Assembly (NCBI GenBank): GCA_963713805.1 | Contig: CAVQNF010000002.1 | Location: 1-64,000, forward strand | Length of the DNA stretch: 64,000 nucleotides | Origin: an uncultured Alphaproteobacteria bacterium | GTDB taxonomy: Bacteria; Pseudomonadota; Alphaproteobacteria; Rhizobiales; Beijerinckiaceae | Direction: 5' to 3' | Shown here: positions 1 to 64,000 of the stretch, piece after piece | Layout of the letters: each line of letters begins with the position of its first letter | How positions within the stretch are numbered: position 1 is the stretch's first letter | Translations under genes and position numbers: made by a program | The notes under the pieces: generated by a model | The model's input: only the letters and a program-made list of their open reading frames with translations | Database searches by the model: none | Told to the model about the DNA's origin: nothing

Positions 1-25
1 CCGCCGCTCGGCAGACTTCGCGCTG

Positions 26-1836
26 TTAGGGCTGCTTCTGCCACCAATTGTCGATTGTCACTCCGAACAACGGACTGTACTTCGGATGTTCGAGCTTGTC
101 GGAATAGGCGATCCATTGCTCGCGTGTATAGAACAGCGGAACGATATAGAAGCCCGACAACAGGACGCGGTCGTACGCTCTCACGGCATCGACGAATTCC
201 TCGGGGTCTTGGCTGCGACCATGGCCGCAATCATCGCGTCAATCGCGGGTGAGCGCGCGCCGGTGAGATTGTAGGACCCCTCCTGATCGGCGCTCTGCGA
301 ACCCCAGAGGAAGCGCTGCTCATAGCCCGGCGAGGGGCTGGCGATCCAGGCTGCGATCAGCATGTCGAAATCGAATTTCTGGCGGCGGCGCTGGTACTGC
401 ACCTCATCGACGAGGCGGACGGCAACGTCAACGCCGAGGCGACTGAGGCTGTCCGCATAGATCAGCGAAAGCCGTTCCTGCGTGTGGTCCTGTACCAGGA
501 TCTCGAAGGCGAACGGCCGGCCGCTCGCCCGCTCGACGAGCGCGCCGTCCTTGATGGCGTAGCCGGCTTCGCCAAGGAGCGCCAGCGCACGCCGCGCCAT
601 CGTCCGGTCGCGCCCCGAACCGTCGGTAACGGGCGGTTCCCAGCGTCCTTCGAGGATGTCGTCGCGCACCACGCCGGGAAAGGGCGCCAAGAGCGCCCGC
701 TGGCCGATATCCGCTGGGCGGCCGGCGGAGGCGAGCTCAGAATCATCGAAAAAGCTTCTCGATCGGCGATAGAGCCCGCCGTAGAAGTTGGCATTGATCC
801 ACTCGAAGTCGAACATCAGGCCCAGCGCTTCGCGCACTCGAATATCAGCAAATATCGACCGGCGCGTGTTGAAGGCGAAGCCCTCCATGCCCTTCGGTAA
901 GCCATAGGGCAGGCTTTCCTTGATGGTGCGGCCGTCGTGCACGGCAGGAAAATCATAGGAGCTTATCCAGCGCCCGGCGTCCGTTTCCTGGCGAAAATCG
1001 TAGAGTCCCGCCTTGAACGCCTCGAACGACGAATCGGCGTCACGATAATAGTCGATCTCGATTTCGTCGAAATTGAACAATCCGCGTTGGACGGGCAGAT
1101 CCTCCGCCCAATAGTCGGGATTGCGACGCAGGATCAGGCGCTCCCCCGGCTGCACGTCGGCAATGACGTAGGGACCCGTCCCGACCGGCGGCTTGAGCGT
1201 TGGAGCGTCGAAGTGCTCGACATCCGTTTGATGCTTCGGAAGCACGGGCATCATTGCAAGCGTCAGCGGCATTTCGCTGTCGAGCCCGCTAAGATCGAAG
1301 CGAACAGTCATGAGATCGAGCGCTTCCGCCCGTTTAACCCGGTCGAAGGCATCACGCTGCTGCGGCCGACCCTTCTTCTTGAGGAGATCGAAGGTGAACA
1401 GCACGTCCGCTGCGGTCACCGGTACGCCGTCCGAAAACCGCGCCCGCGGGTCGAGATGGAAGGCGACGTAGGAACGGGCGTCGTCGGTCTCGATCGATCG
1501 GGCGATCAGGCCATAGAGCGTGAACGGCTCATCGAGGGAGCGCAGCATCAGCGACTGGAATACATTGCCGATGAGACCCTGCGCTGTCGATCCGGCACTC
1601 AGGTTATAAGGATTGAGGCTGTCGAAGGTCCCCTGGTAGGCGAGCGCCAGGTGGCCTCCTTTCGCGGCCTGCGGGTCGGCGTAGGGAAGGCGCGAAAAAT
1701 CGGCGGGCAGCGCAGGCTGGCCATGCATAGCAATCGCGTAGGTCGTCAACCCCTTGTCCCCGGACGGCCCGCCCGCGCGGGCGGCACCCGCCGCAAGCAG
1801 CAGAAACAAGACTCCTGAAATCGGGGACACAGACAT
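26..1836 (-). pseudogene. ABC transporter substrate-binding protein, family 5 (YejA/OppA-like), with one frameshift near the C-terminus
   Basis: A 583-aa ORF (181..1932) with a signal peptide (MSVSPISGVLFLLLAAGAARA) and family-5 SBP motifs. After the apparent stop at 181 the -1 frame continues as ...PEEFVDAVRAYDRVLLSGFYIVPLFYTREQWIAYSDKLEHPKYSPLFGVTIDNWWQKQP* to a TAA at 26..28. The shift sits in a G4/C4 run at about 203-206. Confidence 0.7.
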
Positions 1837-2317
1837 GCTTGACCCAATCGTGAGGGCAACGGCGCCCTTACCGGACGATCCTCGATGCGTCGGCGCATCG
1901 GTACGCGCCGGGACCGAGGTGACCTTAACCACCCTGCGGAGGAACTCTCAGACCTCGCCGCTTGGAAGCAAGTAGCGCTTGCGGGTTTCCTCAACCAGCC
2001 TTCAGTGCAGCATCATTGACAGCGGCCGCCCTAAAGGCGCCGATGGTTGAGAGACGCTTCCGCGCTCCCGCCTTGCAAGGCAAGAGGAGCGCGTCAAGAT
2101 GCACGGCACCTTTCCAAAAAGAGTCCCTGAGCTCAGGTCTGAATCGGCAGGCGGCGGGATTTGGACCGCTCTCGGAGCACCGCCCCGACCGGTCCTCGTC
2201 GTGGTCTGGGAAAAGCCGCTCTGAGGGTCGAGACCCCGCCTCGTGAGATCGTAGACACGGCGCGGCGGCGGGCGTATTTCTGAGCGGGTCTCTTCGTCGT
2301 GCTGAAGGCCTGCCCGC

Positions 2318-2662
2318 ATGGCCGAGCGTTACGTCAATTACGCCGCAGTCGTCGCCAACATTCTTCGCGGCCCCGTGGACGAGGACGCGGCGGCGGAAGC
2401 CGAAGCCGGCGTCAATACGCTGGCTTTCCTGGAGATCCGCTGCGAGGAATTGGACTGCGATCCGGGCGAGGCGGCGCATTTCGCGGTGCTTGATCTCTCA
2501 GCCGCGGCGTTCGGCGGCGTGCGCGATGTCGAAGAACTGGTCTCGTGGCTGCGCGAGGAGCTGCCAGTCCGGGCCCACGAGCTGGCGAAGGTGGTGACGG
2601 CCAAGGACGAGCTGCCGCCGTGTTCGAGCCTTGGCACGCCCGCACCGGGCATGTGGCACTGA
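2318..2662 (+). CDS. Hypothetical acidic protein
   Basis: A 114-aa ORF with protein-like composition (no Arg/Pro bias), in the intergenic space between the SBP and the P450. No motif recognised. Confidence 0.25.
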   Translation: MAERYVNYAAVVANILRGPVDEDAAAEAEAGVNTLAFLEIRCEELDCDPGEAAHFAVLDLSAAAFGGVRDVEELVSWLREELPVRAHELAKVVTAKDELPPCSSLGTPAPGMWH

Positions 2663-3064
2663 GCTTCGCCGTTTCGCGCCAGGGGCAAACGTGAAACAGC
2701 GGATCAAGACTTCCCTGCTGGCGGTTTTCTTGCGCTCGCGCTGTTCCGCTCCGCGATGGGTGGGCCGCTTGAGGACGTCGAATCTCCTTTTCAGTGCGGC
2801 GACCGCGCAATGGCGTTGAGCTGATTGTTATTCATAAACGCGAGAGCCAAGTCCGGTTTCGGGGGTAAAGCGCACATCACCGTGACGAGCCGCGCTTCCG
2901 TCTTTGACCCCATTTCGGACATTCGGCATCTCGATCTAGCGACCGTAGCTGGCCGAAAGCTGACCGTCTGCTTTGGGCGATTGAAACGCTGAAGCGGACA
3001 TTCGCTTCCACACAGTCACGTGGCAGCTCTCGACCTATTCCGGTCGTTGCGATCGGGGCGCTGC

Positions 3065-4549
3065 ATGACGGGAATTGACCCTAAATCGACATGGTCTTGC
3101 AGGATGGGATTCAGCCACTCTCAACGGCAACGTATCTTCCGGCTTGGGCTCTTACTGGGACGGAATTCACAATTGAGGCGCTCGAACGTGCTGGACACAA
3201 CCAAGGTCTTGCCGCCGACTGTTGCGCCGCCAACGCGCCCTCTCTCCATCCTACAATCCATCCGGGCGGCCCGGCGCAACGTGCTGGAGATCATCCCGGA
3301 GCTGGCTTACCGCCAGCCAATGCTGTCGGGGCGTATGGGTTCGCGCTGGCATATGGTGCAGAATCCGGGCGCGCTTCGCCGCGTCCTCCTCGACAACGTC
3401 GAGAACTATCCAAAATCAGAGGTGATGCTGCGGATGCTGCGCCCGGCCGTTGGTGACAGCCTGTTCACTTCGGAGGGCGACTCGTGGCGCTGGCAACGCA
3501 GAGCGGTCGCGCCAGTGTTCGCACAGCGCAACGTGACGGCACTCGCGCCGGTGATGACGGCTACAGCCGAGCGAGCGGCAGAGCGGCTCATGCGTGGCAG
3601 CGAGCATCCTGAATTGGTCGGAGAGATGCTGTCAGCCACCTTTGACGTCATCTGCGAGGTGGCCTTGTCTGGCCGCGAGCACTTCGACGCCGACGCCTAT
3701 AGCCATGCCATCCTCAGGTATTTCGAGACCGCTGGGAAGGCGTCCCTGCTTGACTTTCTTCGGGTGCCGAACTGGATCCCTCGGCCCGGGGTGCTGCTCG
3801 GTCTCGGCGCGGTTCGAACCATGCACAGCATGGTCGCCCGAGCCATAGAAGCACGGCGACAGCAGGCAACTGGCGGCGCCGACGACCTCCTTGACCATAT
3901 GCTGAAGGCTCAGGACTCGGAGACGGGTAGGCGCATGTCACCGACGGATCTTCTGCACAACATGCAGTTCTTCATCGTGGCCGGCCACGAAACGACGGCG
4001 CTGGCGCTGTCTTGGTCGCTGCTCCTTTTGGCTCTGCATCCAGAGGCGCAGGAGCGGGCGCAGGCAGAAGCTCGCGCGGCCCTTGGCGATTCTCCAGCAG
4101 GCGCCAGTCACATGGAAGCGACGCCCTACGTGAAGCAGGTGATCGAAGAGGCCATGCGTCTTTACCCGCCGGTCGGCATGCTGGCGCGCAATGTCCGAAG
4201 AGCCGACACCCTCGGCGGCCGGGATATCCGGCCGAACGACGTGCTGTTCCTGCCAATCTACGCACTCCATCGGCATCAGATGTGGTGGGAACGCCCAAAC
4301 GAGTTTGACCCGGACCGGTTTTCACCGGAGGCCGTGCGCGCTCGCGATCGCTATCTTTATCTTCCATTCGGCGCGGGACCGCGCGTTTGCGTCGGCGCGA
4401 ACTTTGCGATGATGCAGGCACACATCATCCTGGCCACTCTTCTCGCGCGCTTCCGCTTCGAGTTGGGGCCCAATTCCTTGCCGATGCCGACCATGTCCAT
4501 GACTGTCCGCCCCGACACTGGCGTGCGGCTAGCAGTGAAGCGGATCTGA
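3065..4549 (+). CDS. Cytochrome P450
   Basis: Heme-binding loop FGAGPRVCVGANFA and I-helix AGHETTA. Uninterrupted ORF. The start is uncertain (GTG 3020, ATG 3065 or 3104). Confidence 0.85.
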   Translation: MTGIDPKSTWSCRMGFSHSQRQRIFRLGLLLGRNSQLRRSNVLDTTKVLPPTVAPPTRPLSILQSIRAARRNVLEIIPELAYRQPMLSGRMGSRWHMVQNPGALRRVLLDNVENYPKSEVMLRMLRPAVGDSLFTSEGDSWRWQRRAVAPVFAQRNVTALAPVMTATAERAAERLMRGSEHPELVGEMLSATFDVICEVALSGREHFDADAYSHAILRYFETAGKASLLDFLRVPNWIPRPGVLLGLGAVRTMHSMVARAIEARRQQATGGADDLLDHMLKAQDSETGRRMSPTDLLHNMQFFIVAGHETTALALSWSLLLLALHPEAQERAQAEARAALGDSPAGASHMEATPYVKQVIEEAMRLYPPVGMLARNVRRADTLGGRDIRPNDVLFLPIYALHRHQMWWERPNEFDPDRFSPEAVRARDRYLYLPFGAGPRVCVGANFAMMQAHIILATLLARFRFELGPNSLPMPTMSMTVRPDTGVRLAVKRI

Positions 4550-4617
4550 CGCGAAGGAACCCGCTCCCGCCAGACAGGCGATCGCGCCTCAATCTCGACC
4601 GTCCTCGACCAAGTAGG

Positions 4618-4781
4618 TAACCCTATGGTGAGCTGGGATAGTCGGACGATCGGAACGGTCCACCGCGAAAATCCCGTGGGCGGCGGCTTCTCCAGAAGCC
4701 CCAGAATGCGCTTGTTCGTGACCTGCCGTAGATCAGCTTCTTGCCAACCCGTGGACGTTCTTTAAGCCCACGCGTTGCGTC
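4618..4781 (-). pseudogene. IS630-family transposase N-terminal remnant
   Basis: The minus-strand translation ...KRILGLLEKPPPTGFSRWTVPIVRLS... resembles the N-terminal HTH region of rhizobial IS630-family transposases (..AAILGLLEKRPDIT..). It is short and bounded by a stop. Confidence 0.3.
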
Positions 4782-4940
4782 ATCGAGGCTCCGTCCCAGA
4801 CCGGATTCAACGACGAGTGAGACCCGGTTCGCCCTAGTGCCGGGTGCCAGATCTCGAGGAGTGGTGCTTTGACGCTCAGACGAATAAGCGGCCCGAAGGC
4901 CGCCGCTTGATCGAGCACGAAGCTCCGCGGCGGGCGGATG

Positions 4941-5180
4941 TCAGCTGACACCGAGCTTATGTTCCTGCGCGGCCCAAGCGTGCGGGAGCGCACGGGCAAG
5001 CATGGTCACCGTGAGATCGGCAGGTGCATTCCCATTCGCGATGGCTTCGACAATGCGCGGTGAAACGAACGCGAGCGCAGCGAGATGCCGGATGTGGCGC
5101 TCAACCTTGTTCTCGCTTTGGGCGATCTCCTCGAATGAGTTGACCCGGCCTTCGCGATCCTTGGCTTCGTCTGCACGGCC
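4941..5180 (-). pseudogene. Serine recombinase-family C-terminal remnant
   Basis: An 80-codon stop-to-stop minus-strand frame: DREGRVNSFEEIAQSENKVERHIRHLAALAFVSPRIVEAIANGNAPADLTVTMLARALPHAWAAQEHKLGVS*. This matches the conserved tail (LAFLAPDIVEAILDG..P..LT...L....P..W.EQ...LG) of alphaproteobacterial recombinase-family proteins. No intact upstream body is present. Confidence 0.35.
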
Positions 5181-5556
5181 TCAAACAATGATCTGTGACG
5201 CAGGCGAGAATTGCGTAACAGCGGCTTTCCGGCTGAGTTTGGGCGGCCAGTCTCTGTCGCACACTTTCCAATGTCCGGGCAGCGATGCTGGTCAGAAAGA
5301 TCGGGGGCGGCGGCAAGCTGCGCTGACGGTTGGTTTACACAAAGCAGGGGCAGTGCTAGGTCTTGCCGTGCCCATGGCGAGGGCGCCGGTCGGCTCATTG
5401 CGGGCTAATTTATTGCGGTGAGGCCGCGGCAGAGGGCTATCTTGAACTCGGCATTGCCGTAGAGCTGCGACTCGCCCGACCCGGCAAGCGGCGCGGGCTG
5501 GGAGTGCATATGAGCTTGGTCGCCCCGGTCGAGACTGCTGCTCCGCGACCGCTCCA

Positions 5557-6339
<783 letters not shown>

Positions 6340-6482
6340 TCGCGCGGCCCGCGCCGCGGGCCGCAATGAGGACGGAAGTTCCGGCCGTCGCGTGCCCCGA
6401 CGGCCGGCAGGAGCTGCGCTTCGAGGGCACGACAATGCCCGCTTCGAATGCCGGGCACATCTCGCCGACAGGAGGCACATCC

Positions 6483-7394
6483 ATGACCGATGACACCAAC
6501 CCGATCCGGCGCGTTAAAGGGCGTTTGTCACGACGCAACGTTCTGAAATCGGCCAGCGCGGCGGCGCTGGTCGGCGTGGCCGCACCCCATGTGGCGCGCG
6601 CCGCGGCGATGCCCGAGCTCGACAGCTCGTTCAAGGATTTCAGTCTGCCGAAGTCAAGCTGCGACGATTCGCTAGTCAAGATTCAGCAAAAGGGCGAGAT
6701 CGTCGTCGGCACCTCGGGTGACTGGCCCTATTCCTTCTTCCCGGCCAACACCACCGAATGGACGGGACTCGACGCCGACATCATCAGATATGTCGCGAAG
6801 ATGCTGAAGATCCCGAAGATCACGGTGCAGACGACGCCATTCTCGGGGCTCATTCCCGGCCTGCTCGACGGCCGCTTCGACATTGTCGGCGATTCGATCC
6901 ACTGGACGCTCGGACGCGCCAAGGTCGCCGATTTCTGCTTTCCAACCTACTATTACTCCGAGTGGCTGGCGGTGAAGAAGGGCAATCCCCTCAACATCCA
7001 TACCTTCGCCGACTTCAAGGGCCATACGATCTGCACCGAGCTCGGCACCAACTATGCCGAGTGGCTGGGCAAGATCGAGGGCATGAACTTCGTCACCGCC
7101 AAGGACTGGGAGGAGACCATCCAGGACTTGGTGATCGGGCGCGTCGACGGGATCGTCTACGACCAGCCGGTGCTCGCTGCCTCCTTCAAGGACCATCCGG
7201 AATGGCCGGTGGAGCTCGCATCCGGCTACGAGCCGCGCACCACCAAGAACCCGGTCGGCTACAGCCGCTACGCGCTGCGCCAGGGCGACGTGCAGCTCAA
7301 CGAGGGGATCTCGGCCGCGATCCAATGGATGCAGGATCAGCAGGAGATGTCGAAGATCCTGACCAAGTGGAACCTCACGGGCTATAACAACTAG
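6483..7394 (+). CDS. Amino-acid ABC transporter periplasmic substrate-binding protein (family 3), Tat signal
   Basis: Twin-arginine leader SRRNVLKSASAAALVGVAAPHVARAA with an AGGAGG RBS upstream of ATG 6483. The sequence is SBP_bac_3-like. Confidence 0.8.
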   Translation: MTDDTNPIRRVKGRLSRRNVLKSASAAALVGVAAPHVARAAAMPELDSSFKDFSLPKSSCDDSLVKIQQKGEIVVGTSGDWPYSFFPANTTEWTGLDADIIRYVAKMLKIPKITVQTTPFSGLIPGLLDGRFDIVGDSIHWTLGRAKVADFCFPTYYYSEWLAVKKGNPLNIHTFADFKGHTICTELGTNYAEWLGKIEGMNFVTAKDWEETIQDLVIGRVDGIVYDQPVLAASFKDHPEWPVELASGYEPRTTKNPVGYSRYALRQGDVQLNEGISAAIQWMQDQQEMSKILTKWNLTGYNN

Positions 7395-7494
7395 CTCAGC
7401 TCGGGATCCGGGCGTGGCAGGGCGGTGCTTCGCCCTGCCACGTTGCGCTTGGCGGCGTCCAGATTGCCGAGACCGCAACCATGGAAGGCGCAGC

Positions 7495-8181
7495 CGCATG
7501 TTTTCAATCGACGAGATGATCTCGTTTCTGCCGCCATTGCTGGGCGGCGCCTATCTCACCATCAGCGTCTCGCTCCTCTCCTTTGCGCTCGCCGCCATCA
7601 TCGGCCTCATGATGGGCATCGCGCGCATCTCTCGCTCGCTGCTGCTGCGCGCCATCGCCACGCCCTATGTCCAGTTCATCCGCGGCACGCCGCTGCTGCT
7701 CCAGCTCTTCTTCATCTATTACGTGTTGCCCTATAGCGGGATCGTGCTCTCGCCCTTCGTCTCGGGCGTCATGGGTCTGACGCTCAACTACAGCGCCTAT
7801 ATGGCCGAGGTGTTCCGCGGCGGCATCGTTGCCATTCCCAAGGGGCAGTGGGAGGCCGGGCTGTCGGTCGGCATGTCGCGCAAGCTCCTGATGCGGCGGA
7901 TCATTCTGCCGCAGGCACTGCGCATCGTCGTGCCCGCCATCGGCAATTTCTTCGTCTCGATCTTCAAGGATTCGGCGCTGGTGTCGGTGATCACCATGCG
8001 CGACCTCATGTTCAGCGGCCAGATCCTCGCCGCCGCCACCTTCAAGCATTTCGAGATCTTCGCGATGGTGGCCGCGATCTACTTCCTGATCAGTTACCCC
8101 TCGGCGAAGCTCGTCGAATATATCGAAGCTCGCCTCGACATCTCCCGCGCCCAAGCCGCGGCGGCACCTGCGCATACCTGA
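7495..8181 (+). CDS. Amino-acid ABC transporter permease (HisM/GlnP family)
   Basis: Multi-TM protein with the EAA-like region (RKLLMRRIILPQALRIVVPAIGN). GGAAGG RBS before ATG 7495. Confidence 0.8.
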   Translation, partial: RMFSIDEMISFLPPLLGGAYLTISVSLLSFALAAIIGLMMGIARISRSLLLRAIATPYVQFIRGTPLLLQLFFIYYVLPYSGIVLSPFVSGVMGLTLNYSAYMAEVFRGGIVAIPKGQWEAGLSVGMSRKLLMRRIILPQALRIVVPAIGNFFVSIFKDSALVSVITMRDLMFSGQILAAATFKHFEIFAMVAAIYFLISYPSAKLVEYIEARLDISRAQAAAAPAHT

Positions 8182-8273
8182 GCGACGTGCCGCGGGCAGC
8201 CTGCCAAAGTCACTCAACCGTCATGCGACTCACCTAACGCCGATCGAACGCAAACGAGGATGCGGGAGGTCCG

Positions 8274-9542
8274 GTGACGCAATCGGCAAGGGCTCTTCGA
8301 CGCGCAACTGCCGTCAACCTGAACAGTGCGGTTCACCGCAGCGGGGCGTTTTCGCGCGCCGGTCTTTTGGAACGCCTCTTCACCTTCGCGTTCCGCGGTC
8401 TCGTCTATCCTCAGATCTGGGAGGACCCGGTCGTCGACATGGCGGCGCTCGACATGCGCCCCGACGATCATCTGGTCGCGATCGCGTCGGGTAGCTGCAA
8501 CATCCTGTCGTATCTCACGGCGAACCCTGCCCGCATCAGCGCCGTCGACCTCAACGGCGCGCATGTCGCGCTCGGTCGATTGAAGCTCGCGGCGTTGCGC
8601 CATCTGCCCGATTACGAGTCGTTTTTGCGCTTCTTCGGCACCGCCCGATCGCGCGACAATGTGGCCGCCTATGATACCCGCATCAAGCCGCATCTCGATT
8701 CCGTCTCGCGCGCCTATTGGGAAGCGCGCGCGGCTGAATGGCCGGCGGCGCATCACGGCCTTCACGGATAATTTCTACCGCCATGGTCTTTTGGGAAATT
8801 TCATCGGCGCGGGGCATCTCCTGGCGCGCCTCTACGGTTGCGACCCCGGGCGCGGTGCTCGAAGCCGACGGGCTGGCGCAGCAACGCATCCTCTACGAAC
8901 GGCACATGGCGCCGATCTTCGACAAGGCCTTCCTGCGCTGGCTGATCCGGCAGCCCGCCTCGCTCTACGGGCTCGGCATCCCGCCCTCGCAATATCGCAG
9001 CCTGTCGCGGGACCTTCCCGACGGCATCGCGGCCGTGCTTGCGCCAACGGCTCGAGAGGCTCGCCTGCGGCTTCGACATCAAGACCAATTACTTCGCCTG
9101 GCAAGCCTTCGGGCGCCGCTATGCGACGACCGGCGACGCAGCGCTGCCGCCCTATCTGCAGCGGCAGCATTTCGACACCCTGCGCGCGCGCGCCGAGCGC
9201 GTGCGTCTCCAACAGGCTTCGCTGACCGAGATTTCTCGCGCAAAGCCCGGCCGAGAGCGTCGACTGCTATGTCCTCCTCGACGCGCAGGACTGGATGAAC
9301 GACGAGGACCTCACCGCGCTTTGGACCGAGATCACGCGCACCGCCCGCCCGGGCGCCCGCGTGATCTTCCGAACCGCGGCCGACGAGAGGCTGCTGCCGG
9401 GACGGCTGCCGGCCGCATCTCCTCGCGGCTTGGAGCTATGACCACGCGCGTTCGCGCGAGCTCGGGCGAACGCGATCGCTCCTCGATCTACGGCGCCTTC
9501 CATCTCTACCGGCTGGGGAAGGTTACGGTGACAGTGCCTTAA
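8274..9542 (+). pseudogene. btaA: Betaine-lipid synthase BtaA (DUF3419), multiply frameshifted
   Basis: BtaA-like segments are spread over at least 4 frames: LERLFTFAFRGLVYPQIWEDP...IASGSCNILSYL...AVDLN; RITAFTDNFYRHGLLGNFIGAGHLLARLYGCDP; ILYERHMAPIFDKAFLRWL..SLYGLGIPPSQY; RLACGFDIKTNYFAWQAFGRRY; VLLDAQDWMNDEDLTALWTEITRTARPGARVIFRTAA; DRSSIYGAFHLYRLG. Confidence 0.7.
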
Positions 9543-9626
9543 TTCCGTGTCACCCATAGGCGAAGGAAGTGCCTGGAATTAAGTGCACTGTCACCGAAAT
9601 TGCGGACGGGCGAATCCGGCGCCTTG

Positions 9627-10257
9627 ATGGATCGCATCTATCGTCACCAGCGCCATATCTATGATGCGAGCCGCAAGTTCTACCTGCTCGGCCGTGACAG
9701 CTTGATCGCCGGCTCTCGAGCCGCCCGAAGGCGCGAGCGTGCTCGAGATCGGCTGCGGCACCGGGCGCAACCTCATCAAGCTCGCGAGATTCTATCCCGG
9801 CGCTCTCTGCCATGGGCTGGATATATCCGCCGCGATGCTCGACACGGCGCGCCAGGCAACGATGCGCGCCGGCCTTTGCGACCGCATCTTGCTCGCGCAA
9901 GCCGATGCGGCATGTTTCGATCCCGATGGCGCTCTTCGGGCGCGCGAGCTTCGATCGCATCGTCATATCCTACGCGCTCTCGATGATCCCGCCCTGGCGC
10001 GAGGCGCTGGCGGGCGCGGTCGCCCGCCTCTCGCCCGGCGGTTCGCTCCACATCGTCGATTTCGGCGATCAGGCAGGCTTGCCGGCCCCGTTCCGCTTCG
10101 CGCTCGTCGCTGGCTCGCGCTCTTCCACGTGACGCCGCGCCGGACGCTTGCGGCCGAGCTCGCCGAGCTCGCGCGATCGAAGGGCCTCGGCTGGCGCTCG
10201 GTGAGCCGGTTTCGCGGTTATGCGCTTTATGCGGTGGTCGAGCGGCCAGTGGCGTAA
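9627..10257 (+). pseudogene. btaB: SAM-dependent N-methyltransferase BtaB, 3 frameshifts
   Basis: MDRIYRHQRHIYDASRKFYLLGRDSLIAG, then (shift) SVLEIGCGTGRNLIKLARFYPG...ACFDPDGAL, then (shift) FGRASFDRIVISYALSMIPPWREALAGAVARLSPGGSLHIVDFGDQAG, then (shift) WLALFHVTPRR...VERPVA*. Confidence 0.7.
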
Positions 10258-12203
10258 CCCGAGACCGGCGTCGCCTCGCGGTTCCTACCTTCGGTCTCAT
10301 CGAAACGCAGCAAGCGTCCCGCATTGGCGAGCACCGCGAAGGTGCCGAGATTATGCAGCACCGCGGCGACGAGCGCCCCGTTCGGCCCGAGCGCCCCGCT
10401 GGCCGCGGCGACGATCACGGAAAGCGTCCAGCCGAGGCCGAGCGCGACATTGACGGCGAGCGTCGAGCGGCAGCGCCGGCTGAGCCGGATGCAGGTCGGC
10501 ACCCGCCGCAGGTCGTCGGTGACGAGCACGATGTCCGCCGAGGCCGCCGCGATGTCGGTGCCCTGGGCGCCGAGCGCCATGCCCACCGCGCCGGCCTTGA
10601 GCGCGAGCGAATCGTTGATGCCGTCCCCGATCACCAGCGGACGGTTGCCCGCGCGAGATCTCGGCGAGAACGCGCGCCAGCTTGTCCTCGGGAAGCGCCT
10701 GCGCCTGGACATCGCCGATGCCGATGAGCGCGGCGACGCGATGCGCCACCGGCTCGCGATCGCCGGTGAGCAGGAGCTGGCGCGTCGACGCCGAGCGCGG
10801 CGAGCTCGGCGCAACGCCGAGGCCGCTTCAGGTCGCGGCTCGTCGGCGAGCAGGATCCAGCCGAGAAAGCGGCCTCCGAGCGCCACGCCGACCACCGGCC
10901 CGTCATGGGCGGGCGGCGCGGGAAAGGCGATGCCGAGCTCCGTCAAAAGTTGCGCCCGGCCGAGCGCCGCCTGGCGCCCATCGTCGAGCCCCGTCACGCC
11001 GAGACCATGCCGCTCGCGAAGCTCGCCGATGGGGCGGCGTCGGTCCGGCGAGACGGCGCCGGCAAGCGCGCGGCTCACCGGATGGGTGCTCGCCGCGCCG
11101 AGGCTGGCGGCGACCGTCATAAGCTCATCCGGCGAGGCTCCCGGCGCGGGCTCGCTCGCCACGACATGGAGACGGCCGAGCGTCAACGTGCCCGTCTTGT
11201 CGAAGATCGCCGAGGTGACGTCGGCAAGCTGCTCGAGAAAGCCCACGCCTTTGATGAGGATGCCGTGGCGCGCCGCCACCGCCACCGCCGCGACGGCGGT
11301 CGCGGGCGCGGCGAGCACGAGGGCGCAAGGGCAGGAGGCGACGAGCACGGCGAGCATCGCGTCGGTGTTGCCGGTCGCGAACCAGGTACCCGCCGAAAGG
11401 AGAAGCACGAACACGATGTAGCGGCCCGCGTAACGCTCGAGGAGGCGCGTCACCGGGGGCTTCGAGCGTTCGGCGGTCTGCATGAGCGCCACCACGCGCC
11501 CGAGCGTCGTGTCTTCGCCGGTACGCGTCACTTCGACGACGAGGCGGCCTTGCAAGTTGATGCTTCCGGCGAAGACGTTGCCGCCGGCTTCGACTTCGAC
11601 CGGCACTGATTCTCCCGTGATCGAGGCGAGATCGACGGAGGAATTCCCCTCCCGAACGATGCCGTCGGTCGGCACGCGATCGCCCGCCCATAGCTCGACG
11701 CGGTCGCCCGGGCGCAGATCCTCGGCGCCGACCTCCTCGAGCGCACCGTCCCTGGCGCGCCGGCGCGCCCCCACATGGGTCAACCGGTTCAGCGAGCGGA
11801 TCGCTTCTTGCGAACCGATGAGGCTTCTTTCCTCGAGCACATGGCCGATGATCATCACGATCGGCAGGATCGCCGCCGTCATCAGCTCTCCCGTGGCCCA
11901 GGCTGCCGCGAGCGCCATGGCGATCAGCTGATCCGTCACGCCATGCAGGCTCGGATGGCGCAGGCTGTGCCAGGCGGCGCTCAGGACCGGGACGGCCACG
12001 AGCGCCGCCGCGAGCCCCGCGACCAGGTTGGCGAGCGCGCTCTCGTCGGGGAACATTGCCTCCCAAAAAAGGGCGACGAGAAGAAGTCCACCCGCCAAAA
12101 GAGCGAGCGCGAGGCGCATCCCGAGCGACCATCGCTCGGCCCGGCTGAGAATGCTCTCCGCCGCGACGCTTTCCGGCATCGGCGCGAGGGTGGAGACGCT
12201 CAT
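10227..12203 (-). pseudogene. P1B-type (heavy-metal) P-type ATPase with no N-terminal HMA domain; at least 3 clustered frameshifts around 10.63-10.80 kb
   Basis: TGES, CPC and DKTGTLT motifs lie in the main frame. In the P-domain the main frame becomes R/S-rich junk, while the homologous sequence (AELAALGVD / QLLLTGDREPVAHRVAALIGIGDVQAQALPEDKLARVLAEISRGQ) sits in two other frames before returning to the main frame at RPLVIGDGINDSLALKAG. Confidence 0.7.
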
Positions 12204-13160
12204 TGCTCGGCTCCCGGAATGACGAGGCGCGTCGCATTGTGCGGGTCGACCGCGGTGACCTGGCCGACCTTCTTCAGGATCGAGCCGATACGCTCGTTGA
12301 ACACTTGCGTCAGCAGGGCCTCGCGCGAGGAGGTCTTCATCTCCTCGGCAAGCGCCGCGACTTCCGCCGTCTGGCTCGTGGCCTGGCTCACCCGCTCGGC
12401 GGCGGCCGCCTTCGCGCCCACGATGATCCGGTCATGGTGCTGGTTTGCGTCCTGACCCTTGCGCTCGGCGAAAGTGCGGGCCTCCGCGACGCGCTGATCG
12501 GCGCTTTGGATCGAGGTCAGCACATCCTCATAGGCTCGCTCCGCCCGCGAGCGCAGCGCGGCCGAGAGATCGACGCGGCTGATCTCGACGCCGAGGCCCT
12601 GCGTTTCGGTGTGCGAGCTCCGAAAGTCGCCGATTCATGGACGCCACCAGGTCAAGATGGAGCTGCTGGCGCTTGCCTGCCGCAAGGCTCGCCTCATCGG
12701 CCGGCCGCTCCGGCCGCGCCACCATGATGTCGTCGAGCTCGCGCGAGGCGACCAGCGACAGCGCGGAGGTTTCGTAGATGCGAAAGAGGGCTGGCTCCAC
12801 ATGGGTCGCGGAGAGCACGAAGGCCTCCGGATCGGTGATCTGGTAGTAGATATGCGCATCGAGATGCACCACGCCTCCATCTCCCGTGAGGAAGAAGTCG
12901 CCATTCGAGCGTGCGGCCGCGTCGTTTCTGAGGCCGAGGTAGTTGTTCTCGGGCGGGCGCGGGTCATTGGCGCTGCCGAGCCTGATCTGCGCGTCGCGCG
13001 CCGGGATGATCACGACCTGCTCGATCGGATGCGGCCAGGCGAGGAGGAGGCCCGCGTCCCTCACCCGGTTGAACTCGCCGAAACGGAGCACCACGGCGCG
13101 GCTCTGCGCCGGTATCTGACGGATGTTGCTCACCGACCAGAGCACGGCGAGAACGAGCAT
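12200..13160 (-). pseudogene. SPFH/band-7 protein, HflK-like, frameshift at about 12.55-12.6 kb
   Basis: N-terminal VVLRFGEFNRVRDAGLLLAWPHPIEQVVIIPARDAQI (SPFH). The C-terminus continues in another frame: ...ALLTQVFNERIGSILKKVGQVTAVDPHNATRLVIPGAEQ*. Confidence 0.6.
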
Positions 13161-13256
13161 GCCGAGGAAGACGAGGCGAAAGACGATCTGCAGGGATTGC
13201 GCCCAGGCGCCTTTCGGCTCGGGAGCTGCGATCGATGTGCGGAGCGTCGGGCGCGG

Positions 13257-14271
13257 TCATTGCGGGGGAGCCGGATTGAGCGACCAGCCTTGCGTCTGCG
13301 GCCCGTCGATCAGCACGCGGAAGGGCGCGGCGTCGGTGCGCAGGAAGATGCGCGTATTGGGGTTCGAGATGCGGTCGAGCGTGTCGAGCGAGCGCAAGAG
13401 CGTATAAAGCTTCGGATCGGTATTGAAGGCCTTGCTGTAGATGCCCGCGGCTTCCTCCCTGGACTTGGCTTCGATGCCGACCGCCTCCGCGCTCGCATTG
13501 GCGAGGAGGATGCGCGCGTCGCGCTCGGCGTCGGAGGTGATCTCGGCGGCCTTGCGCTGGCCTTCCGCCATTTGCGCGGCAGCCGCCGTCATCCGCTCCG
13601 CCGCCATGCGCGACACGGTGGCGTCGAGCGGACGGGTCGGAAGCGTCGAGCCGCTCGATGCCGAGCTGCTGGACGCTGATGCCGTAGGTATCGAGGAGTT
13701 GCTTGTCGAGCTGCGCCGCGAGCCGGTCCTCGAGCGCGGCGATCTCGACGCGGCCGGGATCCGTGTTCACGAGGCTCGCGAGCTCGAAGCTCGACACGGT
13801 GGTCTCGAGCGCCGAGCCGAGGAAGGTGCGGATCTGGCTCGCCGCTTCGTTCGGCTGGTTGCGCACGGCGCGCAGATATTGGCGCACATGGTCGGGATCC
13901 GCCTCCACGCGCCAGGCGACATAGGCCTCGACCAGAATGCGCAAGCCGTCCTTGGTGCCCACGTCCTGAAGCCCGCTCGAGGTCGTCTTGAGGCGAAGGT
14001 CGACGGGCAGGACGGTCTCGAAGGGCGGCGGCAGCTTCCATCTCAGCCCCGGCTCGATCAACACGCGCACCGGATCGCCGAAGCGGCTGACGACGAGCGC
14101 ATCGCCCGCCGTCACCAGCACCGACGAGGCGGCAAGAAGCGCCGCCACGCCGACGAGGCCGGCGATCGCGAAGCGCGCGGCCGAGGCGAAGGGCCTCGAT
14201 CCCGCGGGGCTCTCCTCGTCATGGTGGTGGTGATGATGCCCAGCCCCGTGGAGATGGTGATGATGCGTCAT
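13257..14271 (-). pseudogene. SPFH/band-7 protein, HflC-like, with a His-rich N-terminus; frameshift at about 13.65 kb
   Basis: MTHHHHLHGAGHHHHHHDEE..., then a TM segment, then SPFH (ALVVSRFGDPVRVLIEPGLRWKLP...). After LGIERL the homology moves to another frame (TLPTRPLDATVSRMAAERM...KAFNTDPKLYTLLRSLDTLDRI...). ATGA overlap with the upstream gene. Confidence 0.6.
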
Positions 14272-16136
14272 TTGTTCGGCTCCTTGTCGCCGATGTCCTC
14301 GTCCGGAACGGGGGGCGCGAGCGTGCGGAAGCTGCGCATGTCGATGATGGTCTCGCCGCCAGACCCGGCGATGCGGTGGTCGAGAAGCGTGATCGGCGCG
14401 GAAGCGAAGTCGCGCGTGATCGCGGAAAGATAGCGCTCGAAGAGATAGGGCGATCCCGCCGCGACGAAGGCACGCTCATCGGTCGCGAAGCGCAGGGCAT
14501 CGGATTGCGCGAGCGTGACGCGCTCGACCGCGGCGGCATTTGCGCTCGCGAGCTTCTCGGTCGCGCTTCGCCCCGCCTCGCTCAGCGACGTTATGGCGCG
14601 CCGCCGCGCCTCGGAGATCATGGCCTCCGACCTGATGCGCGCCGCCTGGACCTCATGATAGCTGTCGGCGGCCTTGGCCGGGGGATGGATCGCCTCGACG
14701 ATCACGGCGACGAGCTCGATCCCCGTGTCGGCGCGGTCGAGCGCCGTCTGAAGATCGTGGCGCAACTCTTCGGCCACGCCCTCACGCTTCTCGCCCAAGG
14801 CGCCGAGAAGCGTGCGCGTCGAGAAATAGCGGGCCAGCAGGCGGCCGGCGAAGGCGCGCAGAAAAGCTTGCGGGTCGCGCGCCCGATAGGCGCTCGCGAG
14901 CGCCGCCTCGTCGCTCAACCCGACACGCCAGATGAGCTCGACATCGACATCGACGACCTGAAAGGCGGAGCGGCCCGAAGCATCGCTCGCGATGAGATAG
15001 CTCGTCTCGGTGGGATGGCTTTGATCCCAGAGGCGGTCGGCGCCAGAAGGCGCCGCGTCCTCGACGCCGACCGCTTCCGCGCCCGCCATCCCCGCCTGGG
15101 CGTCGGGAGCGCCGAGCGACAAGGCGTGAACTTCGCCGAAATCGACGCGGCGGACGATGCCCAAGGGCCAGGGCAAGCCGATATGCAACCCCGGCTGCAA
15201 GACCGCGACGGGGCGCCCGAGACGCTCGTAAATGCCGCGCTGATCGGCGGCGAGAAGCGTCACGCCGGAAATTCCCCAGGCGAAGAGCAAAAGCAGGAGC
15301 GCCACCGGCATGATCGCGGATCGCACGAATCCGAGTGCCCAGCTCCGGGACAGATCGATGCCGATCTGATCTTGCAGCGACTGACGCCAGGCGCCTTGCG
15401 AGACAAGCTCGGGCGTGAGCAAACCCGCGGCCGCGCTCGAGACGCAGCCGAGCGCGCGCGTCGGGCCGGACGCCGGTTGAAAGAAGACCGCGAGCGAGCG
15501 CGCGGCAAGCTCCAGGGACACGAGGAACAGGAAAAGCCGCAGGATCGGCTCGACGAAACCCGCGAGGAGGAACCCATACCCCTCCATCAATGCGAGCACG
15601 GCTTCGATCGTGAAAGTCAGGAGGGCGAGGCGCAAGAGCCGCCGCAGCGCCAAAGCTTCCGGGAGCCGCAAGCCGATGGAGCCCGCATAGGCGCGCTCGG
15701 CGAGAAGCAGCGGAAAAGCCGCGGCCAGAAGAATGGCGCCGCGCATGAAGAGCATGCGGCTCAAAAGCCCGACCTCCGCCGGCACGGGCCAGCGCCAGGT
15801 CAGCGCCAGGATCGCCAAAGCCGCGCCCGCGAGCATCACCAGCGCTTGCGCGGTCCCCGCGAGGGAGGCTCGGAGATCGGCTGGCAGCGGACCGAAGGGC
15901 ACGATCCGGGCGAGCGGCGCCCGAAGCCATGTTGGGAGAAGGCCGCGCGCCGCCCGCGTCCTCGAAGCCTCGGCAGACGCAGGCGGGCCTTGCTCGCGCA
16001 AGGCCGAGGAACGCGCCCCGGCGACGAGCGCGCAGGCGATGAAGGCGCCCGACACGAGGGCGAGCGACGCGCCGGCCAAGCGCAGGAAGGATTGATCATA
16101 GGCGTATCTTGCAAGCAGCCCGCCCGTGGCGCGCAA
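14268..16136 (-). CDS. Large polytopic membrane protein with a C-terminal SPFH/band-7 domain
   Basis: Uninterrupted 622-aa ORF with an N-terminal multi-TM region and an SPFH-like core (GIYERLGRPVAVLQPGLHIGLPWPLGIVRRVDFGEVHALSLG). It is the first of three tandem SPFH genes upstream of the P-type ATPase. Confidence 0.55.
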   Translation of the reverse strand: MRATGGLLARYAYDQSFLRLAGASLALVSGAFIACALVAGARSSALREQGPPASAEASRTRAARGLLPTWLRAPLARIVPFGPLPADLRASLAGTAQALVMLAGAALAILALTWRWPVPAEVGLLSRMLFMRGAILLAAAFPLLLAERAYAGSIGLRLPEALALRRLLRLALLTFTIEAVLALMEGYGFLLAGFVEPILRLFLFLVSLELAARSLAVFFQPASGPTRALGCVSSAAAGLLTPELVSQGAWRQSLQDQIGIDLSRSWALGFVRSAIMPVALLLLLFAWGISGVTLLAADQRGIYERLGRPVAVLQPGLHIGLPWPLGIVRRVDFGEVHALSLGAPDAQAGMAGAEAVGVEDAAPSGADRLWDQSHPTETSYLIASDASGRSAFQVVDVDVELIWRVGLSDEAALASAYRARDPQAFLRAFAGRLLARYFSTRTLLGALGEKREGVAEELRHDLQTALDRADTGIELVAVIVEAIHPPAKAADSYHEVQAARIRSEAMISEARRRAITSLSEAGRSATEKLASANAAAVERVTLAQSDALRFATDERAFVAAGSPYLFERYLSAITRDFASAPITLLDHRIAGSGGETIIDMRSFRTLAPPVPDEDIGDKEPNK

Positions 16137-16384
16137 GCCTTCCCCGAGCAGGAGAAGACAGGCGAGGAAGCTCGAAGAGCCGATGAGATCAGCAGGCGAC
16201 GGCCACGCGCGACCTCCGCGAAGGCCGCCTCGCGCGGCAGCTCCGTCGTTTCCAACGCCGTCCGTTGATCGAGCAAACAGGCACCTCGCCGCATCCGCGA
16301 TGGTCGGGCTCTTGCGGACGCCGGGGGGAAATTAGCAAAGCGGCGTGCCGAGCGCCATGCGGCGGAAAAACGGGCTCCGAGAAG

Positions 16385-16830
16385 AACTGGTTCCCCGCCT
16401 GCGCGGGGATGAGCGGGAGAGGTTTGGCCCCCCCGCTCAGGCCCGCAGCCTCACCCCCGCTCATTCCCGCAGCCTCACCCCGCTCATTCCCGCAGCCTCA
16501 CCCTCGCTCATTCCCGCGAAGGCGGGAATCCAGGCTCGTAGGGCAGCTCCGAGAACAGCTGGTTCCCCGCCTGCACGGGGATGAGCGGAGAGGTTTGAGC
16601 CCTCGCTCATTCCCGCAGCCCCACCCCCGCTCATTCCCGCGAAAGCGGGAATCCAGGCTCGTAGGGCAGCTCCGAGAACAGCTGGTTCCCCGCCTGCGCG
16701 GGGATGAGCGGAGAGGTTTGAGCCCTCGCTCATTCCGGCAGCCCCACCCCCGCTCATTCCCGCGAAAGCGGGAATCCAGGCTCGTAGGGCAGCTCCGAGA
16801 ACAGCTGGTTCCCCGCCTGCGCGGGGATGA
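16385..16830. repeat. Tandem array (about 123-bp period, about 3.5 units) of double-hairpin palindromic elements
   Basis: Recurring modules are ggttccccgc-ctgc-gcggggatgagcgg and gctcattcccgc-gaaa-gcgggaatccagg, separated by a ctcgtagggcagctccgagaacagctgg spacer and gctcattcccgcagcc(c/t)cacccc linkers. Direct repeats are visible at 16506, 16629 and 16752. Confidence 0.8.
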
Positions 16831-16891
16831 GCGGAGGGGTGAAGGCGCCGGCCCCCTCACCTCTCCCGCAGGGTCCCGCAGGGAGAGGTGA

Positions 16892-18910
16892 TCAGCGGCA
16901 GAGGTTCACGCGCGTGCGGCAGACCTCGATGAAGCTCGAGTTGAAGCTGATGAGCGAACCAAGCGGGTTGCCGTTCTCGTCGAGCGTCGGGGCGCTGGAG
17001 TTCTTCTTCATCGTCGATCCGCCCGAATTCCCGGCTTGCGAGCCGCTTGTATCGGAGACTTGCACGATGAGGCTCGCGAGCACCGGATCGATGAAGGAGA
17101 AGACCGGCGTTCCGTTGCCCTGATCCATGCTGAAGGGCACGGGCGGGAGCGAGTTGTTCGCCGCCGTGACGAGAAGCGTGCCGGGCACGAAGGTGATGTC
17201 GAAATTCGGCGAGCTCACGCCGCCGGCGAAGATCTTGAAGCTTCCCGGCGAGCCCGTGGGCGCGTTCGTCGTGAAGCTGAGCATGCCGGTAAGCGCGCTC
17301 GGCCCGAGCCCCCCGGGGAACGGCCCGAAGCTCGCGCTGAACACGGGCTCCGGCGTGCCGACCACCTGCGTTTCGTTGCTCGCCGTGATGGTGAGCGGCG
17401 CCGGCGTGATCGTGCCCGTCGCGTTGACGACGGTGAGCGTGTAATTCCCGCCGCCATTGCCGTCGTTCACCGTGAGCGGGCCGAGCGCCATGGCGCGGCT
17501 TCCCGCATTCGCCGAAGCGAAGCTCTCGGCGAGCCCGCTCACGCTGTCGGTCCCCTTGAGGCCCGACACTTGCGCGCTCACGCTCGAGCCCGTGGTGCCG
17601 TCGAACACCTTGTTGTCCGACACTGCGCTCACCGTGAGCTGCGCCTTGTCGATCGTGCCCGTGGCGTTGACGAAGGTGATGGCGTAATTCCCGCCGCCAT
17701 TGCCGTCGCTCACCAAACCCGACGCCGACAGCGTGCTGCCATTCTGGCCGAGCACATTCTTCGAGCCGAAGGCTTGCGTGTAGCTCGCCGTGTCGTCGAC
17801 GTTGTGGCCCGTGACGATCACGGTTCCACCTGCCGCTCCGCTCATCCCCGCGAAAGCGGGGATCGAGTTCTTCGAGCCATTCCCGGCCGAGCCTGGGTTC
17901 CCGCCTGCGCGGGAACGAGCGGAGGGGGTGCCGCCGCTCACGTCGATGCGGCCCGTCACCTTCGCGAGCTTCGTCGCCTTGATGGTGACGCGCCCGCCCG
18001 AGCCGTCGCGGTTGCTCGCCGAAATGCGGCCCGCTCGCGAAGACGCTGCCGCCCGCCGTGAGCCACACATGGCCGCCGCGCATCGCGCTGCCCGTCGCGC
18101 GAATCATGCCGGTGTGATTGCCGGCGAGCGCATAGACATTGCCGCCCGCGGCCTTGAGCTCGGCTTGCGCCGCCGCGATCGCGCCCTTGTTCCTCACATC
18201 GCCCTTGCCGTAGCGCACCGCCATGCGGCCGCCGCCGACCGACATGTCCTTGAGGAGCACCTCTTGGCCGGCGCCCAGGCCCACCGTCCCGTTCGGCGCG
18301 TTGATCGAGCCCGAATTCACCACCGAGCGCGCGATGAGGAAGACATCCCCGCCGGAGGACGAGATCGAGCCGAGGTTCTTCACCATCCCGTCGCTTCGCG
18401 CCCTTGCCCTCGAAGCGCAAGGTCGAGCCCGCCATGAAGTTCTGGTTCGAGATGTCGAGCGAGGAGGCGACGAAGGAGCCGCCCGTCGTGATGACGCCGC
18501 TCTTGCCGACCACCACGCCTTGCGGGTTCACGAGATAGACCGAGCCCGTGGCGCGCGAGCGTGCCCATGATCTGCGAGAGCGATGCCGCCGGTGACGCGA
18601 TCGAGCGTCGCGCCCATGCCGTTGTTGATCTTGACCGTGCCGCTCTTGCCGATCGAGAAGCTGTTGAAATCGATGATGCCGCGCTGGCTCGATTGCGTGA
18701 TCGTCTCGGTGAGGCCTTGCGTGCCGATCGAGCCCGTGCCTGCGACAAAATGCCCGCCTTGCGGGAGCATGTTCGCCGGGACGGCGACGGGCGAGCCCGC
18801 CTGCGCCGCCGAGGCCGCAGCAAGGAGTGAAGTGCTTGCGAGCGCCGTGCTCGCCGCGAGGCTTGCGAGGAAGCGCCGATGGGCACCACGTCGGGCCGTG
18901 CCGGGAGCCA
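16892..18910 (-). pseudogene. Filamentous-hemagglutinin/TpsA-like exoprotein (TPS secretion domain plus MBG-like repeats), frameshifted; no TpsB partner in the window
   Basis: Signal peptide MAPGTARRGAHRRFLASLAASTALASTSLLAAASAAQA. TPS domain LPQGGHFVAGTGSIGTQGLTETITQSSQRGIIDFNSFSIGKSGTVKINNGMGATLDRVTGG. The sequence continues in other frames (NPQGVVVGKSGVITTGGSFVASSLDISNQNF...; ...ATGSAMRGGHVWLTAGG). The C-terminal part has GNGGGNYxxTxVNATGTI...LT(I/V) repeats. Confidence 0.65.
17841..17930. repeat. One copy of the double-hairpin element inserted in frame inside the FHA-like coding sequence
   Basis: ccgctcatccccgcgaaagcggggatcgag...gggttcccgcctgcgcgggaacgagcgg. It is translated as ...GNPGSAGNGSKNSIPAFAGMSGAAGG... 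inside the ORF. Confidence 0.7.
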
Positions 18911-19280
18911 TGCGCCCCCGCTCGCTCTCGAACACGCCCGCCTCGCGGCAGGCCCCATCAGAATGACGAATGGACATAGTGCCCCTCATTGCGTCAGCAA
19001 GGCCGAAATCGGCCTTGAGGCTTTGCCTCATCAGATCGCTTATGAAACTAGCCTCAACTCTAACTTCGACGTGAGCACGTGGAAGATTGAGCGCCCGTGA
19101 CGTTCGTAAGGCACGCCGAGCACTCTCATACAGCCTCTATTCCCTTTAACACAGCCGGGCCCCACAAGATATCGTGATCGTTGCGGCCCATTTCCCTGTG
19201 CAATTGTCCGGCTTATCTACTACGGATAAATTTGTAAATGGCCGTTCACATGTACCAACTTTTGTTAGCGATGGCCAACA

Positions 19281-19352
19281 AGCCTGGATTCCCGCTTGCG
19301 CGGGAATGAGCGGAGGTGAGGCTGCGGGAATGAGCGGGGGTGAGGCGCGGAA
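19281..19352. repeat. Double-hairpin element fragments (inverted orientation relative to the 16.4-16.8 kb array) abutting the GIY-YIG start
   Basis: cctggattcccgcttgcgcgggaatgagcgg aggtgaggctgcgggaatgagcgggggtgagg is the reverse complement of motifs in the 16.4-16.8 kb array. Confidence 0.7.
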
Positions 19353-19640
19353 ATGAGCTTCTACGTCTATATTCTGGCGAGCCGACGCAACGGCACGCTC
19401 TATATCGGCATGACGGACGATCTCAATCGGCGGGTTTTCCAGCATCAGGAAGGAGTGTTCCCGGGATTCACCAAAAAATACGGGGTCAAAATTTTGGTCT
19501 GGTTCGAGCAGCATGAAACCCGCGAGAGCGCCTTTCGTCGAGAGCGCGCTTTGAAGAAATGGAATCGAGCCTGGAAGCTGGCGCTCATCGAGCGCTCCAA
19601 TCCGACTTGGCGTGATTTAGCCTTGGAACTTGAACCGTGA
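19353..19640 (+). CDS. GIY-YIG nuclease family protein (small, UvrC-N-like)
   Basis: MSFYVYILASRRNGTLYIGMTDDLNRRVFQHQEG...: the GIY-YIG core (YVYIL..GTLYIG..DL.RR...H). 95 aa. The ATG lies inside a repeat motif variant (gcgcggaaATGAGCttc). Confidence 0.85.
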   Translation: MSFYVYILASRRNGTLYIGMTDDLNRRVFQHQEGVFPGFTKKYGVKILVWFEQHETRESAFRRERALKKWNRAWKLALIERSNPTWRDLALELEP

Positions 19641-19666
19641 GCCGTCATCTCATACCTCTCCGCCGT

Positions 19667-19808
19667 CCCCGCTATGCGCTACATTTCCGCTCATCCCCGC
19701 AATGCACTACATTTCCGCTCATCCCCGCAATGCACTACATTTCCGCTCATCCCCGCAATGCACTACATTTCCGCTCATCCCCGCAATGCACTACACATTT
19801 CCGCTCAT
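19667..19808. repeat. 28-bp direct tandem repeat, 5 copies (ccccgcaatgcactacatttccgctcat)
   Basis: Adjacent copies at 19667, 19695, 19723, 19751 and 19779 (the last carries a 2-bp insertion). No spacers, so not CRISPR. Confidence 0.8.
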
Positions 19809-19925
19809 CCCCGCGAAGGCGGGGATCCAGTTCTTGGAGCTGCCCTATAAGCCTGATTCCCGCTTGCGCGGGAATGAGCGGGGGTGAGGCTGCGGGAATG
19901 AGCGGGGTGAGGCTGCGGGCATGAT
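19801..19925. repeat. Complete double-hairpin element plus tail
   Basis: ccgctcat-ccccgc-gaag-gcgggg-atccag-ttcttggagctgccctataagcctg-attcccgc-ttgc-gcgggaat-gagcgg, then gggtgaggctgcgggaatgagcgg. Confidence 0.75.
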
Positions 19926-19945
19926 GGGTGGGCTCAAACCTCTCG

Positions 19946-20035
19946 GCTCATCCCCGCAATGCCCTACATTTCCGCTCGCCCCCGCAATGCACTACATTTC
20001 CGCTCGTCCCCGCAATGCGCTACATTTCCGCTCAT
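19946..20035. repeat. 28-bp tandem repeat, 3 degenerate copies
   Basis: ctcatccccgcaatgccctacatttccg / ctcgcccccgcaatgcactacatttccg / ctcgtccccgcaatgcgctacatttccg. Confidence 0.7.
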
Positions 20036-20145
20036 CCCCGCGAAGGCGGGGATCCAGTTCTTGGAGCTGCCTTATAAGCCTGGATTCCCGCTTGCGCGGG
20101 AATGAGCGGGGGTGAGGTTGCGGGAATAAGCTGGGGCGAGGCTGC
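20028..20145. repeat. Second complete double-hairpin element plus tail
   Basis: Near-identical to 19801..19925 (ccgctcatccccgcgaaggcggggatccagttcttggagctgccttataagcctggattcccgcttgcgcgggaatgagcgg...). Confidence 0.75.
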
Positions 20146-20177
20146 GGAATTCCGTAATTCTCCTAATTCAGAATGCG

Positions 20178-22445
20178 TCAGAAGCTCTTCGACAGCCCGG
20201 CGAGGATCGTGCGCCTTTGCCCGAATTGCGGCGCCGCGACCCCGATGCCGGTGCCGTTGCGAAGCTCGTATTTGCGGTCCGTGAGGTTGATCATGTCGAG
20301 GCGGGCCGTCATCTTGCCCATTCCGGGCGCCTCGAACTCATGCTTGATGCCGGCGTTGACCTGCACGTAATTCGGCTGGCGCTGGGTGTTGGCGAAGCCC
20401 GATCTCAGCCCCGAGCCGGAGATCAGATCGGTGGTGAGCAGCGTGTCGACCGAGCCGATAGGAGGCGCCGCCCGAGATCGTGAAGCGCTGGTCGTGATCG
20501 AGATAGACCCAATGGATTCGCGACGAAGGCGAGCTCGTCGGCGGCGAAGAAGAACTGGCTCGAGATGATGTTCTTTCCTTGCGCGCGCGAATAGGCGAAA
20601 TTTCCGTAGAGTGAAAGATTGTCGATCTGGTAGGAGGCCGTGACCTCCGTCCCGTAGACCTTCCCATGCTGATAATTGAAGGGCGCGAAGACGAGCGCCT
20701 GGCCGAATTGGCCTTCATCGATCAGATCATTGGCGCGTTTGTAATAGGCGTCGAGGCCGAGCTGGAAATCGGGTCCGAATTTCTGGATGACGCCGGCGTC
20801 GAAATAATTCGCGCGCTCGGGCTTCACGGGAGCTATCCGCGGTGACGCTCGGAGCCGCCGTCGTGTTGGCGAATTTGGAGATCGTCTCGGGTGCGATCAA
20901 TTCCAGGGGCGGGGGCGTGAAATAGCGCGCGTAGCCGAGATGGACGGTGGTGCCGTCGAGCGGCTTGTAGACGAGATTGACGCGTGGTGAGAGCTGGTTC
21001 TTGTCGATGAATTGGAAGCTCTCGTCGAAGCTCGCGCCGTAGTTGAGCGTCAGCTTGTCGGAGATCTTCCACTCGTCCTGCGCGTAGAGGCCCGCGAGAT
21101 AGCCGATCTTCCTGCTGTTGTCGGAGATGGCGAAGGGCTGATCGATCGGGTTCCCGTTCGCGTCGAGCGGCAGCACGGTCGACAGATTGCTCGAGCGCGC
21201 GCGTTCCACATCGGCGAAGAAGCCGGCGCGAAAGGTGTGCGACGGATCGATCTGGTAGCTCAGATCGCCTTGAAGGCCGTTGGCGAAATTCTCATGGCGC
21301 ACATTGGAGGCGACGCCATTGAACAGGACGATCGCCGACCGGATCGGGGAAGAAATGCGTCAAGGTGTATCGGCTGAAATAGGCGAGCTGCATGTTCAGG
21401 TCGCCGAGCGATTTCTGCAAGGCGAGGATGTTGAAATTCGAATTCCTCCAATTGCTGCTCGCGCAGGCCCGCCGAGTTGAAATCCGAAATGCCGAAGGCG
21501 GTGAAGGCGGGCATCTGCCCGGGATTGTTGGGAAGCCGGAATTGGCTCACCGCCGTTCCGGAGATGAAGCTCAAGCGCGTGCTCTCGTCGATGATGCCGG
21601 AAAGGTAGAGAAAGCCCCTGCCCTGCTCGGTGAAATCCTTCACCGGAACGAGCGAGTGGGTGGGATTTTCGATGCCGATGTTGTTCTGGAGGTAGCTTCC
21701 GGAAACGAAGTAGTCGAGCTTTCCGGTCGAGCCCCCATAAGAGAAGCTCGGCAGGAAGGTCTGGCGCTGCCCGCCGTAAATCGACACTTCGCCACCGGGC
21801 TCGAGCGTTCCGCTCTTCGTCTCGATGTCGACGACGCCGGCGGTTCGGTAGCCGTATTCGGCCGGCAGCGCTCCGGTGATCAGATCGATGCGGCGCGCGA
21901 AGCGGGTGTCGAACAATTGCGAGAAGCCGCTGATCGTCTCGGGGATGATGATGCCGTTGATCCGAAATTGCAGGTTCGCATGATCGCCGCGCACATGGAG
22001 CTGGCCGAAGGAGTCCTGGGCAACGCCGGGCGCCTGAAGCAAGGTCTGGCTGAGCGATGCATTGTTGCCGAGCGGCTGGGTATCGATCGCCTCGCGGTTG
22101 ATCTCGTAGCTCGAGGCGCCGACCGCGGTCGAGATCTGGTTGCGCGCCTGGTCGAGCCGTGCGGCCGTGACCGTGATGTCGAACCGGTCGCTTTGCCCGA
22201 CTTCGGTCACCACGCTTCTCGTCGGACCGGGCTGCACGGCCGGGCCGCTGGTCGCCGGCGCGGCGGGCTCCCCGGTGCCCGCTGTCGTCTGAGGCGGGGC
22301 GGTGCTCGCAGGGGCTTGAGCGAAGGTCTGGGCTTGAGCGAAGGAGGTGAAACGAAACCAAGGCCCAGGAGGAGACAGAGGAGGAGACAGAGGAAGAAAC
22401 GCCTGAAGGCAACGAAAAAAGCGAAAGGCACCGGGGACACTCCAT
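20178..22445 (-). pseudogene. TonB-dependent outer-membrane receptor, at least 6 frameshifts
   Basis: Plug and barrel segments are spread across frames (VTAARLDQARNQISTAVGASSYEINREAIDTQPLGN...; RHENFANGLQGDLSYQI...; ANYFDAGVIQKFGPDFQLGLDAYYK...). The C-terminal ...RRTILAGLSKSF* carries the TonB-box-end aromatic residue. Signal peptide FFLCLLLCLLLGLGFVS. Confidence 0.75.
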
Positions 22446-22450
22446 TAAAT

Positions 22451-22501
22451 GTTACAACGTAACACTACGGAAATTTTTTATTAATGCAATAACGTTGCAT
22501 T
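22451..22501. promoter_or_regulatory. Two palindromes in the AT-rich region upstream of the TonB-dependent receptor (candidate operator)
   Basis: gttacAACGTaac (22451-22463) and aatgcaaTAACGttgcatt (22483-22501), immediately 5' of the receptor start on the minus strand. Confidence 0.3.
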
Positions 22502-22860
22502 TCTGGGAAAATTTGGGGTTGACCGGCGCGAGAGGATCGACAGGAGATGGGCTCACGAGGTTCGCTCGCCGGGGCGATGCTCCGCGAGGCAAAAGCTCAG
22601 TGCGCGGCGCGATGGCGAAGGTGCCTTCGCTTCGGCGTGCCGCATGACGTCCCGATCACGGAAAGGAGCGGTCGTGAAGAATTGCAGCCGGTCGCTTCCA
22701 GCCTCGCGCGGCCAATCATATGGACTTCACAAGCAAGATCGTCTTGATGAAAGCGGTTTTTCACGGATGCGGCGCATGCGCCAAGCCCTGCTTGCTCCGC
22801 TGCCCAGCGATGGGCGAAGCCGGGCCGACATCGGGCAAGGCGAGGGAGGGATCAAGGCTC

Positions 22861-24097
22861 ATGGATGTCTACCAGCGTTTGTCCGTCGCGAAGCGGGTGA
22901 ACGGAGCGGGGCTGCTGACGCGCCTCGGCGGCAGCCTCATGGATGCGCAAACGCTCGACGCCATGCGGGAGGCCGCGGGCGCCTTCGTCGACATCGCCGA
23001 ATTGCAGACGCGAGCGGGCGAGATCATCGCCGCGCCATACGGGAGCCCAAGCGGGCATCGTCACCGGCGGCGCGGCCGCGGCACTCACCCTTGCGACGGC
23101 GGCCTGCATCGCGCGCAACGATGTGGCGAAGATGGAGCGCCTGCCGGATACCGAGGGGATGGCCGACGAGGTCATCATCCACCGCGCCCATCGCACCGGC
23201 TATGACCACGCCATCAGGGCGGCAGGCGCGCGCCTCGTGGAGATCGGCCTCAATGATCGCGGGGTGGGCGCCGGCGTGCGTGATCTCGAAGCTTGGGAGA
23301 TCGAAGCGGCGATCGGGCCGAAAACGGCGGCGATCGCCTATACGGCGACGCCCGATCTCGAGCCCGCGCTATCCCGCGTCGTCGCGGTGGCGGAGCGTTT
23401 CAAGCTCCCGGTCATCGTCGATGCCGCGGCGCAATTGCCTCCCAAGGAGAATCTTCGCCGCTTCATCGAGGAAGGCGCGGCCCTCGTCGCCTTCAGCGGC
23501 GGCAAGGCCATCCGGGGGCCCCAAGGAACAGGAATCCTGTGCGGCCGCGAGGAACTCGTCGCCTCGGCCTTGATCCAGATGCTCGATCTCGACATCCTTC
23601 CCGAAACCTGGACGCCGCCCGAAGGTTTGCTCGCCCGGCATTTCGCCGATCGCTTTCCCCATCATGGCCTCGGACGCGGCTTCAAGGTCGACAAGGAATC
23701 GATCGTCGGGCTCGTGGTGGCGCTCGAGCGTTTCGTCGCTTGCGACCTCGAAGCGGAGATCGAGGGACGCCGCGAGCTCCTCTCGCGCATCGTCCGGACG
23801 ATTTCCGAGCTTCCCCATTGCCGCGCACGCGAGATCAGGCAGACGAAGGGGAAATATCCGGCGCTCGACATCGCGATCGATGTGGCGGCGCTCGGCAGCG
23901 ACGCTTATGCGGTGAGCCGTGCGCTGCAGCGCCATGACCCGCCGGTGCATCTGGGAGAGCGCCACGCCCGGCAAGGCGTCCTCGTCGTCGAACTCCGCGG
24001 GACTTCGGCCGGGCGATGAGGAGATCATCGCCCGTGCCCTGCGCATCGTCCTCACCGGCGCGGCGAGGACCTGTGCGACAACGAAGGAAAAGCAGTG
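22861..24097 (+). pseudogene. SelA-like / DgaE-like fold-type-I PLP-dependent enzyme, 2 frameshifts
   Basis: MDVYQRLSVAKRVNGAGLLTRLGGSLMDAQTLDAMREAAGAFVDIAELQ...; shift at about 23040 to ...IVTGGAAAALTLATAA...AFSGGKAIRGPQGTGIL...; the C-terminus continues in a third frame (...GDEEIIARALRIVLTG...*). GAGGGAGGGA RBS. Confidence 0.6.
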
Positions 24098-24867
24098 ATG
24101 TCCACGCGGCTCTTCGATCTTTCCGGGCGCACCGCGCTCGTCACCGGCTCGTCGCGCGGCCTCGGGCGCGCCATGGCGGAGGGTCTCGCGGCAGCCGGCG
24201 CCCGCATCGTCCTGCACGGCCAGGATGAGGCACCGCCTCTCCGCGGCGGCCGAGGCGATGCGCGGCGAAGGCCATGATGTGCGAAGCGTCCGCTTCGACA
24301 TCGCCGACGAGGCGGCGATCCTTACCGCCTTCGCGCGCCTCGATGCCGACGGCGTCGCGATCGACATCCTCGTCAACAATGCCGGCATCCAGCTGCGCAA
24401 GCCGATGCTCGAGCTTGCGACGCAGGAATGGCGCAAGGTGATCGACGCCAATCTCACGGGCGCCTTCATCGTCGGCCGCGAGGCAGCGAAGCGGATGGTG
24501 CCGCGCGGACGCGGGAAGATCGTCAATATCGGCTCGCTCACGAGCGAAGTGGCGCGCGCCACCATCGCGCCTTACGCGGTGTCGAAGGGCGGCATCAAGC
24601 TGCTCACGCGGGCCATGGCGGCCGAATGGGCCGCGCATGGCATCCAGGCGAATGCGATCGGGCCGGGCTACATGCTCACCGACATGAACAAGGCTCTCAT
24701 CGAGGACGAGAAATTCGACGCCTGGGTGAAGGCGCGCACGCCGGCGAAGCGTTGGGGGCGCCCCGAGGAACTGGTCGGGGCCGTGATCTTCCTCGCCTCG
24801 CGAAGCTTCCGATTACGTCAACGGCCAGATCATCTATGTCGATGGCGGCATGCTTGCGGTTCTGTGA
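24095..24867 (+). pseudogene. Gluconate 5-dehydrogenase-like SDR, 2 frameshifts
   Basis: MSTRLFDLSGRTALVTGSSRGLGRAMAEGLAAAGARIVLHG; shift at about 24235; ...DILVNNAGIQLRKP...NIGSLTSEVARATIAPYAVSKGGIKLLTRAMAAEWA...; 1-nt insertion at about 24815; then ...SDYVNGQIIYVDGGMLAVL*. Confidence 0.65.
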
Positions 24868-24885
24868 GCGCGGCGCGGCCCTGCC

Positions 24886-25404
24886 ATGACCTCGCAAGAG
24901 CTCCCCTATCGCACCAATGTCGGGATCGCGCTCTTCAACAGGCAAGGGCGCGTGCTGATCGCGCATCGTTTGCGCAATGACGGGCCGGAGATCATCCTTC
25001 CCGGCCATGAATGGCAAATGCCGCAAGGCGGCGTCGACCCGAACGAAGAGGCGCTCTCGGCGGCGCGTCGCGAATTATGGGAGGAGACGGCGGTCTTGAG
25101 CGCCGATTACCTCGGCGAGGTTTCCGACCCGATGACCTATGAGTTTCCGCCCTATGCCGGGCCGTGGCATCGGCTCTGCGCCTTCCGCGGCCAGCGCCAG
25201 CGCTGGTATGCGTTCCGCTTCACGGGGGATGATGGCGAGATCGATGTCGGCCGCGGCGAAGGCGGCGCCGACCCGGAATTCTCGCACTGGCGCTGGGAGC
25301 GGCTCGACAGAGTGGCGGCTCTCGTCGTGCCCTTCAAGCGCGAAATCTACGAGCGCGTGGCTCTCGAGTTTCGTGCCTTCGCCGAACCGGCACAATCAAG
25401 TTGA
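24886..25404 (+). CDS. rppH: RNA pyrophosphohydrolase RppH (Nudix hydrolase)
   Basis: LPYRTNVGIALFNRQGRVLIAHRL...WQMPQGGVDPNEEALSAARRELWEETAV: Nudix box. Intact. Confidence 0.8.
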   Translation: MTSQELPYRTNVGIALFNRQGRVLIAHRLRNDGPEIILPGHEWQMPQGGVDPNEEALSAARRELWEETAVLSADYLGEVSDPMTYEFPPYAGPWHRLCAFRGQRQRWYAFRFTGDDGEIDVGRGEGGADPEFSHWRWERLDRVAALVVPFKREIYERVALEFRAFAEPAQSS

Positions 25405-26869
25405 ATCCAGCCTCACCCGAAAGGCATCGACCAGGTCCGCACATTGGTGAAGCTCTTCATCGCTTCCACCACGCCTTCCTTGTAGCCAAGGCCTGAATCC
25501 TTGATGCCGCCGAACGGCGACATCTCGATGCGGTAGCCGGGCACTTCCCAGATGTTGACCGTGCCGACCTCGAGCTCCTGGATGAACCGCGTGATGTAGT
25601 CCATGCGGTTGGTGCACACGCCCGACGACAAGCCGTAGGCGGTCGAGTTCGAGATGCGGATGACGCTCGTCGATCTCGTCCGGAACCCGGATGATCGGGA
25701 TGACCGGGCCGAAGGTCTCCTGATGCACCAGCTCGCAATCGTAAGGCACGCGATCGACCACGGTCGGCGGAAAGAGCGCGCCGTTCGCGGGGCGCTCCGT
25801 GGAGCAGCTCGGCGCCTTTTGCGACGCGCGTCGTCGACGCGTCGCTCGAAAAGCTTCGCCGCCTCTTCGTTGATGACCGTGCCGACGTCGACGGAAGGGT
25901 CCATCGGATCCCCGCATTTCAGCTTCTTGGCCTTGGCGAGGACGAGCTCGACGAAATCGTCGGCGACGCTCTCGACGACGAGAATGCGCTTCACCGCCGT
26001 GCAACGCTGGCCCGAATTCTTGGTCGCGCCCTGCACGGCGAGCTCGGCCGCCTTGTCGAGATCGGCGTCCTCCATGACGATCAGCGGGATCGTTGCCGCC
26101 GAGCTCGAGCACCAGGCGGCGATAGCCGGCCTTCTCGGCGATGTATTTGCCGACGCGCACCGAGCCGGTGAAGGTGATGAGGTCGCAGTCCTCATCGGTG
26201 ATCATGGCATCGCCCATGGTGCGCGGATTGCCGGTGACGACGGAAAGCATCTGCGGCGGCAGCCCGGCCTCGTAGAGCACGTCGGCGAGCGCGAGCGCGG
26301 TCAGCGGGCGTGAGCTCGGTCGGCTTCAGCACGACGCGGTTGTTGGTGGCGATCGCGGGGGCGAGCTTGTGGCTCACCATGTTGAGCGGGATGATTGAAC
26401 GGGGTGATCGCCGAGATGACGCCGAGCAGCGGCAGGCGCGTCGTGAAGATCTTGCGGTTCTTGCCGTTCGGGCTGATGTCGCAGGAATAGATCTCGCCGT
26501 CGTCCTTGATGGTGAGCTGCGCCGCGAAGGACCAGACGTCGAAGGCGCGGCTTGCTTCGTAAAGCGAATCCTTCCAGCACAACCCGGATTCGGCGGTGAT
26601 CAGCCGCGCGAACTCTTCCTTGCGGTCGCGCAAGATCTCGGCCGTCGTCTGCAGGATGCGCTGACGCTCGATAGCGCGTGAGCTTCGGCCTGAAAGGCGC
26701 GCGCCTGGCGAAGGCGTCCCGCACATGCTCGGGCCGTCCGGCCGGAACGGTGCCGATCACCTCGTTGGTGTAGGGATTGAGCACCTCGACGACGCTCGTC
26801 GGTCGTCGACGAGCGTGCCGGCGATCCGCATGCATTCCTTGCGGATGGCCGGCTTCGCTTCGATATTCA
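25396..26869 (-). pseudogene. phnY: Aldehyde dehydrogenase, probably phosphonoacetaldehyde dehydrogenase PhnY (by context), at least 6 frameshifts
   Basis: ALDH-family segments lie in three frames ([23 protein letters not shown]...[14 protein letters not shown]; ...[12 protein letters not shown]; [24 protein letters not shown]; [49 protein letters not shown]; [37 protein letters not shown]...; ...[32 protein letters not shown]). GAGAGG RBS. Adjacent to phnA and phnW. Confidence 0.65.
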
Positions 26870-26930
26870 TCGCATTCACCTCTCGGTGACGCGTAGCTCT
26901 CGCGCGAGCTGCCTCGCACCTGTCAACGGC

Positions 26931-28256
<1,326 letters not shown>

Positions 28257-29436
28257 TCAGACGCTCAGGCAGCCTTGCGCGGCGGGATCGCTCACGCCCA
28301 TCTCGTCGAGCACCTCGCGCACGGCCGCAAGACGCCCGCTGCATCTCCTTTTCGCCGATGCGCCCGATGCAGCCGATGCGGAAGCAATCCGCGACGGTCA
28401 GCTTGCCCGGATAGATCACATAGCCACGCTCCTTCAGCCCATCGTAGAAAGCGCTGGAAAACGAAGCGCGGATGGGTCGGCATGTGGAAGGTGACGATGA
28501 TCGGCGCCTGCAGATGATCGGGAAGCAAGGTGCGAAAGCCGAGCTCCCGCATGCCCGACACCAGGATGCGGCAATTTTCGCGGTAGCGACGGCCACGCCC
28601 CTCGACACCGCCCTCAGCCGCGAATTCCCGCAAGGCCTGGTGGAAGGCGACGATCACATGGATGGGGGGCGTGAAACGGTATTGCCCGGTCTTCTCGAGA
28701 TTCGCCCATTGGTCGTGCAGGTCGAGGACCAGCGTCGTCGCCTGACCCTTGGTCGCGACGAGCGCCTCGCGCCGGCAGATGACGAAGCCGAGGCCGGGCA
28801 CGCCCTCGATGCATTTGTTCGAGGAGGCGGCGACCGCATCGACATGGGCTCTTCGCACATCGAGCGGCAGCGCCCCGAAGGCGCTCATCGAATTGAGGAG
28901 AAAGCTCTTCCCATGTGGCGTCGGCGAGCGCGCCGATCTCGTCGATCGGGTTGAGGATGCCGGAGGTCGTCTCGCAATGGACCGCGAAGATATGGGTGAT
29001 CGAAGGCGTGCGCCTCAAGATGCGCTCCACCTTCTCGAGGTCGGGCAACGGTGTCCTCGGGCGTCTCGTGCACGAGCGTGCGGCGCCGCGCGATCTCGAG
29101 GATGCGCTTCGCCCGATGCCCGTAGGCGCCGTTGACGAGGAGGAGCACCCTCCCCTTCGGCGGCACGAAGCTCGTCAGCATGGCTTCGACCGCGAAGGTG
29201 CCGGAGCCTTGCACCGGCACCGTGACGTAGTCCTCGCCGCCTTTGGCGATTTCAGGCAGGCGTTGCAGCACCGCCTTGTTGATCGCGAGAAAGCCCGCAT
29301 CGCGCGAGCCCCAATCATGCACCATGGCCGCCTTCACGCTGCGTGACGTGGTGAGGGGGCCGGGCGTCAGGAGAAAAGGGTCGCCGGTCTCGGACGCGGC
29401 TCTTCGGAGAGGTTTGGAGGATGAGTTATCCGTCAT
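28257..29436 (-). pseudogene. phnW: 2-aminoethylphosphonate--pyruvate transaminase PhnW, at least 3 frameshifts
   Basis: MTDNSSSKPLRRAASETGDPFLLTPGPLTTSRSVKAAMVHDWGSRDAGFLAINKAVLQRLPEIAKGGEDYVTVPVQGSGTFAVEAM...; SSNKCIEGVPGLGFVICRREAL...LVLDLHDQWANLEKTGQYRFTPP; [40 protein letters not shown]; the C-terminus ...[21 protein letters not shown] is in another frame. GGGAGA RBS. Confidence 0.7.
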
Positions 29437-29574
29437 GCTTCTCCCGTGAGATTTCCAGATCGCTCTTGATTCCAGATCGCTGTTGGCGCGACGGCGCAAA
29501 CGCCCGCTCGCCGATCGCGCCATGGTTTCTAGCGGCCTCAACAAAATCAGTCAAGTTGCCACATAATGCCACTT

Positions 29575-30450
29575 TCATGTCAGGCGCGTGACAGTGCCTA
29601 GAACATCCGCATGCAGAAAAGGCCGCCGAGAATGAACGCTCCCGACACGGCTCGCACACGCGTCATCGGCTCCTTCAGGAAGACGACGGCGATCAAGCCT
29701 GCCGAAAAGCACGCTCGTCTCGCGGATCGCCGCCACGAGCGCGATGGGCGCGACCGTCATGGCCCAGATGGCGATCCAATAGGCGGCGAGCGACATCGCT
29801 CCGCCGGCGAAGCCGGGCGCGAGGAAGCCGAGCGCCGGCTTCACCCCTTTGAACCCTTTCCACAGGAGACAAATGATCAGCATCGGATAGGCATCGACCG
29901 CGAACAGGGCAGCGGCGTAGGCATTCGCATCCCCAGCCGCGCGCGCGCCCATGCCGTCGACGATCGTGTAGGAGGAGATGGTGATCGCGGTGAGCAGCGC
30001 GCAGCTCACGGCGACCTTGCTCGGTGCCATGAGATGGCGATGGCCGCGCAGCGAAATCAGGAGAACGCCTGCGCCCAGAAGCAGGATGCCGATCCCGTTT
30101 CCGGCGCTGATCGGATCGTGCACCAGGGCGAGCGAGGCCAGCGCCGTCATCAGCGGCGCGGCGCCTCTTGCGATGGGGTAGATCTGGCCCATGTCGGCGC
30201 GGCGATAGGCCTCGGCGAGGAAGAGGTAATAGCCGAGATGGATGACCACCGAGGCGATGATCCACGGCCAGGCCTCGGCCTTGGGCAGGCCGGTAACCAG
30301 GAGCGCCGGCAGCGCGATCACGCCGCAGGTGAAGCAGATCAGCGTCATCGCGAGAAAAGGATCGAGCCTGATCTTGATGAGCGCGTTCCAGCCCGCATGC
30401 AGCGCGGCCGCGATCAGCACCGCAAGGAAGACGAAGAGGCTGAGGTGCAT
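29575..30450 (-). CDS. EamA/DMT-family transporter (10 TM), C-terminal end possibly frameshifted
   Basis: MHLSLFVFLAVLIAAALHAGWNALIKIRLDPFLA...: an EamA-like duplicated 5-TM architecture. The last 40 or so residues (RLDRRRLPEGADDAC...) look out of frame. Confidence 0.6.
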   Translation of the reverse strand: MHLSLFVFLAVLIAAALHAGWNALIKIRLDPFLAMTLICFTCGVIALPALLVTGLPKAEAWPWIIASVVIHLGYYLFLAEAYRRADMGQIYPIARGAAPLMTALASLALVHDPISAGNGIGILLLGAGVLLISLRGHRHLMAPSKVAVSCALLTAITISSYTIVDGMGARAAGDANAYAAALFAVDAYPMLIICLLWKGFKGVKPALGFLAPGFAGGAMSLAAYWIAIWAMTVAPIALVAAIRETSVLFGRLDRRRLPEGADDACASRVGSVHSRRPFLHADVLGTVTRLT

Positions 30451-30465
30451 GGATCGGCCGCGGCT

Positions 30466-31239
30466 TCACGCCTGCGCCTGGATGACCGGCCAGCGCCGGG
30501 CCGCGAAGGCTTGCGCGATCCGCTTCGGCGGCGGCTTGTCGACGATGAGGCCCGCGATCCGCGGGACGGTCGCCATCTTCACGGGCGTGCGACGCTCGAA
30601 CTTGCCGTGGTCGGCGAGCACGAAGACCTTTTGGCCGGCCTTCATCATCAAGTGGCGTTGCTCGCAAGCAAGTCGCGAATAATCGGTGAGTTCGCCCTCC
30701 GGCGAGATGCCGCCCACTCCGATGAAGGCGAGATCGACACGGAAATGCACGAGCGCCGAGAGCGTGTCGATCCCGAACGCCGCCTCGTCATTGGGATCGA
30801 TCTCACCACCGAGCATGGTCACCTTCACACCCGATGAGCGGCACAAGAGAAGCGCGATCGGCAGGCTGTTGGTGAGGACGGTGAGGTCCTTGCGCTCCAC
30901 GAGCGCATAAGCGAGCGCGAGCGTCGTCGACCCCGAATTGAGGATGACCACCATGCCGTCCTCGATGAAGCTCGCGGCCTTCCGGCCGATCGCGGCCTTG
31001 CCCGGGCGCGTTCGCCGCCTGGCGCGCGGCGAGGGAAGGCTCGGCCGTCGCGCCCCGCGCCGCCCCACCGTGCACGAGATTGGCACGCCCCTGGTCGGCG
31101 AGCGCCTTGAGGTCTCGGCGTATGGTCTCGCGCGAGACACGCCAGCCGCTCGGCGAGGAGCGAGACGCTGACCGCCCCCGAGGCGTCGAGCGACGTTGAC
31201 GATATGATCCTGGCGACTGATGGCGAGCGGACGATTCAT
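30466..31239 (-). pseudogene. DeoR/GlpR-family transcriptional regulator, frameshifts in the N-terminal HTH region
   Basis: The C-terminal sugar-phosphate-binding domain is intact in the main frame (AASFIEDGMVVILNSGSTTLALAYAL...VFVLADHGKF). The HTH (LLAERLGVSRETIRRDLKALADQG) sits in another frame. MNRPLAISRQDHIVNVARRLG at the start. Confidence 0.6.
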
Positions 31240-31514
31240 GAAAGGCGAAGCCCGGTCGGAGCGCGATGCGAGTTGTGGCATTTTGTGGCAATTTCTGCAA
31301 GCGTCGGAGTTTGTCGTCGCGCGCGGATGGTCTTGCTCTTTGCTCGCGCAATTGCCATGGTTTGCGCGGTCATCCAGATATGAGGAACTCCTCCAGCGCC
31401 TTCGGCAACGGGCAACGCCCGAACCGAAAGCAGGGCGTGAAAGGATCGGGCGGCTACCCCGGACGGCCACATTGACGAATTGCGGCGACAGCCGTTTTTC
31501 AGGAGCCGTCCCCG

Positions 31515-32315
31515 ATGCCCGATTCCACGCGGCGAAGGCCGCGCCACCTGTTGCGCACCTTGGCCGAAGCGCCCGCCTGGAAGCTCGGCACCGGCGCCAT
31601 GGCTCTCCTTGGGGGCGCTTTCTTCATAGGGGTCCTGTTCCAGTCCGGAAGGGATGCCGACCGGGAGCGCACGAAAACCGGCGTCGTCGACATCATCGAG
31701 AACGAGCGCAATGCGAAGGCCGAGAAGGATCGCGCCTTTGCCGACCTGACGATCGAGAATACCGAGCTCCTCCGGCGCCTGCGTTCGCTCGACGCGCAAT
31801 TGAGCGCCTCGCGCGCCGAGAAGGATCGGCTCGTGGCGCAAGGGGATTTCCTCAGATGGTACACCGCCGACCTCAAGAGCCCGAGCGAGGCCGGCAATCA
31901 ACGGCTCGTCGATACGGTCTGCTCGCTTTGGAAAGACGGCAGGCAATGGATCAGGATCGAGCGCCAGCCTCTCCTTCTGTCCGTCGCCGACATCAAGGAA
32001 GGGCGCCTCACGCCCGCCCTGCAATTGCTGCTGGTGCAAAACTTCGTGCCGCTCGAGCCCCTCATGAAGATACGGCTCGGGGACGCCGCGTCAGGAAGCG
32101 CGACGCCGATATCCGCCTCGGGGCGGCCCGCCCCGCGCCCCTCTGCAAGCGCCACTATGGGGAGCGCCAATCCGCAGATCCCGGCCTCGATTGAAAAGCA
32201 GCTTCAGGACATCAGGGTCGCGAAGTTCATCGTCTTCCCCGATGGGTCGCGCTTCGAGCTTCCTCAAGCTGTCGCGGTCGCGGTCCAGATCCGCAGGGAA
32301 TGCGGCCTCTTCTGA
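31515..32315 (+). CDS. Hypothetical membrane-anchored coiled-coil protein
   Basis: 266-aa ORF with CAGGAG RBS, an N-terminal TM segment (LGTGAMALLGGAFFIGVLF) and a coiled-coil segment (ENTELLRRLRSLDAQLSASRAEKDRL). No known domain. Confidence 0.45.
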   Translation: MPDSTRRRPRHLLRTLAEAPAWKLGTGAMALLGGAFFIGVLFQSGRDADRERTKTGVVDIIENERNAKAEKDRAFADLTIENTELLRRLRSLDAQLSASRAEKDRLVAQGDFLRWYTADLKSPSEAGNQRLVDTVCSLWKDGRQWIRIERQPLLLSVADIKEGRLTPALQLLLVQNFVPLEPLMKIRLGDAASGSATPISASGRPAPRPSASATMGSANPQIPASIEKQLQDIRVAKFIVFPDGSRFELPQAVAVAVQIRRECGLF

Positions 32316-32390
32316 CAGGAAGGCCGTTCGAGCATCCGACCGAGCGCGGCCGCCGACGAGGCTCGCGAGCCATGACGGCGCCGATGATCC

Positions 32391-33866
32391 TCAGCCCCTG
32401 CGATGCGACGCGATCAAATGCTGATACTCGAAGAAACTGTCCTTGGGGACGCGCTGCTGCGTGTCGAAATCGACATGCACGATGCCGAGCCTGTGCGAAA
32501 ATCCCGTGGTCCATTCGAAGTTGTCGAGGAGGGACCATAAGAAATAGCCATGCAATCTGGCCCCATCGGCACGTGCCCTGAGCGCGGCTTCGACGTGTCG
32601 GCGAACGTAGAGGCTGCGAAGGCGGTCGCGCACCCTTCCCTCATCCACCTCCTCGTCTCCTGCCCCAAACCCCGCGCCGTTTTCGGTGATGTAGATGACA
32701 GGATCGCCATAATCGGTGTGCAGGCGCATCAGCAATCGGTAGAGCTCGTCGGGAACCACAGGACCGTTAAAGGCTTCGAGCGCGTCGGGATTGGCCGTCG
32801 CCCATTCGGCTCCGAGCGGCGCGGAAGCGTCAGCCTTGAAATAGGAAGGCGCGTAGTAGTTCACGCCGACGAAATCCGGCCGGTTCTCCGAGATGAAGCG
32901 CATGTCCGCCGGCGCCGGCCGGAAATCGGGGTTGAGCTTGCGGTGCAGCGCAGCGAGAGGCTCCGGGTAGCTGCCCTTGAAAATGGGGTCGAGAAACCAG
33001 CGGTTCTGAAGGGCGTCCATCGTCGCGGCGGCATCGATATCCTCCTGTCGATCAGGATCGGCGGGAACCGTCGGAGTGAAGTTGAGGGATATGCCGATCT
33101 CGCCCTTGAGGCCGAGCCGCCGATAGGCATGGATCGCTTGCGCGCTCGCCAACAGGATGTGATGCGCAGCGCTCGATTGCTGGGCATAGACCTGCGAGGC
33201 GCCCGATTTTTCGTCGGCCACGCCCTCGAGAATGCGGTGGATCGAGGGCTCGATCATGAAGAGCTCGACGAAGGGTTCGTTGACCGTGATGAAGCGCCTC
33301 ACCCGATCGCCGAAGGCACGAAAGATGACTTCGGCATATGCTTCGTACCAATCGACGGAGGCGGGATTGGCCCACCCTCCCCGCTCGGCGAGCTTCTCGG
33401 GCATATCCCAATGATAGATGGTCACCACGGGCTCGATCCCGTTCTCGATGAGATCGTCGATCAGTTGCCGATAATGCGCGAGCCCCGCCTGATTCACCTC
33501 TCCGGTGCCCTCCGGCAGGATGCGCGACCAGGCGATGGAAAAACGGTAGGAATTGATACCCAGGCGCTTCATGAGCGCAATATCGCGAAGGTATTGTTGC
33601 CTGTCATAAAGATTATCGGCGATATTCCCCGTTTCCTGCCGGCCGATGACCGGCTTCGTTACTTGGAGCTCATTGGTGTAGACGTCCCAATTCGACAGAC
33701 CCTTGCCGTCCACCTGGTATCCGCCTTCGACCTGGTACGCCGAAGTCGACACGCCCCAAAGGAACACGTCCCGATCCCGCTCCGGTGCGGGGACGGCAGC
33801 TCCGACACAAAAGCTCAACGCGAGTACCGGCAATGCGGTCGCGATTTTTCGCGAGATCGAACGCAA
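32391..33866 (-). CDS. GH1 beta-glucosidase with signal peptide
   Basis: FLWGVSTSAYQVEGG, TIYHWDMP, ITVNEPF and ITENGAGF motifs. Intact 491 aa. Confidence 0.85.
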   Translation of the reverse strand: MRSISRKIATALPVLALSFCVGAAVPAPERDRDVFLWGVSTSAYQVEGGYQVDGKGLSNWDVYTNELQVTKPVIGRQETGNIADNLYDRQQYLRDIALMKRLGINSYRFSIAWSRILPEGTGEVNQAGLAHYRQLIDDLIENGIEPVVTIYHWDMPEKLAERGGWANPASVDWYEAYAEVIFRAFGDRVRRFITVNEPFVELFMIEPSIHRILEGVADEKSGASQVYAQQSSAAHHILLASAQAIHAYRRLGLKGEIGISLNFTPTVPADPDRQEDIDAAATMDALQNRWFLDPIFKGSYPEPLAALHRKLNPDFRPAPADMRFISENRPDFVGVNYYAPSYFKADASAPLGAEWATANPDALEAFNGPVVPDELYRLLMRLHTDYGDPVIYITENGAGFGAGDEEVDEGRVRDRLRSLYVRRHVEAALRARADGARLHGYFLWSLLDNFEWTTGFSHRLGIVHVDFDTQQRVPKDSFFEYQHLIASHRRG

Positions 33867-34071
33867 TCGGGTCTCCCGTGTGTTGACGAATCAGCTTGCC
33901 GTATCGGGGAAGGCGCGATCGTAGCGGACGGCCGGCGGCCATGCCATCCACGCCACCCAAATCGTCGAGAAGCAGGCGAGAAGATCGCGAGTGGCGGCGC
34001 GTTTTGCGGAACGCGCGCGAGCGTTGCCGCGGCAGGCGGCGTCGCAATCAGCCAGGCGAAAGCCCGCGCAT

Positions 34072-35649
34072 CTACTTCCTGGGAACCGAAATGACGCCGC
34101 CGCCCAAAAAATTCATCCGGTTCATGTTCAGGGATTGGCGCAGTGAGATGGACCCATTGCCGCGTTGACCGTGGACGGCGAAAGCCTCGTGGTGATGCTT
34201 CGCAAGATCGGCGTCGACGTGACGGCCGGAAAGCTCGGAGCGATCATTCGCGATTTTCAATCGTCCCGGATCGGCCAGGGAATCGCGGTGATAGCTCGAG
34301 ACATTGAGCCGGCCACGCATCACGTACGGCTGGGCATCGGCCTTCGACCAATCTCCCCAGCGCAGATATTCGCCCTTCATCGGGTGGGATGGCACGGAGA
34401 TCTCATACTTCGGATGCGTCGGCGGCGCGATCTCCGACCCACGGACATGCCGGTTCTCTTCACTCCATTCATGCAAGCGGAAGTGATGAGATGAGGCGAT
34501 TGCCGCAAGGTGTGAATCATCGCGATCTCGCGGCGGATGAAAACGCCGCATATCGAAATCATCCCTGTCCAGCCGCGCATACGATCGTGATCGCGATCCC
34601 GGTCGTGGTCGTGATGCCGCACGTGGTGAGGCGGTGGGGGCGCGAGGAGGCGGTGGCGGAGGCGGCGGGGGTGGCGGCGGTGGAGGCAGGGGTGGAGGCG
34701 GTGGAGGCGGTGGAGGCGGTGGAGGCGGTGGCGGGGACGTGGCGACCACGATCTGGGACCGGGGCGGAATCTGACCCGTCTTCGCGAAGTTCTGGACGAT
34801 CTCGTTGAGGAAATTATCGAGGGCGAGCGAGGACCAATCCCATGATTGCAACAGGGCGGCGAATGAATTGGCCGTGCCGATGTTGTTGGCGGCGGCCTGC
34901 TGGTCGCTCGGCTTCACATTCGACCCGCCACTTTGCCCATTCTTGCTCGTCATGGAGGCGTTGTAGGCATTGATCAGCGCGGCGGACGCCTTGAAGGCCG
35001 GCGAGGGCGGCGTGAAGGCCGAGATCGCGCGGATGGCGAAGCCCGTGCGGGTGACCGTCTCCGTGACGCCGCCCGACGACATGGTCATCACGCCGTAACC
35101 CAGCAAGGCTTGCGTGCCTTCCTTATCGGATTGGCTGACCGTGAGGATGCCCCCGCGCAGGCCGATGGTGGCGAAAGGCGTGGTGACGGTCGCGCCGCCC
35201 GTATGTGTCGCTTGGCCGCCGACGACGCGCAGGACGCCTTTGCCGAGCGAGACGGCCATCTCTCCCTTGGCCGCGGCCGGATCGAACACGAATTTGTCGA
35301 TCACGATGGATGAATTCGGGCCGATATCGAGCGTCGTCTTGTCGATGAACACGAGTTGCACGCTGCCCGAAGGCGAGGTGTCGACCTTTTCGTTCGAGAC
35401 GACCCCCGAACCGACCTGAATCACCTTCATGTTGCCGCCCGGCGGCGTGCCGGAGGAGAGGACGTTCGCGGCCCCGGCGGTCCCCACGGGATCCGCGAGC
35501 GCGAGCTTCGGGGACATGAGGGAGAGCGCGGCGACGCCGGCCAGAAGGCAAAGGCGAAGCGGAGCCGCGGCGCCCGCTTCTCGCAAGGGCGCACGCAGCT
35601 GGGGTGGCGGCGGGGGAGTCCAGGACGCGTGCAGATTTCGTTTCGCCAT
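34072..35649 (-). CDS. FecR-domain protein with a roughly 30-residue polyproline linker and an uncharacterised C-terminal domain
   Basis: Signal peptide, FecR-like core (GSVQLVFIDKTTLDIGPNSSIVIDKFVF...VSLGKGVLRVVGG), then the linker, then a roughly 170-aa C-terminal domain. No cognate ECF sigma factor nearby. Confidence 0.55.
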   Translation of the reverse strand: MAKRNLHASWTPPPPPQLRAPLREAGAAAPLRLCLLAGVAALSLMSPKLALADPVGTAGAANVLSSGTPPGGNMKVIQVGSGVVSNEKVDTSPSGSVQLVFIDKTTLDIGPNSSIVIDKFVFDPAAAKGEMAVSLGKGVLRVVGGQATHTGGATVTTPFATIGLRGGILTVSQSDKEGTQALLGYGVMTMSSGGVTETVTRTGFAIRAISAFTPPSPAFKASAALINAYNASMTSKNGQSGGSNVKPSDQQAAANNIGTANSFAALLQSWDWSSLALDNFLNEIVQNFAKTGQIPPRSQIVVATSPPPPPPPPPPPPPPPLPPPPPPPPPPPPPPRAPTASPRAASRPRPGSRSRSYARLDRDDFDMRRFHPPRDRDDSHLAAIASSHHFRLHEWSEENRHVRGSEIAPPTHPKYEISVPSHPMKGEYLRWGDWSKADAQPYVMRGRLNVSSYHRDSLADPGRLKIANDRSELSGRHVDADLAKHHHEAFAVHGQRGNGSISLRQSLNMNRMNFLGGGVISVPRK

Positions 35650-36078
35650 ACGCGGGACAATCCAGCCGCCACAAATTCAGTATTCGCTCGCCTGTTTACC
35701 AGTCGAGACAAATGGCCACGGGGTAACCTGCGGCTCCACCGTGCATCTGTCAAATTTGACAAAGAATCATCTTTGGTTTTTTACCAGGTCAGCACAATTT
35801 TCACACTTTCATAAACGTAATTCACTTTATCGATGACTTTGAAATCGTTTCCAAAACTTGATTTTGTTTCGGTGTTTTTTAGCGCTTGAGTACCTCGTTC
35901 GTCTTAACTCCACGATCTTTCGACCAGAAACGCCCCGCCACAATGCGCGAAGCGCCGTCGTCGACGCTCGGCAACACCCCCGCGGGTTTCAATAGACGCC
36001 AAGGCGAGCGCTCTCACCTTCGCGAACTCGTCGCGCAAGCTCCGCAAGATCGGTCCGCTCTGCTTGCGAGCCCGAAGC

Positions 36079-36384
36079 TCAGGCCCCGCGCAGCTTGGCC
36101 TGGCAGAGATTGACCACCGTGCGAACCGCATCCTCTTCGTTCGCGCCCGTGCCGATCTCGCCCCTGACGAGGTGACGCAGCTCCTTGTTCGTGACGCCGC
36201 TATGGATGCAGTCGGGCCGCGCCATATCCACGAGACGCGCTTCTCGCTGCGCGGCTTTCGCCGTCATGCTGCACACCCAGAGCGCGGAGATCAGCGCGGC
36301 GGTGATGCTGACGAACCAGCGAAGCGCGTCGGACCTCGGCGCGGTGCGGAACAGTGGAGCTTCGGCCGAATAGTCGATTTGCAT
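36079..36384 (-). CDS. Hypothetical small membrane protein
   Basis: 101-aa ORF with one TM segment (LRWFVSITAALISALWVC). Weak RBS. Low confidence. Confidence 0.2.
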   Translation of the reverse strand: MQIDYSAEAPLFRTAPRSDALRWFVSITAALISALWVCSMTAKAAQREARLVDMARPDCIHSGVTNKELRHLVRGEIGTGANEEDAVRTVVNLCQAKLRGA

Positions 36385-36629
36385 GGCGAGACATCCATGG
36401 ATCGAACCACGAAGGCCAGCGCTAAGCCAAGTCCATATCCAAATTGTTCAAGGAATTATTATAATTCTCCTCGTCGCTCGCAGGACGCCGCTTCGCGAAC
36501 ATCGCCCTTTGTGGACCACCTCCCTTCACGACGCCGGCGCAGGGTGACCGAAATGTAACTTGAAGGCAGCGTTCAACTGACCCAATTTCCGGCGCAGTGG
36601 CGACCTTCGATCCGGTACGGAGTCACAAA

Positions 36630-37163
36630 ATGAACCGCTTGACCACGTTCATCGCCGCGGGGACGATGTCCCTTGCGTCTGTGGCGAATGCCTCAGCCCA
36701 AGGGCGCCCTCCCGAGGCCGGCGGCTTCCGCTCGATCGCGCGCCTTTGCGCCACCGATCAGCAATGGACAACCGAGCGCATGGGGGAGCGTCTTGCCCGG
36801 CGCCTCAATCTGACGGACCAGCAGAAGCCTGCCCTCAAGGAATTGCAGGATGCGATTGCCAAGGCAAAGGGAGATGCGAAGGCCGCGCTTTGCGCCAGCG
36901 CCCCCGACCTGTCCACCTTGCCTGCCCGCCTGGCATTCGCGGAGAAACGGCTTCAGGCCCGACTTGACGGCATGAGAGCCGTTCGGCCGAAGCTCGAAGC
37001 TTTTTATGCGGCATTGACGGGCGAGCAGCAGGTGGAATTCAACGAGCTGTGGCACCACCACGGCATGCGCCGGGGCGAGGGAGAGAGGCATTGGCGCGGG
37101 GACGGTGAATTCCGTGGCCCTGACGGCGCCGGCCGCCGCTTCGGCCCCGGCGACGACGACTAG
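36630..37163 (+). CDS. Spy/CpxP-family periplasmic protein (LTXXQ motif)
   Basis: Signal peptide MNRLTTFIAAGTMSLASVANASA, then LNLTDQQKPALKELQ (LTxxQ), and a second helical repeat. GGAG RBS. Confidence 0.7.
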   Translation: MNRLTTFIAAGTMSLASVANASAQGRPPEAGGFRSIARLCATDQQWTTERMGERLARRLNLTDQQKPALKELQDAIAKAKGDAKAALCASAPDLSTLPARLAFAEKRLQARLDGMRAVRPKLEAFYAALTGEQQVEFNELWHHHGMRRGEGERHWRGDGEFRGPDGAGRRFGPGDDD

Positions 37164-37604
37164 CTGCCTCGGCTGAGGCCCGCTTCCGGCCTTCTGACCG
37201 GGGCGAAAGGCGAAGCCGGCGAGCCGCCCGATCGATGTGAGGCCATGGCGGTCGGGCGTCATCGGCGCGGCTGTTCCGCGTGCCCGGGAAAAACTCAAAA
37301 ACGATCGCATTCGCATTTCTGGACGCCCGACCCTTGCCCTTTCTGCCAGGGGGCATTCGAGCATCACGCTCGCCGTTCGGATCATCCGCGGTCGCCCTTT
37401 CGGCGCCTATGATCGATGTCGGTTTCTCAACAGTTCTTTCAGTGCAATGCCTATGCCTTTGATATTGTGATGCAAGTCAGCCGAAAATCCGTCACAAAAA
37501 CGCGATGAGTTTTTGCGAATTCCACAAAAATGATGAGCACATCTCAATGGATCGGTGTCGGTATACTCCCGACAACATTGTAGATGGCGAGGAGACCACA
37601 GCTG

Positions 37605-37616
37605 AACGTTAACGTT
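37605..37616. promoter_or_regulatory. Perfect palindrome AACGTTAACGTT in the low-GC region upstream of the csu-type pilus operon
   Basis: ctgAACGTTAACGTTaatatt, about 150 bp upstream of the pilin start. It shares the AACGT core with the palindromes upstream of the TonB-dependent receptor. Confidence 0.3.
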
Positions 37617-37767
37617 AATATTTTGTTAGGAAATCATACTACTTATCGACTTGTGCTTCGCATTCGCGATTCGAGTTTGAGCAATGCTCCGCCCGAACTG
37701 TCAGCAGTCCCACGTCGCGTCCGCCTTCGCAAAAATTCGAAGAGCCGACTACGAAACGAGAACCACA

Positions 37768-38257
37768 ATGTGGTACAGATTCTTTGGCCGCCGCCTTGCT
37801 GTTCATCGGATTGGGCGGCAAAGCCGATGCGGCGACCGCGACCGGGACTTTTCAGGTCCAGATCACCATTCAGGCGACTTGCATCCTGGTGAGCGCGACC
37901 AATCTCAATTTCGGCACGAACGGCGTCCTCTCGTCAGCCGTCACGCAGACGAGCGCCATCTCCGTTCAGTGCACCAACACCACGCCCTATAATATCGGGC
38001 TCAACGCCGGCGTGAATGGAGGCTCCGTCACCACCCGTCAGATGAAGGGCGGCCCCACGAGCCAACTCATCAACTACTCGCTCTTCAGCAATCCGGGCAT
38101 GACCCAGAATTGGGGCGAAACCATCGGCACCGATACCGTCGCGGGCACCGGCACAGGGGCCACGCAGTCCTTCACGGTTTATGGGCAGGTTCCTGCCCAG
38201 ACGACGCCCTCCCCTGGCGCCTATACCGACACGATCACGGTGACGGTCACCTATTGA
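37768..38257 (+). CDS. Csu-type (archaic chaperone-usher) major pilin, spore-coat-U (SCPU) domain
   Basis: ...GLGGKADAATATGTFQVQITIQATC...TVTVTY*: a CsuA/B-like fold with the terminal TVTVTY donor strand. The N-terminus MWYRFFG then AAALLFIGLGG requires a 1-nt frameshift at about 37787, or else a TTG start at 37784. Confidence 0.7.
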
Positions 38258-38289
38258 TCAAACGGGCAATTCTGTCCTCGGAGGTGAAG

Positions 38290-39006
38290 ATGCGTTTCGC
38301 TCTCTGCCTCGTTCTCGCATTCACGGGCTCGACTCGCATGGCGAATGCGGCCTCGCTGCAAGTCTCGCCGGTGCTCGTCGAGGTGACCGCTCCCGGAGCG
38401 ACGGCGACCATCACGGTGCGCAATGACGGAAAGGCGACGCTCGCCACGCAGTTGCGCGTTTTCCGCTGGTCGCAAAGCGACGGCGAGGAGCGGCTCGAGC
38501 CGACCGAGGATGTCGTCGCCAGCCCGCCAGCGGTCGAATTGAGGCCGCAGCAGGATTATGTGGTGCGCATCGTGCGCACCACGAAGGCGCCTGTGGTCGG
38601 CGAGGAATCCTATCGCCTGTTCGTCGACGAGCTGCCCGACACGCAGCAGATTTCCGGGGTCAAGCTCGTCGTTCGCCACTCCTTGCCCGTGTTCTTCGAT
38701 GCGCCCGATGCCGCGCCGCCGGACCCGGCGTGGACGCTCGCGCGGACAGGGCGCGGCCTCGTATTGAATGTCGCCAACCACGGCGAGCGGCGCATCCGGC
38801 TTTCGGCCGTCAGAATTGGCGACGCCACCGGACGTACACTGGCGTTGAACGAAGGGCTCGTCGGTTACGCGCTCGGACGCTCGACCATGAGCTTCCCCAC
38901 GAGAATCGCGGGCTCGGCCCCCAGAAACGGCACCAGGATCTCGATCAGGGGGAACACCGAGCAAGGAAGCTTCAGTGCGACGGCGGTGGTCCAGGCCACG
39001 CGCTAG
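38290..39006 (+). CDS. Pilus assembly chaperone (PapD/CsuC-like)
   Basis: Signal peptide MRFALCLVLAFTGSTRMANAA. LQVSPVLVEV...TITVRNDG..A...QLRVFRW..............LRPQQDYVVRIV are PapD-like N-domain features. GGAGGTGA RBS. Confidence 0.8.
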   Translation: MRFALCLVLAFTGSTRMANAASLQVSPVLVEVTAPGATATITVRNDGKATLATQLRVFRWSQSDGEERLEPTEDVVASPPAVELRPQQDYVVRIVRTTKAPVVGEESYRLFVDELPDTQQISGVKLVVRHSLPVFFDAPDAAPPDPAWTLARTGRGLVLNVANHGERRIRLSAVRIGDATGRTLALNEGLVGYALGRSTMSFPTRIAGSAPRNGTRISIRGNTEQGSFSATAVVQATR

Positions 39007-41428
39007 CACGCTTATCATCACGGGATTCGTGTCCATCGCGGTCCTGCGCGTCACCTCACCGGCTTTTGCCGATCAGGAGCGCGGCTTGCAGCTGGAAGTG
39101 CTGATGAGTGGCCAAACCCTCCACCTCGTCGCCGCCTTTCAGCAGCATGAGGACGGCGCCCTCACGGCAACGCGCGCCGAGCTCGAGGAGATCGGGCTCA
39201 GGGTGCCGCCGAGCTTCGCTTCAAGCGACGAGGTGCCGCTGGCCGAGCTTCCGGGCGTTCGCTACCGCTACGATGTCGCCCTTCAGATCATCGATTTCGA
39301 AGCGCCGGAGACGCAGCGTCTGCCCAAGGATTACGACGCCGCGCGGTCGAATGCGGCAAGCGCCTCTGTCGACCGCTCGAGCAACGGCTTTGTGTTGAAC
39401 TACACGCTCTTCGGTTCGGGAGGTCGGGACCGTTTCGCCGACTGGCAGTACCAGGGCGCTTCCGCCATGCTCGACGCGCGCTTCTTCAGCACCTTCGGCG
39501 TCTTCTCCCAAACGGGAATCGTCGCATCGAAATCCTTCGACCCCAGCACCTCCGAAAGATTGCGCCTCGATAGCACCTGGAGCTATTCGGACCCCGACAC
39601 GCTCGTCACCTACAGGGTGGGCGACACCATCTCCAGCGGGCTTGCCTGGACACGGCCTATCCGGCTCGGCGGCTTCCAGGTCCAGCGGAACTTCGCCTTG
39701 CGTCCCGACCTCGTGACCCTGCCCTTGCCGAATGTCAGCGGCAGTGCGGCGGTGCCCTCGACGGTCGACGTCTATGTCAACGACGTGCGCACGATTTCGC
39801 AGGACGTGTCGAGCGGACCTTTCCGGATCAGCAACGTGCCGATCTTCAACGGCGACGGAGATGCGCGCGTGGTGGTGCGTGACGCATCCGGACGCGAAAT
39901 CGAAACGACGCTGCCCTTCATCGTGTCGAGCAAGCTCCTGCGTCAAGGATTGTTCGACTACTCCATCGAGGCCGGATTCCCGCGCCTCGATTACGGGAGC
40001 CGCTCGGATGACTATTCAAGAAAGCCGGCTGGCTCCGCCAGCGCCCGTTATGGATTGACCGATCGCGTCACTGTCGAGGCGCACGCCGAAGGAACGACCG
40101 GATTCGGCAATGCCGGCGTCGGCGCGGTTTATGGGGTGGAGAGCATCGGCCTCTTCAGCGCGGCGTTCAGCGGCAGCTGGCGCACCGGCTCGATGGGTGC
40201 GCAGGCCTACGCCGCCTTCGAAACGCAAATCTTCGGCATATCCTTCAACGCTTCCACGCAGCGGACCTTCGCGAACTACAATGATCTCGCTTCGGTCACG
40301 GCTCAACCCTTTCAGCTTCTCACGCCGCAAACCAATCAGCTCGCCTCCTTCCAATCCTATCTCAACCCAACGTTGCTTCCCGGCGTCCTCGGTCCCACGC
40401 CGACGGTCTCGCTCAAGCCATCGCGCGCGCTCGATCGCGTCTCGATCGGAATTCCTGCTCCCTACGTCGGCGGCTCCGTCAATCTGGGCTACGCCCATGT
40501 CGATGACGCGAGCGAGGGCCGCAGCCAGATCGTGAACGCCACCTACACACGCCAGATCGTGCACAACGGCTCGTTCTACGTCACCGCCTATGGCGATCTC
40601 GACCACCACAAGAATTTCGGCATCTTCGCCGGAATCTCAGTCCTGTTCGGCAACGACATCACGGCCTCGGTCGGGGCGAGCCACGACCACAACGGCTCCT
40701 ATGTGGCGGCCGACATATCGAAGCCGCTGGGCCAGGAACCGGGAAGCTATGGCTGGCGGCTGCGCGATATCGAGGGGAGCGGCGATCAGGCTCAGCGCTC
40801 CGCCAGCTTCGGCTACCGCGCCAACGAAGGCCAGATCCAGGTCACCGCGACGGACGGAAAGGGCAGCGCGAACGGCACCGCGCAGATCGACGGAGCCCTG
40901 GTGGCGGCGGGAGGAGGGGTGTTCATGACCAACCGGATCGACGACGCCTTCGCGGTGGTGGATGCCGGGGCACAAAATGTCGACGTCCTCTACGAAAACC
41001 GCGTCGTCGCCGCGACCAACTCCGCCGGCCTCGCCATCGTGCCGACGCTGCGCGCCTATCAAAGCAACAAGATTTCGATCGATCCGCGCAATCTTCCCGT
41101 CAACGCCGCGATCGACACGACCCAAGAGGTCCTGACGCCTTCCGATCGCGCGGGCGTGGTGGTCAATTTCGGCATCAAGACGGATACGCACTCGGCTATC
41201 GTGGTCCTGCACGATCGCGATGGCCATCCGCTACAGGCAGGTTTGCGCGGCTCGTCGGGAGAAGGAAAGGAGTTTTTCGTCGGCCATGAGGGGCGCGCCT
41301 ACATCATCGGCCTTGCCGCGAGCAACGTCGTGACCGTGCGTCGGCCCGACGGAGAATGCAAGGCCGCTTTCGATTACGCCCCGCGCGGCGATGCACAAGT
41401 CGTCATCGGCCCGGTGACCTGTCAATGA
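38975..41428 (+). CDS. Fimbrial usher (outer-membrane, PapC/CsuD-like)
   Basis: Intact 817-aa ORF. GTG start overlaps the chaperone end. Usher-like plug and barrel composition. C-terminal ...DGECKAAFDY...PVTCQ has the Cys pair typical of usher C-domains. Confidence 0.85.
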   Translation: MRRRWSRPRASTLIITGFVSIAVLRVTSPAFADQERGLQLEVLMSGQTLHLVAAFQQHEDGALTATRAELEEIGLRVPPSFASSDEVPLAELPGVRYRYDVALQIIDFEAPETQRLPKDYDAARSNAASASVDRSSNGFVLNYTLFGSGGRDRFADWQYQGASAMLDARFFSTFGVFSQTGIVASKSFDPSTSERLRLDSTWSYSDPDTLVTYRVGDTISSGLAWTRPIRLGGFQVQRNFALRPDLVTLPLPNVSGSAAVPSTVDVYVNDVRTISQDVSSGPFRISNVPIFNGDGDARVVVRDASGREIETTLPFIVSSKLLRQGLFDYSIEAGFPRLDYGSRSDDYSRKPAGSASARYGLTDRVTVEAHAEGTTGFGNAGVGAVYGVESIGLFSAAFSGSWRTGSMGAQAYAAFETQIFGISFNASTQRTFANYNDLASVTAQPFQLLTPQTNQLASFQSYLNPTLLPGVLGPTPTVSLKPSRALDRVSIGIPAPYVGGSVNLGYAHVDDASEGRSQIVNATYTRQIVHNGSFYVTAYGDLDHHKNFGIFAGISVLFGNDITASVGASHDHNGSYVAADISKPLGQEPGSYGWRLRDIEGSGDQAQRSASFGYRANEGQIQVTATDGKGSANGTAQIDGALVAAGGGVFMTNRIDDAFAVVDAGAQNVDVLYENRVVAATNSAGLAIVPTLRAYQSNKISIDPRNLPVNAAIDTTQEVLTPSDRAGVVVNFGIKTDTHSAIVVLHDRDGHPLQAGLRGSSGEGKEFFVGHEGRAYIIGLAASNVVTVRRPDGECKAAFDYAPRGDAQVVIGPVTCQ

Positions 41429-42387
41429 ACGGGTTTCACCGCCTCCTGACGGTGGTTCTTCTCGGGCTCAGCTTGTGGTGTTCTCCAGCGGGCATCGAGC
41501 GCGCCGGGGCGCAAAGCTGCACCTTGAGCGTGACGAACGTGGCCTTCGGTTCGGTGGACGTGACCGCCAATACGGGCTCGAGCACGACGGCGACACTGAC
41601 GGTCGCCTGCAGCGGCGTGATCTTGCTGCCCGTGCAGGTTTGCATCAGTCTCGGCCCGGGCTCGGCCGGCGCGAACAGCCCCTCCGACAGGCTGATGGCG
41701 AACGGGGCCAATCAGCTCCATTACGGCCTGTTCTCGGACGCGGCCCATTCCTCGCCATGGGGTTCGTATGTGACGGCGGGTTTCGGCACCGGCGTGACGA
41801 TCACCCTGCCGGCGGGTGGAGGAACGATGACCCGCACCGTTTTCGCCAATGTCCCTTCCGGCCAGCAAACGGTGGTGCCCGGAAGTTATCTGAGCACCTT
41901 TGCCGGGATCAATGCAGAGATCCAATATGGCTTGACCTCCGTGCTCCTCGGCTGCAACACGCTGGCGACCACGAGTTCCGCTTCGTTCACCGTCGGCGCG
42001 ACGGTGCCGACCACCTGCCGGATCACCACCAACAACCTCAATTTCGGCTCCGTCGGCGTGATCGGCGCCAATGTCGATGCAAGCACCAACCTCGGTCCGG
42101 TATGCACCAACGGCACACCCTACACGGTCGGCCTCGACGGCGGTCTTTCAGGCGCGACCAATCCGACGCAACGCAAGATGACGCAAGGGACGGCATTCGT
42201 CCTCTATGGGCTCTACCGCGATGCGGCGCGCAGCCAAGCCTTCGGAAACACGATCGGCACAAATACGGCCGCTGGCACCGGCACCGGGCTTTCGCAGACG
42301 CTCACGGTCTACGGGCGCGTCGCGCCGCAGGCGACGCCGGCGCCCGGCACCTACGCCGACACGATCACCGCGACGCTCACTTATTGA
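41425..42387 (+). CDS. Csu-type tip adhesin / minor pilin with two tandem SCPU domains
   Basis: ATGA overlap with the usher. Signal peptide MNGFHRLLTVVLLGLSLWCSPA. Two SCPU repeats, each ending ...TLTVYGRV...TYADTITATLTY. Confidence 0.75.
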   Translation: MNGFHRLLTVVLLGLSLWCSPAGIERAGAQSCTLSVTNVAFGSVDVTANTGSSTTATLTVACSGVILLPVQVCISLGPGSAGANSPSDRLMANGANQLHYGLFSDAAHSSPWGSYVTAGFGTGVTITLPAGGGTMTRTVFANVPSGQQTVVPGSYLSTFAGINAEIQYGLTSVLLGCNTLATTSSASFTVGATVPTTCRITTNNLNFGSVGVIGANVDASTNLGPVCTNGTPYTVGLDGGLSGATNPTQRKMTQGTAFVLYGLYRDAARSQAFGNTIGTNTAAGTGTGLSQTLTVYGRVAPQATPAPGTYADTITATLTY

Positions 42388-42432
42388 AGGATGGTGTGGA
42401 CTCGATCTGAACGCATCCGGCTCAGCTCAGCT

Positions 42433-42723
42433 CTATGCGAATTCGTGCGCTCGCGTCACCTCAAAGGGATGGTCGATCAACCGCTCCATCTTCTCCACGA
42501 AGCGCTGCGTGCGCGGCAGCTCCGCGTGGACTTCGAATGCCGCCTCGTCGATCCAGCGCGAGTGAATCCAGAAAAGACGAGGATCGCGGGTCGACCGAAA
42601 GGCCCCGATCGCCAGGCAACCGGGCTCTTCCCGGACCGGCGGCACCTGTTCGGCGAGCGCCGCCGCGACCGCGGCCTCCTCCCCTGCTCGGGCATGGAAG
42701 CGGGCGAAGATGAAGAGTTCCAT
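42433..42723 (-). CDS. Antibiotic-biosynthesis-monooxygenase (ABM) domain protein
   Basis: MELFIFARFHARAGEEAAVAAAL...EPGCLAIGAFRSTRDPRLFWIHSRWIDEAAFEVHAELPRTQRFVE: ABM/Dabb fold signature. 96 aa. Confidence 0.7.
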   Translation of the reverse strand: MELFIFARFHARAGEEAAVAAALAEQVPPVREEPGCLAIGAFRSTRDPRLFWIHSRWIDEAAFEVHAELPRTQRFVEKMERLIDHPFEVTRAHEFA

Positions 42724-43106
42724 CGGAAAGTTCCTTCTCTTACGTCGTTCAGGAGGCCGAGCGCGGGCATTTCCAGAATGCCGAGCTTACTGCTCGTCGT
42801 GACGCCTGAAAACGAAAGGGAGCTGCGACCGGTGGGTGGGAAAAACCGATCGCAATTCGGCAAAGCCGGTCGCGGCGGTTTCTTTGCCGAGCGTTCCCAT
42901 GATCTGCACCGGCTTGTCTGGGGCGCCCCTCTGCGCACGTCCGGATCCATCCGGTTTTCCCGCGAGTTTCGTGTATTTCCAATTCAAATTGAAATCTGTT
43001 TTATCAATTCTTCTTATGACTGATCAATCATAGTGAATATTTATTATGAATACTTAGGAAAAAAGATGATCCTGCGACGTTTTGCAAGTGTCGATAGGAG
43101 GTCACC

Positions 43107-43865
43107 ATGAAAGTTTCATTGAAGCGGGCGCAAGGCGTTCGACTGTCGTTGCTGTCCGTGACCGTCGCGGCCTTGCTGGGCGTAAGTCATGCGGCTCTGG
43201 CCGCGAGCGCAGGCGCAGGTGGCGGCGCGAGCGCCGGGGGCGCAGGCGGCGCCGGAGCCGGCGGGGGTGTCGGCGCGAGCGCCGGCGGCGGTGGAGGAGT
43301 CGGCGCCGGCGGGGGTGTCGGCGCGAGCGCCGGCGGCGGCGGAGGCGTCGGAGCCGGTGGGGGTGTCGGCGCGAGCGCCGGCGGCGGTGGGGGCGTCGGA
43401 GCCGGTGGAGGTGTAGGCGCGAGCGCCGGCGGCGGTGGGGGAGTCGGAGCCGGCGGAGGTGTCGGCGCAAGCGCCGGCGGCGGTGGGGGCGTCGGAGCGG
43501 GCGCTGGCGTGGGCGCTGGCGGCGGTGGGGGGGGCGTCGGAGCGGGAGCAGGCGTGGGCGCTGGCGCAGGCGGTGTCGGAGCGGGCGGAGGTGTCGGCAC
43601 GAGCGCGAGTGGCGGTGCCGGTGCCCAAGTCGGTGGGTCCGGAGCTTCCACGAGCGTGGGTTCCGTGAGTGGCGTGGGAAGCGCGCCATCCTCGGCGGGC
43701 ATCGGAGTGTCCTCACCGGGTGCGGCTCAAGCCAGCCTCGAGGGAGTGCAAGGATCCCAGCTCCGCTTGATGCTCAAGCGTCGTTGCCCGACGATCATGG
43801 CGAATGTCAGCGCCTTCGATGATGACCTCGTGCACCTATGCCAGCTCTCGGCAAGGCTCAGGTGA
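43107..43865 (+). CDS. Secreted glycine/alanine-rich repetitive protein
   Basis: AGGAGG RBS. Signal peptide MKVSLKRAQGVRLSLLSVTVAALLGVSHAALA. At least 5 copies of the 16-aa unit GVGASAGGGGGVGAGG. Non-repetitive C-terminus ...RCPTIMANVSAFDDDLVHLCQLSARLR. Confidence 0.6.
   Translation: MKVSLKRAQGVRLSLLSVTVAALLGVSHAALAASAGAGGGASAGGAGGAGAGGGVGASAGGGGGVGAGGGVGASAGGGGGVGAGGGVGASAGGGGGVGAGGGVGASAGGGGGVGAGGGVGASAGGGGGVGAGAGVGAGGGGGGVGAGAGVGAGAGGVGAGGGVGTSASGGAGAQVGGSGASTSVGSVSGVGSAPSSAGIGVSSPGAAQASLEGVQGSQLRLMLKRRCPTIMANVSAFDDDLVHLCQLSARLR
43262..43620. repeat. 48-bp in-frame tandem repeats (gggggtgtcggcgcgagcgccggcggcggtggaggagtcggcgccggc, 5 or more units) inside the Gly-rich gene
   Basis: Direct repeats visible at 43262, 43310, 43358, 43406 and 43454, with degenerate copies to about 43620. 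Confidence 0.75.
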
Positions 43866-44150
43866 TTTGATCGTCCTGATTCCCAAGCCGGGAAACCGCC
43901 AGCCGGCGGCTTCCCGGCAGCCGTCACCGAGCTCAAAGCGCGCGATCAACCCACATCGCATCCGGCGTCGATAGAAGAGCTTGCCGTGCGCTCGATGCAG
44001 CCTCCCCCCGATCTGACGAATAATCTCCTGTGCCCTCACCCGGTCTGAACCGGGACGCGGCGTTGAAGCGGCAAAGAGGTGAGAATATACTTTCAGGCGC
44101 GGTGGCGACGTGGGGGATGCCCCGGTTGGCTACGACAGTGGTGCCTCAGC

Positions 44151-45362
44151 ATGAAGCGAGACATCATCCTCATCGACGGCACGTGGAACAACGAAGGTAT
44201 CGGCTTCGACACGAATGTCGCGAAGCTCGATCCGGCGTATAGCCCTTCGAGGCCTTTGATCAAGGCGGTCGCGAGCGACAAGACCCCTCAGCGTTGTTTC
44301 TATCATGATGGCGTCGGAACGGAGGGTCCGTTTCTTCGCAAGCTGTTGGGCGGCGCCATCGGCCTTGGCCTCAAAGCCATCGTTCAAGACGCCTATTCCT
44401 GGCTCGGCCAGAACTATGAAAGCCAAGACGAGATCTACCTCATCGGTTTTTCGCGAGGATCTTACGCGGTGCGCGCGCTCGCCGGATTGATCGGCGCGTC
44501 GGGCATCCCGCGCGGTGCCGACAAGAAGGTCGTGGAGGCCGCGTGGCAATACTATCGCGTAAGCCCATCGGTGAGAGGCGGGAACGCCAACGCCGGATCG
44601 GGCGACCGGAAACGCATCGCCGATTACCGCTCGCTCGAGCGAGAGCAGGCGTTTCACGAGGATCGGAGGATCGTCTGCGTCGCCGTTTGGGACACGGTGG
44701 GCTCGTACGGCATTCCGGCCGGGTTCGGGCTGGCGCCGCTCGCCCGCTACCTGACGCTTGCGCTTTTGGGATTTCACGACACCTATTTCGGAGACCATAT
44801 CGATGTCGGCCTGCACGCCGTCGCGGTCGACGAGCATCGTCGCCCTTTCGTGCCGACGCTTTGGACCATTCCGAAAGGCAAATCCCCGAGGGGGCATGTG
44901 GAACAGACCTGGTTTGCCGGCGCGCATTGCAACATCGGCGGCGGCTATCCCGATGCCGGACTATCCGACGACGCATTCACCTGGATGGTCGCTCGCATCC
45001 AGGCACTGACGACGCTCGAATTCGACGAAAAGGCGTTCGAGGCGCGCGTCGCCCCCGATCTCGACGGAGAGGTCGTCGATTCGACGATAGGCTGGCCGAT
45101 CGACCATCGCTGGCCGCACGACCGGACGGTGCTTTCGCCCGATGCGATCGACCACCAGGCGCTCACCAATTGTTCCAACCCACACGACGAGAACATCAAT
45201 GAGCGGGTACATTGGAGCGTCGCTGCGAAGCTTGGAAGACCCTGCACCTATCTCGGCCGGGCGAACACGCCCTACGGGCCGCCGAATTTGCACCTCCCGG
45301 TGCCCTCGAATCGAATAGCAGGCGAGACGCCCGAGGAGCGGATGATCTGGTCACGGAAATGA
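44151..45362 (+). CDS. DUF2235 alpha/beta hydrolase (T6SS Tle1-like phospholipase fold)
   Basis: MKRDIILIDGTWNN...CFYHDGVGT...IYLIGFSRGSYAVRALAGLI (GxSxG nucleophile elbow). Intact. Confidence 0.7.
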   Translation: MKRDIILIDGTWNNEGIGFDTNVAKLDPAYSPSRPLIKAVASDKTPQRCFYHDGVGTEGPFLRKLLGGAIGLGLKAIVQDAYSWLGQNYESQDEIYLIGFSRGSYAVRALAGLIGASGIPRGADKKVVEAAWQYYRVSPSVRGGNANAGSGDRKRIADYRSLEREQAFHEDRRIVCVAVWDTVGSYGIPAGFGLAPLARYLTLALLGFHDTYFGDHIDVGLHAVAVDEHRRPFVPTLWTIPKGKSPRGHVEQTWFAGAHCNIGGGYPDAGLSDDAFTWMVARIQALTTLEFDEKAFEARVAPDLDGEVVDSTIGWPIDHRWPHDRTVLSPDAIDHQALTNCSNPHDENINERVHWSVAAKLGRPCTYLGRANTPYGPPNLHLPVPSNRIAGETPEERMIWSRK

Positions 45363-45521
45363 CGGGTTCACGAGCCTGATCGCATCACGTTCCCTCCGCC
45401 TTCCCCAAAGCCGCGCCTCGGCCGTCGCCCGGCCAGGCTCGGATTAACATGCAGTTAAGAGATTTCTGCAAATTCCTCGATCGGGATGTCTCTTTGCATG
45501 TGTCAGGTTTACGGAGGCACC

Positions 45522-45854
45522 GTGATGAAACTTCAGATGAAAACGCTCTGCCGGCGCGCCGCCCTTGTCTTGGCGCTGGGCGGGACATTGGCCGCGACCA
45601 CCTCGCCCGCCTCGGCCTGGTGGTGCCGATGGGGCTGCGGACCCGGTCCGGTGGCCGCCGGTCTCATCGGGGGGCTGGCCGTTGGCACGCTCGTGGGCGC
45701 TGCCGCCCATCCCTATTACTACGGCCCACCCCCAGCCTATTATTACGGTCCGCCGCCCTACGGCCCCCCGCCCTATGGCCCGCCGGGATCGGTCGCGAGG
45801 TGCGCTCCGGGCTATCATCTCGATCCGCAAGGCGGCGCCTGCTGGCCCAATTGA
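45522..45854 (+). CDS. Small secreted Gly/Pro/Tyr-rich protein, BA14K-like C-terminus
   Basis: GGAGG RBS. Signal peptide MKLQMKTLCRRAALVLALGGTLAATTSPASA. YYYGPPPAYYYGPPPYGPPPYGPP. C-terminal RCAPGYHLDPQGGACWPN resembles BA14K C-termini. Confidence 0.5.
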   Translation: MMKLQMKTLCRRAALVLALGGTLAATTSPASAWWCRWGCGPGPVAAGLIGGLAVGTLVGAAAHPYYYGPPPAYYYGPPPYGPPPYGPPGSVARCAPGYHLDPQGGACWPN

Positions 45855-45995
45855 TCCAAGCGCGGGCGCCGCGCCGGTCCACGGTCAGATCTCCGCAGGC
45901 TTGATCGCGGCTCGCGCCGGGCCCGTTTCGGGCGCCGCGGCCGCGTGACCAATCGGCCCGGCGCAAGGGCCGTCGGGCCCACGCCGCTCTCGCCC

Positions 45996-46466
45996 TCAGG
46001 AAGTTCCGCCGACCGTGGCCGCGGTGCTGATCGTCAACAGCAGGATGAACGCCGCCCAGGCGAGATAGGGGGCCATGAGACAGGCGGCGCGGCGATCGAT
46101 GCGCGCGGCAAGCCAGATGCTGGCGATGACGCAAAGAACGAAAGCCGTCATCACGATGAGTGCGGAAATGGGAGCGCGCACGCCGAAGAACAGCCAGGCC
46201 CAAACCGATTTGAGAATGAATTGCGCGACGAATGCCACAATGGCAGGGCTTCTCGCCCGGTTATCGGGTGAAGACCGCAAGACGAGGTAGAAAGACCCGG
46301 CGAGACAAAGCGTCAGCACCATCCAGATCGTCAGGAACCGATTGCCGGTCGGCACGAACCAAGCATAATCGATCGTCGGATCGAGGCCGGGCATGTCCGG
46401 CGAAATGAAGACATATCCCCAAACGCTCGTGAAGGCGACGCAGACGAACGCCGTCATGAGCGCCAT
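45996..46466 (-). CDS. tspO: TspO/MBR-family tryptophan-rich sensory protein
   Basis: Five-TM protein of about 157 aa with TspO-like motifs (AQFILKSVWAWLFFG; LMAPYLAWAAF). Confidence 0.65.
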   Translation of the reverse strand: MALMTAFVCVAFTSVWGYVFISPDMPGLDPTIDYAWFVPTGNRFLTIWMVLTLCLAGSFYLVLRSSPDNRARSPAIVAFVAQFILKSVWAWLFFGVRAPISALIVMTAFVLCVIASIWLAARIDRRAACLMAPYLAWAAFILLLTISTAATVGGTS

Positions 46467-46852
46467 AGGCCGGTTGGGAGCGCGTCCGGTCTCGTCGAGG
46501 CAGGAAGCGCCTTCGATGTCCTGATCGGCCCCGAATACGCGCGCTCGCACAATCGCGGGCGCGTTCACGAGGAGAGGATTGTTCGTCACGCGCGAAAGGT
46601 TAGGCGCGCTGCCCTGCGAAGGCAATCTGCTGGCCTGGATCAAGGCTGCATCAAGAAAGTTCGGCGGAACGGCGGAGGCAGCATCCACCGGCGGACAAGC
46701 TCTTGTTTCGCACGGTGCGATCCACGCCCGACTCTCGATTTCCCACCGATGTTGAAAGGATGCGGACCATCCCCTCGGTCTGGTCTTCCAATTTGGAGCT
46801 CGCCGACCTTACGAGGGAAGCACGTCAGTGTTTGCCAGACCTTCTGCGCCGA

Positions 46853-47086
46853 TCAGCGGCGGGACGTGGGCTTGGTTCGTCCCGCAACGGCTTCGGCCTC
46901 CCCCTCAGCCTCGTCGCGAGCCTTCCGAAGGCCACGAAGACGGGCCGTCTTGGCGGCCTGGAACGCGACCCGCTCCCTCTCGTCCTTGACGCGCCGTTCG
47001 GACATCCGCACGCGTTCCTCTTCGAGGCTCGCTCGCTTTTTCCTTCGGCGCATCAGTTCATCGGAAGAAAGGTGGTCCTGTGCCAT
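46853..47086 (-). CDS. Small basic protein (DUF4169-like)
   Basis: 77-aa K/R/E-rich ORF (MAQDHLSSDELMRRRKKRASLEEERVRMSERRVKDERERVAFQAAKTARLRGLRKA...). Confidence 0.35.
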   Translation of the reverse strand: MAQDHLSSDELMRRRKKRASLEEERVRMSERRVKDERERVAFQAAKTARLRGLRKARDEAEGEAEAVAGRTKPTSRR

Positions 47087-47179
47087 TCAGATTTTTCCTT
47101 GGCTCGGCGGTTCACCTATGGCCGGGTGTCGCCTGGTTTTCGGTCGCTGTTGCCAACGAGCACGGTCTCCCCTCCGTCG

Positions 47180-47545
47180 CTATTTCAGATGGAGCAGAAT
47201 GTCGGCGCATGCCTGAGGCACGCCGAGGTCTGCCGATTTGCTTCCCGGCATCACGGCCCAGCCCCCCTTCTCCACGAAAGTAGCTTGCCGCCAAATGCTG
47301 GCTTTCTTCAGGTCCGCCAGGTTCGTGGAAGCATCCAGGCTGCGCTGGAACTGGTTGACGCAAATGGGCGCGATCGCCTCGACCACGGCAGTGTTCGCGG
47401 CGGAATATGCCAATTCCCTCGCGGTGCTTTCGAGCATCCAGCCGCCCCATTTGAAGCCGATGATCATCGTCAGAAGGACACCGACAGCGGCCCCTTGAAG
47501 AAGCCGCTTCAGCGACTCTCCTTCCAACATCTCGGGTCGTTCCAT
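47180..47545 (-). CDS. Hypothetical membrane protein
   Basis: 121-aa ORF with one TM segment (AAVGVLLTMIIGF) and normal composition. Confidence 0.35.
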   Translation of the reverse strand: MERPEMLEGESLKRLLQGAAVGVLLTMIIGFKWGGWMLESTARELAYSAANTAVVEAIAPICVNQFQRSLDASTNLADLKKASIWRQATFVEKGGWAVMPGSKSADLGVPQACADILLHLK

Positions 47546-47881
47546 CTCGAATTCCTTATGCGTGAGATCGCCAACAGCGTCGATGATGTTCGCTTTCCGC
47601 CATGAGATTATGCGGACGAAACGACCCCTCGCGGATCACGTTCTTCCGCGAGCGCCTCGCTGGCCATGGCTTTACGTGACGCTCACGACAAAGGCCGTGG
47701 CGCTTTCCCCACCATGCACCCGATCAGAGATTTTGGATAGGACTATCTTGAGGCGTTGCTTTAGATCGACGGGCTCGTGCTTGAGTAAATTCTAGCATTT
47801 CTCCATGGCAGCCACGCGAAAAACGCTGGAACCAAGGATAAATGCACAGGTTGAACCTGCGAACCGTCCTCCTTTGGAGAG

Positions 47882-48100
47882 GTGGACATGGGCAAGGAAC
47901 GAGAGAACGAAGATGATCCGGCCGGCCTGCGCCGGTTGGCCAAGCGAATTGCCGAGCTCAAATGGTGGAGTGAGGAGCCGAAGCCTGGGTCGCCCGCACC
48001 GTCGGAGGAGCGGTCGGAGGAGCCGCCGTCGGAAGAACCGCAGGACCAGGGGGGAGACCAGCAGCAGCAAACGCCCGAGACGGATAGAGGAGAAAGCTAG
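47882..48100 (+). CDS. Hypothetical small acidic protein
   Basis: GGAGAGGTGG RBS and a 72-aa E/P/S-rich ORF. Confidence 0.3.
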   Translation: MDMGKERENEDDPAGLRRLAKRIAELKWWSEEPKPGSPAPSEERSEEPPSEEPQDQGGDQQQQTPETDRGES

Positions 48101-48111
48101 CCCCAGCCTCG

Positions 48112-48312
48112 TCACGCGGTGCGATCTGTTGCCTCATAGCGAGTTGTGCCATCGTTCACCTTCCCGGCTGGCTGCAGGGTTGGAGAGCAAGGTTTTTTCA
48201 CCCCGGCGGTTTTGTTCTTGCCGGCGGGTTGACCTTCGTCGGGTGCGCCTGCCTCGACTTCCTTGATCCATTCGGCAAGAGACCCGTCGGAGACACGTTT
48301 CTGACCGTCCAT
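48112..48312 (-). CDS. Hypothetical small protein
   Basis: Strong GAGGTGAGGAG RBS immediately upstream of the ATG (MDGQKRVSDGSLAEWIKEVEAG...). 66 aa. Confidence 0.3.
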   Translation of the reverse strand: MDGQKRVSDGSLAEWIKEVEAGAPDEGQPAGKNKTAGVKKPCSPTLQPAGKVNDGTTRYEATDRTA

Positions 48313-48888
48313 GGCTTGGCTCCTCACCTCGAGAAGCGCTTGCAAACCTTTCATCAAGCGCGTTCCCCAAACCGACCACCAATATCTAGGTTGCTCTGTT
48401 TTCGGTTGCAACGAAGTGGATAAGCTGTGGGAAATGCGTGCGAAACCGCTTCGCAAGCGGGAGTGTGACGAGGGCCAAAACGTCACCGGTTTGGGTGGAC
48501 GGATGGAGTCGGAGCCGACGCTGTTTTCAACCCCAGCCAAACCTGCGCAAGGGACCTTGATGGCTTCGGACGCCTTGCCACGAGCAAAAAGCAGCCGGGG
48601 CGCGTCTTTTCTCCATGGTCTCGCTAAAAAAATGGCCCAGCCGGCATTCAGGCGCGCCGGTGAGGGCCAAGGGAGGTTGGTGCCATGGGCCTTCGGGGAA
48701 TATCAACCCTCCCCATGGCGGATGAACCTTATTACGTCGTCAAGTACAAGTAAAACAGGGGTGCGGCCGCGGGAATGAGGACGCCCTCGCCTGCGTAATC
48801 TCCCTTGCTCATGGATGTCGGTGGAAGCCTCACTCAGCCGCGGCCAGCGAAAAGCCTGCGGGAAAGCACGTCCCGCGGAGTGGTATTC

Positions 48889-49947
48889 TCACAGAGGACC
48901 TGCGGAGACCGCCTTGCTCAACCGAAGAAAGAAAGGATGTTCGGGGCATGCCGACGGGCATGTTTCTCCAGCGGCGCAGGGGAGGCACCCAAAGCTCGCC
49001 GCCGCGCCCGTGCTCTCTTTGGCATCCGCTTGCGGCAGGGACGGACCCGTCAAGCGCAGGCCTCCGCCGATGACGCTCTGCTTGCTCGTGAGAAGAAGCT
49101 CCATTTGCAGGAGCGCCTGGCCCATTCCCGCCGAGGTGCTTTCCGAAGCGTCGACGGCGACGCGATCCTTGAAGAGCAGATCATCGAGAACGGCCGGATT
49201 GGCGGAGAGGGCCGCTTGCGCGGGTGGCGCGACGGGAGCGCCGGACGGCTGGCAAGCGCTCACGCCCTTGCGGCCGAGAAATCCGACCGCTTCGCCTGTC
49301 TTCGTGTCGATCCAGCTCTTCTGCCGACGATCCCAGACCAGGATTTGCCCGCTGTCGGGGTCGAAGGCCCGCCCGGGATTGCCGGCGTCCTGCTTGGCTT
49401 GCGTGATCCTCGCCATCAGCCCTTCGCTGGTGACGCGCTCCGAATCCGCCAGTTCGAGCTTCGGCGGGGGCGGAATGACTTCGCCGTCGCTCGCCTTGGC
49501 TCCCTGGTATCCCACGGCCGTGTCGGTCTTGGAATCCACCCAGGTTTTGCGCGTGCAATCCCAATAAAGGCTCTGGCCCGTGTTGGGGTCATAGGCCCGT
49601 TCCGGGTTGACGAATTGCTGCTTGGCCTGGGTCAATCGGGCGGGCTGTCCGCTTGCGCCGGCGCGTTTCGCTTGCGCAAGTTCACGCACTGGCGGAGGGG
49701 GGATGATGGTGATGCCGCCGCCTTGAGCATGCGGGACCGGTGCCCCGATCAATTGTGCGGGAGGGTTTGGCCCAGGGTTCGGTACCTGGGTCATCTGGGC
49801 GTGCGCATTTTGGGCGACGCCGGCGGCCGCATAGAGGAGCAGCGAGCACAAGGCGATGGTTGTTCCTCGTCCCGGCGCGCATCTGGCAGGGCCGCGAAGG
49901 GCTCGCAGGAAGGCGCTGTCGAGAAACGCCGTAATCGGCATGATCAC
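48889..49947 (-). CDS. Secreted protein with two roughly 45-aa internal repeats
   Basis: Repeats LTQAKQQFVNPERAYDPNTGQSLYWDCTRKTWVDSKTDTAVGY and ITQAKQDAGNPGRAFDPDSGQILVWDRRQKSWIDTKTGEAVGF. N-terminal hydrophobic leader. The Cys-rich C-terminus may be out of frame. Confidence 0.45.
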   Translation of the reverse strand: MIMPITAFLDSAFLRALRGPARCAPGRGTTIALCSLLLYAAAGVAQNAHAQMTQVPNPGPNPPAQLIGAPVPHAQGGGITIIPPPPVRELAQAKRAGASGQPARLTQAKQQFVNPERAYDPNTGQSLYWDCTRKTWVDSKTDTAVGYQGAKASDGEVIPPPPKLELADSERVTSEGLMARITQAKQDAGNPGRAFDPDSGQILVWDRRQKSWIDTKTGEAVGFLGRKGVSACQPSGAPVAPPAQAALSANPAVLDDLLFKDRVAVDASESTSAGMGQALLQMELLLTSKQSVIGGGLRLTGPSLPQADAKESTGAAASFGCLPCAAGETCPSACPEHPFFLRLSKAVSAGPL

Positions 49948-50401
49948 AAGACCCTTTTCCGGACGCCTCGATCAGCAAAGAGGCGGCATGCGTGCCCATT
50001 CAGGGGAACAACACCGCAATTTCCACCTATGAAACAGGCTTCGGAAACAACATAAGGCTCTATCTTGCCCATGTTTATCCTGCCCGGCAAGCGATGTCAG
50101 GCGTGCACTACAAGACGGTTACATCGCCCATCTTATCCTCCATATCGGGAGAACCCTCGCAACTCCTTTCAACGAATCATCAAAACGGCCTGCGGCAAAA
50201 CGACTGTTTCTGCGCGAAGAAGGCGAGCGCGAACATGAGGAGGGGGCAAGCTCTCCGGCGCGATGACGACGCAGATTTTTGGACGTGCCGGTCTGGAACC
50301 ATCCTTGGATCCCGCTGTTCTCCCGGTGAGATTCCCGAAGCGGCATGGCGCCACTCAAGAACTCCCCTGGGGGGTGGCTCGAGGCAGGACGGACGAGCGC
50401 C

Positions 50402-50899
50402 ATGAGCAGCACGTCGGAAATTGGAAACAGAGGCTCCGCATCGGCGAGGCAGCGCAGCTTTGGCGATTTTTGCGCCGAGCCACCGCCGGTGCTCGCTGGA
50501 TTGGACCTCGCGCGCGGGGCGGCTCCAGGCGCCGCTTTCCGCTCGACCGCGTCCGAGAGCTGGCTCATGGGTGAGAGCGGCGACGAACTCAAGGAGAAGG
50601 CCAAAGACCTCGCTTCGAGCACGAGCCCGACGAGCACTGCGGAGGCGAGTGTTGAGAGAAAAGAAGAGGAAATCCGTAAGCGGGGGCACCCGAAAACTTC
50701 AAGGGAGTGCCGCTCGGCGGAAGCGATGAGGCAGGCACCATTGCGCCAACGCCCGATCCCGGCGCTGACGCTCCGAGATGATGGCGGCCGCGTGGACCGC
50801 CCGCTTGGCCGGCGCCGCGAACGATCCCCTCTCACGCCAGCCGCCGCAATGGGCGCGCTCCTGTTCCTCGGGTTCACGCGCCGGAAAACGATCTCATGA
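50402..50899 (+). CDS. Hypothetical protein with a C-terminal hydrophobic anchor, translationally coupled to yihY
   Basis: ATGA overlap with the yihY start. C-terminal ...PLTPAAAMGALLFLGFTRRKTIS* is a hydrophobic segment followed by basic residues. The start is uncertain (50402 or 50565). Confidence 0.3.
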   Translation: MSSTSEIGNRGSASARQRSFGDFCAEPPPVLAGLDLARGAAPGAAFRSTASESWLMGESGDELKEKAKDLASSTSPTSTAEASVERKEEEIRKRGHPKTSRECRSAEAMRQAPLRQRPIPALTLRDDGGRVDRPLGRRRERSPLTPAAAMGALLFLGFTRRKTIS

Positions 50900-51873
50900 G
50901 CGGGGGCGATGCCGCTGGCGAGCTCGAACATGGGCGTGGCCGCAGGGCCGTGACGCCCTCCGAAATTCCGAAGGCTGGATGGAAGGATATTCTTTGGCGC
51001 GTCTACCGCAATGTGCCGGAGCACCGCATCGTCTCGATCGCCGCGGGGGTGAGCTTCTACGTCCTCCTCGCGATCTTCCCCGGCATCGCGGCCTTGGTGG
51101 CGCTCTACGGGCTGTTCTCCGATCCCTCGATGATCGGCCGGCATCTCGATAGTCTTTCAGGGCTGCTCCCCGCAGGCGCGACCGAGGTCATCGGTGAACA
51201 ACTCGGCCGGCTCACGGCGCAGCCGAACAGCACGCTTGGATTTGCCTTCCTCATCGGGCTCGCAGTGTCGCTGTGGAGCGCCAACGCCGGGATGAAGGCG
51301 CTCATGGATGCGCTGAATATCGTCTATGGCGAGAAGGAAAAGCGCGGTTTCATCAAGCTCAATGCCGTGTCGCTCCTGTTCACCGTCGGCGCGTTGCTGT
51401 TCATGCTGCTCGCGCTCGGAGCGATCGCCGTCTTGCCGCTCGTCATGAGCCACCTCGGGCTCGCGTCCGCGACCGAATGGCTGGTGATGATCGGCAAATG
51501 GCCGGTGCTGCTCATAGGGATCGCGCTCATCGTCGCCCTGATCTACCGCCATGGTCCGAGCCGCGAGGAGGCGCAGTGGCGCTGGATCAGCTGGGGGAGC
51601 GCGCTCGCGGCGATCGCCTGGCTGGTCATGTCGCTGCTGTTCTCCTGGTACGCGGCGAGATTTGGGAGCTTCAACAAGACCTACGGCTCGCTTGGCGCGG
51701 TCATCGGCTTCATGACCTGGATCTGGCTCTCCTCGATCATCGTCCTCCTCGGCGCCGAACTCGATGCCGAGATGGAGCATCAAACGGCGCACGACACCAC
51801 CACGGGCCCGCCGGAGCCGATGGGCCAACGCGGAGCCTGGGTGGCCGACACGATCGGAAAATCAAGCGAGTGA
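50896..51873 (+). CDS. yihY: YihY/BrkB-family inner-membrane protein
   Basis: ...GWKDILWRVYRNVPEHRIVSIAAGVSFYVLLAIFP... with 6 TM segments. Intact 325 aa. Confidence 0.8.
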   Translation: MSGGDAAGELEHGRGRRAVTPSEIPKAGWKDILWRVYRNVPEHRIVSIAAGVSFYVLLAIFPGIAALVALYGLFSDPSMIGRHLDSLSGLLPAGATEVIGEQLGRLTAQPNSTLGFAFLIGLAVSLWSANAGMKALMDALNIVYGEKEKRGFIKLNAVSLLFTVGALLFMLLALGAIAVLPLVMSHLGLASATEWLVMIGKWPVLLIGIALIVALIYRHGPSREEAQWRWISWGSALAAIAWLVMSLLFSWYAARFGSFNKTYGSLGAVIGFMTWIWLSSIIVLLGAELDAEMEHQTAHDTTTGPPEPMGQRGAWVADTIGKSSE

Positions 51874-52309
51874 GCGCGGCGGCATCCACGCCGTGCGCCC
51901 CCGCATCCGTTCCGGAGATCGCGCGGTCGCATCGTAAATGAAATCCCCTTGATGCTCGTTGCGCTCGCGAGAAATCTATGTGGAAGATTCACCCAGTTCC
52001 GATGTGCGCATGGCGCTGCACATATGGCGCAGCGGTCTCGCCGTCAGATCGGCGATGAGGGTACTGGAACAAAAGTGTTCGGGAAATCCGGGGATTGCTC
52101 CTGAAGTAACTCTCGTTATCGCGTCTGTATAGGCTCGCCTGCCCCTTCGGATTTAAAATTACGGGCGGTGTAATTTCAATAATCCGTCCGGTTCAATTTT
52201 ACAAAAAACAGCAACCATTGGCTCGACCCCTGCAACGGAGCCGGTATCGCGGCGCTGATGTTCCGCTCTGGACCATGCATGCGGCCGCAACTCGGTTTTG
52301 TGGGTCAAA

Positions 52310-53300
52310 ATGGGAAAAACGAACGTGTACATCAGGACAAATTTGCTGGCGGCAGTTGCAGTCGCGGCATTGGCGATTGCCGGCCCCGGCTCAGCCTGGG
52401 CGCACGGGCACGGCGAGGGTGGTGGCCATGGCGACGGCGGTGGCCATGAGGGCGGCGGTCACGACGGCGGTGGCCATGAGGGCGGCGGCCATGAGGGCGG
52501 CGGTCACGACGGTGGTGGCCATGAGGGCGGCGGCCATGAGGGCGGCGGCCATGAGGGTGGTGGTCACGAAGGCGGTGGTCACGAAGGCGGCGGCCAGTGG
52601 CGGTCACGAAGGCGGTGGTCACGAAGGCGGTGGCCATGGCGGCCATGAGGGTGGCGGTCACGACGGTGGCGGTCATGGCCACGATGGTGGAGGTCATGGC
52701 CACGATGGTGGCGGTCATGGCCACGATGGTGGTGGTCACGGTCACGATGGTGGTCACGGTCACGATGGTGGTCACGGCCACGACGGTGGCAAGGGCCACG
52801 ACGGCGGCAAGGGCCACGACGGCGGCAAGGGCCACGACGGCGGCAAGGGCCACGACGGCGGCAAGGGCCACGACGGCGGCAAGGGCCACGACGGCGGCAA
52901 GGGCCATGAGCACGGCCACGATGGGAAGGGCCACGAGCACGGTCACGAGCACGGCCATGGCGGCGGCAACAACGGAAACGGGAACACAGGCTCCGGCGGC
53001 ACGAACGGGACAGGCGGCAACAATGGCTCCAACAATGGCGCCGGCGGAACAAGCCCGGGCAACGGGAGCAATGGCACCAGCGGAAACAACGGGACGAACG
53101 GTTCCGCCGGCAACAGCGCCAGCGGCAATAACGGCGCGAATGGATCCAGCGGGGCCGCTGCTTCCTCGAGCGGATCGAGTGGCAGCAGCGACCCTTCGGG
53201 CGCAGGCGCGGGGAGTGGCGAAGGAAGCTCGAAGAGCTCTTCCGGCCTGAACTGCAGCTACACGACGAAGCACGTCTGGAGGTGCAAGGCGAGCTACTGA
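52310..53300 (+). pseudogene. Secreted His/Gly-rich repeat protein (candidate metal-binding), frameshifted by an intra-repeat deletion
   Basis: Signal peptide MGKTNVYIRTNLLAAVAVAALAIAGPGSAWA. About 12 HEGGG/HDGGG units, then a roughly 5-nt deletion at about 52598 shifts the frame. The homologous continuation is in the 52218 ORF frame: HGHDGGG x4, KGHDGG x7, HEHGHDGKGHEHGHEHGHGGG, an N/G/S/T-rich tail, and ...LNCSYTTKHVWRCKASY*. Confidence 0.6.
52420..52940. repeat. 15-bp (HEGGG/HDGGG), 21-bp (HGHDGGG) and 18-bp (KGHDGG) coding tandem repeats
   Basis: Direct repeats such as catgagggcggcggtcacgacggcggtggc and ggccacgacggcggcaag x7. Confidence 0.75.
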
Positions 53301-53770
53301 ATTCGTCTCGGTATTGCCCTCGAGCCGATAGGTCGCGCGAGCGGGGAGGACATTTTGATCGGCGGGCTCGTCCGCGGCCCGCCGTCAGCCTTGCTCCGGG
53401 GCGCCTTCTATCGCCCGCGTGTCGGAGGCGTGGACGTGCTGGCGGGGCTCGCGCTCGCAAGTTTGCGCGACAACCGCGAAGAGGGTGATCCGTCGACGAA
53501 GCGACGGCGCTCGCCCGCCGAATGCGGCGCGATGCTTTGCGCGGCGTCTTTCACTTCATACGCGGCGCCGAGTTCACGAGGTCGATGCCGCATCCCATAG
53601 TCTAACCATTGGGCCACGGACCACCTGAGCCTGCACGAAGTTTTGACAAGGCTCCCGAATGGGCCCAAAAATCTCCTGATGAAAAACCGCGTGATTTTCG
53701 GCCACGCCACGGGCATCCCATGTTTGCGTCAGGCCACGGGTTTTGGGCTAAGACACTTAGTTCAAGGGAG

Positions 53771-54205
53771 ATGACGATGCTCAAGCTTGCTTTTGTCACG
53801 TCTTCCGTTCTCGCTCTTGCCGCGCCGGCTTTCGGCCAGGACAGCGCGCAGATCCAGGTGCTCAACGATCGTTTTTCCGAGGCCTTCAATCGGGGCGACG
53901 CAGGGGCCGTGGCGGCCATGTACGCGGATGATGCGGTGGTATTGCCCGCCGGCTCGCCACTGCTCAGGGGGCGGGAGGCCATTCAATCTTACTGGAAGAA
54001 GGGAGCCGAGCAGCTCGAGGGAATGCGGCTGACGACCGTCGACGTCGAGCCGCTTGGAGATCGTGCGGCGCGCGAGATCGGGACATTCGTCCTTAAGACC
54101 AAGGCCCAACCCCCGCAGGAACTCGTCGGCAAATACGTGGTCGTTTGGAAGAAGGAGGGGAACGACTGGAAACTCGCGACCGACATCTGGAACGCCAACA
54201 AATAG
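53771..54205 (+). CDS. SnoaL-like / NTF2-fold (DUF4440-like) periplasmic protein
   Basis: Signal peptide MTMLKLAFVTSSVLALAAPAFG. ...LNDRFSEAFNRGDAGAVAAMYADDAVVLPAG...GREAIQSYW... is an NTF2-like fold. Confidence 0.6.
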   Translation: MTMLKLAFVTSSVLALAAPAFGQDSAQIQVLNDRFSEAFNRGDAGAVAAMYADDAVVLPAGSPLLRGREAIQSYWKKGAEQLEGMRLTTVDVEPLGDRAAREIGTFVLKTKAQPPQELVGKYVVVWKKEGNDWKLATDIWNANK

Positions 54206-54364
54206 CGAAAGCGATGGTCGCGCGGGCGGGCTCGGTCGAGAGGATAAAAATAATCGCTTCATCGCTGACCGCCGCCTTGCCCTTGCCGAAGACAAATCGC
54301 ATAGATGCGATCAGCCTTCCAAGAAAGCGACTGGTTGTAACTCCTACCGGAAACTCGGCCTCCA

Positions 54365-54514
54365 TTAGTGGCGTTTGAAGAATTGAACCTCACGTTCATG
54401 CTTTTCCGCTGCCGCTCGCGACTTGAACGTTCCAAGGTTACGTCGTTTGCCGGTTTTCGGATCAGGCTTGCGTGAATAAAGGCGGTATTCGCCGGATTTA
54501 AGTTTGCGGATCAT
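54365..54514 (-). CDS. Small conserved protein (MIRKLKSGEYRLYSRK...KTGKRRNLGTF family)
   Basis: GGAGA RBS. 49 aa: MIRKLKSGEYRLYSRKPDPKTGKRRNLGTFKSRAAAEKHEREVQFFKRH, matching a widespread small rhizobial protein family. Confidence 0.45.
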   Translation of the reverse strand: MIRKLKSGEYRLYSRKPDPKTGKRRNLGTFKSRAAAEKHEREVQFFKRH

Positions 54515-55123
54515 ATGTTCTTCTCCGTGAGGGGCTTCGTCGGAATGGTCCCGCCTCATGGACCTTAAGCAGTGCGCATCCGTAAGCCATCCACGCAACG
54601 AACGCGCTCGTCAGGAGCTGACCATCCGCCTGACTCTCGGTTCTAGGCCATCAATCAGAACCCCGCGCGACCAGGGACTTCGTGCAGACCTCTTGTCCGT
54701 CCCAGCGCAGGTAGCAGCAGACTATGTGGATCGGATTTACGTGGCGAGAAGGCCTGCGATTTGCCCGTTCAGCAGCCGACCAAGTTCGAGCTCATCTTCA
54801 ATATATGAAGACCGCCAAGACACTGCGTCTGACCGTTCCGCTGTCGATCCTTGCCCGCGCCGACGAGGTGGTCCGAATGACCCCTGAAATGACCTAGTCT
54901 GGCACTCTCGTTTGGGTTTGAGGACGCCTGAGCGATCGCCATGGTCGACGGCTTTGTTATGCTTCGATCGTCCGCACGGTCGAAAGCGTATTGAGACGAG
55001 CGAGGTCATCCGCACTTTCGTGACGATCGCGCTCGAGCAAATCGGGCTTTCCCGAATTCGCTGAACCCACGCCGTGCGATATGCTGACTTTGTTCGGGCG
55101 CAAAGCGCGGTCCGGCTTGGAGA

Positions 55124-56113
55124 ATGCAGATGAGGCGACGCGAATTGATCAAGCTCGCCAGCACCGCGGCGGTCCTGTGGCCGCATGCGGGTCTCGCGCA
55201 AGCTTTGCCCAGGCGGCTCCTTATTGCGTGGCTTTCGGGAGGCACGCGGACTGCATCCGAGCCGTTCACGGGCAGCTTCCTGCAAGGCATGTGGGATCTT
55301 GGCTATGTCGAAGGTCGCGACTTCGACATGGCTTATCGCTTCTCCGATGGCCTGCAGGAACGGTTGCCCACTCTTGCGGACGAGGTGGTTCGGCTCAAGC
55401 CCGACATCATCTTAGCGGCTGCCGTCGGCCAGGCAGTGGTGGCAAGGAACGCGACAACGACCATCCCGATCGTGTGCCCGGCACTCGCGGACGCAGTTCA
55501 CCTGGGCTTGATCGCGGGCGAAGCGCGGCCGGGGGGCAATGTCACGGGGATCGAGCCCTACGTGGCGGGCCTACCCGCGAAACAGATGGAACTCGCACGC
55601 GAAATCGTGCCTGGCGCGAGCAGAGTCGCGCTGCTCACCGACCTGGAAGATCCAAAAGCCTCGCCCCAAGCGCGGGAGCTTGAGTTCGCGGCTCGAACCC
55701 TCGAAGTCAAGATCGTGACCGCCGATGCCAGCCGACCCGACAAGATCGATGGCGCATTGCAGACGCTGGCGAACGATCGAGCTGACGTTGTCATCGTGCT
55801 TCAAACCTCGATGCTGTTGAGCCAGAGCCGGCGAATCGCCGAGTTGGCGTTGGCGAAGCGGCTGCCGACCGTCTACGGTTATCGCGAGCATGTCGTCGCT
55901 GGCGGACTGATCAGCTACGGCGTGGATTTGCGCTGGTGCTTTCACCGAGGCGCCTACTTCGTGGACAAAATCCTGCACGGCACCCCGCCGGGCAATTTGC
56001 CGGTGGAGTTCCCGACCGAGCTGATGCTGACGATCAACCTCAAGACGGCGAGCGCGCTTGGCATGGCGGTGCCGCCCACGCTGCTCGCCCGCGCTGACGA
56101 AGTGATCGAATAG
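55124..56113 (+). CDS. ABC-transporter substrate-binding protein (PF04392 'ABC_sub_bind' family), Tat signal
   Basis: MRRRELIKLASTAAVLWP is a Tat-like leader. The 329-aa intact ORF is typical of the expanded Bradyrhizobiaceae/Rhizobiales SBP family. Confidence 0.75.
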   Translation: MQMRRRELIKLASTAAVLWPHAGLAQALPRRLLIAWLSGGTRTASEPFTGSFLQGMWDLGYVEGRDFDMAYRFSDGLQERLPTLADEVVRLKPDIILAAAVGQAVVARNATTTIPIVCPALADAVHLGLIAGEARPGGNVTGIEPYVAGLPAKQMELAREIVPGASRVALLTDLEDPKASPQARELEFAARTLEVKIVTADASRPDKIDGALQTLANDRADVVIVLQTSMLLSQSRRIAELALAKRLPTVYGYREHVVAGGLISYGVDLRWCFHRGAYFVDKILHGTPPGNLPVEFPTELMLTINLKTASALGMAVPPTLLARADEVIE

Positions 56114-56378
56114 GCAAGCCCTCATCGAAATTAGGCGAGCCGTTGCTCCTCGCCAGCGCCGTCAGGTGATGTTCATCGTCACGATCGGCGCTGGCCTTGG
56201 GAGCGCTAGACAGCGAGGGCGAGGTTCTCATCGGCACCCGGAAGCTGCGCGGTCACTTGGATACTCGGGCGAATCGACGTCTGGCAGAGCGCTGTTGCAA
56301 GAGCTCGTGATGGAAGCGTTCACATCACATGAGAAAGGGCCGCGCGAGCGGCCCTCTCGCCGAACTGAGAAGAGGACT

Positions 56379-56720
56379 CTACATCCCCGGTATCTGCACG
56401 ACCTCGATGATTTCTATCCATGCGCCGGGCATTTGCAGATGCGGTTGGTCCTTGCCGAAAATCTTCGTTGCCGCATCGGCCGATTCGGCTTGTATAATTG
56501 AATAGCCACCGACCCCGTTCTTCGTGTCTGAGGCTCCTTTCGAGTCAACCCGCTTGGTCTTCCCCAAAGGCGCTCCACCGTCAACGAGGGACGCCTTGTG
56601 GTCACCCATCCACTTCATCCACGCGTCCATCCCCTTCTTTTGTTGCTCAGGCGTGGAGCTTTTCATCATCTTCTCAAACTCGGCCTGGTTGGCCATGTAC
56701 AAGACCAAGAATTTTTTCAT
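56379..56720 (-). CDS. YciI-like / Dabb-fold small protein
   Basis: MKKFLVLYMANQAEFEKMMKSSTPEQQKKGMDAWMKWMGDHKASLVDGGAPLG... Lies in a lower-GC segment. Confidence 0.5.
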   Translation of the reverse strand: MKKFLVLYMANQAEFEKMMKSSTPEQQKKGMDAWMKWMGDHKASLVDGGAPLGKTKRVDSKGASDTKNGVGGYSIIQAESADAATKIFGKDQPHLQMPGAWIEIIEVVQIPGM

Positions 56721-57040
56721 GAGACGATCCTCCGTACTACAAGAAAAAGATAAAAGCTTGTTGCGGCATACCCATGATCTTCCGCGGTCACAGGCGGCAG
56801 CCATTCAAGTCTCCTCGACGCTACTAACTCCTTGTCCGAGCATCAAGTCACCTCTGCGCTCCAGCGGGAAACGCGGGAGAATCCCGATCAGTAGAGCGAA
56901 TGGAAAGGTTGCCATTCGCCATCATAGTCGAGCCTTTAGCCCAGCGCACCAGCATCCGCGTCACATTGCCCCTCCAGGAACTTCCCACGCACCTCGTGCC
57001 GCCTGCTGCATGACACCCGACACGGTGTTGTTTGAAAATC

Positions 57041-57331
57041 TCAGTTGGGGCGCCGCGAGTCGGGAGATTGGAACCGGTGCGCCGCTCTGGCACGTGCCCT
57101 CGCAGCCTCCGCGTCACGATCGCGCGGCGCTCCATTCGTGACGAGGGACTCGAGCAACTCGCTGGCTGCTCCAGCCACTTGATCGACCGCGCGGTTGAAC
57201 GCGATCTCGTTGATCTTGGATGGCCGCGTGAACCCGCTCAGCTTGCGCACGAACTGTAATGCAGACGCGCGGATCTCTTCCTCCGTCGCCGGTGGTTTGA
57301 AATTATAAAGGGTCTTGATATTTCGACACAT
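57041..57331 (-). CDS. DUF2277 family protein
   Basis: MCRNIKTLYNFKPPATEEEIRASALQFVRKLSGFTRPSKINEIAFNRAVDQVAGAASELL... Confidence 0.55.
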   Translation of the reverse strand: MCRNIKTLYNFKPPATEEEIRASALQFVRKLSGFTRPSKINEIAFNRAVDQVAGAASELLESLVTNGAPRDRDAEAARARARAAHRFQSPDSRRPN

Positions 57332-58247
57332 GAGAAGCCTCACGGTGAGCGCGTATGAGCACGATGAGAAGGGCGTGCCGCACGGTCGCACATGATTGAC
57401 GCCACGATCAAGCCGTTCTCACGGACCTTGTGACATTCTCGCTGACGCGTTTGTCTTCTGTCGGAAATTAAGTCCGAACGTATTGATTGTGCAAACCACC
57501 GAGAATTGGGGTCGGCAGAGCGCGTCCGACGACATGAACGACTTGAGCGGTAGCAGCGCGACGAAGGTAAATTCATCGCCTTAATCGCAACACAATGGCC
57601 GCGCTCGATTGCCCGGTTGCAACCGAGACCCTGGGAGGGGTTCATGCGCAGAATCTTGGCTCTCACGCTTCTTGCTTTCGCGCTCCTTGGAGGCGTCGCA
57701 GTCTTCACGAGTGTTGACGCATCCCGAGCGGTTGCCTGCGACTATCACGGTTCTTGAGGCACGTCCTTCGCACGATCGTCCCGGAACGGGGCGGACGGTC
57801 TCTCCGTGGGCTTCCACTGAGAAAGGTTTCGGGCACAACCGCTTCACCGCATCTGGCGCGTGACACACGCCTTCGATCCGATGGCCGTCCGGATCGAGCA
57901 CGATGCGGCGCAATGGCTCGGATGATGTTTCGGCCCTAGCCAGGGCGGGCCTTGCCGCGCGCTGGATCGCCGGCCCGATGACCTTGCGCTTCCAATGTGG
58001 TCCAACCATACTCGTCACATTTTGTGACAGGATAGATTGTCACCGTCTCGGGAAGGGCTCAACTCGCGCAGGGTTCAGAACGCGTAAATTTCGGGCGAGA
58101 CGAAAACGCAAAGCAGGCACCTGGGTCCCGGAAACCCCATTCGGGCCGCGGCTGGCAAGGGGAGCGACCGTTCCCATTGGCCCTCGCGTATCGGTGGAGA
58201 ACGCGGGTCGACGGTGGGTTTACCGCTTCCGGGTGGTCCAGCTTTTG

Positions 58248-58808
58248 CATATGATGTCGTTCAACTCGGAGGGGTTCCGATTGCGACATCTTGTTTCCCG
58301 GCGCTGCTTCCTGGCGGCATTCATCGCTCTGTCTTGCGCCGGAATGAAATCGGCTTTCGCCGCCAGCCTGAAAGCGGCTGATTTCGATGATCCGTTTCTC
58401 GGGCAAACCACGCAAGGGGATCTGATTCTGGCCCCGCAAAAAACGCTTGCGGCAGGCATGTTCCCCGCCAGATCCGAATTTTTCGGGATCGTCAGAAAGA
58501 CCAATGTCGTCCCCAATGATCAGGACTTGGGCAAGATCAATCTGCTGGCCCTTTACGCCGCGTTCAGCGACGGTGAGTGCCGCGTGAGCCTTTGCACTCT
58601 GGAAACGCTCGCCGGCAGCAGCGCAATCACCGCGCGAAGGGCGTACGACGCGCTCACCGCGGTCGCGGAAAGGCTGAAAGATCGGCCGGATGCGGTTTAC
58701 GCGATTCAGGACGTCGACGAGCTGGCGCGCGTCAGCTGCGCAAAGAGTGGATCGCGCTCGGTCATCGTATTGCAGAAACCGCGGGTGAGCGCGCTGCTCG
58801 CCGGTTGA
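58248..58808 (+). CDS. Hypothetical secreted protein
   Basis: Signal peptide MMSFNSEGFRLRHLVSRRCFLAAFIALSCAGMKSAFAAS. No recognised domain. Confidence 0.35.
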   Translation, partial: HMMSFNSEGFRLRHLVSRRCFLAAFIALSCAGMKSAFAASLKAADFDDPFLGQTTQGDLILAPQKTLAAGMFPARSEFFGIVRKTNVVPNDQDLGKINLLALYAAFSDGECRVSLCTLETLAGSSAITARRAYDALTAVAERLKDRPDAVYAIQDVDELARVSCAKSGSRSVIVLQKPRVSALLAG

Positions 58809-58823
58809 TGGGACAAGTCCCTT

Positions 58824-59177
58824 TCAGGAACGTCGGGCGGTCGACGCGATGCAACGCCGCGGTCGATCGATGCCCGCCAATCTGTCGGGAAAATGCTCAG
58901 CTCGACCGATCACGTCGCCGACGCCGCGCGCGGCGAGCTCGGCTTCGTCGGCCTGAGCGATCGCGAGCCTTGCATGTTCGTAGAAGATCTGGCCCGCCTC
59001 GGTCGCGCTGAAGCTGCGCGACGAGCGCAGCAGCAGCGACAGGCCGAGCCGCTCCTCGAGCTGCGCCACCGCCTTGGAAACGGCAGGTTGGCCGACGCGC
59101 AGCTGGCGCGCGGCCGCTGAGAACGAACCGGTCTCGATCACCTTGACGAAAGTCTGCATCGCGGTGAGCCGGTCCAT
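58824..59177 (-). pseudogene. LysR-family regulator, N-terminal HTH fragment only
   Basis: MDRLTAMQTFVKVIETGSFSAAARQLRVGQPAVSKAVAQLEERLGLSLLLRSSRSFSATEAGQIFYEHARLAIAQADEAE, then a stop after 117 aa. No substrate-binding domain in any frame downstream. Confidence 0.55.
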
Positions 59178-59277
59178 CTCTATTCCTTTTGGGAATGGAA
59201 ACTATTACCATACCCTGTCTACACGAATTGCTCCGGCATGGGTACCTGTCTCGCACCAAGCAACAGGAGCGTTTCCC

Positions 59278-59436
59278 ATGTCGCTGCAGGACAATCTCGA
59301 CGCCTTCCGCGCCTTCGCGATCGGCCGGGACGGCATCATTCATTATGCCGAGGTCAGCCCGGATTATACGCGACGCCCGGATCCGTCCGAGTTGTTTCCG
59401 ATCCTCGACGGAATGAGAGCGCGCGAAGCGGCCTGA
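59278..59436 (+). CDS. Small ORF, possibly a remnant of a redoxin/peroxiredoxin C-terminus
   Basis: CAGGAG RBS. 52 aa: MSLQDNLDAFRAFAIGRDGIIHYAEVSPDYTRRPDPSELFPILDGMRAREAA, reminiscent of the ..DGIIRYAEVSPD..RRPDP.E.L tails of AhpC/TSA-family proteins. Divergent from the LysR fragment. Confidence 0.25.
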   Translation: MSLQDNLDAFRAFAIGRDGIIHYAEVSPDYTRRPDPSELFPILDGMRAREAA

Positions 59437-59493
59437 ACAAGCGCCGGTGCCCGGGTTGGCATCGGCGTCGCACTCAGCAAATGGAGGCAACCC

Positions 59494-60246
59494 ATGAATC
59501 ATCTCAATGGCAAGGTCGCCATCGTCACCGGTGCATCCAAGGGGATCGGTGCCGCCATCGCCAAGGGCTTGGCCGCCGCCGGGGCGGCGGTCGTCGTGAA
59601 TTATGCATCCGATAAGAAGGGCGCCGACCGGGCGGTCGCGGACATCGCCGCCAATGGCGGCAGGGCGGTCGCGATCCGGGCCGACATGTCCAAGGCAGCC
59701 GAAGTGAAAAGGCTGTTCGAGGAGACGCAGAAGGCCTTGGGGCCGCCGAATGTGCTCGTGAACAACGCGGGCATCTTCGAGTTCGGGCCCGTCGAGGAAA
59801 TCACCGAGGCGCAATTCCATCGCCACTTCGACATTAATGTGCTGGGCACGATGCTGGCCATCCAGGAGGCGGTCAAGCATTTCCCGGCCGAGGGGGGCAG
59901 CATCGTCAATATCAGCTCGATCGCGAGCGAGAGCCCGGTGCCGAATTCGAGCCTCTATGCGGCAACGAAGGGCGCGGTGGACACTCTGACGCTCGCCCTC
60001 GCCAAGGAACTCGGACCGCGGAAGATCCGCGTGAACGCTGTCGCTCCCGGCTATACCGATACCGAGGGCAACCAGCGGATCGGCTTCGTCGGCAGCGCCG
60101 CGGCGGAAGCGATGGTGGCGGCGACGCCGCTCGGCGGCCGCTTCGGCCGGCCTGAAGAGATTGCTCCGGCGGTCGTGTTCCTGGCTTCCGATGACGCGGC
60201 CTGGCTGACCGGAGAGCGCATCAACGCGTCCGGCGGCGTGCATTGA
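59494..60246 (+). CDS. SDR-family oxidoreductase
   Basis: TGASKGIGAAIA (Rossmann), NNAG, and catalytic S..Y...K (SSIASESP..., YAATKGAV). Intact 250 aa. Confidence 0.85.
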   Translation: MNHLNGKVAIVTGASKGIGAAIAKGLAAAGAAVVVNYASDKKGADRAVADIAANGGRAVAIRADMSKAAEVKRLFEETQKALGPPNVLVNNAGIFEFGPVEEITEAQFHRHFDINVLGTMLAIQEAVKHFPAEGGSIVNISSIASESPVPNSSLYAATKGAVDTLTLALAKELGPRKIRVNAVAPGYTDTEGNQRIGFVGSAAAEAMVAATPLGGRFGRPEEIAPAVVFLASDDAAWLTGERINASGGVH

Positions 60247-60361
60247 GGCCCCTTACGTCCCGAGAAGGTCAGGCGCTGGAGCGTGCAGTGAAACCATCAA
60301 CTGCTTGGAGCCAGGAGAAGTCAGCGTCTGCCTATTCACTCTGAGCACATGGAGGAAGATC

Positions 60362-61762
60362 ATGCCTCAACCCGAACATTATGAGGCGCTGATTCTCGGA
60401 AGCGGAACGGGAGGCAAATTGCTGGCGTGGCATTTGGCGCGCTCCGGTCGACGGACGGCTGTCGTGGAGCGCCGATGGATCGGCGGCTCCTGTCCGAATA
60501 TCGCATGCCTACCAAGCAAGAACGAGATCTGGAGCGCGAGGGTCGCGGATTTCACGCATCACGCAGCACGGTTCGGCACGATGACCGGCACCGTCGCGAC
60601 TGACATGGAGAAGGTTCGCCGACGCAAGCGCGACATGGTCGACCGCGAAATCGCGGCGCATTTGCGAAATTACAAGACGAGCGGCGCCGAATTGATCATG
60701 GGGACCGGGTGTTTCGTGGCACCGAAAACGCTCGAGGTGCAACTGAATGACGGCGGCACGCGCGTGCTGGCGGGAGACCAAGTTTTTCTCAATACCGGAA
60801 CGCACGCAGCAATTCCAAAGGTGCCAGGCCTCGAGGCTGCCCGGCCGCTCACGCATATCGAGATTTTGGAGATTGATTACCTGCCGTCACATCTGATCGT
60901 GCTCGGGGGCGGTTATGTCGGTCTCGAAATGGCGCAGGCCTATCGTCGCTTCGGTAGCCAGGTGACGGTCATCGAGCCGGGGCCCCGGCCCATGGGCCGG
61001 GAAGATCCCGATGTCGCGGACGAGGTGCAGCGGCTTCTCGGTGAGGAAGGTATTCAATTCCAATCGGTGGCCGAGCCGCTCGAGGTGGACGGTCGCTCCG
61101 GAGAGGGAGTGGGAATTAAGGTTCGCACGCCGCTCGGCGAGAAGAAGATCGAAGGCAGCGACATCCTCGTCGCGGTGGGGCGCGTTCCGAATACCGCCGG
61201 GATCGGCCTCGAGAAGACCGGTGTCAGGCTGGACGATCGCGGTTACATTCAAGTCAATGAGCGACTGGAGACGAGTGCCTCCGCGGTCTGGGCTTTGGGT
61301 GAATGCGCCGGCAGCCCGCAATTCACCCACGTATCTGCCGACGATTTTCGGATCATCAAAGACAATCTGGCCGGAGGCAACCGCAGCACGCGTGACCGGC
61401 TTGTCCCATACTGCATGTTCACGGAACCTCCGCTCGCCCATGTTGGAATGAGCGAGCGCGAGGCGCAACGCCAGGGCATGGCCGTGCGCGTCGCGAGGCT
61501 ACCAATGAACGCCGTGCTGCGGACAGAGGCGACGGACGAAACGCGAGGCTTCATGAAGGTTCTTGTCGACGCGAGCGACGAGCGCATTCTGGGCTTTACG
61601 ATGATTGGTGCGGAGGCCGGCGAGGTCATGGCCGTGGTCCAAACGGCGATGCTGGCAAATCTGCCATATTCGACGCTCCGCGATGCCATTCTCGCTCATC
61701 CGACGATAGCGGAAGGACTGGGCCCCCTCTTCGACAACGTGACGGCTCCGGTCGAGCGATAG
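60362..61762 (+). CDS. Class-I pyridine-nucleotide-disulfide oxidoreductase (MerA / dihydrolipoamide-dehydrogenase-like flavoprotein)
   Basis: GSGTGG FAD site, redox-active GGSCPNIACLPSK, NAD site GGGYVGLE, and a C-terminal dimerisation domain. GGAGG RBS. Confidence 0.8.
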   Translation: MPQPEHYEALILGSGTGGKLLAWHLARSGRRTAVVERRWIGGSCPNIACLPSKNEIWSARVADFTHHAARFGTMTGTVATDMEKVRRRKRDMVDREIAAHLRNYKTSGAELIMGTGCFVAPKTLEVQLNDGGTRVLAGDQVFLNTGTHAAIPKVPGLEAARPLTHIEILEIDYLPSHLIVLGGGYVGLEMAQAYRRFGSQVTVIEPGPRPMGREDPDVADEVQRLLGEEGIQFQSVAEPLEVDGRSGEGVGIKVRTPLGEKKIEGSDILVAVGRVPNTAGIGLEKTGVRLDDRGYIQVNERLETSASAVWALGECAGSPQFTHVSADDFRIIKDNLAGGNRSTRDRLVPYCMFTEPPLAHVGMSEREAQRQGMAVRVARLPMNAVLRTEATDETRGFMKVLVDASDERILGFTMIGAEAGEVMAVVQTAMLANLPYSTLRDAILAHPTIAEGLGPLFDNVTAPVER

Positions 61763-61988
61763 CTTACGCCCGAACTTACGTTCGCTGCCGGGGTTGTCGC
61801 TGAGGCGGCACGATCCCGTCGTCACGGCAGGCGTTCGGTGGCCGTGTCGAAGCTCGATCGGCTGAGCCGTGACGTGCCCCGCGGAACTGATATTATATCA
61901 ACCGCACACCTTTGCTTGGCGCCGAAACAATCCACGCTTAAAGATCCTGCATGTCGTAGGGCACTTTTTTCATCAAGAGAGCAAACGC

Positions 61989-62945
61989 ATGTCCCGCCAT
62001 CCGAATTTCGAGCCGAAGGGCGTGATTCCTGCGTGCATTCTGCCGTTCCACGACGACCTGAGCATCGATGAGTCGTCATATCGCGATCACCTGCGTCATA
62101 CCGCCGGCATTCAAGGCGTCACCGCGATTACCGTAAATGCGCACGCGACCGAGATCGCCTCCTGCAGCTTCGAGGAGCAGCGGCGCATTCTCGACATGAC
62201 CATGGATGAAATCGGCGACCGGATGCCGGTCGTGAATGGTGTATATGCCGATGGCAGCGGCGAGGCCGCGCGCATTGCGGGCATGGCGGACGAAGGCGGC
62301 GCCTCCGCCTTGTTGGTCTTCCCGCCCAACCCGTTCGTCCTTGGACAAACGCCGGAGATGGTGTTGGCGCATTTCAAAGCGATCGCGGACGCGACCAACT
62401 TGCCGCTGATCGCCTTCCAGTATCCCCTTGCGGGCGGCCAAGGATATCCGATGGCGACACTGCTGCGGCTGGTGGAGGCCGTGCCGACCGTGCGGGCGAT
62501 CAAGGATTGGTGCAACGTCGTTCCGCAGCACGAACATCACATCCGCGTTTTGCAAAGCCTTCCGCGCCGCGTGAACGTGCTGTCCACGCACAGCTCCTGG
62601 CTGTTCAGCTCATTGGTGCTGGGGTGCCGCGGGCTGTTATCCGGAATGGGCAGCGTCGTCGCTGATCTTCAAAGTGCGCTATTCGCGGCAATACAGACCA
62701 ACGATCTCGTGCGCGCCCGCATGATCAACGACCGGCTGCGTCCGCTGGCCGCGGCATTCTATGCCGATCCGTTCGTCGACATGCACAACCGCATGAAGGC
62801 GTCACTGGTTCTGCTCGGCAGGATTCCCTGTGCGGCCGTGCGCCCACCGCTGGTCAGGGTTGGCGTTACGGAGATCGAGCGCATTCGCGTCGCGCTCGAG
62901 AAAGCGCAAGTGTCACGCGATGGAGCGATGCTGGAAGCGGCGTAA
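61989..62945 (+). CDS. Dihydrodipicolinate-synthase family (DapA-like) lyase
   Basis: ...KGVIPACILPFHDDLSIDESSYRDHLRHTAGIQGVTAITVNAHATE... in TIM-barrel DHDPS/NAL family order. Intact. Confidence 0.75.
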   Translation: MSRHPNFEPKGVIPACILPFHDDLSIDESSYRDHLRHTAGIQGVTAITVNAHATEIASCSFEEQRRILDMTMDEIGDRMPVVNGVYADGSGEAARIAGMADEGGASALLVFPPNPFVLGQTPEMVLAHFKAIADATNLPLIAFQYPLAGGQGYPMATLLRLVEAVPTVRAIKDWCNVVPQHEHHIRVLQSLPRRVNVLSTHSSWLFSSLVLGCRGLLSGMGSVVADLQSALFAAIQTNDLVRARMINDRLRPLAAAFYADPFVDMHNRMKASLVLLGRIPCAAVRPPLVRVGVTEIERIRVALEKAQVSRDGAMLEAA

Positions 62946-63099
62946 CCTGCACGTGTTGGTTGGTTCAAACATAAGTGTAAACTGTGTAGGTGCACGATGA
63001 GTATCATCAGCACGTCAACGTTCGGTTGGCGGACCGGCCATGGGTCACGATGCAATGATATCGAGAACGATATCGCCTTGCAGCTTTTCCGGCGGGAAT

Positions 63100-63339
63100 G
63101 GTCACTAAGCCCAAGGCGGATTTGGAAATCCATTCTCGTGCCGCCTCGGATGCTCGTACTGCCTCCGCCTTGTTTTCCCAGAAGCTGATCGACATCGCCT
63201 CACGACCACCGCAATCCACCACATGATAGGCTTTGAAGCCTGGCAAAGCCGTAACGATCGGAACAAATTCTTCTTTGATCCGCCGAAGAAGTTCTTCGCC
63301 GCTGCCCGCGAGCGTGTATCTGCGAACCGTGACATACAT
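63100..63339 (-). CDS. ABM-like small protein (C-terminus uncertain)
   Basis: MYVTVRRYTLAGSGEELLRRIKEEFVPIVTALPGFKAYHVVDCGGREAMSISFWENKAEA... Confidence 0.35.
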
Positions 63340-63516
63340 TTCCGCCTCCCAATCTGCCCGTGTGTGTTCAGCAGTTCAGGTTCGGTCGACGAACCGAGCT
63401 ATGTCAATCGCGTCTCAGATCGCCCATGGATCGCCCTTGCCGCTCATCGCTTATTCAGCCGTACTGCCTGCCGTAGAGCGTCCGTCATTTTCTCCTGGAA
63501 GGGAGCTGCACACAAT

Positions 63517-63912
63517 ATGAAAAAGAGCGCAACGACCAAGGGCGAATCCCCTTCTCGGCTGATCGACGCGAGGATCAAGGAACTGGACGACTGGAGGGGC
63601 AAGACGCTCTCTCATGTCCGCGCTCTCATCAAGCAGGCGGACCCCGAAGTGGTCGAGGAGTGGAAGTGGAGAGGCGTTCCGGTGTGGTCTCACGATGGAA
63701 TCATCTGCACCGGCGAGACGTATAAGAGCGTCGTGAAGCTGACTTTCGCCAAGGGCGCCTCGCTCGAGGATCCTTCAGGCCTGTTCAACTCCAGCCTCGA
63801 AGGCAACACCAGGCGCGCTATCGATTTCCATGAAGATGATGAAATAGATGAGGATGCCTTCAAGACGCTCATACGTGCTGCTGTGGCCCTGAACAGGTCT
63901 AAAGCCCGATAA
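63517..63912 (+). CDS. DUF1801 (YdhG-like) domain protein
   Basis: GGAAGGGAG RBS. MKKSATTKGESPSRLIDARIKELDDWRGKTLSHVRALIKQADPEVVEEWKWRGVPVWSHDGIICTGETYKSVVKLTFAKGASL... Confidence 0.6.
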   Translation: MKKSATTKGESPSRLIDARIKELDDWRGKTLSHVRALIKQADPEVVEEWKWRGVPVWSHDGIICTGETYKSVVKLTFAKGASLEDPSGLFNSSLEGNTRRAIDFHEDDEIDEDAFKTLIRAAVALNRSKAR

Positions 63913-64000
63913 TCGAATGCGGCTCCTCAAGGTTTGACGCCTATCGTAACCTTGACGCCCCGACCGCGCCCTTGCTGCCATACCAACCGACACGGGCGCT

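Follow-up and report, generated by a model that had tools for sequence, protein, structure and literature searches.

The start codon of an Ssn-type GIY-YIG gene lies inside a truncated unit of its flanking repeats at one alphaproteobacterial locus

Our analysis of a stretch of DNA from an uncultured alphaproteobacterium (64,000 nucleotides, hereafter the window) finds that the start codon of a small GIY-YIG gene, the ATG at 19353, sits inside a truncated unit of the tandem repeats that precede it. The gene and the repeats belong to a system that has already been described, Ssn/SRM, within which a start codon in the repeat is a real but local quirk. The explanation that we consider probable is an Ssn locus in which slippage or a microhomology-mediated deletion at a shared ATGAGC produced the junction. 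The features that bear on this are as follows.

19284..19315, minus strand: full hairpin repeat (SRM/NTS-like) CTCCGCTCATTCCCGCGCAAGCGGGAATCCAG, matched by the NTS consensus with one inserted base
19298..19358, plus strand: 24-bp tandem array GCGGGAATGAGCGGnGGTGAGGCT, 2.6 copies, from Tandem Repeats Finder and alignment with gene-less arrays
19306..19356, plus strand: upstream ORF MSGGEAAGMSGGEARK of 16 codons with repeat-unit ATGs, the C-terminal part of ORF 19174-19356
19336..19346, plus strand: Shine-Dalgarno-like sequence GGGGGTGAGGC, repeat-derived, with GAGG 7 nt before the ATG and holding the TGA at 19341-19343
19347..19358, plus strand: truncated third repeat unit GCGGAAATGAGC, whose last 6 nt are codons 1-2 (Met-Ser)
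19353..19640, plus strand: ssn-type gene for a 95-aa single-domain protein of the GIY-YIG nuclease type, MSFYVYILASRRNGTLYIG..., with Tyr6, Tyr17 and Glu64 present
19659..19814, plus strand: 28-bp tandem array, 5.5 copies, orphan 5' halves TCCGCTCATCCCCGCAATGCACTACATT, from Tandem Repeats Finder
19801..19830, plus strand: full hairpin repeat CCGCTCATCCCCGCGAAGGCGGGGATCCAG downstream of the gene, -9.7 kcal/mol, z -3.3
19852..20147, no strand: gene-less continuation, with hairpins at 19852-19882 (minus), 20028-20057 (plus) and 20080-20111 (minus)
16387..16833, no strand: second repeat cluster, 7 hairpins, convergent doublets, 123-bp higher-order period
17839..17922, no strand: convergent doublet of hairpins, 84 bp, within the adhesin-like ORF 16892-18070 (minus) and in its reading frame

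The 95-aa protein consists of a single recognizable domain. The Pfam family PF01541 (GIY-YIG) covers residues 3-75 (E 7.7e-16), and the sole other Pfam match, T5orf172 (E 9.4e-4), falls on the same residues, so that there is no second domain. The catalytic positions stand in the translation as MSFYVY(6)...GTLY(17)IG...FRRE(64)RALK, homologues (n = 5676) are mostly 94-95 aa in length, and most of the 120 closest proteins share the Met-Ser N-terminus (MSF[YFW]VY). A tblastn search of the 64-kb window returned no further GIY-YIG copies, leaving a gene count of one. At the 5' end of the gene, positions 19345-19364 read gcgcggaaATGAGCttctac, in which the ATG at 19353 opens the ORF. A start further upstream is impossible because of the in-frame TGA at 19341-19343, which lies inside the GGTGAGG of the repeat, and a start at Met20 (MTDDL), the downstream alternative that the initial annotation had named, would cost the domain its first strand together with Tyr6 and Tyr17. 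Since, in addition, the domain begins at residue 3, sequence comparison and the ORF place the translation start at 19353, as the initial annotation had it.

The repeat appears to supply more than the context of the start codon. We infer that the repeat-derived GGTGAGG acts as the Shine-Dalgarno sequence of the gene, and the TGA of the short upstream ORF overlaps the start codon in the form ATGA. This layout is typical of translational coupling, a role that the ORF at 19306-19356 may therefore play. This ORF opens at two ATGs of repeat units, 19306 and 19330, and is also still open in the related loci L001 and L002 despite substitutions. A promoter scan returned one weak sigma-70-like site at 19146-19175, which is no more than expected by chance.

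The identity of the locus follows from comparison with the Ssn family, whose members are ssDNA nucleases with GIY-YIG as their single domain and have genes bordered by cognate hairpin repeats, termed NTS/SRM (Chenal et al., Nat Commun 2025, PMC11893778). The initial annotation had missed this match to a published system. SsnA of Neisseria meningitidis (NMV_0044) is a single-domain GIY-YIG protein of 94 aa (CDD cd10448) that binds the oriented repeat NTS, CGTCATTCCCGCGMAVGCGGGAATCYRG, only when it is single-stranded DNA and cleaves a few nucleotides to its 5' side (PMC11893778), and mutation of Tyr6, Tyr17 or Glu64 abolishes its cleavage (PMC11893778, Fig. 3 legend). At least one SRM lay nearby in 71% of the Ssn homologues examined in that study and SRMs lay on both sides in 42%, and its authors remark on the IS-like NTS-ssnA-NTS architecture and on the parallel with RAYT and REP (PMC11893778). 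The window matches this description in having a GIY-YIG protein of about 94 aa that consists of this one domain, lacks any extra DNA-binding domain and has Tyr6, Tyr17 and Glu64 in place, oriented flanking hairpins 5' and 3' of the gene with a YCCCGC-N4-GCGGGR stem, repeats with an NTS-like CAT-containing 5' flank and ATCCAG 3' flank, and a clustering of the repeats near genes for outer-membrane or secreted proteins. Judged against the published description of SsnA, the locus thus appears to be an Ssn-family gene lying between copies of its own recognition hairpin; CCGCTCATYCCCGCGNNNGCGGGRATCCAG is the predicted ssDNA target of the 95-aa protein, whose nuclease activity and specificity we infer by this comparison.

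The repeats of the window depart from NTS in one respect, a 5' flank that is one base longer, CGCTCAT versus CGTCAT. The published SRM pattern, HGTCWYN(0-2)YYVSBRHN(0-5)WNVSBRGN(0-2)RNCYNB, misses the hairpins because of this flank and has 0 matches in the window, where the NTS consensus with one inserted base has 13. Despite the failure of the literal pattern, the repeat motif is, by its sequence, clearly homologous to NTS. The hairpin flank of relatives can also read CGTTCGT, which again is not CGTCAT. These observations place an abundant soil alphaproteobacterial group, represented by Xanthobacteraceae-like metagenome contigs, in the Ssn/SRM system, and since the CGCTCAT variant escapes the published pattern, surveys that use this pattern would undercount or miss that large group.

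The junction between array and gene is documented by several features. Upstream of the gene the order is the hairpin, GGATTCCCGCTTGCGCGGGAATGAGCGG, followed by 24-bp tandem units that consist of the right arm of that hairpin plus its flank, repeated. The sequence GCGGAAATGAGC matches the repeat unit GCGGGAATGAGC at 11 of 12 positions, with one mismatch, and stands in phase with the units at 19300 and 19324, at spacings of 24 and 23 nt; as delimited by Tandem Repeats Finder, the array at 19298-19358 therefore ends on the C of ATGAGC. The minus-strand reading of GCGGAAATGAGC, GCTCATTTCCGC, corresponds to the 5' half of a hairpin repeat, here an orphan with no hairpin fold of its own. ATGAGC has as its reverse complement GCTCAT, the flank of the hairpin. 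Allowing for one mismatch at most, we count 29 copies of the repeat 12-mer in the window, where shuffled sequences lead one to expect 1.03. The junction, GCGGAAATGAGCTTCTA, is present at orthologous loci in 12 independent metagenome contigs and is therefore no assembly artefact of the window. When gene-bearing and gene-less arrays are aligned, they are homologous up to ATGAGC/ATGATG and then diverge at once. The initial annotation was thus correct in describing the gene as beginning in a variant of the repeat terminus that carries an in-frame ATG-AGC.

It could be argued that ATGAGC is just the start that the gene has in common with its relatives, and that any likeness of the 6-8 nt upstream to a repeat arm is accidental. 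ATGAGC is indeed the ancestral start, the region is GC-rich, and the unit carries one mismatch and follows at a phase of 23 rather than 24 nt. We nevertheless hold such a coincidence to be improbable. Given ATGAGC, the 6 nt before it would by chance agree with GCGGGA at 5 of 6 positions, as they do here, or better in about 1% of cases (0.0096 from base composition, 0.0102 from all 6-mers), and outside the repeat clusters such 6 nt precede only 1 of 43 ATGAGC sites. With the two preceding bases included, GCGCGGAAATGAGC agrees with GCGCGGGAATGAGC of the hairpin at 13 of 14 positions, the truncated unit keeps the phase of two perfect ones, and the gene-less arrays align through the same position.

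The distribution of these features was examined in 161 scored loci, which include the window and two orthologues; the other 158 are non-orthologous. The relatives comprised 80 genome and 80 metagenome loci, the latter taken from among the matches listed, at no more than 80% identity, while relatives closer than these came from exact-protein look-ups. The best GTDB-representative match to the protein is 82% identical. Scored as TCRTYCCCGC-N4-GCGGGRAYCC, a hairpin lies within 160 nt of the gene in 153 of the 158 non-orthologous loci, and on both sides in 114 of the 158, in agreement with the association published in PMC11893778. The view of the initial annotation that gene and repeats are one compact module and not chance neighbours is borne out by these counts. 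In the dominant arrangement (75/161 loci) a forward hairpin stands upstream and an inverted copy downstream. The core of the forward upstream hairpin ends 11-17 nt before the start codon in 78 of 105 such loci, the reverse downstream hairpin begins 2-11 nt after the stop codon in 62 of 92, and the whole module of gene and hairpins in this common arrangement spans about 370 bp. These fixed spacings, between forward hairpin and start and between stop and hairpin, are absent from the 2025 paper. The 3' end of the forward hairpin (CCAGGAG) was considered as a general Shine-Dalgarno sequence and rejected, with GGAG, GAGG or AGGA in only 19 of 86 spacers.

The window has the opposite of the common arrangement, a reversed hairpin upstream and a forward hairpin downstream, which it shares with others in a group of 19 of the 161 loci. 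Two relatives in other genomic contexts, L167 (which adjoins lexA) and L175, have 84-85% identity and the same reversed-hairpin arrangement, and their junctions, gcgcggccgATGAGC and ggcgccggccgATGAGG respectively, are a decayed version of the one in the window. Among relatives at least 75% identical that have a forward hairpin upstream, 16 of 18 start with RTGAGY (Met-Ser), and L177, at 82% identity, likewise reads ...gggaatccagaggaatcatATGAGCTTCTAC; ATG-AGC is for this reason the gene's own ancestral N-terminus, whichever way the hairpin is turned. The proposal that the repeat terminus doubles as the Met-Ser start thus holds insofar as the ATG at 19353 lies inside the truncated unit, but the codons themselves belong to the gene. 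As a statement about the source of start codons it applies to the window and its orthologues and not in general: the start codon is preceded by GCGGRA in 3 of the 161 loci, only the window and its orthologues, among the matches listed. The expectation that the 5' ends of homologues would also lie within the motif consequently failed at the level of the family.

Taken together, these data are probably best explained by a sequence of events in which orphan half-repeats would have multiplied into a tandem array on the predicted cleavage side of each flanking hairpin, and the array on the reversed upstream hairpin would have become continuous with the ORF at the hexamer that both contain. The event would have been a slippage or a microhomology-mediated deletion between the ATGAGC of a repeat unit and the gene's own ATGAGC, and it may be placed in the ancestor of a small clade, in which the relatives of 84-85% identity would carry the decayed version. 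After it, the Shine-Dalgarno-like GGTGAGG, the in-frame stop and the short upstream ORF ending in ATGA would all be repeat sequence. As to direction, the unit may have fused to the ATGAGC of the gene, or the arrays may have been seeded from the 5' end of the gene.

According to the latter possibility, the 24-bp units, with their ATGAGC and GGTGAGG, were copied from the 5' UTR and start of the gene, and the gene-less units are MITE-like internal deletions. Every unit does have the Shine-Dalgarno-like motif and an ATG, and the gene-less junctions are homologous to both flanks of the gene (...GCGGGnATGA... on the left, CTCAAACCTCTC on the right). Against this, hairpins of all taxa include the GCTCAT/GTCAT flank, however the gene starts, CTCAAACCTCTCCGCTCAT is just the extended 5' flank of a forward hairpin, and the bases between the flanks (GAGGG versus TTC...GCCGTAAT) fit no single clean deletion. 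Because the flank is part of the hairpin across all taxa, and because ATGAGCGaGGGCTCAAACC, the gene-less junction, is no clean deletion derivative of the gene-bearing one, copying from the gene is disfavoured and seems to us quite unlikely. We likewise rejected a clean deletion with its ends in two TGAGC copies, one at the start and one at the stop, as the origin of the gene-less units, since the junction it predicts, ATGAGCCGTAATCTCAAACC, disagrees with the observed ATGAGCGAGGGCTCAAACC.

A design by which every autonomous mobile copy of gene plus repeat has its nuclease start in the repeat terminus, an idea encouraged by the ATG that the opposite strand of the hairpin flank always has (ATGAGCG here, ATGACG in the canonical NTS) and by the tight packing of gene and hairpins in nearly all loci, is very improbable, since the three loci with a start inside a unit are all one orthologous locus, in a further 32 loci, whose upstream hairpin is reversed, the core ends 7-89 nt before the start, and the dominant arrangement has its hairpin forward and its ATG on the other strand.

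Returning to the junction by slippage or microhomology-mediated deletion, the arrays from which it would have arisen are themselves the most interesting by-product of this work. The 64-kb window holds 14 full hairpins in three clusters, all within 3.8 kb: 7 at 16387-16833, one doublet at 17839-17922 and 5 at 19284-20111. Thirteen of these were found with the NTS consensus and one inserted base and the fourteenth (about 16559-16588) by eye. As ssDNA they form hairpins with a stem of 8 bp and a loop of 4 nt, the one at 19284-19315 at -9 kcal/mol (z -2.9). Beside them stand orphan half-repeats, made up of the flank, one stem arm and about 10-14 nt, which do not fold; the unit sequences GCTCATTCCCGC and GCTCATTTCCGC lack a partner arm. 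Arrays of orphan 5' halves occupy 19298-19358, 19659-19814 and 16430-16517 in the window, the second of which leads into the downstream hairpin and varies in copy number between strains. In the gene-less continuation at 19852-20147, 24-bp and 28-bp half-unit arrays make up one and a half higher-order units of 229 bp, one of which is missing from strain L163.

The upstream hairpin is reversed and the downstream hairpin forward, so that the 5' side of both faces the gene, and by analogy with SsnA this gene-facing side is the predicted side of cleavage. Full hairpins tend to have the orphan 5' halves to their 5' side (58 versus 15 in unrelated loci, 19 versus 3 in the window). Orphan 3' halves are much less polar, with 23 upstream versus 14 downstream in the unrelated loci, and there are none in the window. 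It is conceivable, though we think it unlikely, that the arrays are in vivo footprints of Ssn action. Repeated nicking of ssDNA just 5' of the hairpin would then lead to slipped repair or replication restart, the segment of flank plus arm would be duplicated and the repeats would grow. The polarity of the arrays (58 versus 15), their strain-variable copy number and their presence in 11 unrelated lineages are consistent with such a process. If it did operate, it would have rewritten the 5' end of the nuclease's own gene, with ribosome-binding site, upstream ORF and start all made of repeat units, and expression would be coupled to the state of the nuclease's own target array.

The half-repeat tandem arrays and the start codon inside one of them set the window apart from Ssn loci as published, and both go unmentioned in the text of PMC11893778, as do the polar arrays on the predicted cleavage side. 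The locus is a new member of the Ssn/SRM kind, marked by its variant repeat flank, its reversed hairpin arrangement and its half-repeat arrays. The spacings and the polar arrays could guide experiments on the spread of SRMs and the expression of ssn, and the junction, a local curiosity, illustrates that repeats are able to donate translation signals.

Comparison with other classes of repeat-associated elements helps to delimit the locus. The layout resembles that of REP/REPIN-RAYT systems (IS200/IS605-like, HUH Y1), in which a gene lies between inverted hairpin repeats that its product recognises as ssDNA, and the repeats of the window form convergent doublets and BIME-like higher-order clusters as REP/REPIN sequences do. 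The enzyme here, unlike RAYT, is of the GIY-YIG and not the HUH type, and the cut directed by one flanking hairpin would lie on the other strand from the cut directed by its partner. GIY-YIG being its only domain, the protein belongs to none of the known transposase classes (HUH Y1, DDE, serine). There is no evidence of transposition in the one gene copy of the 64-kb window or in the 14 near-identical contigs, all 14 of which represent the same orthologous locus and vary only in repeat copy number. A GIY-YIG homing endonuclease of the I-TevI type was rejected, given a length of only 95 aa, no intron context and a TIGR01453 score of 17.7 bits against a cut-off of 56. Proteins of the UPF0213/YhbQ type share the fold family and the size, and a sequence search of the PDB with the 95-aa protein returned UPF0213 proteins only, the best matches among solved structures being 1ZG2 and 1YWL (E 7e-6 and 1e-5); the similarity is distant only, and we know of no association of UPF0213/YhbQ proteins with hairpin repeats.

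Rickettsia palindromic elements are MITE-like repeats that insert in frame. The 84-bp doublet at 17839-17922 recalls them in lying in frame in a coding region, and, as with Rickettsia-type repeats, the repeats of the window carry ATG and Shine-Dalgarno-like sequences that could act as coding or start signals for host genes; unlike those elements, the gene affected here is the repeat's own cognate nuclease. The doublet contributes 28 in-frame codons (...SKNSIPAFAGMSGAAGG...) to an adhesin-like ORF whose domains include MBG_2 and YDG.

The gene for a TonB-dependent receptor at 20178-22400 (minus strand) is split over three reading frames and differs by three single-base gaps from an intact 745-aa orthologue on L163, and the haemagglutinin/adhesin-like gene at 16892-19031 (minus strand) is also split over three frames; both are either pseudogenes or products of indel errors in a long-read assembly. 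Comparison of 17407-18618 and 19917-20145 with L169 and L163 shows a region that is hypervariable among strains. L169 is without about 1.2 kb of the adhesin-like gene, and L001 and L002 carry an extra hairpin doublet of about 160 bp just upstream of 19280.

Follow-up and report, generated by a model that had tools for sequence, protein, structure and literature searches.

Five genes lie on the minus strand at positions 25413-31239 of the window (by which we mean the whole 64,000-nucleotide stretch of DNA that was analysed), in the order deoR, a gene for an EamA/DMT membrane protein, phnW, phnA and phnY. The raw open reading frame fragments match the NCBIfam models TIGR03250 (PhnY), TIGR02335 (PhnA), NF010006/TIGR02326 (PhnW), TIGR03340 phn_DUF6 (EamA) and models of the DeoR family, and these matches, together with the gene limits on the minus strand, bear out the gene content, order, strand and coordinates given in the original prediction. 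Every one of the five reading frames is broken, the breaks being those seen relative to L001, an orthologous locus that is intact. The deoR gene (30466-31239, minus strand) is predicted to encode, once repaired, a DeoR/GlpR-family transcriptional regulator of 256 amino acids and carries three single-base (+1) insertions, at 31193, 31141 and 31006; eamA (29598-30450, minus strand), predicted to encode an EamA/DMT-type membrane protein of 283 amino acids after repair, carries one, at 29696. Five +1 insertions (29049, 28920, 28450, 28332 and 28278) interrupt phnW (28265-29436, minus strand), the predicted gene for a 2-aminoethylphosphonate-pyruvate transaminase of 388 amino acids after repair, and six (28130, 28030, 27895, 27755, 27520 and 27238) interrupt phnA (26931-28190, minus strand), that for a phosphonoacetate hydrolase of 417 amino acids. 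The most heavily affected is phnY (25413-26870, minus strand), whose repaired product would be a phosphonoacetaldehyde dehydrogenase of 482 amino acids and in which ten +1 insertions are accompanied by a single -1 deletion, at 26708. The three enzyme genes had been expected to be frame-broken, and they are; the breakage is not limited to them, however, but extends to deoR and eamA.

The identities of PhnW, PhnA and PhnY are established by sequence. Repaired PhnW scores 514.5 bits against NF010006 (cut-off 296) and 466 bits against TIGR02326 (cut-off 400.8), and its best matches among solved structures are the 2-aminoethylphosphonate (AEP) transaminases 7e7g (5e-119) and 1m32. Repaired PhnA reaches 549.6 bits against TIGR02335 (cut-off 407.55), with S. 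meliloti PhnA as the best solved-structure match (3szy, E 1.7e-178). Likewise, repaired PhnY reaches 809.8 bits against TIGR03250 (cut-off 635.65), the next model scoring 453 bits and falling under its own cut-off, and its best solved-structure match is S. meliloti PhnY (4i3t, E 4e-207), with the next aldehyde dehydrogenase at 3e-94. Given that equivalog cut-offs are passed after repair and that the closest structures are those of S. meliloti for PhnA and PhnY and those of AEP transaminases for PhnW, the view that these are true members of the pathway and not generic paralogues has held up. PhnA deviates at 0 of 111 invariant columns and shares with 3szy the motifs SFTNPNN, TTDYVQH, TADHGM and RSHGG, which we take to include the metal and nucleophile motifs, their catalytic meaning presumably being that given by the published structures. 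PhnY deviates at 0 of 186 invariant columns and has in common with 4i3t both a motif of 15 residues and PFNHPLNM. PhnW keeps the PLP-lysine motif SSNKC; in its LLDSMS motif, where 94 of 95 orthologues have Asp, the window has Asn, a residue that one other orthologue shares. The Asp is presumably the PLP-binding position, that is, the aspartate that binds the pyridine nitrogen, and its replacement could be either a genuine variant or a base error.

The two genes that precede phnW can be placed less narrowly. Repaired DeoR aligns over its full length to the GlpR (E about 1e-45 to 2e-45) and AgaR (1e-43) models, its residues 8-248 covering positions 5-246 of 253 in the GlpR model with an N-terminal helix-turn-helix and a C-terminal sugar-phosphate-type sensor domain; its score lies under every equivalog cut-off, and consequently no specific orthology is assigned. 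It also carries a D100N change in a column that is invariant among 44 orthologues. The sole NCBIfam match of the EamA protein is TIGR03340 phn_DUF6, aligned over its full length (positions 5-279 of 281), and its 139.8 bits, set against a cut-off of 288.15, place it in a related clade and not among the equivalog members. The protein shares with phn_DUF6 the same kind of genomic association, namely with phosphonate-utilisation genes: eamA lies directly upstream of phnW in the window, and an EamA homologue is found near phnA in 36 of the 109 loci with enough upstream DNA for judging. DUF6 homologues have been reported in phosphonatase and C-P lyase operons, and the regulators that the same 2012 survey lists for phnA operons are GntR and LysR only (PMC3266647). 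Further, in a 2021 study of the AEP transporters AepXVW, AepP and AepSTU, most PhnWAY/PhnWX carriers were without a known transporter (PMC8316502).

Of the 160 PhnA loci that were examined, 17, belonging to Hyphomicrobiales and Burkholderiales, have the order deoR-eamA-phnW-phnA-phnY intact, and this order is therefore neither new nor particular to this genome. Intact relatives of the kind that the original prediction proposed to search for thus exist, and its observation that the DeoR/EamA arrangement differs from LysR-type clusters is correct (at L050, an Ensifer locus, a LysR gene is divergently oriented), but its suggestion of novelty was overstated. The same order, in identical orientation, occurs for example in L001 (MAG MFD09368.bin.1.55), Paralcaligenes ureilyticus, Paraburkholderia monticola, P. 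atlantica, Methylopila and Hansschlegelia, where the reading frames are uninterrupted whereas those of the window are broken. L001 is syntenic with the window from ~17.4 to 45.4 kb at 87% DNA identity (87.4% over 5.9 kb). Identity to the PhnA of the window reaches 95% in an intact relative, and was at best 90% in the genome scan and 88% in the metagenome scan. The PhnWAY pathway of S. meliloti 1021 (Borisova et al. 2011, as cited in PMC3266647) comprises the same three enzymes, with alignments that are nearly full length. It differs from the window in having a LysR-type instead of a DeoR-type regulator, in adjoining the AepXVW ABC system (PMC8316502) where the window has an EamA/DMT membrane protein, and in lacking the 25 insertions and one deletion that the five genes of the window carry as deposited. 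Judged by its sequence, the locus is an ordinary, widely conserved AEP-degradation operon, with a textbook pathway and an arrangement that was already known and is found unbroken in many sequenced soil bacteria.

The phn operon forms the right-hand end of a stretch of ~23 kb (~8192-31302, limits approximate) in which clumped single-base insertions affect coding regions on both strands. Insertions lie at 18560 and 18584 (by comparison with the relative L165), five more fall in 20178-22235 and four in 22864-25404; seven events are packed within 26672-26896, and three within ~230 bp of an ATPase gene. A DUF3419 gene is split across three frames. The ATPase open reading frame (658 amino acids) contains an out-of-frame middle section, and for this reason a long open reading frame was not accepted as a sign of an intact gene. 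The left limit is a break in synteny with L161 (96% identity) at 8191, and the right limit a break with L001, L002, L081 and L082 at 31301-31303. Beyond these limits the checkable flanking genes are all intact, with about one-third of the right flank being without any reference. A sliding codon-usage map, which is rough, was used solely to pick out doubtful places in the flanks, and a reference-free frameshift HMM on codon-position base composition was too noisy and went unused. Two of the places picked out, at 37.8-39.0 kb and 52.2-53.3 kb, are explained by separate genes and a low-complexity open reading frame. A separate origin was considered for bglB, which is 78.6% identical to L001, and was rejected because the identity drops likewise in all four relatives, with synteny preserved.

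Single-base insertions account for 34 of the 35 frame-breaking coding events, a proportion far from the natural insertion fraction of 0.43 (p = 7.6e-12), which derives from bacterial pseudogenes with 300 insertions to 396 deletions of varied sizes (Danneels 2018, PMC6054270). The inserted base equals a neighbour in 10 of 34 cases, against a random expectation of 0.44, which is not slippage. Every checkable insertion is absent both from L001 and from the closer L164 (91.5% identity), and this applies likewise to L165 (94% identity) elsewhere in the block. When the insertions are deleted, five full-length open reading frames appear with 0 internal stops in 1,831 codons. Their dN/dS against L001 is 0.07-0.15; L001 and L002, both intact, give 0.06-0.10 when compared with each other. 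Private codon changes are synonymous to non-synonymous in a ratio of 68:30 in the window and 32:14 in the intact L164 (Fisher p = 1), and the window deviates at 1 of 514 invariant columns. The hallmarks of natural pseudogenes, deletion-rich indels of varied size on the one hand and nonsense codons or a raised dN/dS on the other, do not appear here. The description of the pathway as fully pseudogenised thus finds no support as a biological state: nearly all breaks are non-templated +1 insertions, nonsense codons number 0, selection is not relaxed, and a 23-kb stretch has been hit whatever the gene.

In light of these properties, the reading that we favour, with a probability of roughly 0.78, is that the window holds a normal, probably functional AEP operon, and that the frameshifts are single-base insertion errors of the record in a poorly corrected stretch of ~23 kb and not biological decay. 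The changes are private to the record, consist of indels only, are regionally clustered and fall without regard to gene function, as would be expected of an artefact. The likeliest cause is a part of the assembly that was poorly corrected; compatible with this would be a long-read patch of low depth, a strain-specific path through the metagenome assembly or another kind of non-biological corruption. PacBio raw-read errors have been reported to consist mostly of insertions (PMC6879543), and long-read assemblies are known to produce false frameshifts, which likewise are indels only and fragment genes under purifying selection (PMC12007338), although the events in the window stay within a single 23-kb stretch instead of spreading over the genome. 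An error process that touches no more than 23 kb would require a special cause, and this counts against an artefact. So does the observation that consensus errors in polished PacBio assemblies of high-GC genomes have been described as mainly G/C homopolymer deletions (PMC8574707), whereas the insertions in the window are not concentrated in homopolymers. Further, the Asp-to-Asn change in PhnW and the D100N change in DeoR could be genuine inactivating changes, which would also speak against an error of the record.

These two substitutions are among the arguments for a genuine and very recent pseudogenisation, in which the operon and its neighbours have fallen into disuse and are decaying by frameshift: Asn stands where 94 of 95 PhnW orthologues have Asp, the DeoR change lies at an invariant column, several neighbouring genes are frame-broken along with the five of the phn locus, and the left edge of the stretch is a strain-variable junction. 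Such an origin nevertheless appears unlikely, as natural decay is richer in deletions and mixed in size, and what is seen is 34 of 35 events that are 1-nt insertions, mostly non-templated, with no nonsense codon among the 1,831, an unchanged dN/dS, and a private synonymous to non-synonymous ratio equal to that of an intact relative. On a rough estimate of ~10 substitutions per indel, the 17 insertions compared would be accompanied by ~170 neutral substitutions, and the non-synonymous changes seen number 30. Moreover, the damage occupies one continuous stretch and does not track gene function.

That the insertions are real, whether through an unknown localised mutational process in the 23-kb segment or in genes that are still decoded through them, is very improbable. 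In the former case, a process such as error-prone synthesis would have put non-templated bases across the segment shortly before sampling, which would suit events that are clumped and restricted to one stretch in genes that otherwise appear freshly functional. However, no repeats or mobile-element ends were found flanking the limits of the block, and we know of no bacterial process that, over 23 kb, adds random single bases at a rate of ~0.2-0.5% per site and causes neither substitutions nor deletions; this origin is hard to credit. Expression despite the extra bases, by programmed +1 frameshifting, quadruplet decoding or RNA editing, would in turn suit the purifying selection that apparently persists in the reading frames before and after each insertion, and the net shift of 0 mod 3 in deoR, phnA, phnY and the ATPase gene. 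The objections are that the insertion sites have no sequence motif in common, that their codon phase (12:8:5) is not significantly uneven, and that none of the relatives has them; further, the old frame runs on for 7-242 codons before its next stop, which gives no shifty-stop signature, and neither a tRNA gene nor an Rfam frameshift element or match occurs in the window. Recoding is the most far-fetched of the explanations considered. If true, real insertions would represent bacterial gene inactivation or recoding of a kind not yet described.

If the frameshifts are indeed errors of the record, the operon would most likely work as follows. A DeoR-family regulator would control the co-directional unit deoR-eamA-phnW-phnA-phnY, and the EamA/DMT protein would most plausibly serve as a membrane transporter of the phosphonate substrate or of a product, the transport step and its direction both being putative. 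PhnW would transaminate AEP with pyruvate to yield phosphonoacetaldehyde, PhnY would oxidise phosphonoacetaldehyde to phosphonoacetate, and PhnA would split the C-P bond by hydrolysis, releasing acetate and phosphate, a reaction chemistry carried over by analogy from the established PhnWAY pathway of S. meliloti. The value of the finding is mainly cautionary, in that the evidence favours a faulty 23-kb stretch of sequence and the biological significance is small. Taken at face value, the record would lead a reader or an annotation pipeline to score, probably wrongly, the loss of AEP catabolism, of a betaine-lipid-like gene pair, of a P-type ATPase and of other genes. More broadly, that a putative DeoR regulator and a putative EamA/DMT transporter accompany phnWAY in many Hyphomicrobiales and Burkholderiales provides a modest lead.

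The minus-strand ORF fragments at 25.4-31.5 kb match five kinds of NCBIfam model, which identify phnY (25413-26870; TIGR03250), phnA (26931-28190; TIGR02335), phnW (28265-29436; NF010006/TIGR02326), eamA, encoding an EamA-type membrane protein (29598-30450; TIGR03340, phn_DUF6), and deoR (30466-31239; DeoR-family models), all on the minus strand. These matches and the gene limits bear out the original prediction as to the genes, their order, their coordinates and the many frame breaks, although breaks that it had placed in phnW, phnA and phnY occur in deoR and eamA as well. Deletion of the inserted bases yields five full-length ORFs with 0 internal stops in 1,831 codons. In the NCBIfam profile search, repaired PhnW, PhnA and PhnY all exceed the curated equivalog cut-offs; the best solved-structure matches of the repaired enzymes are Sinorhizobium meliloti PhnA, S. 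meliloti PhnY and 2-aminoethylphosphonate transaminases, and the PhnA and PhnY motifs taken here as catalytic match the S. meliloti structures exactly. Given these results, PhnA and PhnY are not generic paralogues lacking active-site residues, and the same applies to PhnW with the exception of a single Asp-to-Asn change: the aspartate of its LLDSMS motif, Asp in 94/95 orthologues, is Asn in the window (28900-28902, G-to-A). After repair, the regulator is a generic member of the DeoR/GlpR family by profile search, and the EamA protein is related to TIGR03340 at 139.8 bits, below the cut-off of 288. Operons of this kind are already known.

Scanning one genome per species with stitched PhnA as the query recovered a contig of the uncultured alphaproteobacterial MAG MFD09368.bin.1.55 (L001), in which deoR, eamA, phnW, phnA and phnY are uninterrupted and ordered as in the window, with 87.4% identity over 5.9 kb and synteny from ~17.4 kb to 45.4 kb of the window. 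This syntenic locus lacks an SCPU-type (spore coat protein U) chaperone-usher pilus cluster that the window carries at 37784-42387, made up of a subunit, chaperone, 817-aa usher and two-domain SCPU protein. A closer intact relative, L164, was recovered via a protein cluster (91.5% nucleotide identity; PhnA 94.5% identical). In pairwise alignment to L001, nearly all breaks consist of one extra base in the window. Of the 35 events that break the frame in the coding DNA of eight genes, 34 are +1 insertions and the other is a -1 deletion, whereas curated natural bacterial pseudogenes hold 300 insertions and 396 deletions of varied sizes (PMC6054270; binomial p = 7.6e-12 against that insertion fraction). 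Three-way alignment shows every insertion that could be compared to be missing from both L164 and L001, often between identical flanks, as in GACTTC[G]TCGAGC against GACTTC-TCGAGC in the relatives. The +1 insertions form a class distinct from the intergenic indels among relatives, which run in both directions and in several sizes, like ordinary divergence.

The damage is regional and not confined to the phn operon. It affects the DUF3419 (BtaA-like) and methyltransferase genes at 8274-10257, with DUF3419 (8274-9542) split over three frames at consecutive profile coordinates; a P-type ATPase gene (10227-12203) whose ORF has a ~230-bp out-of-frame section; Band_7/SPFH genes at 12.5-14.3 kb; a haemagglutinin-like gene at 16.9-19.0 kb, with +1 insertions at 18560 and 18584 relative to the comparison locus L165 (94% identity); a 747-aa gene at 20178-22235, with five +1 insertions; and a 439-aa gene and an SDR gene at 22943-24980, with four within 22864-25404. 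The insertions are clumped, with seven events in 26672-26896, three in ~230 bp of the ATPase gene and none in a 1.9-kb Band_7 ORF (14268-16136) that lies inside the damaged stretch. All checkable genes outside ~8.2-31.3 kb are intact: 5623-8191 against the comparison locus L161 (96% identity) and bglB against L001 have no coding indels, the SBP_bac_5, P450, Pyr_redox_2 and DHDPS ORFs each give one end-to-end Pfam profile match, and 5458-6306, 44145-45359 and 59494-60240 each give a single blastx HSP. Closer inspection cleared two suspect spots in the right flank. The left limit coincides with the end of L161 homology at 8191/8192, 10 nt past a stop codon, and the right limit with the end of alignment for four relatives at 31301-31303, beyond which lie a window-specific segment of 1.1 kb and, after it, bglB. 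No flanking repeats were found at either limit.

Several other features of the window may be recorded here. The 1.1-kb segment (31303-32399), between deoR and the beta-glucosidase gene and absent from four relatives, contains an ORF (31515-32315, 266 aa) that has neither a Pfam match nor a homologue in the loci retrieved. REP-like repeats of ~120 nt, 76-97% identical and in both orientations (16374-16840, 17833-17936, 19254-19358, 19649-20149), surround a GIY-YIG nuclease ORF (19353-19640), whose protein is also known in identical form from two JGI metagenome contigs and from a contig of 0.2-1 Mb. G+C is 0.67-0.73 at 10000-19000 and ~0.56-0.66 in the rest of the window. A long, putatively coding histidine/glycine-rich ORF (GGHEGGGHDGGGHGHDGG... 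and then an N/G/S-rich tail) at 52218-53300 is overlapped by ORFs in other frames.

Insertions aside, the genes give no indication of decay. Their dN/dS against L001 is 0.07-0.15, compared with 0.06-0.10 between L001 and L002, both intact. With codon changes polarised using L001, private changes number 68 synonymous and 30 non-synonymous in the window and 32 and 14 in L164 (Fisher p = 1). By a rough reckoning that assumes ~10 substitutions per indel, our own figure and not a measured value, drifting genes with the 17 indels of the compared stretch would be expected to carry well over 100 non-synonymous changes, against the 30 observed. Of 514 columns that do not vary among 36-160 orthologues, the window departs at one, DeoR D100N, a count that falls inside the range for intact sequences. 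This change (codon 100, ~30940) is likewise G-to-A and replaces the ILDSGST aspartate, conserved in nearly all orthologues; it and the PhnW change could each reflect true variation or a base error.

The inserted base equals a neighbouring base in only 10/34 cases, where random insertion would give ~44%, and therefore neither replication slippage nor homopolymer miscounting accounts for them. Programmed frameshifting finds no support, as the insertion sites have no shared motif, codon-phase bias or nearby stop, and searches of the window found neither tRNA genes nor an Rfam match. The breaks are insertions only, non-templated, private to this record, blind to gene function and regionally bounded, and come without any relaxation of selection; together these features point to an error in the sequence record and not to biology, and pseudogenisation as a biological state, as originally proposed, is most likely wrong. 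In agreement with this reading, insertions are reported to dominate the raw-read errors of PacBio (PMC6879543), and false frameshifts are known from long-read assemblies (PMC12007338). Both the type of error and the boundaries would be consistent with a low-depth long-read bridge, or with a strain-specific metagenome-assembly path polished less than the shared flanks. For polished PacBio consensus of high-GC genomes, in contrast, homopolymer-deletion errors are described (PMC8574707), a pattern from which the window insertions differ.

In genome and metagenome scans, 17/160 PhnA loci have the full deoR-eamA-phnW-phnA-phnY order, among them loci from named species of Paralcaligenes, Paraburkholderia, Burkholderia, Methylopila and Hansschlegelia. 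In the 109 loci where the sequence upstream of phnA extends for at least 4.5 kb, homologues near phnA number 36 for DeoR, 36 for EamA and 58 for LysR, and EamA is found with either regulator. The locus sample is biased toward the query's relatives. At one locus (L050, Ensifer sp. LC11, 7838-11221), an iron-containing alcohol dehydrogenase gene replaces phnW directly upstream of phnA, alongside a divergent LysR gene; this arrangement could channel 2-hydroxyethylphosphonate into the PhnY and PhnA steps. A 2012 survey described phnA operons as "almost exclusively" GntR- or LysR-controlled and reported DUF6 homologues from phosphonatase and C-P lyase operons alone (PMC3266647), a 2021 transporter study named AepXVW, AepP and AepSTU with no mention of EamA (PMC8316502), and the deoR-eamA variant is not described in the literature accessible to our search. 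Given the locus counts and this absence, the DeoR-EamA pairing is a real, recurring and uncharacterised variant that is not special to the window. The only lead worth keeping is what the EamA and DeoR partners may do, a question that would be better addressed in an intact relative.

Follow-up and report, generated by a model that had tools for sequence, protein, structure and literature searches.

We found that positions 52325-53300 (+) of the window, by which we mean the whole 64,000-nucleotide stretch of DNA analyzed here, truly code for a protein, namely a secreted repeat protein rich in His and Gly, and that orthologues of this stand-alone gene are conserved in a clade of uncultured soil Hyphomicrobiales. 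The explanation we favor, with a probability of about 0.5, is that the gene of this clade encodes an exported metal binder or buffer under the control of an alternative sigma factor, and that the copy in the window carries a 5-nt deletion. The existence of a gene for a secreted His/Gly repeat protein, as originally predicted, was borne out by the open reading frame, the signal peptide, and the C-terminal motif, all of which are kept in many independent contigs.

Gene structure and conservation

In the encoded protein, a Sec signal peptide precedes ~190 residues of H[DE]GGG, HGHDGG(G), and KGHDGG repeats; an Asn/Gly/Ser/Thr linker comes next, and the C terminus bears a C-x9-C motif. The window gives the whole protein only if two reading frames are combined. 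Frame 1 holds the signal peptide MGKTNVYIRTNLLAAVAVAALAIAGPGSAWA followed by HGHGEGGG and continues to a TGA at 52646-52648, and the remainder of the protein is found in the +1 frame, ending in LNCSYTTKHVWRCKASY and a stop codon at 53300. The features of the locus are as follows.

52219..52234, +, candidate sigma-54 (-24/-12) element TGGCTCGACCCCTGCA with GG-N10-GC spacing; a motif match, noticed post hoc
52270..52297, +, weak ECF-type promoter-like motif GGACC-N20-GTT from manual upstream comparison; low confidence for the window copy
52325..52402, +, Sec-type signal peptide MYIRTNLLAAVAVAALAIAGPGSAWA, counted from the start codon; A-W-A, just ahead of HGHG, forms the cleavage site; n-, h-, and c-regions read from the sequence
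52403..52596, +, first block of H-x-GGG repeats in the start-codon frame; units vary at codon position 3 only
52596..52597, +, site of the 5-nt deletion, TGGGG being absent (CCA-GTGG in the window); the sequence is GGCGGCCATGGGGGTGGCGG in eight near-identical contigs
52597..52648, +, out-of-frame tail QWRSRRRWSRRRWPWRP and TGA stop; truncated product of 107 aa from the GTG
52599..52967, +, remaining His-rich repeats (HEGGG, HGHDGG(G), the KGHDGG array, and HEHGH units) in the +1 frame
52968..53246, +, Asn/Gly/Ser/Thr/Ala-rich low-complexity linker (AF2 pLDDT ~30-40)
53247..53300, +, C-terminal motif LNCSYTTKHVWRCKASY and stop codon, Cys being encoded at 53253-53255 and 53283-53285; predicted to form a beta-hairpin

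Position 52298, originally given as the start of the gene, turned out to be merely the mechanical TTG start of the open reading frame, as the ATG of the orthologues aligns with the GTG at 52325; the ATG at 52310 is a possible alternative start codon. The signal peptide contains neither a lipobox Cys nor a twin arginine, and this segment is kept in all family members. Arrays with periods of 15, 18, 21, and 39/40 nt were identified by Tandem Repeats Finder, including the 18-nt KGHDGG array at 52776-52906 (7.3 copies, 99% identical). In the restored protein we counted 17 H[DE]GGG units, three HGHDGGG and three HGHDGG units, and six KGHDGG units with one KGHEHG, followed by HEHG units, so that the unit counts first proposed were approximately right. 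Every variable site among the 17 H[DE]GGG units is a sense-frame third codon position, on both sides of the frameshift, and the repeat region is under clear protein-level constraint. Repeat numbers differ between co-occurring strains, and they do so in frame.

The closest relatives are near-identical metagenome contigs, of which L084 shares 97.7% identity with the window across 6 kb, and the nearest labelled MAG is assigned to the Beijerinckiaceae. In four more distant MAGs (L001-L004), the orthologue is located directly downstream of a BrkB gene whose product is 82-84% identical to that of the window. The orthologues in L002-L004 are complete and show the same domain order and the same C-terminal motif, and the one in L001 ends at the contig end, inside the first repeats. 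At the position of the linker the orthologues contain (NGS)n or (GGTGSN)n. Two further subtypes were retrieved from metagenomes (L093/L096 and L094/L095/L097), and C-x9-C with a WRC[KR] ending is common to all subtypes. Intact orthologues with a signal peptide, on whose existence the original prediction had hung, are thus found in relatives. Genes for BrkB and a DUF4440 protein flank the gene in the window as in the near-identical strains, and in L002-L004 a gene for an FG-GAP repeat protein lies downstream of it. In subtype 2 it lies downstream of Opp/Dpp/Nik-type ABC transporter genes, and the neighbors in L093 and L096 are unrelated. No metal-homeostasis gene was found as a conserved neighbor in the window, the near-identical strains, L002-L004, or the other subtypes, no hyp, ure, or hup genes were found next to the gene at the loci examined, and a megablast search against plasmids gave no match.

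The JGI and ENA gene callers have placed a minus-strand open reading frame of ~200 aa at this locus in nine out of nine contigs (L084-L092). That this antisense frame is the real gene, or that the locus is non-coding repeat DNA, is nevertheless scarcely credible. The sense frame encodes a canonical signal peptide, its N- and C-termini are non-repetitive and conserved, its start and stop are shared by ~20 contigs, and all indels relative to the short-read contigs are in frame save the 5-nt one. In addition, variation among the repeat units is confined to the third codon position of the sense frame, and the antisense frame used as a query found no scoring relatives. Only two family fragments were retrieved from searches of 5.8 billion clusters and 1.84 billion representative proteins, and the family is nearly absent from protein databases because gene callers annotate the antisense strand. 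With an antisense frame called in nine contigs and only two fragments retrieved, highly repetitive GC-rich genes of this type are under-represented in protein databases.

The 5-nt deletion

The window reads GGCGGCCAGTGGCGG where eight near-identical contigs (L084-L088, L091, L092, and L090) read GGCGGCCATGGGGGTGGCGG. At the site itself, CCAGTGG in the window corresponds to CCATGGGGGTGG in the seven short-read JGI contigs (L084-L088, L091, and L092) as well as in L090, and the lost bases TGGGG belong to an H-G-G-G-G-H-E unit (CCA-TGGGG-GTGGCGG). The size and place of the frameshifting deletion were hence correctly predicted, but the bases missing are not the TGAGG of an HEGGG unit that had been expected. 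An origin by repeat slippage, also proposed, is not supported: the 5 nt lost do not make up a repeat unit and are not flanked by a direct repeat, and slippage at this locus gives changes in multiples of three, many of which separate the short-read strains from one another. Apart from the deletion, the indels that distinguish the window from the short-read contigs L084-L087 measure 9, 12, 18, 24, or 39 nt. Two other interpretations of the site were rejected. A single-G insertion at 52597, suggested by a 39-nt repeat with one 40-nt copy, was ruled out by the near-identical contigs, which show that TGGGG is missing. An apparent 6-nt in-frame polymorphism in L089 (CCATGGCGG) arose because BLAST had slid to a neighboring repeat, L089 lacking the unit.

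Among the copies compared, the deletion was found in this one only. The frame downstream of the gap is open for 700 nt and close to the intact alleles, and with no further sign of decay the deletion would have to be very recent, unless it is an assembly error. The allele as written would yield only a 107-aa truncated secreted fragment. The frameshift carries little biological weight, being specific to the window sequence and possibly erroneous.

That the organism has an intact gene, with nothing interrupted, and that the gap is an assembly or consensus error, caused for instance by long reads or by mixed strains differing in repeat number, we judge only slightly short of an even chance. Two long ENA metagenome contigs from the same population (L089 and L090) carry several different frameshifts in this very gene, as does a paralogue (L081) on the contig of L090, and all seven JGI contigs are intact here. 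Differences in repeat number between co-occurring strains are a known hazard for consensus calling, the 700 nt 3' of the gap closely resemble intact alleles, and a TonB-dependent receptor gene elsewhere in the window (~20.4-22.2 kb) is also split over three frames. On the other hand, a clean loss of 5 nt is unlike the typical single-base homopolymer error, and the conserved genes at 44-52 kb each form one unbroken frame against their relatives. Neither BrkB nor any of the conserved genes at 44139-45359, 46002-46622, and 48892-49947 contains one of the few 1-nt indels relative to L084. Real strain-specific mutations are moreover to be expected because the window is ~2% divergent from the intact contigs.

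A functional change of frame, either by programmed +1 ribosomal frameshifting or by on/off phase variation through repeat slippage, might be considered in a highly repetitive gene whose repeat numbers vary among strains. It is, however, largely refuted by the orthologues and near-identical alleles, all of which are in a single frame, and we regard it as exceedingly improbable. Slippage cannot switch the frame because all repeat units (15, 18, 21, and 39 nt) are multiples of three. Furthermore, no slippery site or stimulatory structure is conserved, and neither the RNA of the 5' leader nor that of the 3' flank folds better than shuffled sequence.

Protein properties and comparison with known systems

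The mature protein has a mass of 29-37 kDa and contains 44-61 histidines, each beside an Asp or Glu and spaced by Gly3, so that the histidines are spread out and not in runs. The only cysteines are the C-terminal pair, and the mature proteins of subtype 1 contain no Met. The protein has a pI of ~6.0, a GRAVY of -1.2 to -1.5, 41-43% Gly, and ~14% His, and its calculated charge goes from ~+38 at pH 4.5 to ~-24 at pH 7.5. The AF2 model has a mean pLDDT of 41 and shows coil throughout except for the last 15 residues, where strands at LNCSY and WRCKA (pLDDT ~87) form its only ordered part. The mature protein is therefore predicted to be almost wholly disordered, and the C-terminal hairpin would pair the only two cysteines in a disulfide.

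Homology searches assigned the protein to no described family. Four intact family members gave no match in Pfam or NCBIfam at E <= 1, and no matching family was found in the PDB. The sole sub-threshold Pfam match was to the plant GRP family (19.3 bits against a cut-off of 30), obtained with the frameshifted open reading frame. A search of the 5.8-billion-cluster database with the full-length reconstructed protein was swamped by low complexity and was discarded, having returned only unrelated HDGGG-containing proteins. HMMER with the C-terminal 233 aa against the 1.84 billion representatives gave 24 matches, in none of which the best stretch reaches the Cys loop, and the 10 inspected were all unrelated low-complexity proteins. 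An Rfam scan of 50-56 kb gave chance-level matches only.

Among exported proteins, the family is most readily compared with SilE and PcoE. SilE is described in PMC5008109 as an intrinsically disordered periplasmic metal 'sponge'. Like these proteins, the present one is Sec-exported, disordered (by prediction), and rich in spaced histidines, and would be a presumed periplasmic multivalent metal buffer; export is read from the signal peptide and disorder from the AF2 model. SilE and PcoE, however, use His and Met motifs for Ag(I)/Cu(I) and are encoded in metal-resistance operons (sil, pco), whereas subtype 1 of the present family lacks Met and pairs each His with Asp or Glu. The window family is also about twice the size, with 42% Gly, a C-terminal hairpin predicted to be Cys-stapled, and no resistance-operon context, and homology to SilE/PcoE was not detected in Pfam, NCBIfam, or the PDB. 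For ZraP, a periplasmic protein that binds zinc, expression from a sigma-54 promoter is described (PMC4987338). This ZraR-dependent chaperone of E. coli and Salmonella shares Gly/His-rich segments and a periplasmic location with the present protein, for which the location is presumed, and the gene in the window is preceded by a candidate promoter of the sigma-54 type. ZraP is nonetheless folded and belongs to the Spy/CpxP family, of which the present family shows no domain: Pfam and NCBIfam gave no match to a ZraP/CpxP/Spy (LTxxQ-type) domain, and AF2 predicts no helices. Nor is there a zraSR-like two-component system or enhancer-binding protein near the gene, whose promoter is a motif match only.

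The resemblance to Hpn, HspA, and HypB noted in the original prediction is one of composition only, with no homology found in Pfam, NCBIfam, or the PDB. Hpn and Hpn-like proteins, the His-stretch of HypB, the C-terminus of HspA, and the tails of UreE and SlyD share a very high His content and a presumed capacity for Ni/Zn. These proteins are cytoplasmic, and are either tiny (Hpn) or carry the His-rich part as a tail on a folded GTPase or chaperone domain, while the window family has a signal peptide and neither a GTPase nor a Cpn10 domain; a G3E GTPase domain (cobW/HypB/UreG) was absent from the four intact members in Pfam and NCBIfam, and Cpn10 gave no Pfam match. Hpn is cytoplasmic, measures ~60-70 aa, lacks a signal peptide, and has runs of His and pairs of Cys, whereas the present protein has a signal peptide, a mature size of 29-37 kDa, spaced His, and only two Cys, both C-terminal.

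Hydrophilins, His-rich KS-type dehydrins and LEA-like proteins, and bacterial GsiB/KGG-repeat proteins form a further comparison class of hydrophilic stress proteins, and plant KS-type dehydrins bind metals through His. Subtype 1 shows the physico-chemical signature of a hydrophilin (Gly >6% and high hydrophilicity). The likeness extends to extreme hydrophilicity, Gly-richness, predicted disorder, repetitiveness, and, in some family members, a possible link to a stress sigma factor. The window family differs in being exported, in its far higher His density, and in its predicted C-terminal disulfide hairpin, and no homology was found.

Candidate promoters and putative function

The sequence TGGC-N8-TGCA of the sigma-54-like element has a single match in the 64-kb window, against 2.25 expected by chance on both strands. 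The element is kept in the orthologous intergenic regions of L001-L004, beginning 104-106 nt before the start codon in L002-L004 and likewise before the GTG at 52325 in the window; 12 of its 16 positions are invariant in alignment A2, and it is identical in L084-L087. No sigma-54 activator (GAFTGA and related motifs) was found in the window or close loci. At the position of the weak ECF-like motif of the window, other family members have GGAAC-N16-CGTT or GGAAC-N18-GTT, the former as a perfect match in L093 and L096, ~66 nt ahead of the ATG, and the latter upstream of the subtype 2 genes. The EcfG consensus is GGAAC-N17-20-GTT (PMC6599016), and a member of the EcfG regulon would be expected to carry this sequence, or GGAAC-N16/17-CGTT, no more than ~100 nt from its start codon. 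These elements suggest that the gene is transcribed with an alternative sigma factor, of the sigma-54 type (-24/-12) in the window lineage and of the ECF/EcfG type in other subtypes, which in turn would point to a stress- or signal-induced envelope protein. Against this part of the favored explanation, the promoters are sequence motifs, the sigma-54 match was noticed post hoc, and the ECF-like motif of the window is weak.

According to the favored explanation, the intact product would be exported by Sec and, after cleavage of the signal peptide, remain as a disordered chain. In the periplasm or at the cell surface, this chain would bind or buffer divalent transition metals (Ni, Zn, Cu(II), Co) with high capacity and low to moderate affinity, with the 15-residue C-terminal hairpin serving as an anchoring or interaction module. 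Judged from composition, metal binding by the His/Gly protein is plausible, and the proposed designation as a candidate periplasmic metal-binding or storage protein is reasonable to that extent, although a stress hydrophilin would fit the composition about as well. The lack of a conserved metal-related neighbor and of homology to a known metal-binding family counts against a metal buffer, as does the suitability of a His/Gly-rich chain for a hydrophilin-type stress protein.

Instead, the protein could act in the periplasm like a hydrophilin or LEA protein and protect against general stress (desiccation, osmotic stress, or acid), as a disordered and highly hydrated chain of pH-switchable charge in which metal binding is incidental. 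The Gly content of ~42%, the low GRAVY, the large charge swing between pH 4.5 and 7.5, and the full disorder predicted for the protein are consistent with such a role, as are the upstream motifs of L093/L096 and subtype 2, which agree with the EcfG general-stress consensus (PMC6599016), and the missing metal-related neighbor. However, hydrophilicity would not call for a pattern nearly as specific as one His per 5-7 residues, always with Asp or Glu, and the His repeats of subtype 2 include Met (HGHGGMSGG), which points to metal ligands. The ECF-like motif of the window is also degenerate, and the Pfam KGG stress-repeat family gave no match. We consider a general-stress protectant unlikely, though a serious competitor to the metal buffer.

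In a wider and tentative interpretation, somewhat doubtful as a whole, the proteins would make up an undescribed lineage-restricted family of exported, disordered His/Asp/Gly polyampholytes with a stapled hairpin, hypervariable in-frame repeats, and alternative-sigma expression. Their role in soil Hyphomicrobiales would be that of a high-capacity periplasmic reservoir or buffer for metals, or else of an envelope protectant switched by pH, and antisense annotation would have hidden them. If tens of metal ions are bound per chain, abundant uncultured soil Alphaproteobacteria would have a new way of buffering or storing metals in the periplasm, and the protein would, if this is true, offer a natural design for a secreted metal-sequestering polymer, with a His-Asp/Glu-Gly3 brush on a small disulfide anchor.

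A quite improbable alternative makes the His/Gly region a carrier or pro-region, the active part being the cationic disulfide-stapled hairpin, either as a released peptide or as an outer-membrane/LPS ligand. The hairpin is the only ordered element of the AF2 model and, as C-x9-C with W-R-C-[KR], the most conserved non-repetitive part in all three subtypes; thanatin- or bactenecin-type hairpins offer a comparison, as a lead only. However, no processing site, protease, transporter, or immunity gene is kept nearby, and the repeat region is itself clearly constrained at the protein level.

The His/Gly gene and its family

The His/Gly gene of the window lies within a tract rich in GC and in G (52200-53300; GC 0.70-0.72, GC skew up to +0.32) that is made up of tandem arrays with periods of 15, 18, 21 and 39/40 nt. 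The first frame opens with a classical Sec signal peptide (…IRTNLLAAVAVAALAIAGPGSAWA/HGHGEGGG…), followed by ten H[DE]GGG units and then QWRSRRRWSRRRWPWRP up to a stop at 52646-52648. The +1 frame holds HEGGG, HGHDGG(G), KGHDGG and HEHGH units, an Asn/Gly/Ser/Thr linker and the C-terminus …LNCSYTTKHVWRCKASY, closed by a stop at 53300. The original description of the sequence was accurate. The start at 52298 was rejected as merely a mechanical TTG from the ORF list; GTG 52325 is the position aligned with the ATG of the orthologues, and from here the restored protein is 326 aa (Gly ~42%, His ~14%, two Cys). Differences among its 17 H[DE]GGG units are confined to third codon positions, all five of which vary, 5′ and 3′ of the frame break alike.

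Scanning genomes with the BrkB/YihY-family membrane protein encoded next upstream gave four MAGs (labelled Beijerinckiaceae, Hyphomicrobiales or uncultured Alphaproteobacteria) with a BrkB 82-84% identical to that of the window. Directly 3′ of BrkB, three of them (L002-L004) have an ORF of 349-440 aa that is unbroken in a single frame and keeps the module order of the window; in the fourth, L001, the contig ends after the start of the gene.

Modules of the intact orthologues in L002-L004, in order
1, signal peptide, …LAGPGSGWA/HGGHG…
2, HxGGG repeats
3, HGHDGG repeats
4, KGHDGG repeats
5, (NGS)n or (GGTGSN)n linker
6, C-terminal motif C[SG][YF]T[RQ]KHVWRC[KR]

The original prediction had named as counter-evidence the lack of a conserved ORF, or of an orthologue with a signal peptide; the relatives have intact ORFs bearing signal peptides. 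The locus is a real, conserved gene and a member of an undescribed, narrow family. Since sequence searches of Pfam, NCBIfam and PDB with four intact members returned nothing except a chance collagen match (E = 0.13), membership in HypB/UreG, GroES/HspA, ZraP/Spy/CpxP, SilE/PcoE or the KGG-repeat proteins was rejected. The family is nearly absent from protein databases because gene callers pick an antisense ORF: in all nine near-identical JGI and ENA contigs (L084-L092), an antisense ORF of ~120-235 aa is annotated over the gene (L084, 5500-6123, minus strand, with equivalents in L085-L092), and the sense gene is called in none. When 5.8 billion clusters were searched by word index with a termini profile, only one C-terminal and one frameshifted N-terminal fragment came up. 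HMMER, run exhaustively on 1.84 billion representatives, gave 24 matches; the ten inspected were all unrelated low-complexity proteins, and in none of the 24 does the best-matching stretch extend to the Cys loop.

Two additional subtypes were found by scanning metagenomes at the DNA level with a profile built from the N- and C-termini. In one (L093 and L096), EGKGH repeats are combined with a GGTPGT linker; the L093 sequence ends in …CTYGFENFWRC, with the next stop much further on, and in L096 the contig stops within the gene. Subtype 2 (L094, L095 and L097) has the Met-containing repeats HGHGGMSGG and RDHDHDHDGNGHGHGHGG; L095 (430 aa) and L097 (426 aa) are complete and end in …CHHTRFATWRCKAVY, while L094 runs into the contig end. 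L081 and L090 lie ~340 kb apart on one contig (contig_6027), so that one genome holds two paralogues, a BrkB-linked subtype 1 gene and a Met-containing subtype 2 gene.

The 5-nt frameshift

Clustering at 90% identity places the BrkB of the window in a group of 11 sequences, and contigs were obtained for four members of it. Seven JGI contigs (L084-L088, L091, L092) have the gene order of the window (BrkB, His/Gly gene, DUF4440), and in all seven the His/Gly gene is in a single frame as far as each contig reaches. Window and L084 are 97.7% identical over 6 kb. The DNA alignment at the frameshift site is unambiguous: where the relatives have GGCGGCCATGGGGGTGGCGGTCAC (H-G-G-G-G-H), the window has GGCGGCCA-----GTGGCGGTCAC, so that exactly TGGGG is absent between 52596 and 52597. 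When the short-read contigs L084-L087 are compared with the window, all remaining indels are multiples of three (9, 12, 18, 24 or 39 nt); complete alleles are 339-357 aa long. The number of repeats is thus strongly polymorphic without loss of frame, which is what slippage in 15-, 18- and 21-nt units gives. Of the repeat-slippage deletion originally proposed, the frame-shifting deletion stands and is private to the window sequence; slippage as its origin does not, as 5 nt is not a product of these units. The intact alleles, together with repeat units that are all multiples of three, in practice rule out programmed frameshifting and phase variation.

Over the 700 nt 3′ of the gap, the shifted frame has no stop and the sequence is close to that of the intact alleles; the lesion is therefore either a real, very recent mutation or not real. 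The gap may be an artefact, given that the long ENA contigs from the population of the window (L089, L090) and the paralogue L081 have several other frameshifts in the His/Gly gene, and that a TonB-dependent receptor at ~20.4-22.2 kb of the window is likewise broken over three frames. In favour of a real mutation, conserved genes at 44-52 kb match relatives in one unbroken frame each, and a clean loss of 5 nt differs from the usual homopolymer error. The receptor, the second broken gene of the window, is either a pseudogene or a sign of assembly indel errors.

Parts of the TonB-dependent receptor in the window
20338-22237, minus strand, whole gene, split over at least three frames
21260-22237, minus strand, Plug domain
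20727-21302, minus strand, barrel, profile positions 114-253
20423-20827, minus strand, barrel, profile positions 268-353

In these long ENA metagenome contigs (ERZ25039470, ERZ25039465), several different frameshifts occur in the gene and its paralogue (L089 5371-6447, L090 5371-6497 and L081 6001-7600), and the adjoining ABC-transporter genes in L081 are fragmented too. Set against the seven intact JGI contigs, they suggest consensus indel errors in those assemblies. In the window, the deletion gives rise to an Arg/Trp-rich out-of-frame tail (52597-52648; QWRSRRRWSRRRWPWRP). Were the allele real, the cell would export a ten-unit His/Gly peptide with a strongly cationic tail, which would be unusual; the tail is probably meaningless.

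Physical properties and putative function

Mature family proteins have computed masses of 29-37 kDa and a pI of ~6.0. Those of subtype 1 are hydrophilic (GRAVY -1.2 to -1.5). They contain 44-61 His and 33-49 Asp+Glu and lack Met; their three aromatic residues all fall within the C-terminal 15 positions. Between pH 4.5 and pH 7.5, the calculated charge falls from ~+38 to ~-24. Neither a lipobox nor a twin-arginine motif is present in the signal peptide, and export is therefore predicted to proceed via Sec and signal peptidase I. AlphaFold2, run on a single sequence without alignment, gave coil throughout (mean pLDDT 41) except for one beta-hairpin of LNCSY and WRCKA (pLDDT ~87), in which the two Cys lie on paired strands; a disulfide between them would be expected in the oxidising periplasm.

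His recurs every 5-7 residues, always adjoining Asp or Glu and with Gly3 between, and the subtype 2 repeats contribute Met besides His. Flexible multidentate His arrays of this kind bind Ni, Zn, Cu(II) or Co. In the best-supported model, drawn from composition, the protein most likely acts as a multivalent binder or buffer of metal in the periplasm or at the surface, and the C-terminal hairpin could tether or dock the metal-binding chain. Given this inferred metal binding, its closest functional counterparts are the SilE/PcoE-type disordered periplasmic metal sponges (PMC5008109); physico-chemically, hydrophilins and His-rich dehydrins are closest.

Upstream region and gene neighbourhoods

Of the 430-nt intergenic region, only the ~110 nt next to the start codon are conserved among the window and L001-L004. 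The conserved block contains a sigma-54-like element that has the spacing of sigma-54 promoters (GG-N10-GC), matches TGGCACG-N4-TTGCA at 10/12 positions and is the single TGGC-N8-TGCA of the 64-kb window. It is retained in L001-L004, starting 104-106 nt before the start codon in L002-L004. No gene for an enhancer-binding protein was found near the His/Gly gene.

Upstream elements
52219-52234, window, sigma-54-like element TGGCTCGACCCCTGCA with GG-N10-GC spacing
L001 and L004, palindrome CTACTC-N3-GAGTAG
L002, palindrome TACA-N5-TGTA
window, palindrome TAAC-N4-GTTA

The palindromes are short and occupy the same aligned place in each orthologous intergenic region, ~100-150 nt 5′ of the sigma-54-like element (window 51960-52150; columns 300-345 of alignment A2), with differing sequence; they could be an activator site or chance. 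The other subtypes have a different motif 60-66 nt before the start, GGAAC-N16-CGTT in L093 and L096 and GGAAC-N16-CGGT or CAGT in L094, L095, L097 and L081, which at motif level matches the EcfG general-stress consensus GGAAC-N17-20-GTT (PMC6599016). At the homologous place, subtype 1 has ECF-like remnants only: TGAAAC…GGTCA (L001, L004), GGGAC-N17-GTT (L002) and GGACC-N20-GTT (window). An Rfam scan around the gene gave nothing, and neither the 5′ leader nor the 3′ flank folds better than shuffled sequence.

Judged by these motifs, family members look like stand-alone envelope genes that depend on an alternative sigma factor and are induced by stress or a signal. Such induction would fit a metal-stress sponge, an example being ZraP (PMC4987338), which binds zinc, is periplasmic and depends on sigma-54; it would fit a hydrophilin-type protectant equally well.

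In the window and near-identical strains, the neighbours are BrkB and a DUF4440/SnoaL-like protein (53609-54205 in the window). An FG-GAP/VCBS repeat protein of ~580 aa is conserved downstream in the more distant relatives L002-L004, L082 and L083 (genes at L002 8152-9903, L003 8773-10572, L004 9168-10916 and L082 913-2655) and is missing from the window, so that synteny breaks exactly at the His/Gly stop codon. Immediately upstream of the subtype 2 gene there are always ABC permease and ATPase genes of the Opp/Dpp/Nik type, neighbours suggestive of nickel or peptides without being specific; in L097 a NuoF-like (Complex1_51K) gene follows. L093 and L096 adjoin RecJ and Rieske oxygenase genes. 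The original observation is confirmed and its interpretation partly supported: the proposed metal binding agrees with the model favoured from composition, and no neighbouring gene corroborates it.

Further upstream, the window holds a chaperone-usher pilus cluster; no type VI secretion system genes were found among the window ORFs scanned.

Genes upstream in the window
38975-43865, chaperone-usher pilus cluster, with an Usher/PapC protein of 817 aa
41356-42387, SCPU-domain protein of the cluster
44079-45362, protein with a T6SS Tle1-like phospholipase domain, after the cluster

Three ORFs that gave no Pfam matches (46703-47605, 47805-48266 and 48311-48778) lie in a stretch of ~2.2 kb (46690-48890) that separates the TspO gene of the window from the conserved gene that follows; TspO and this gene are adjacent in L004 and only ~50-110 bp apart in L002 and L003.
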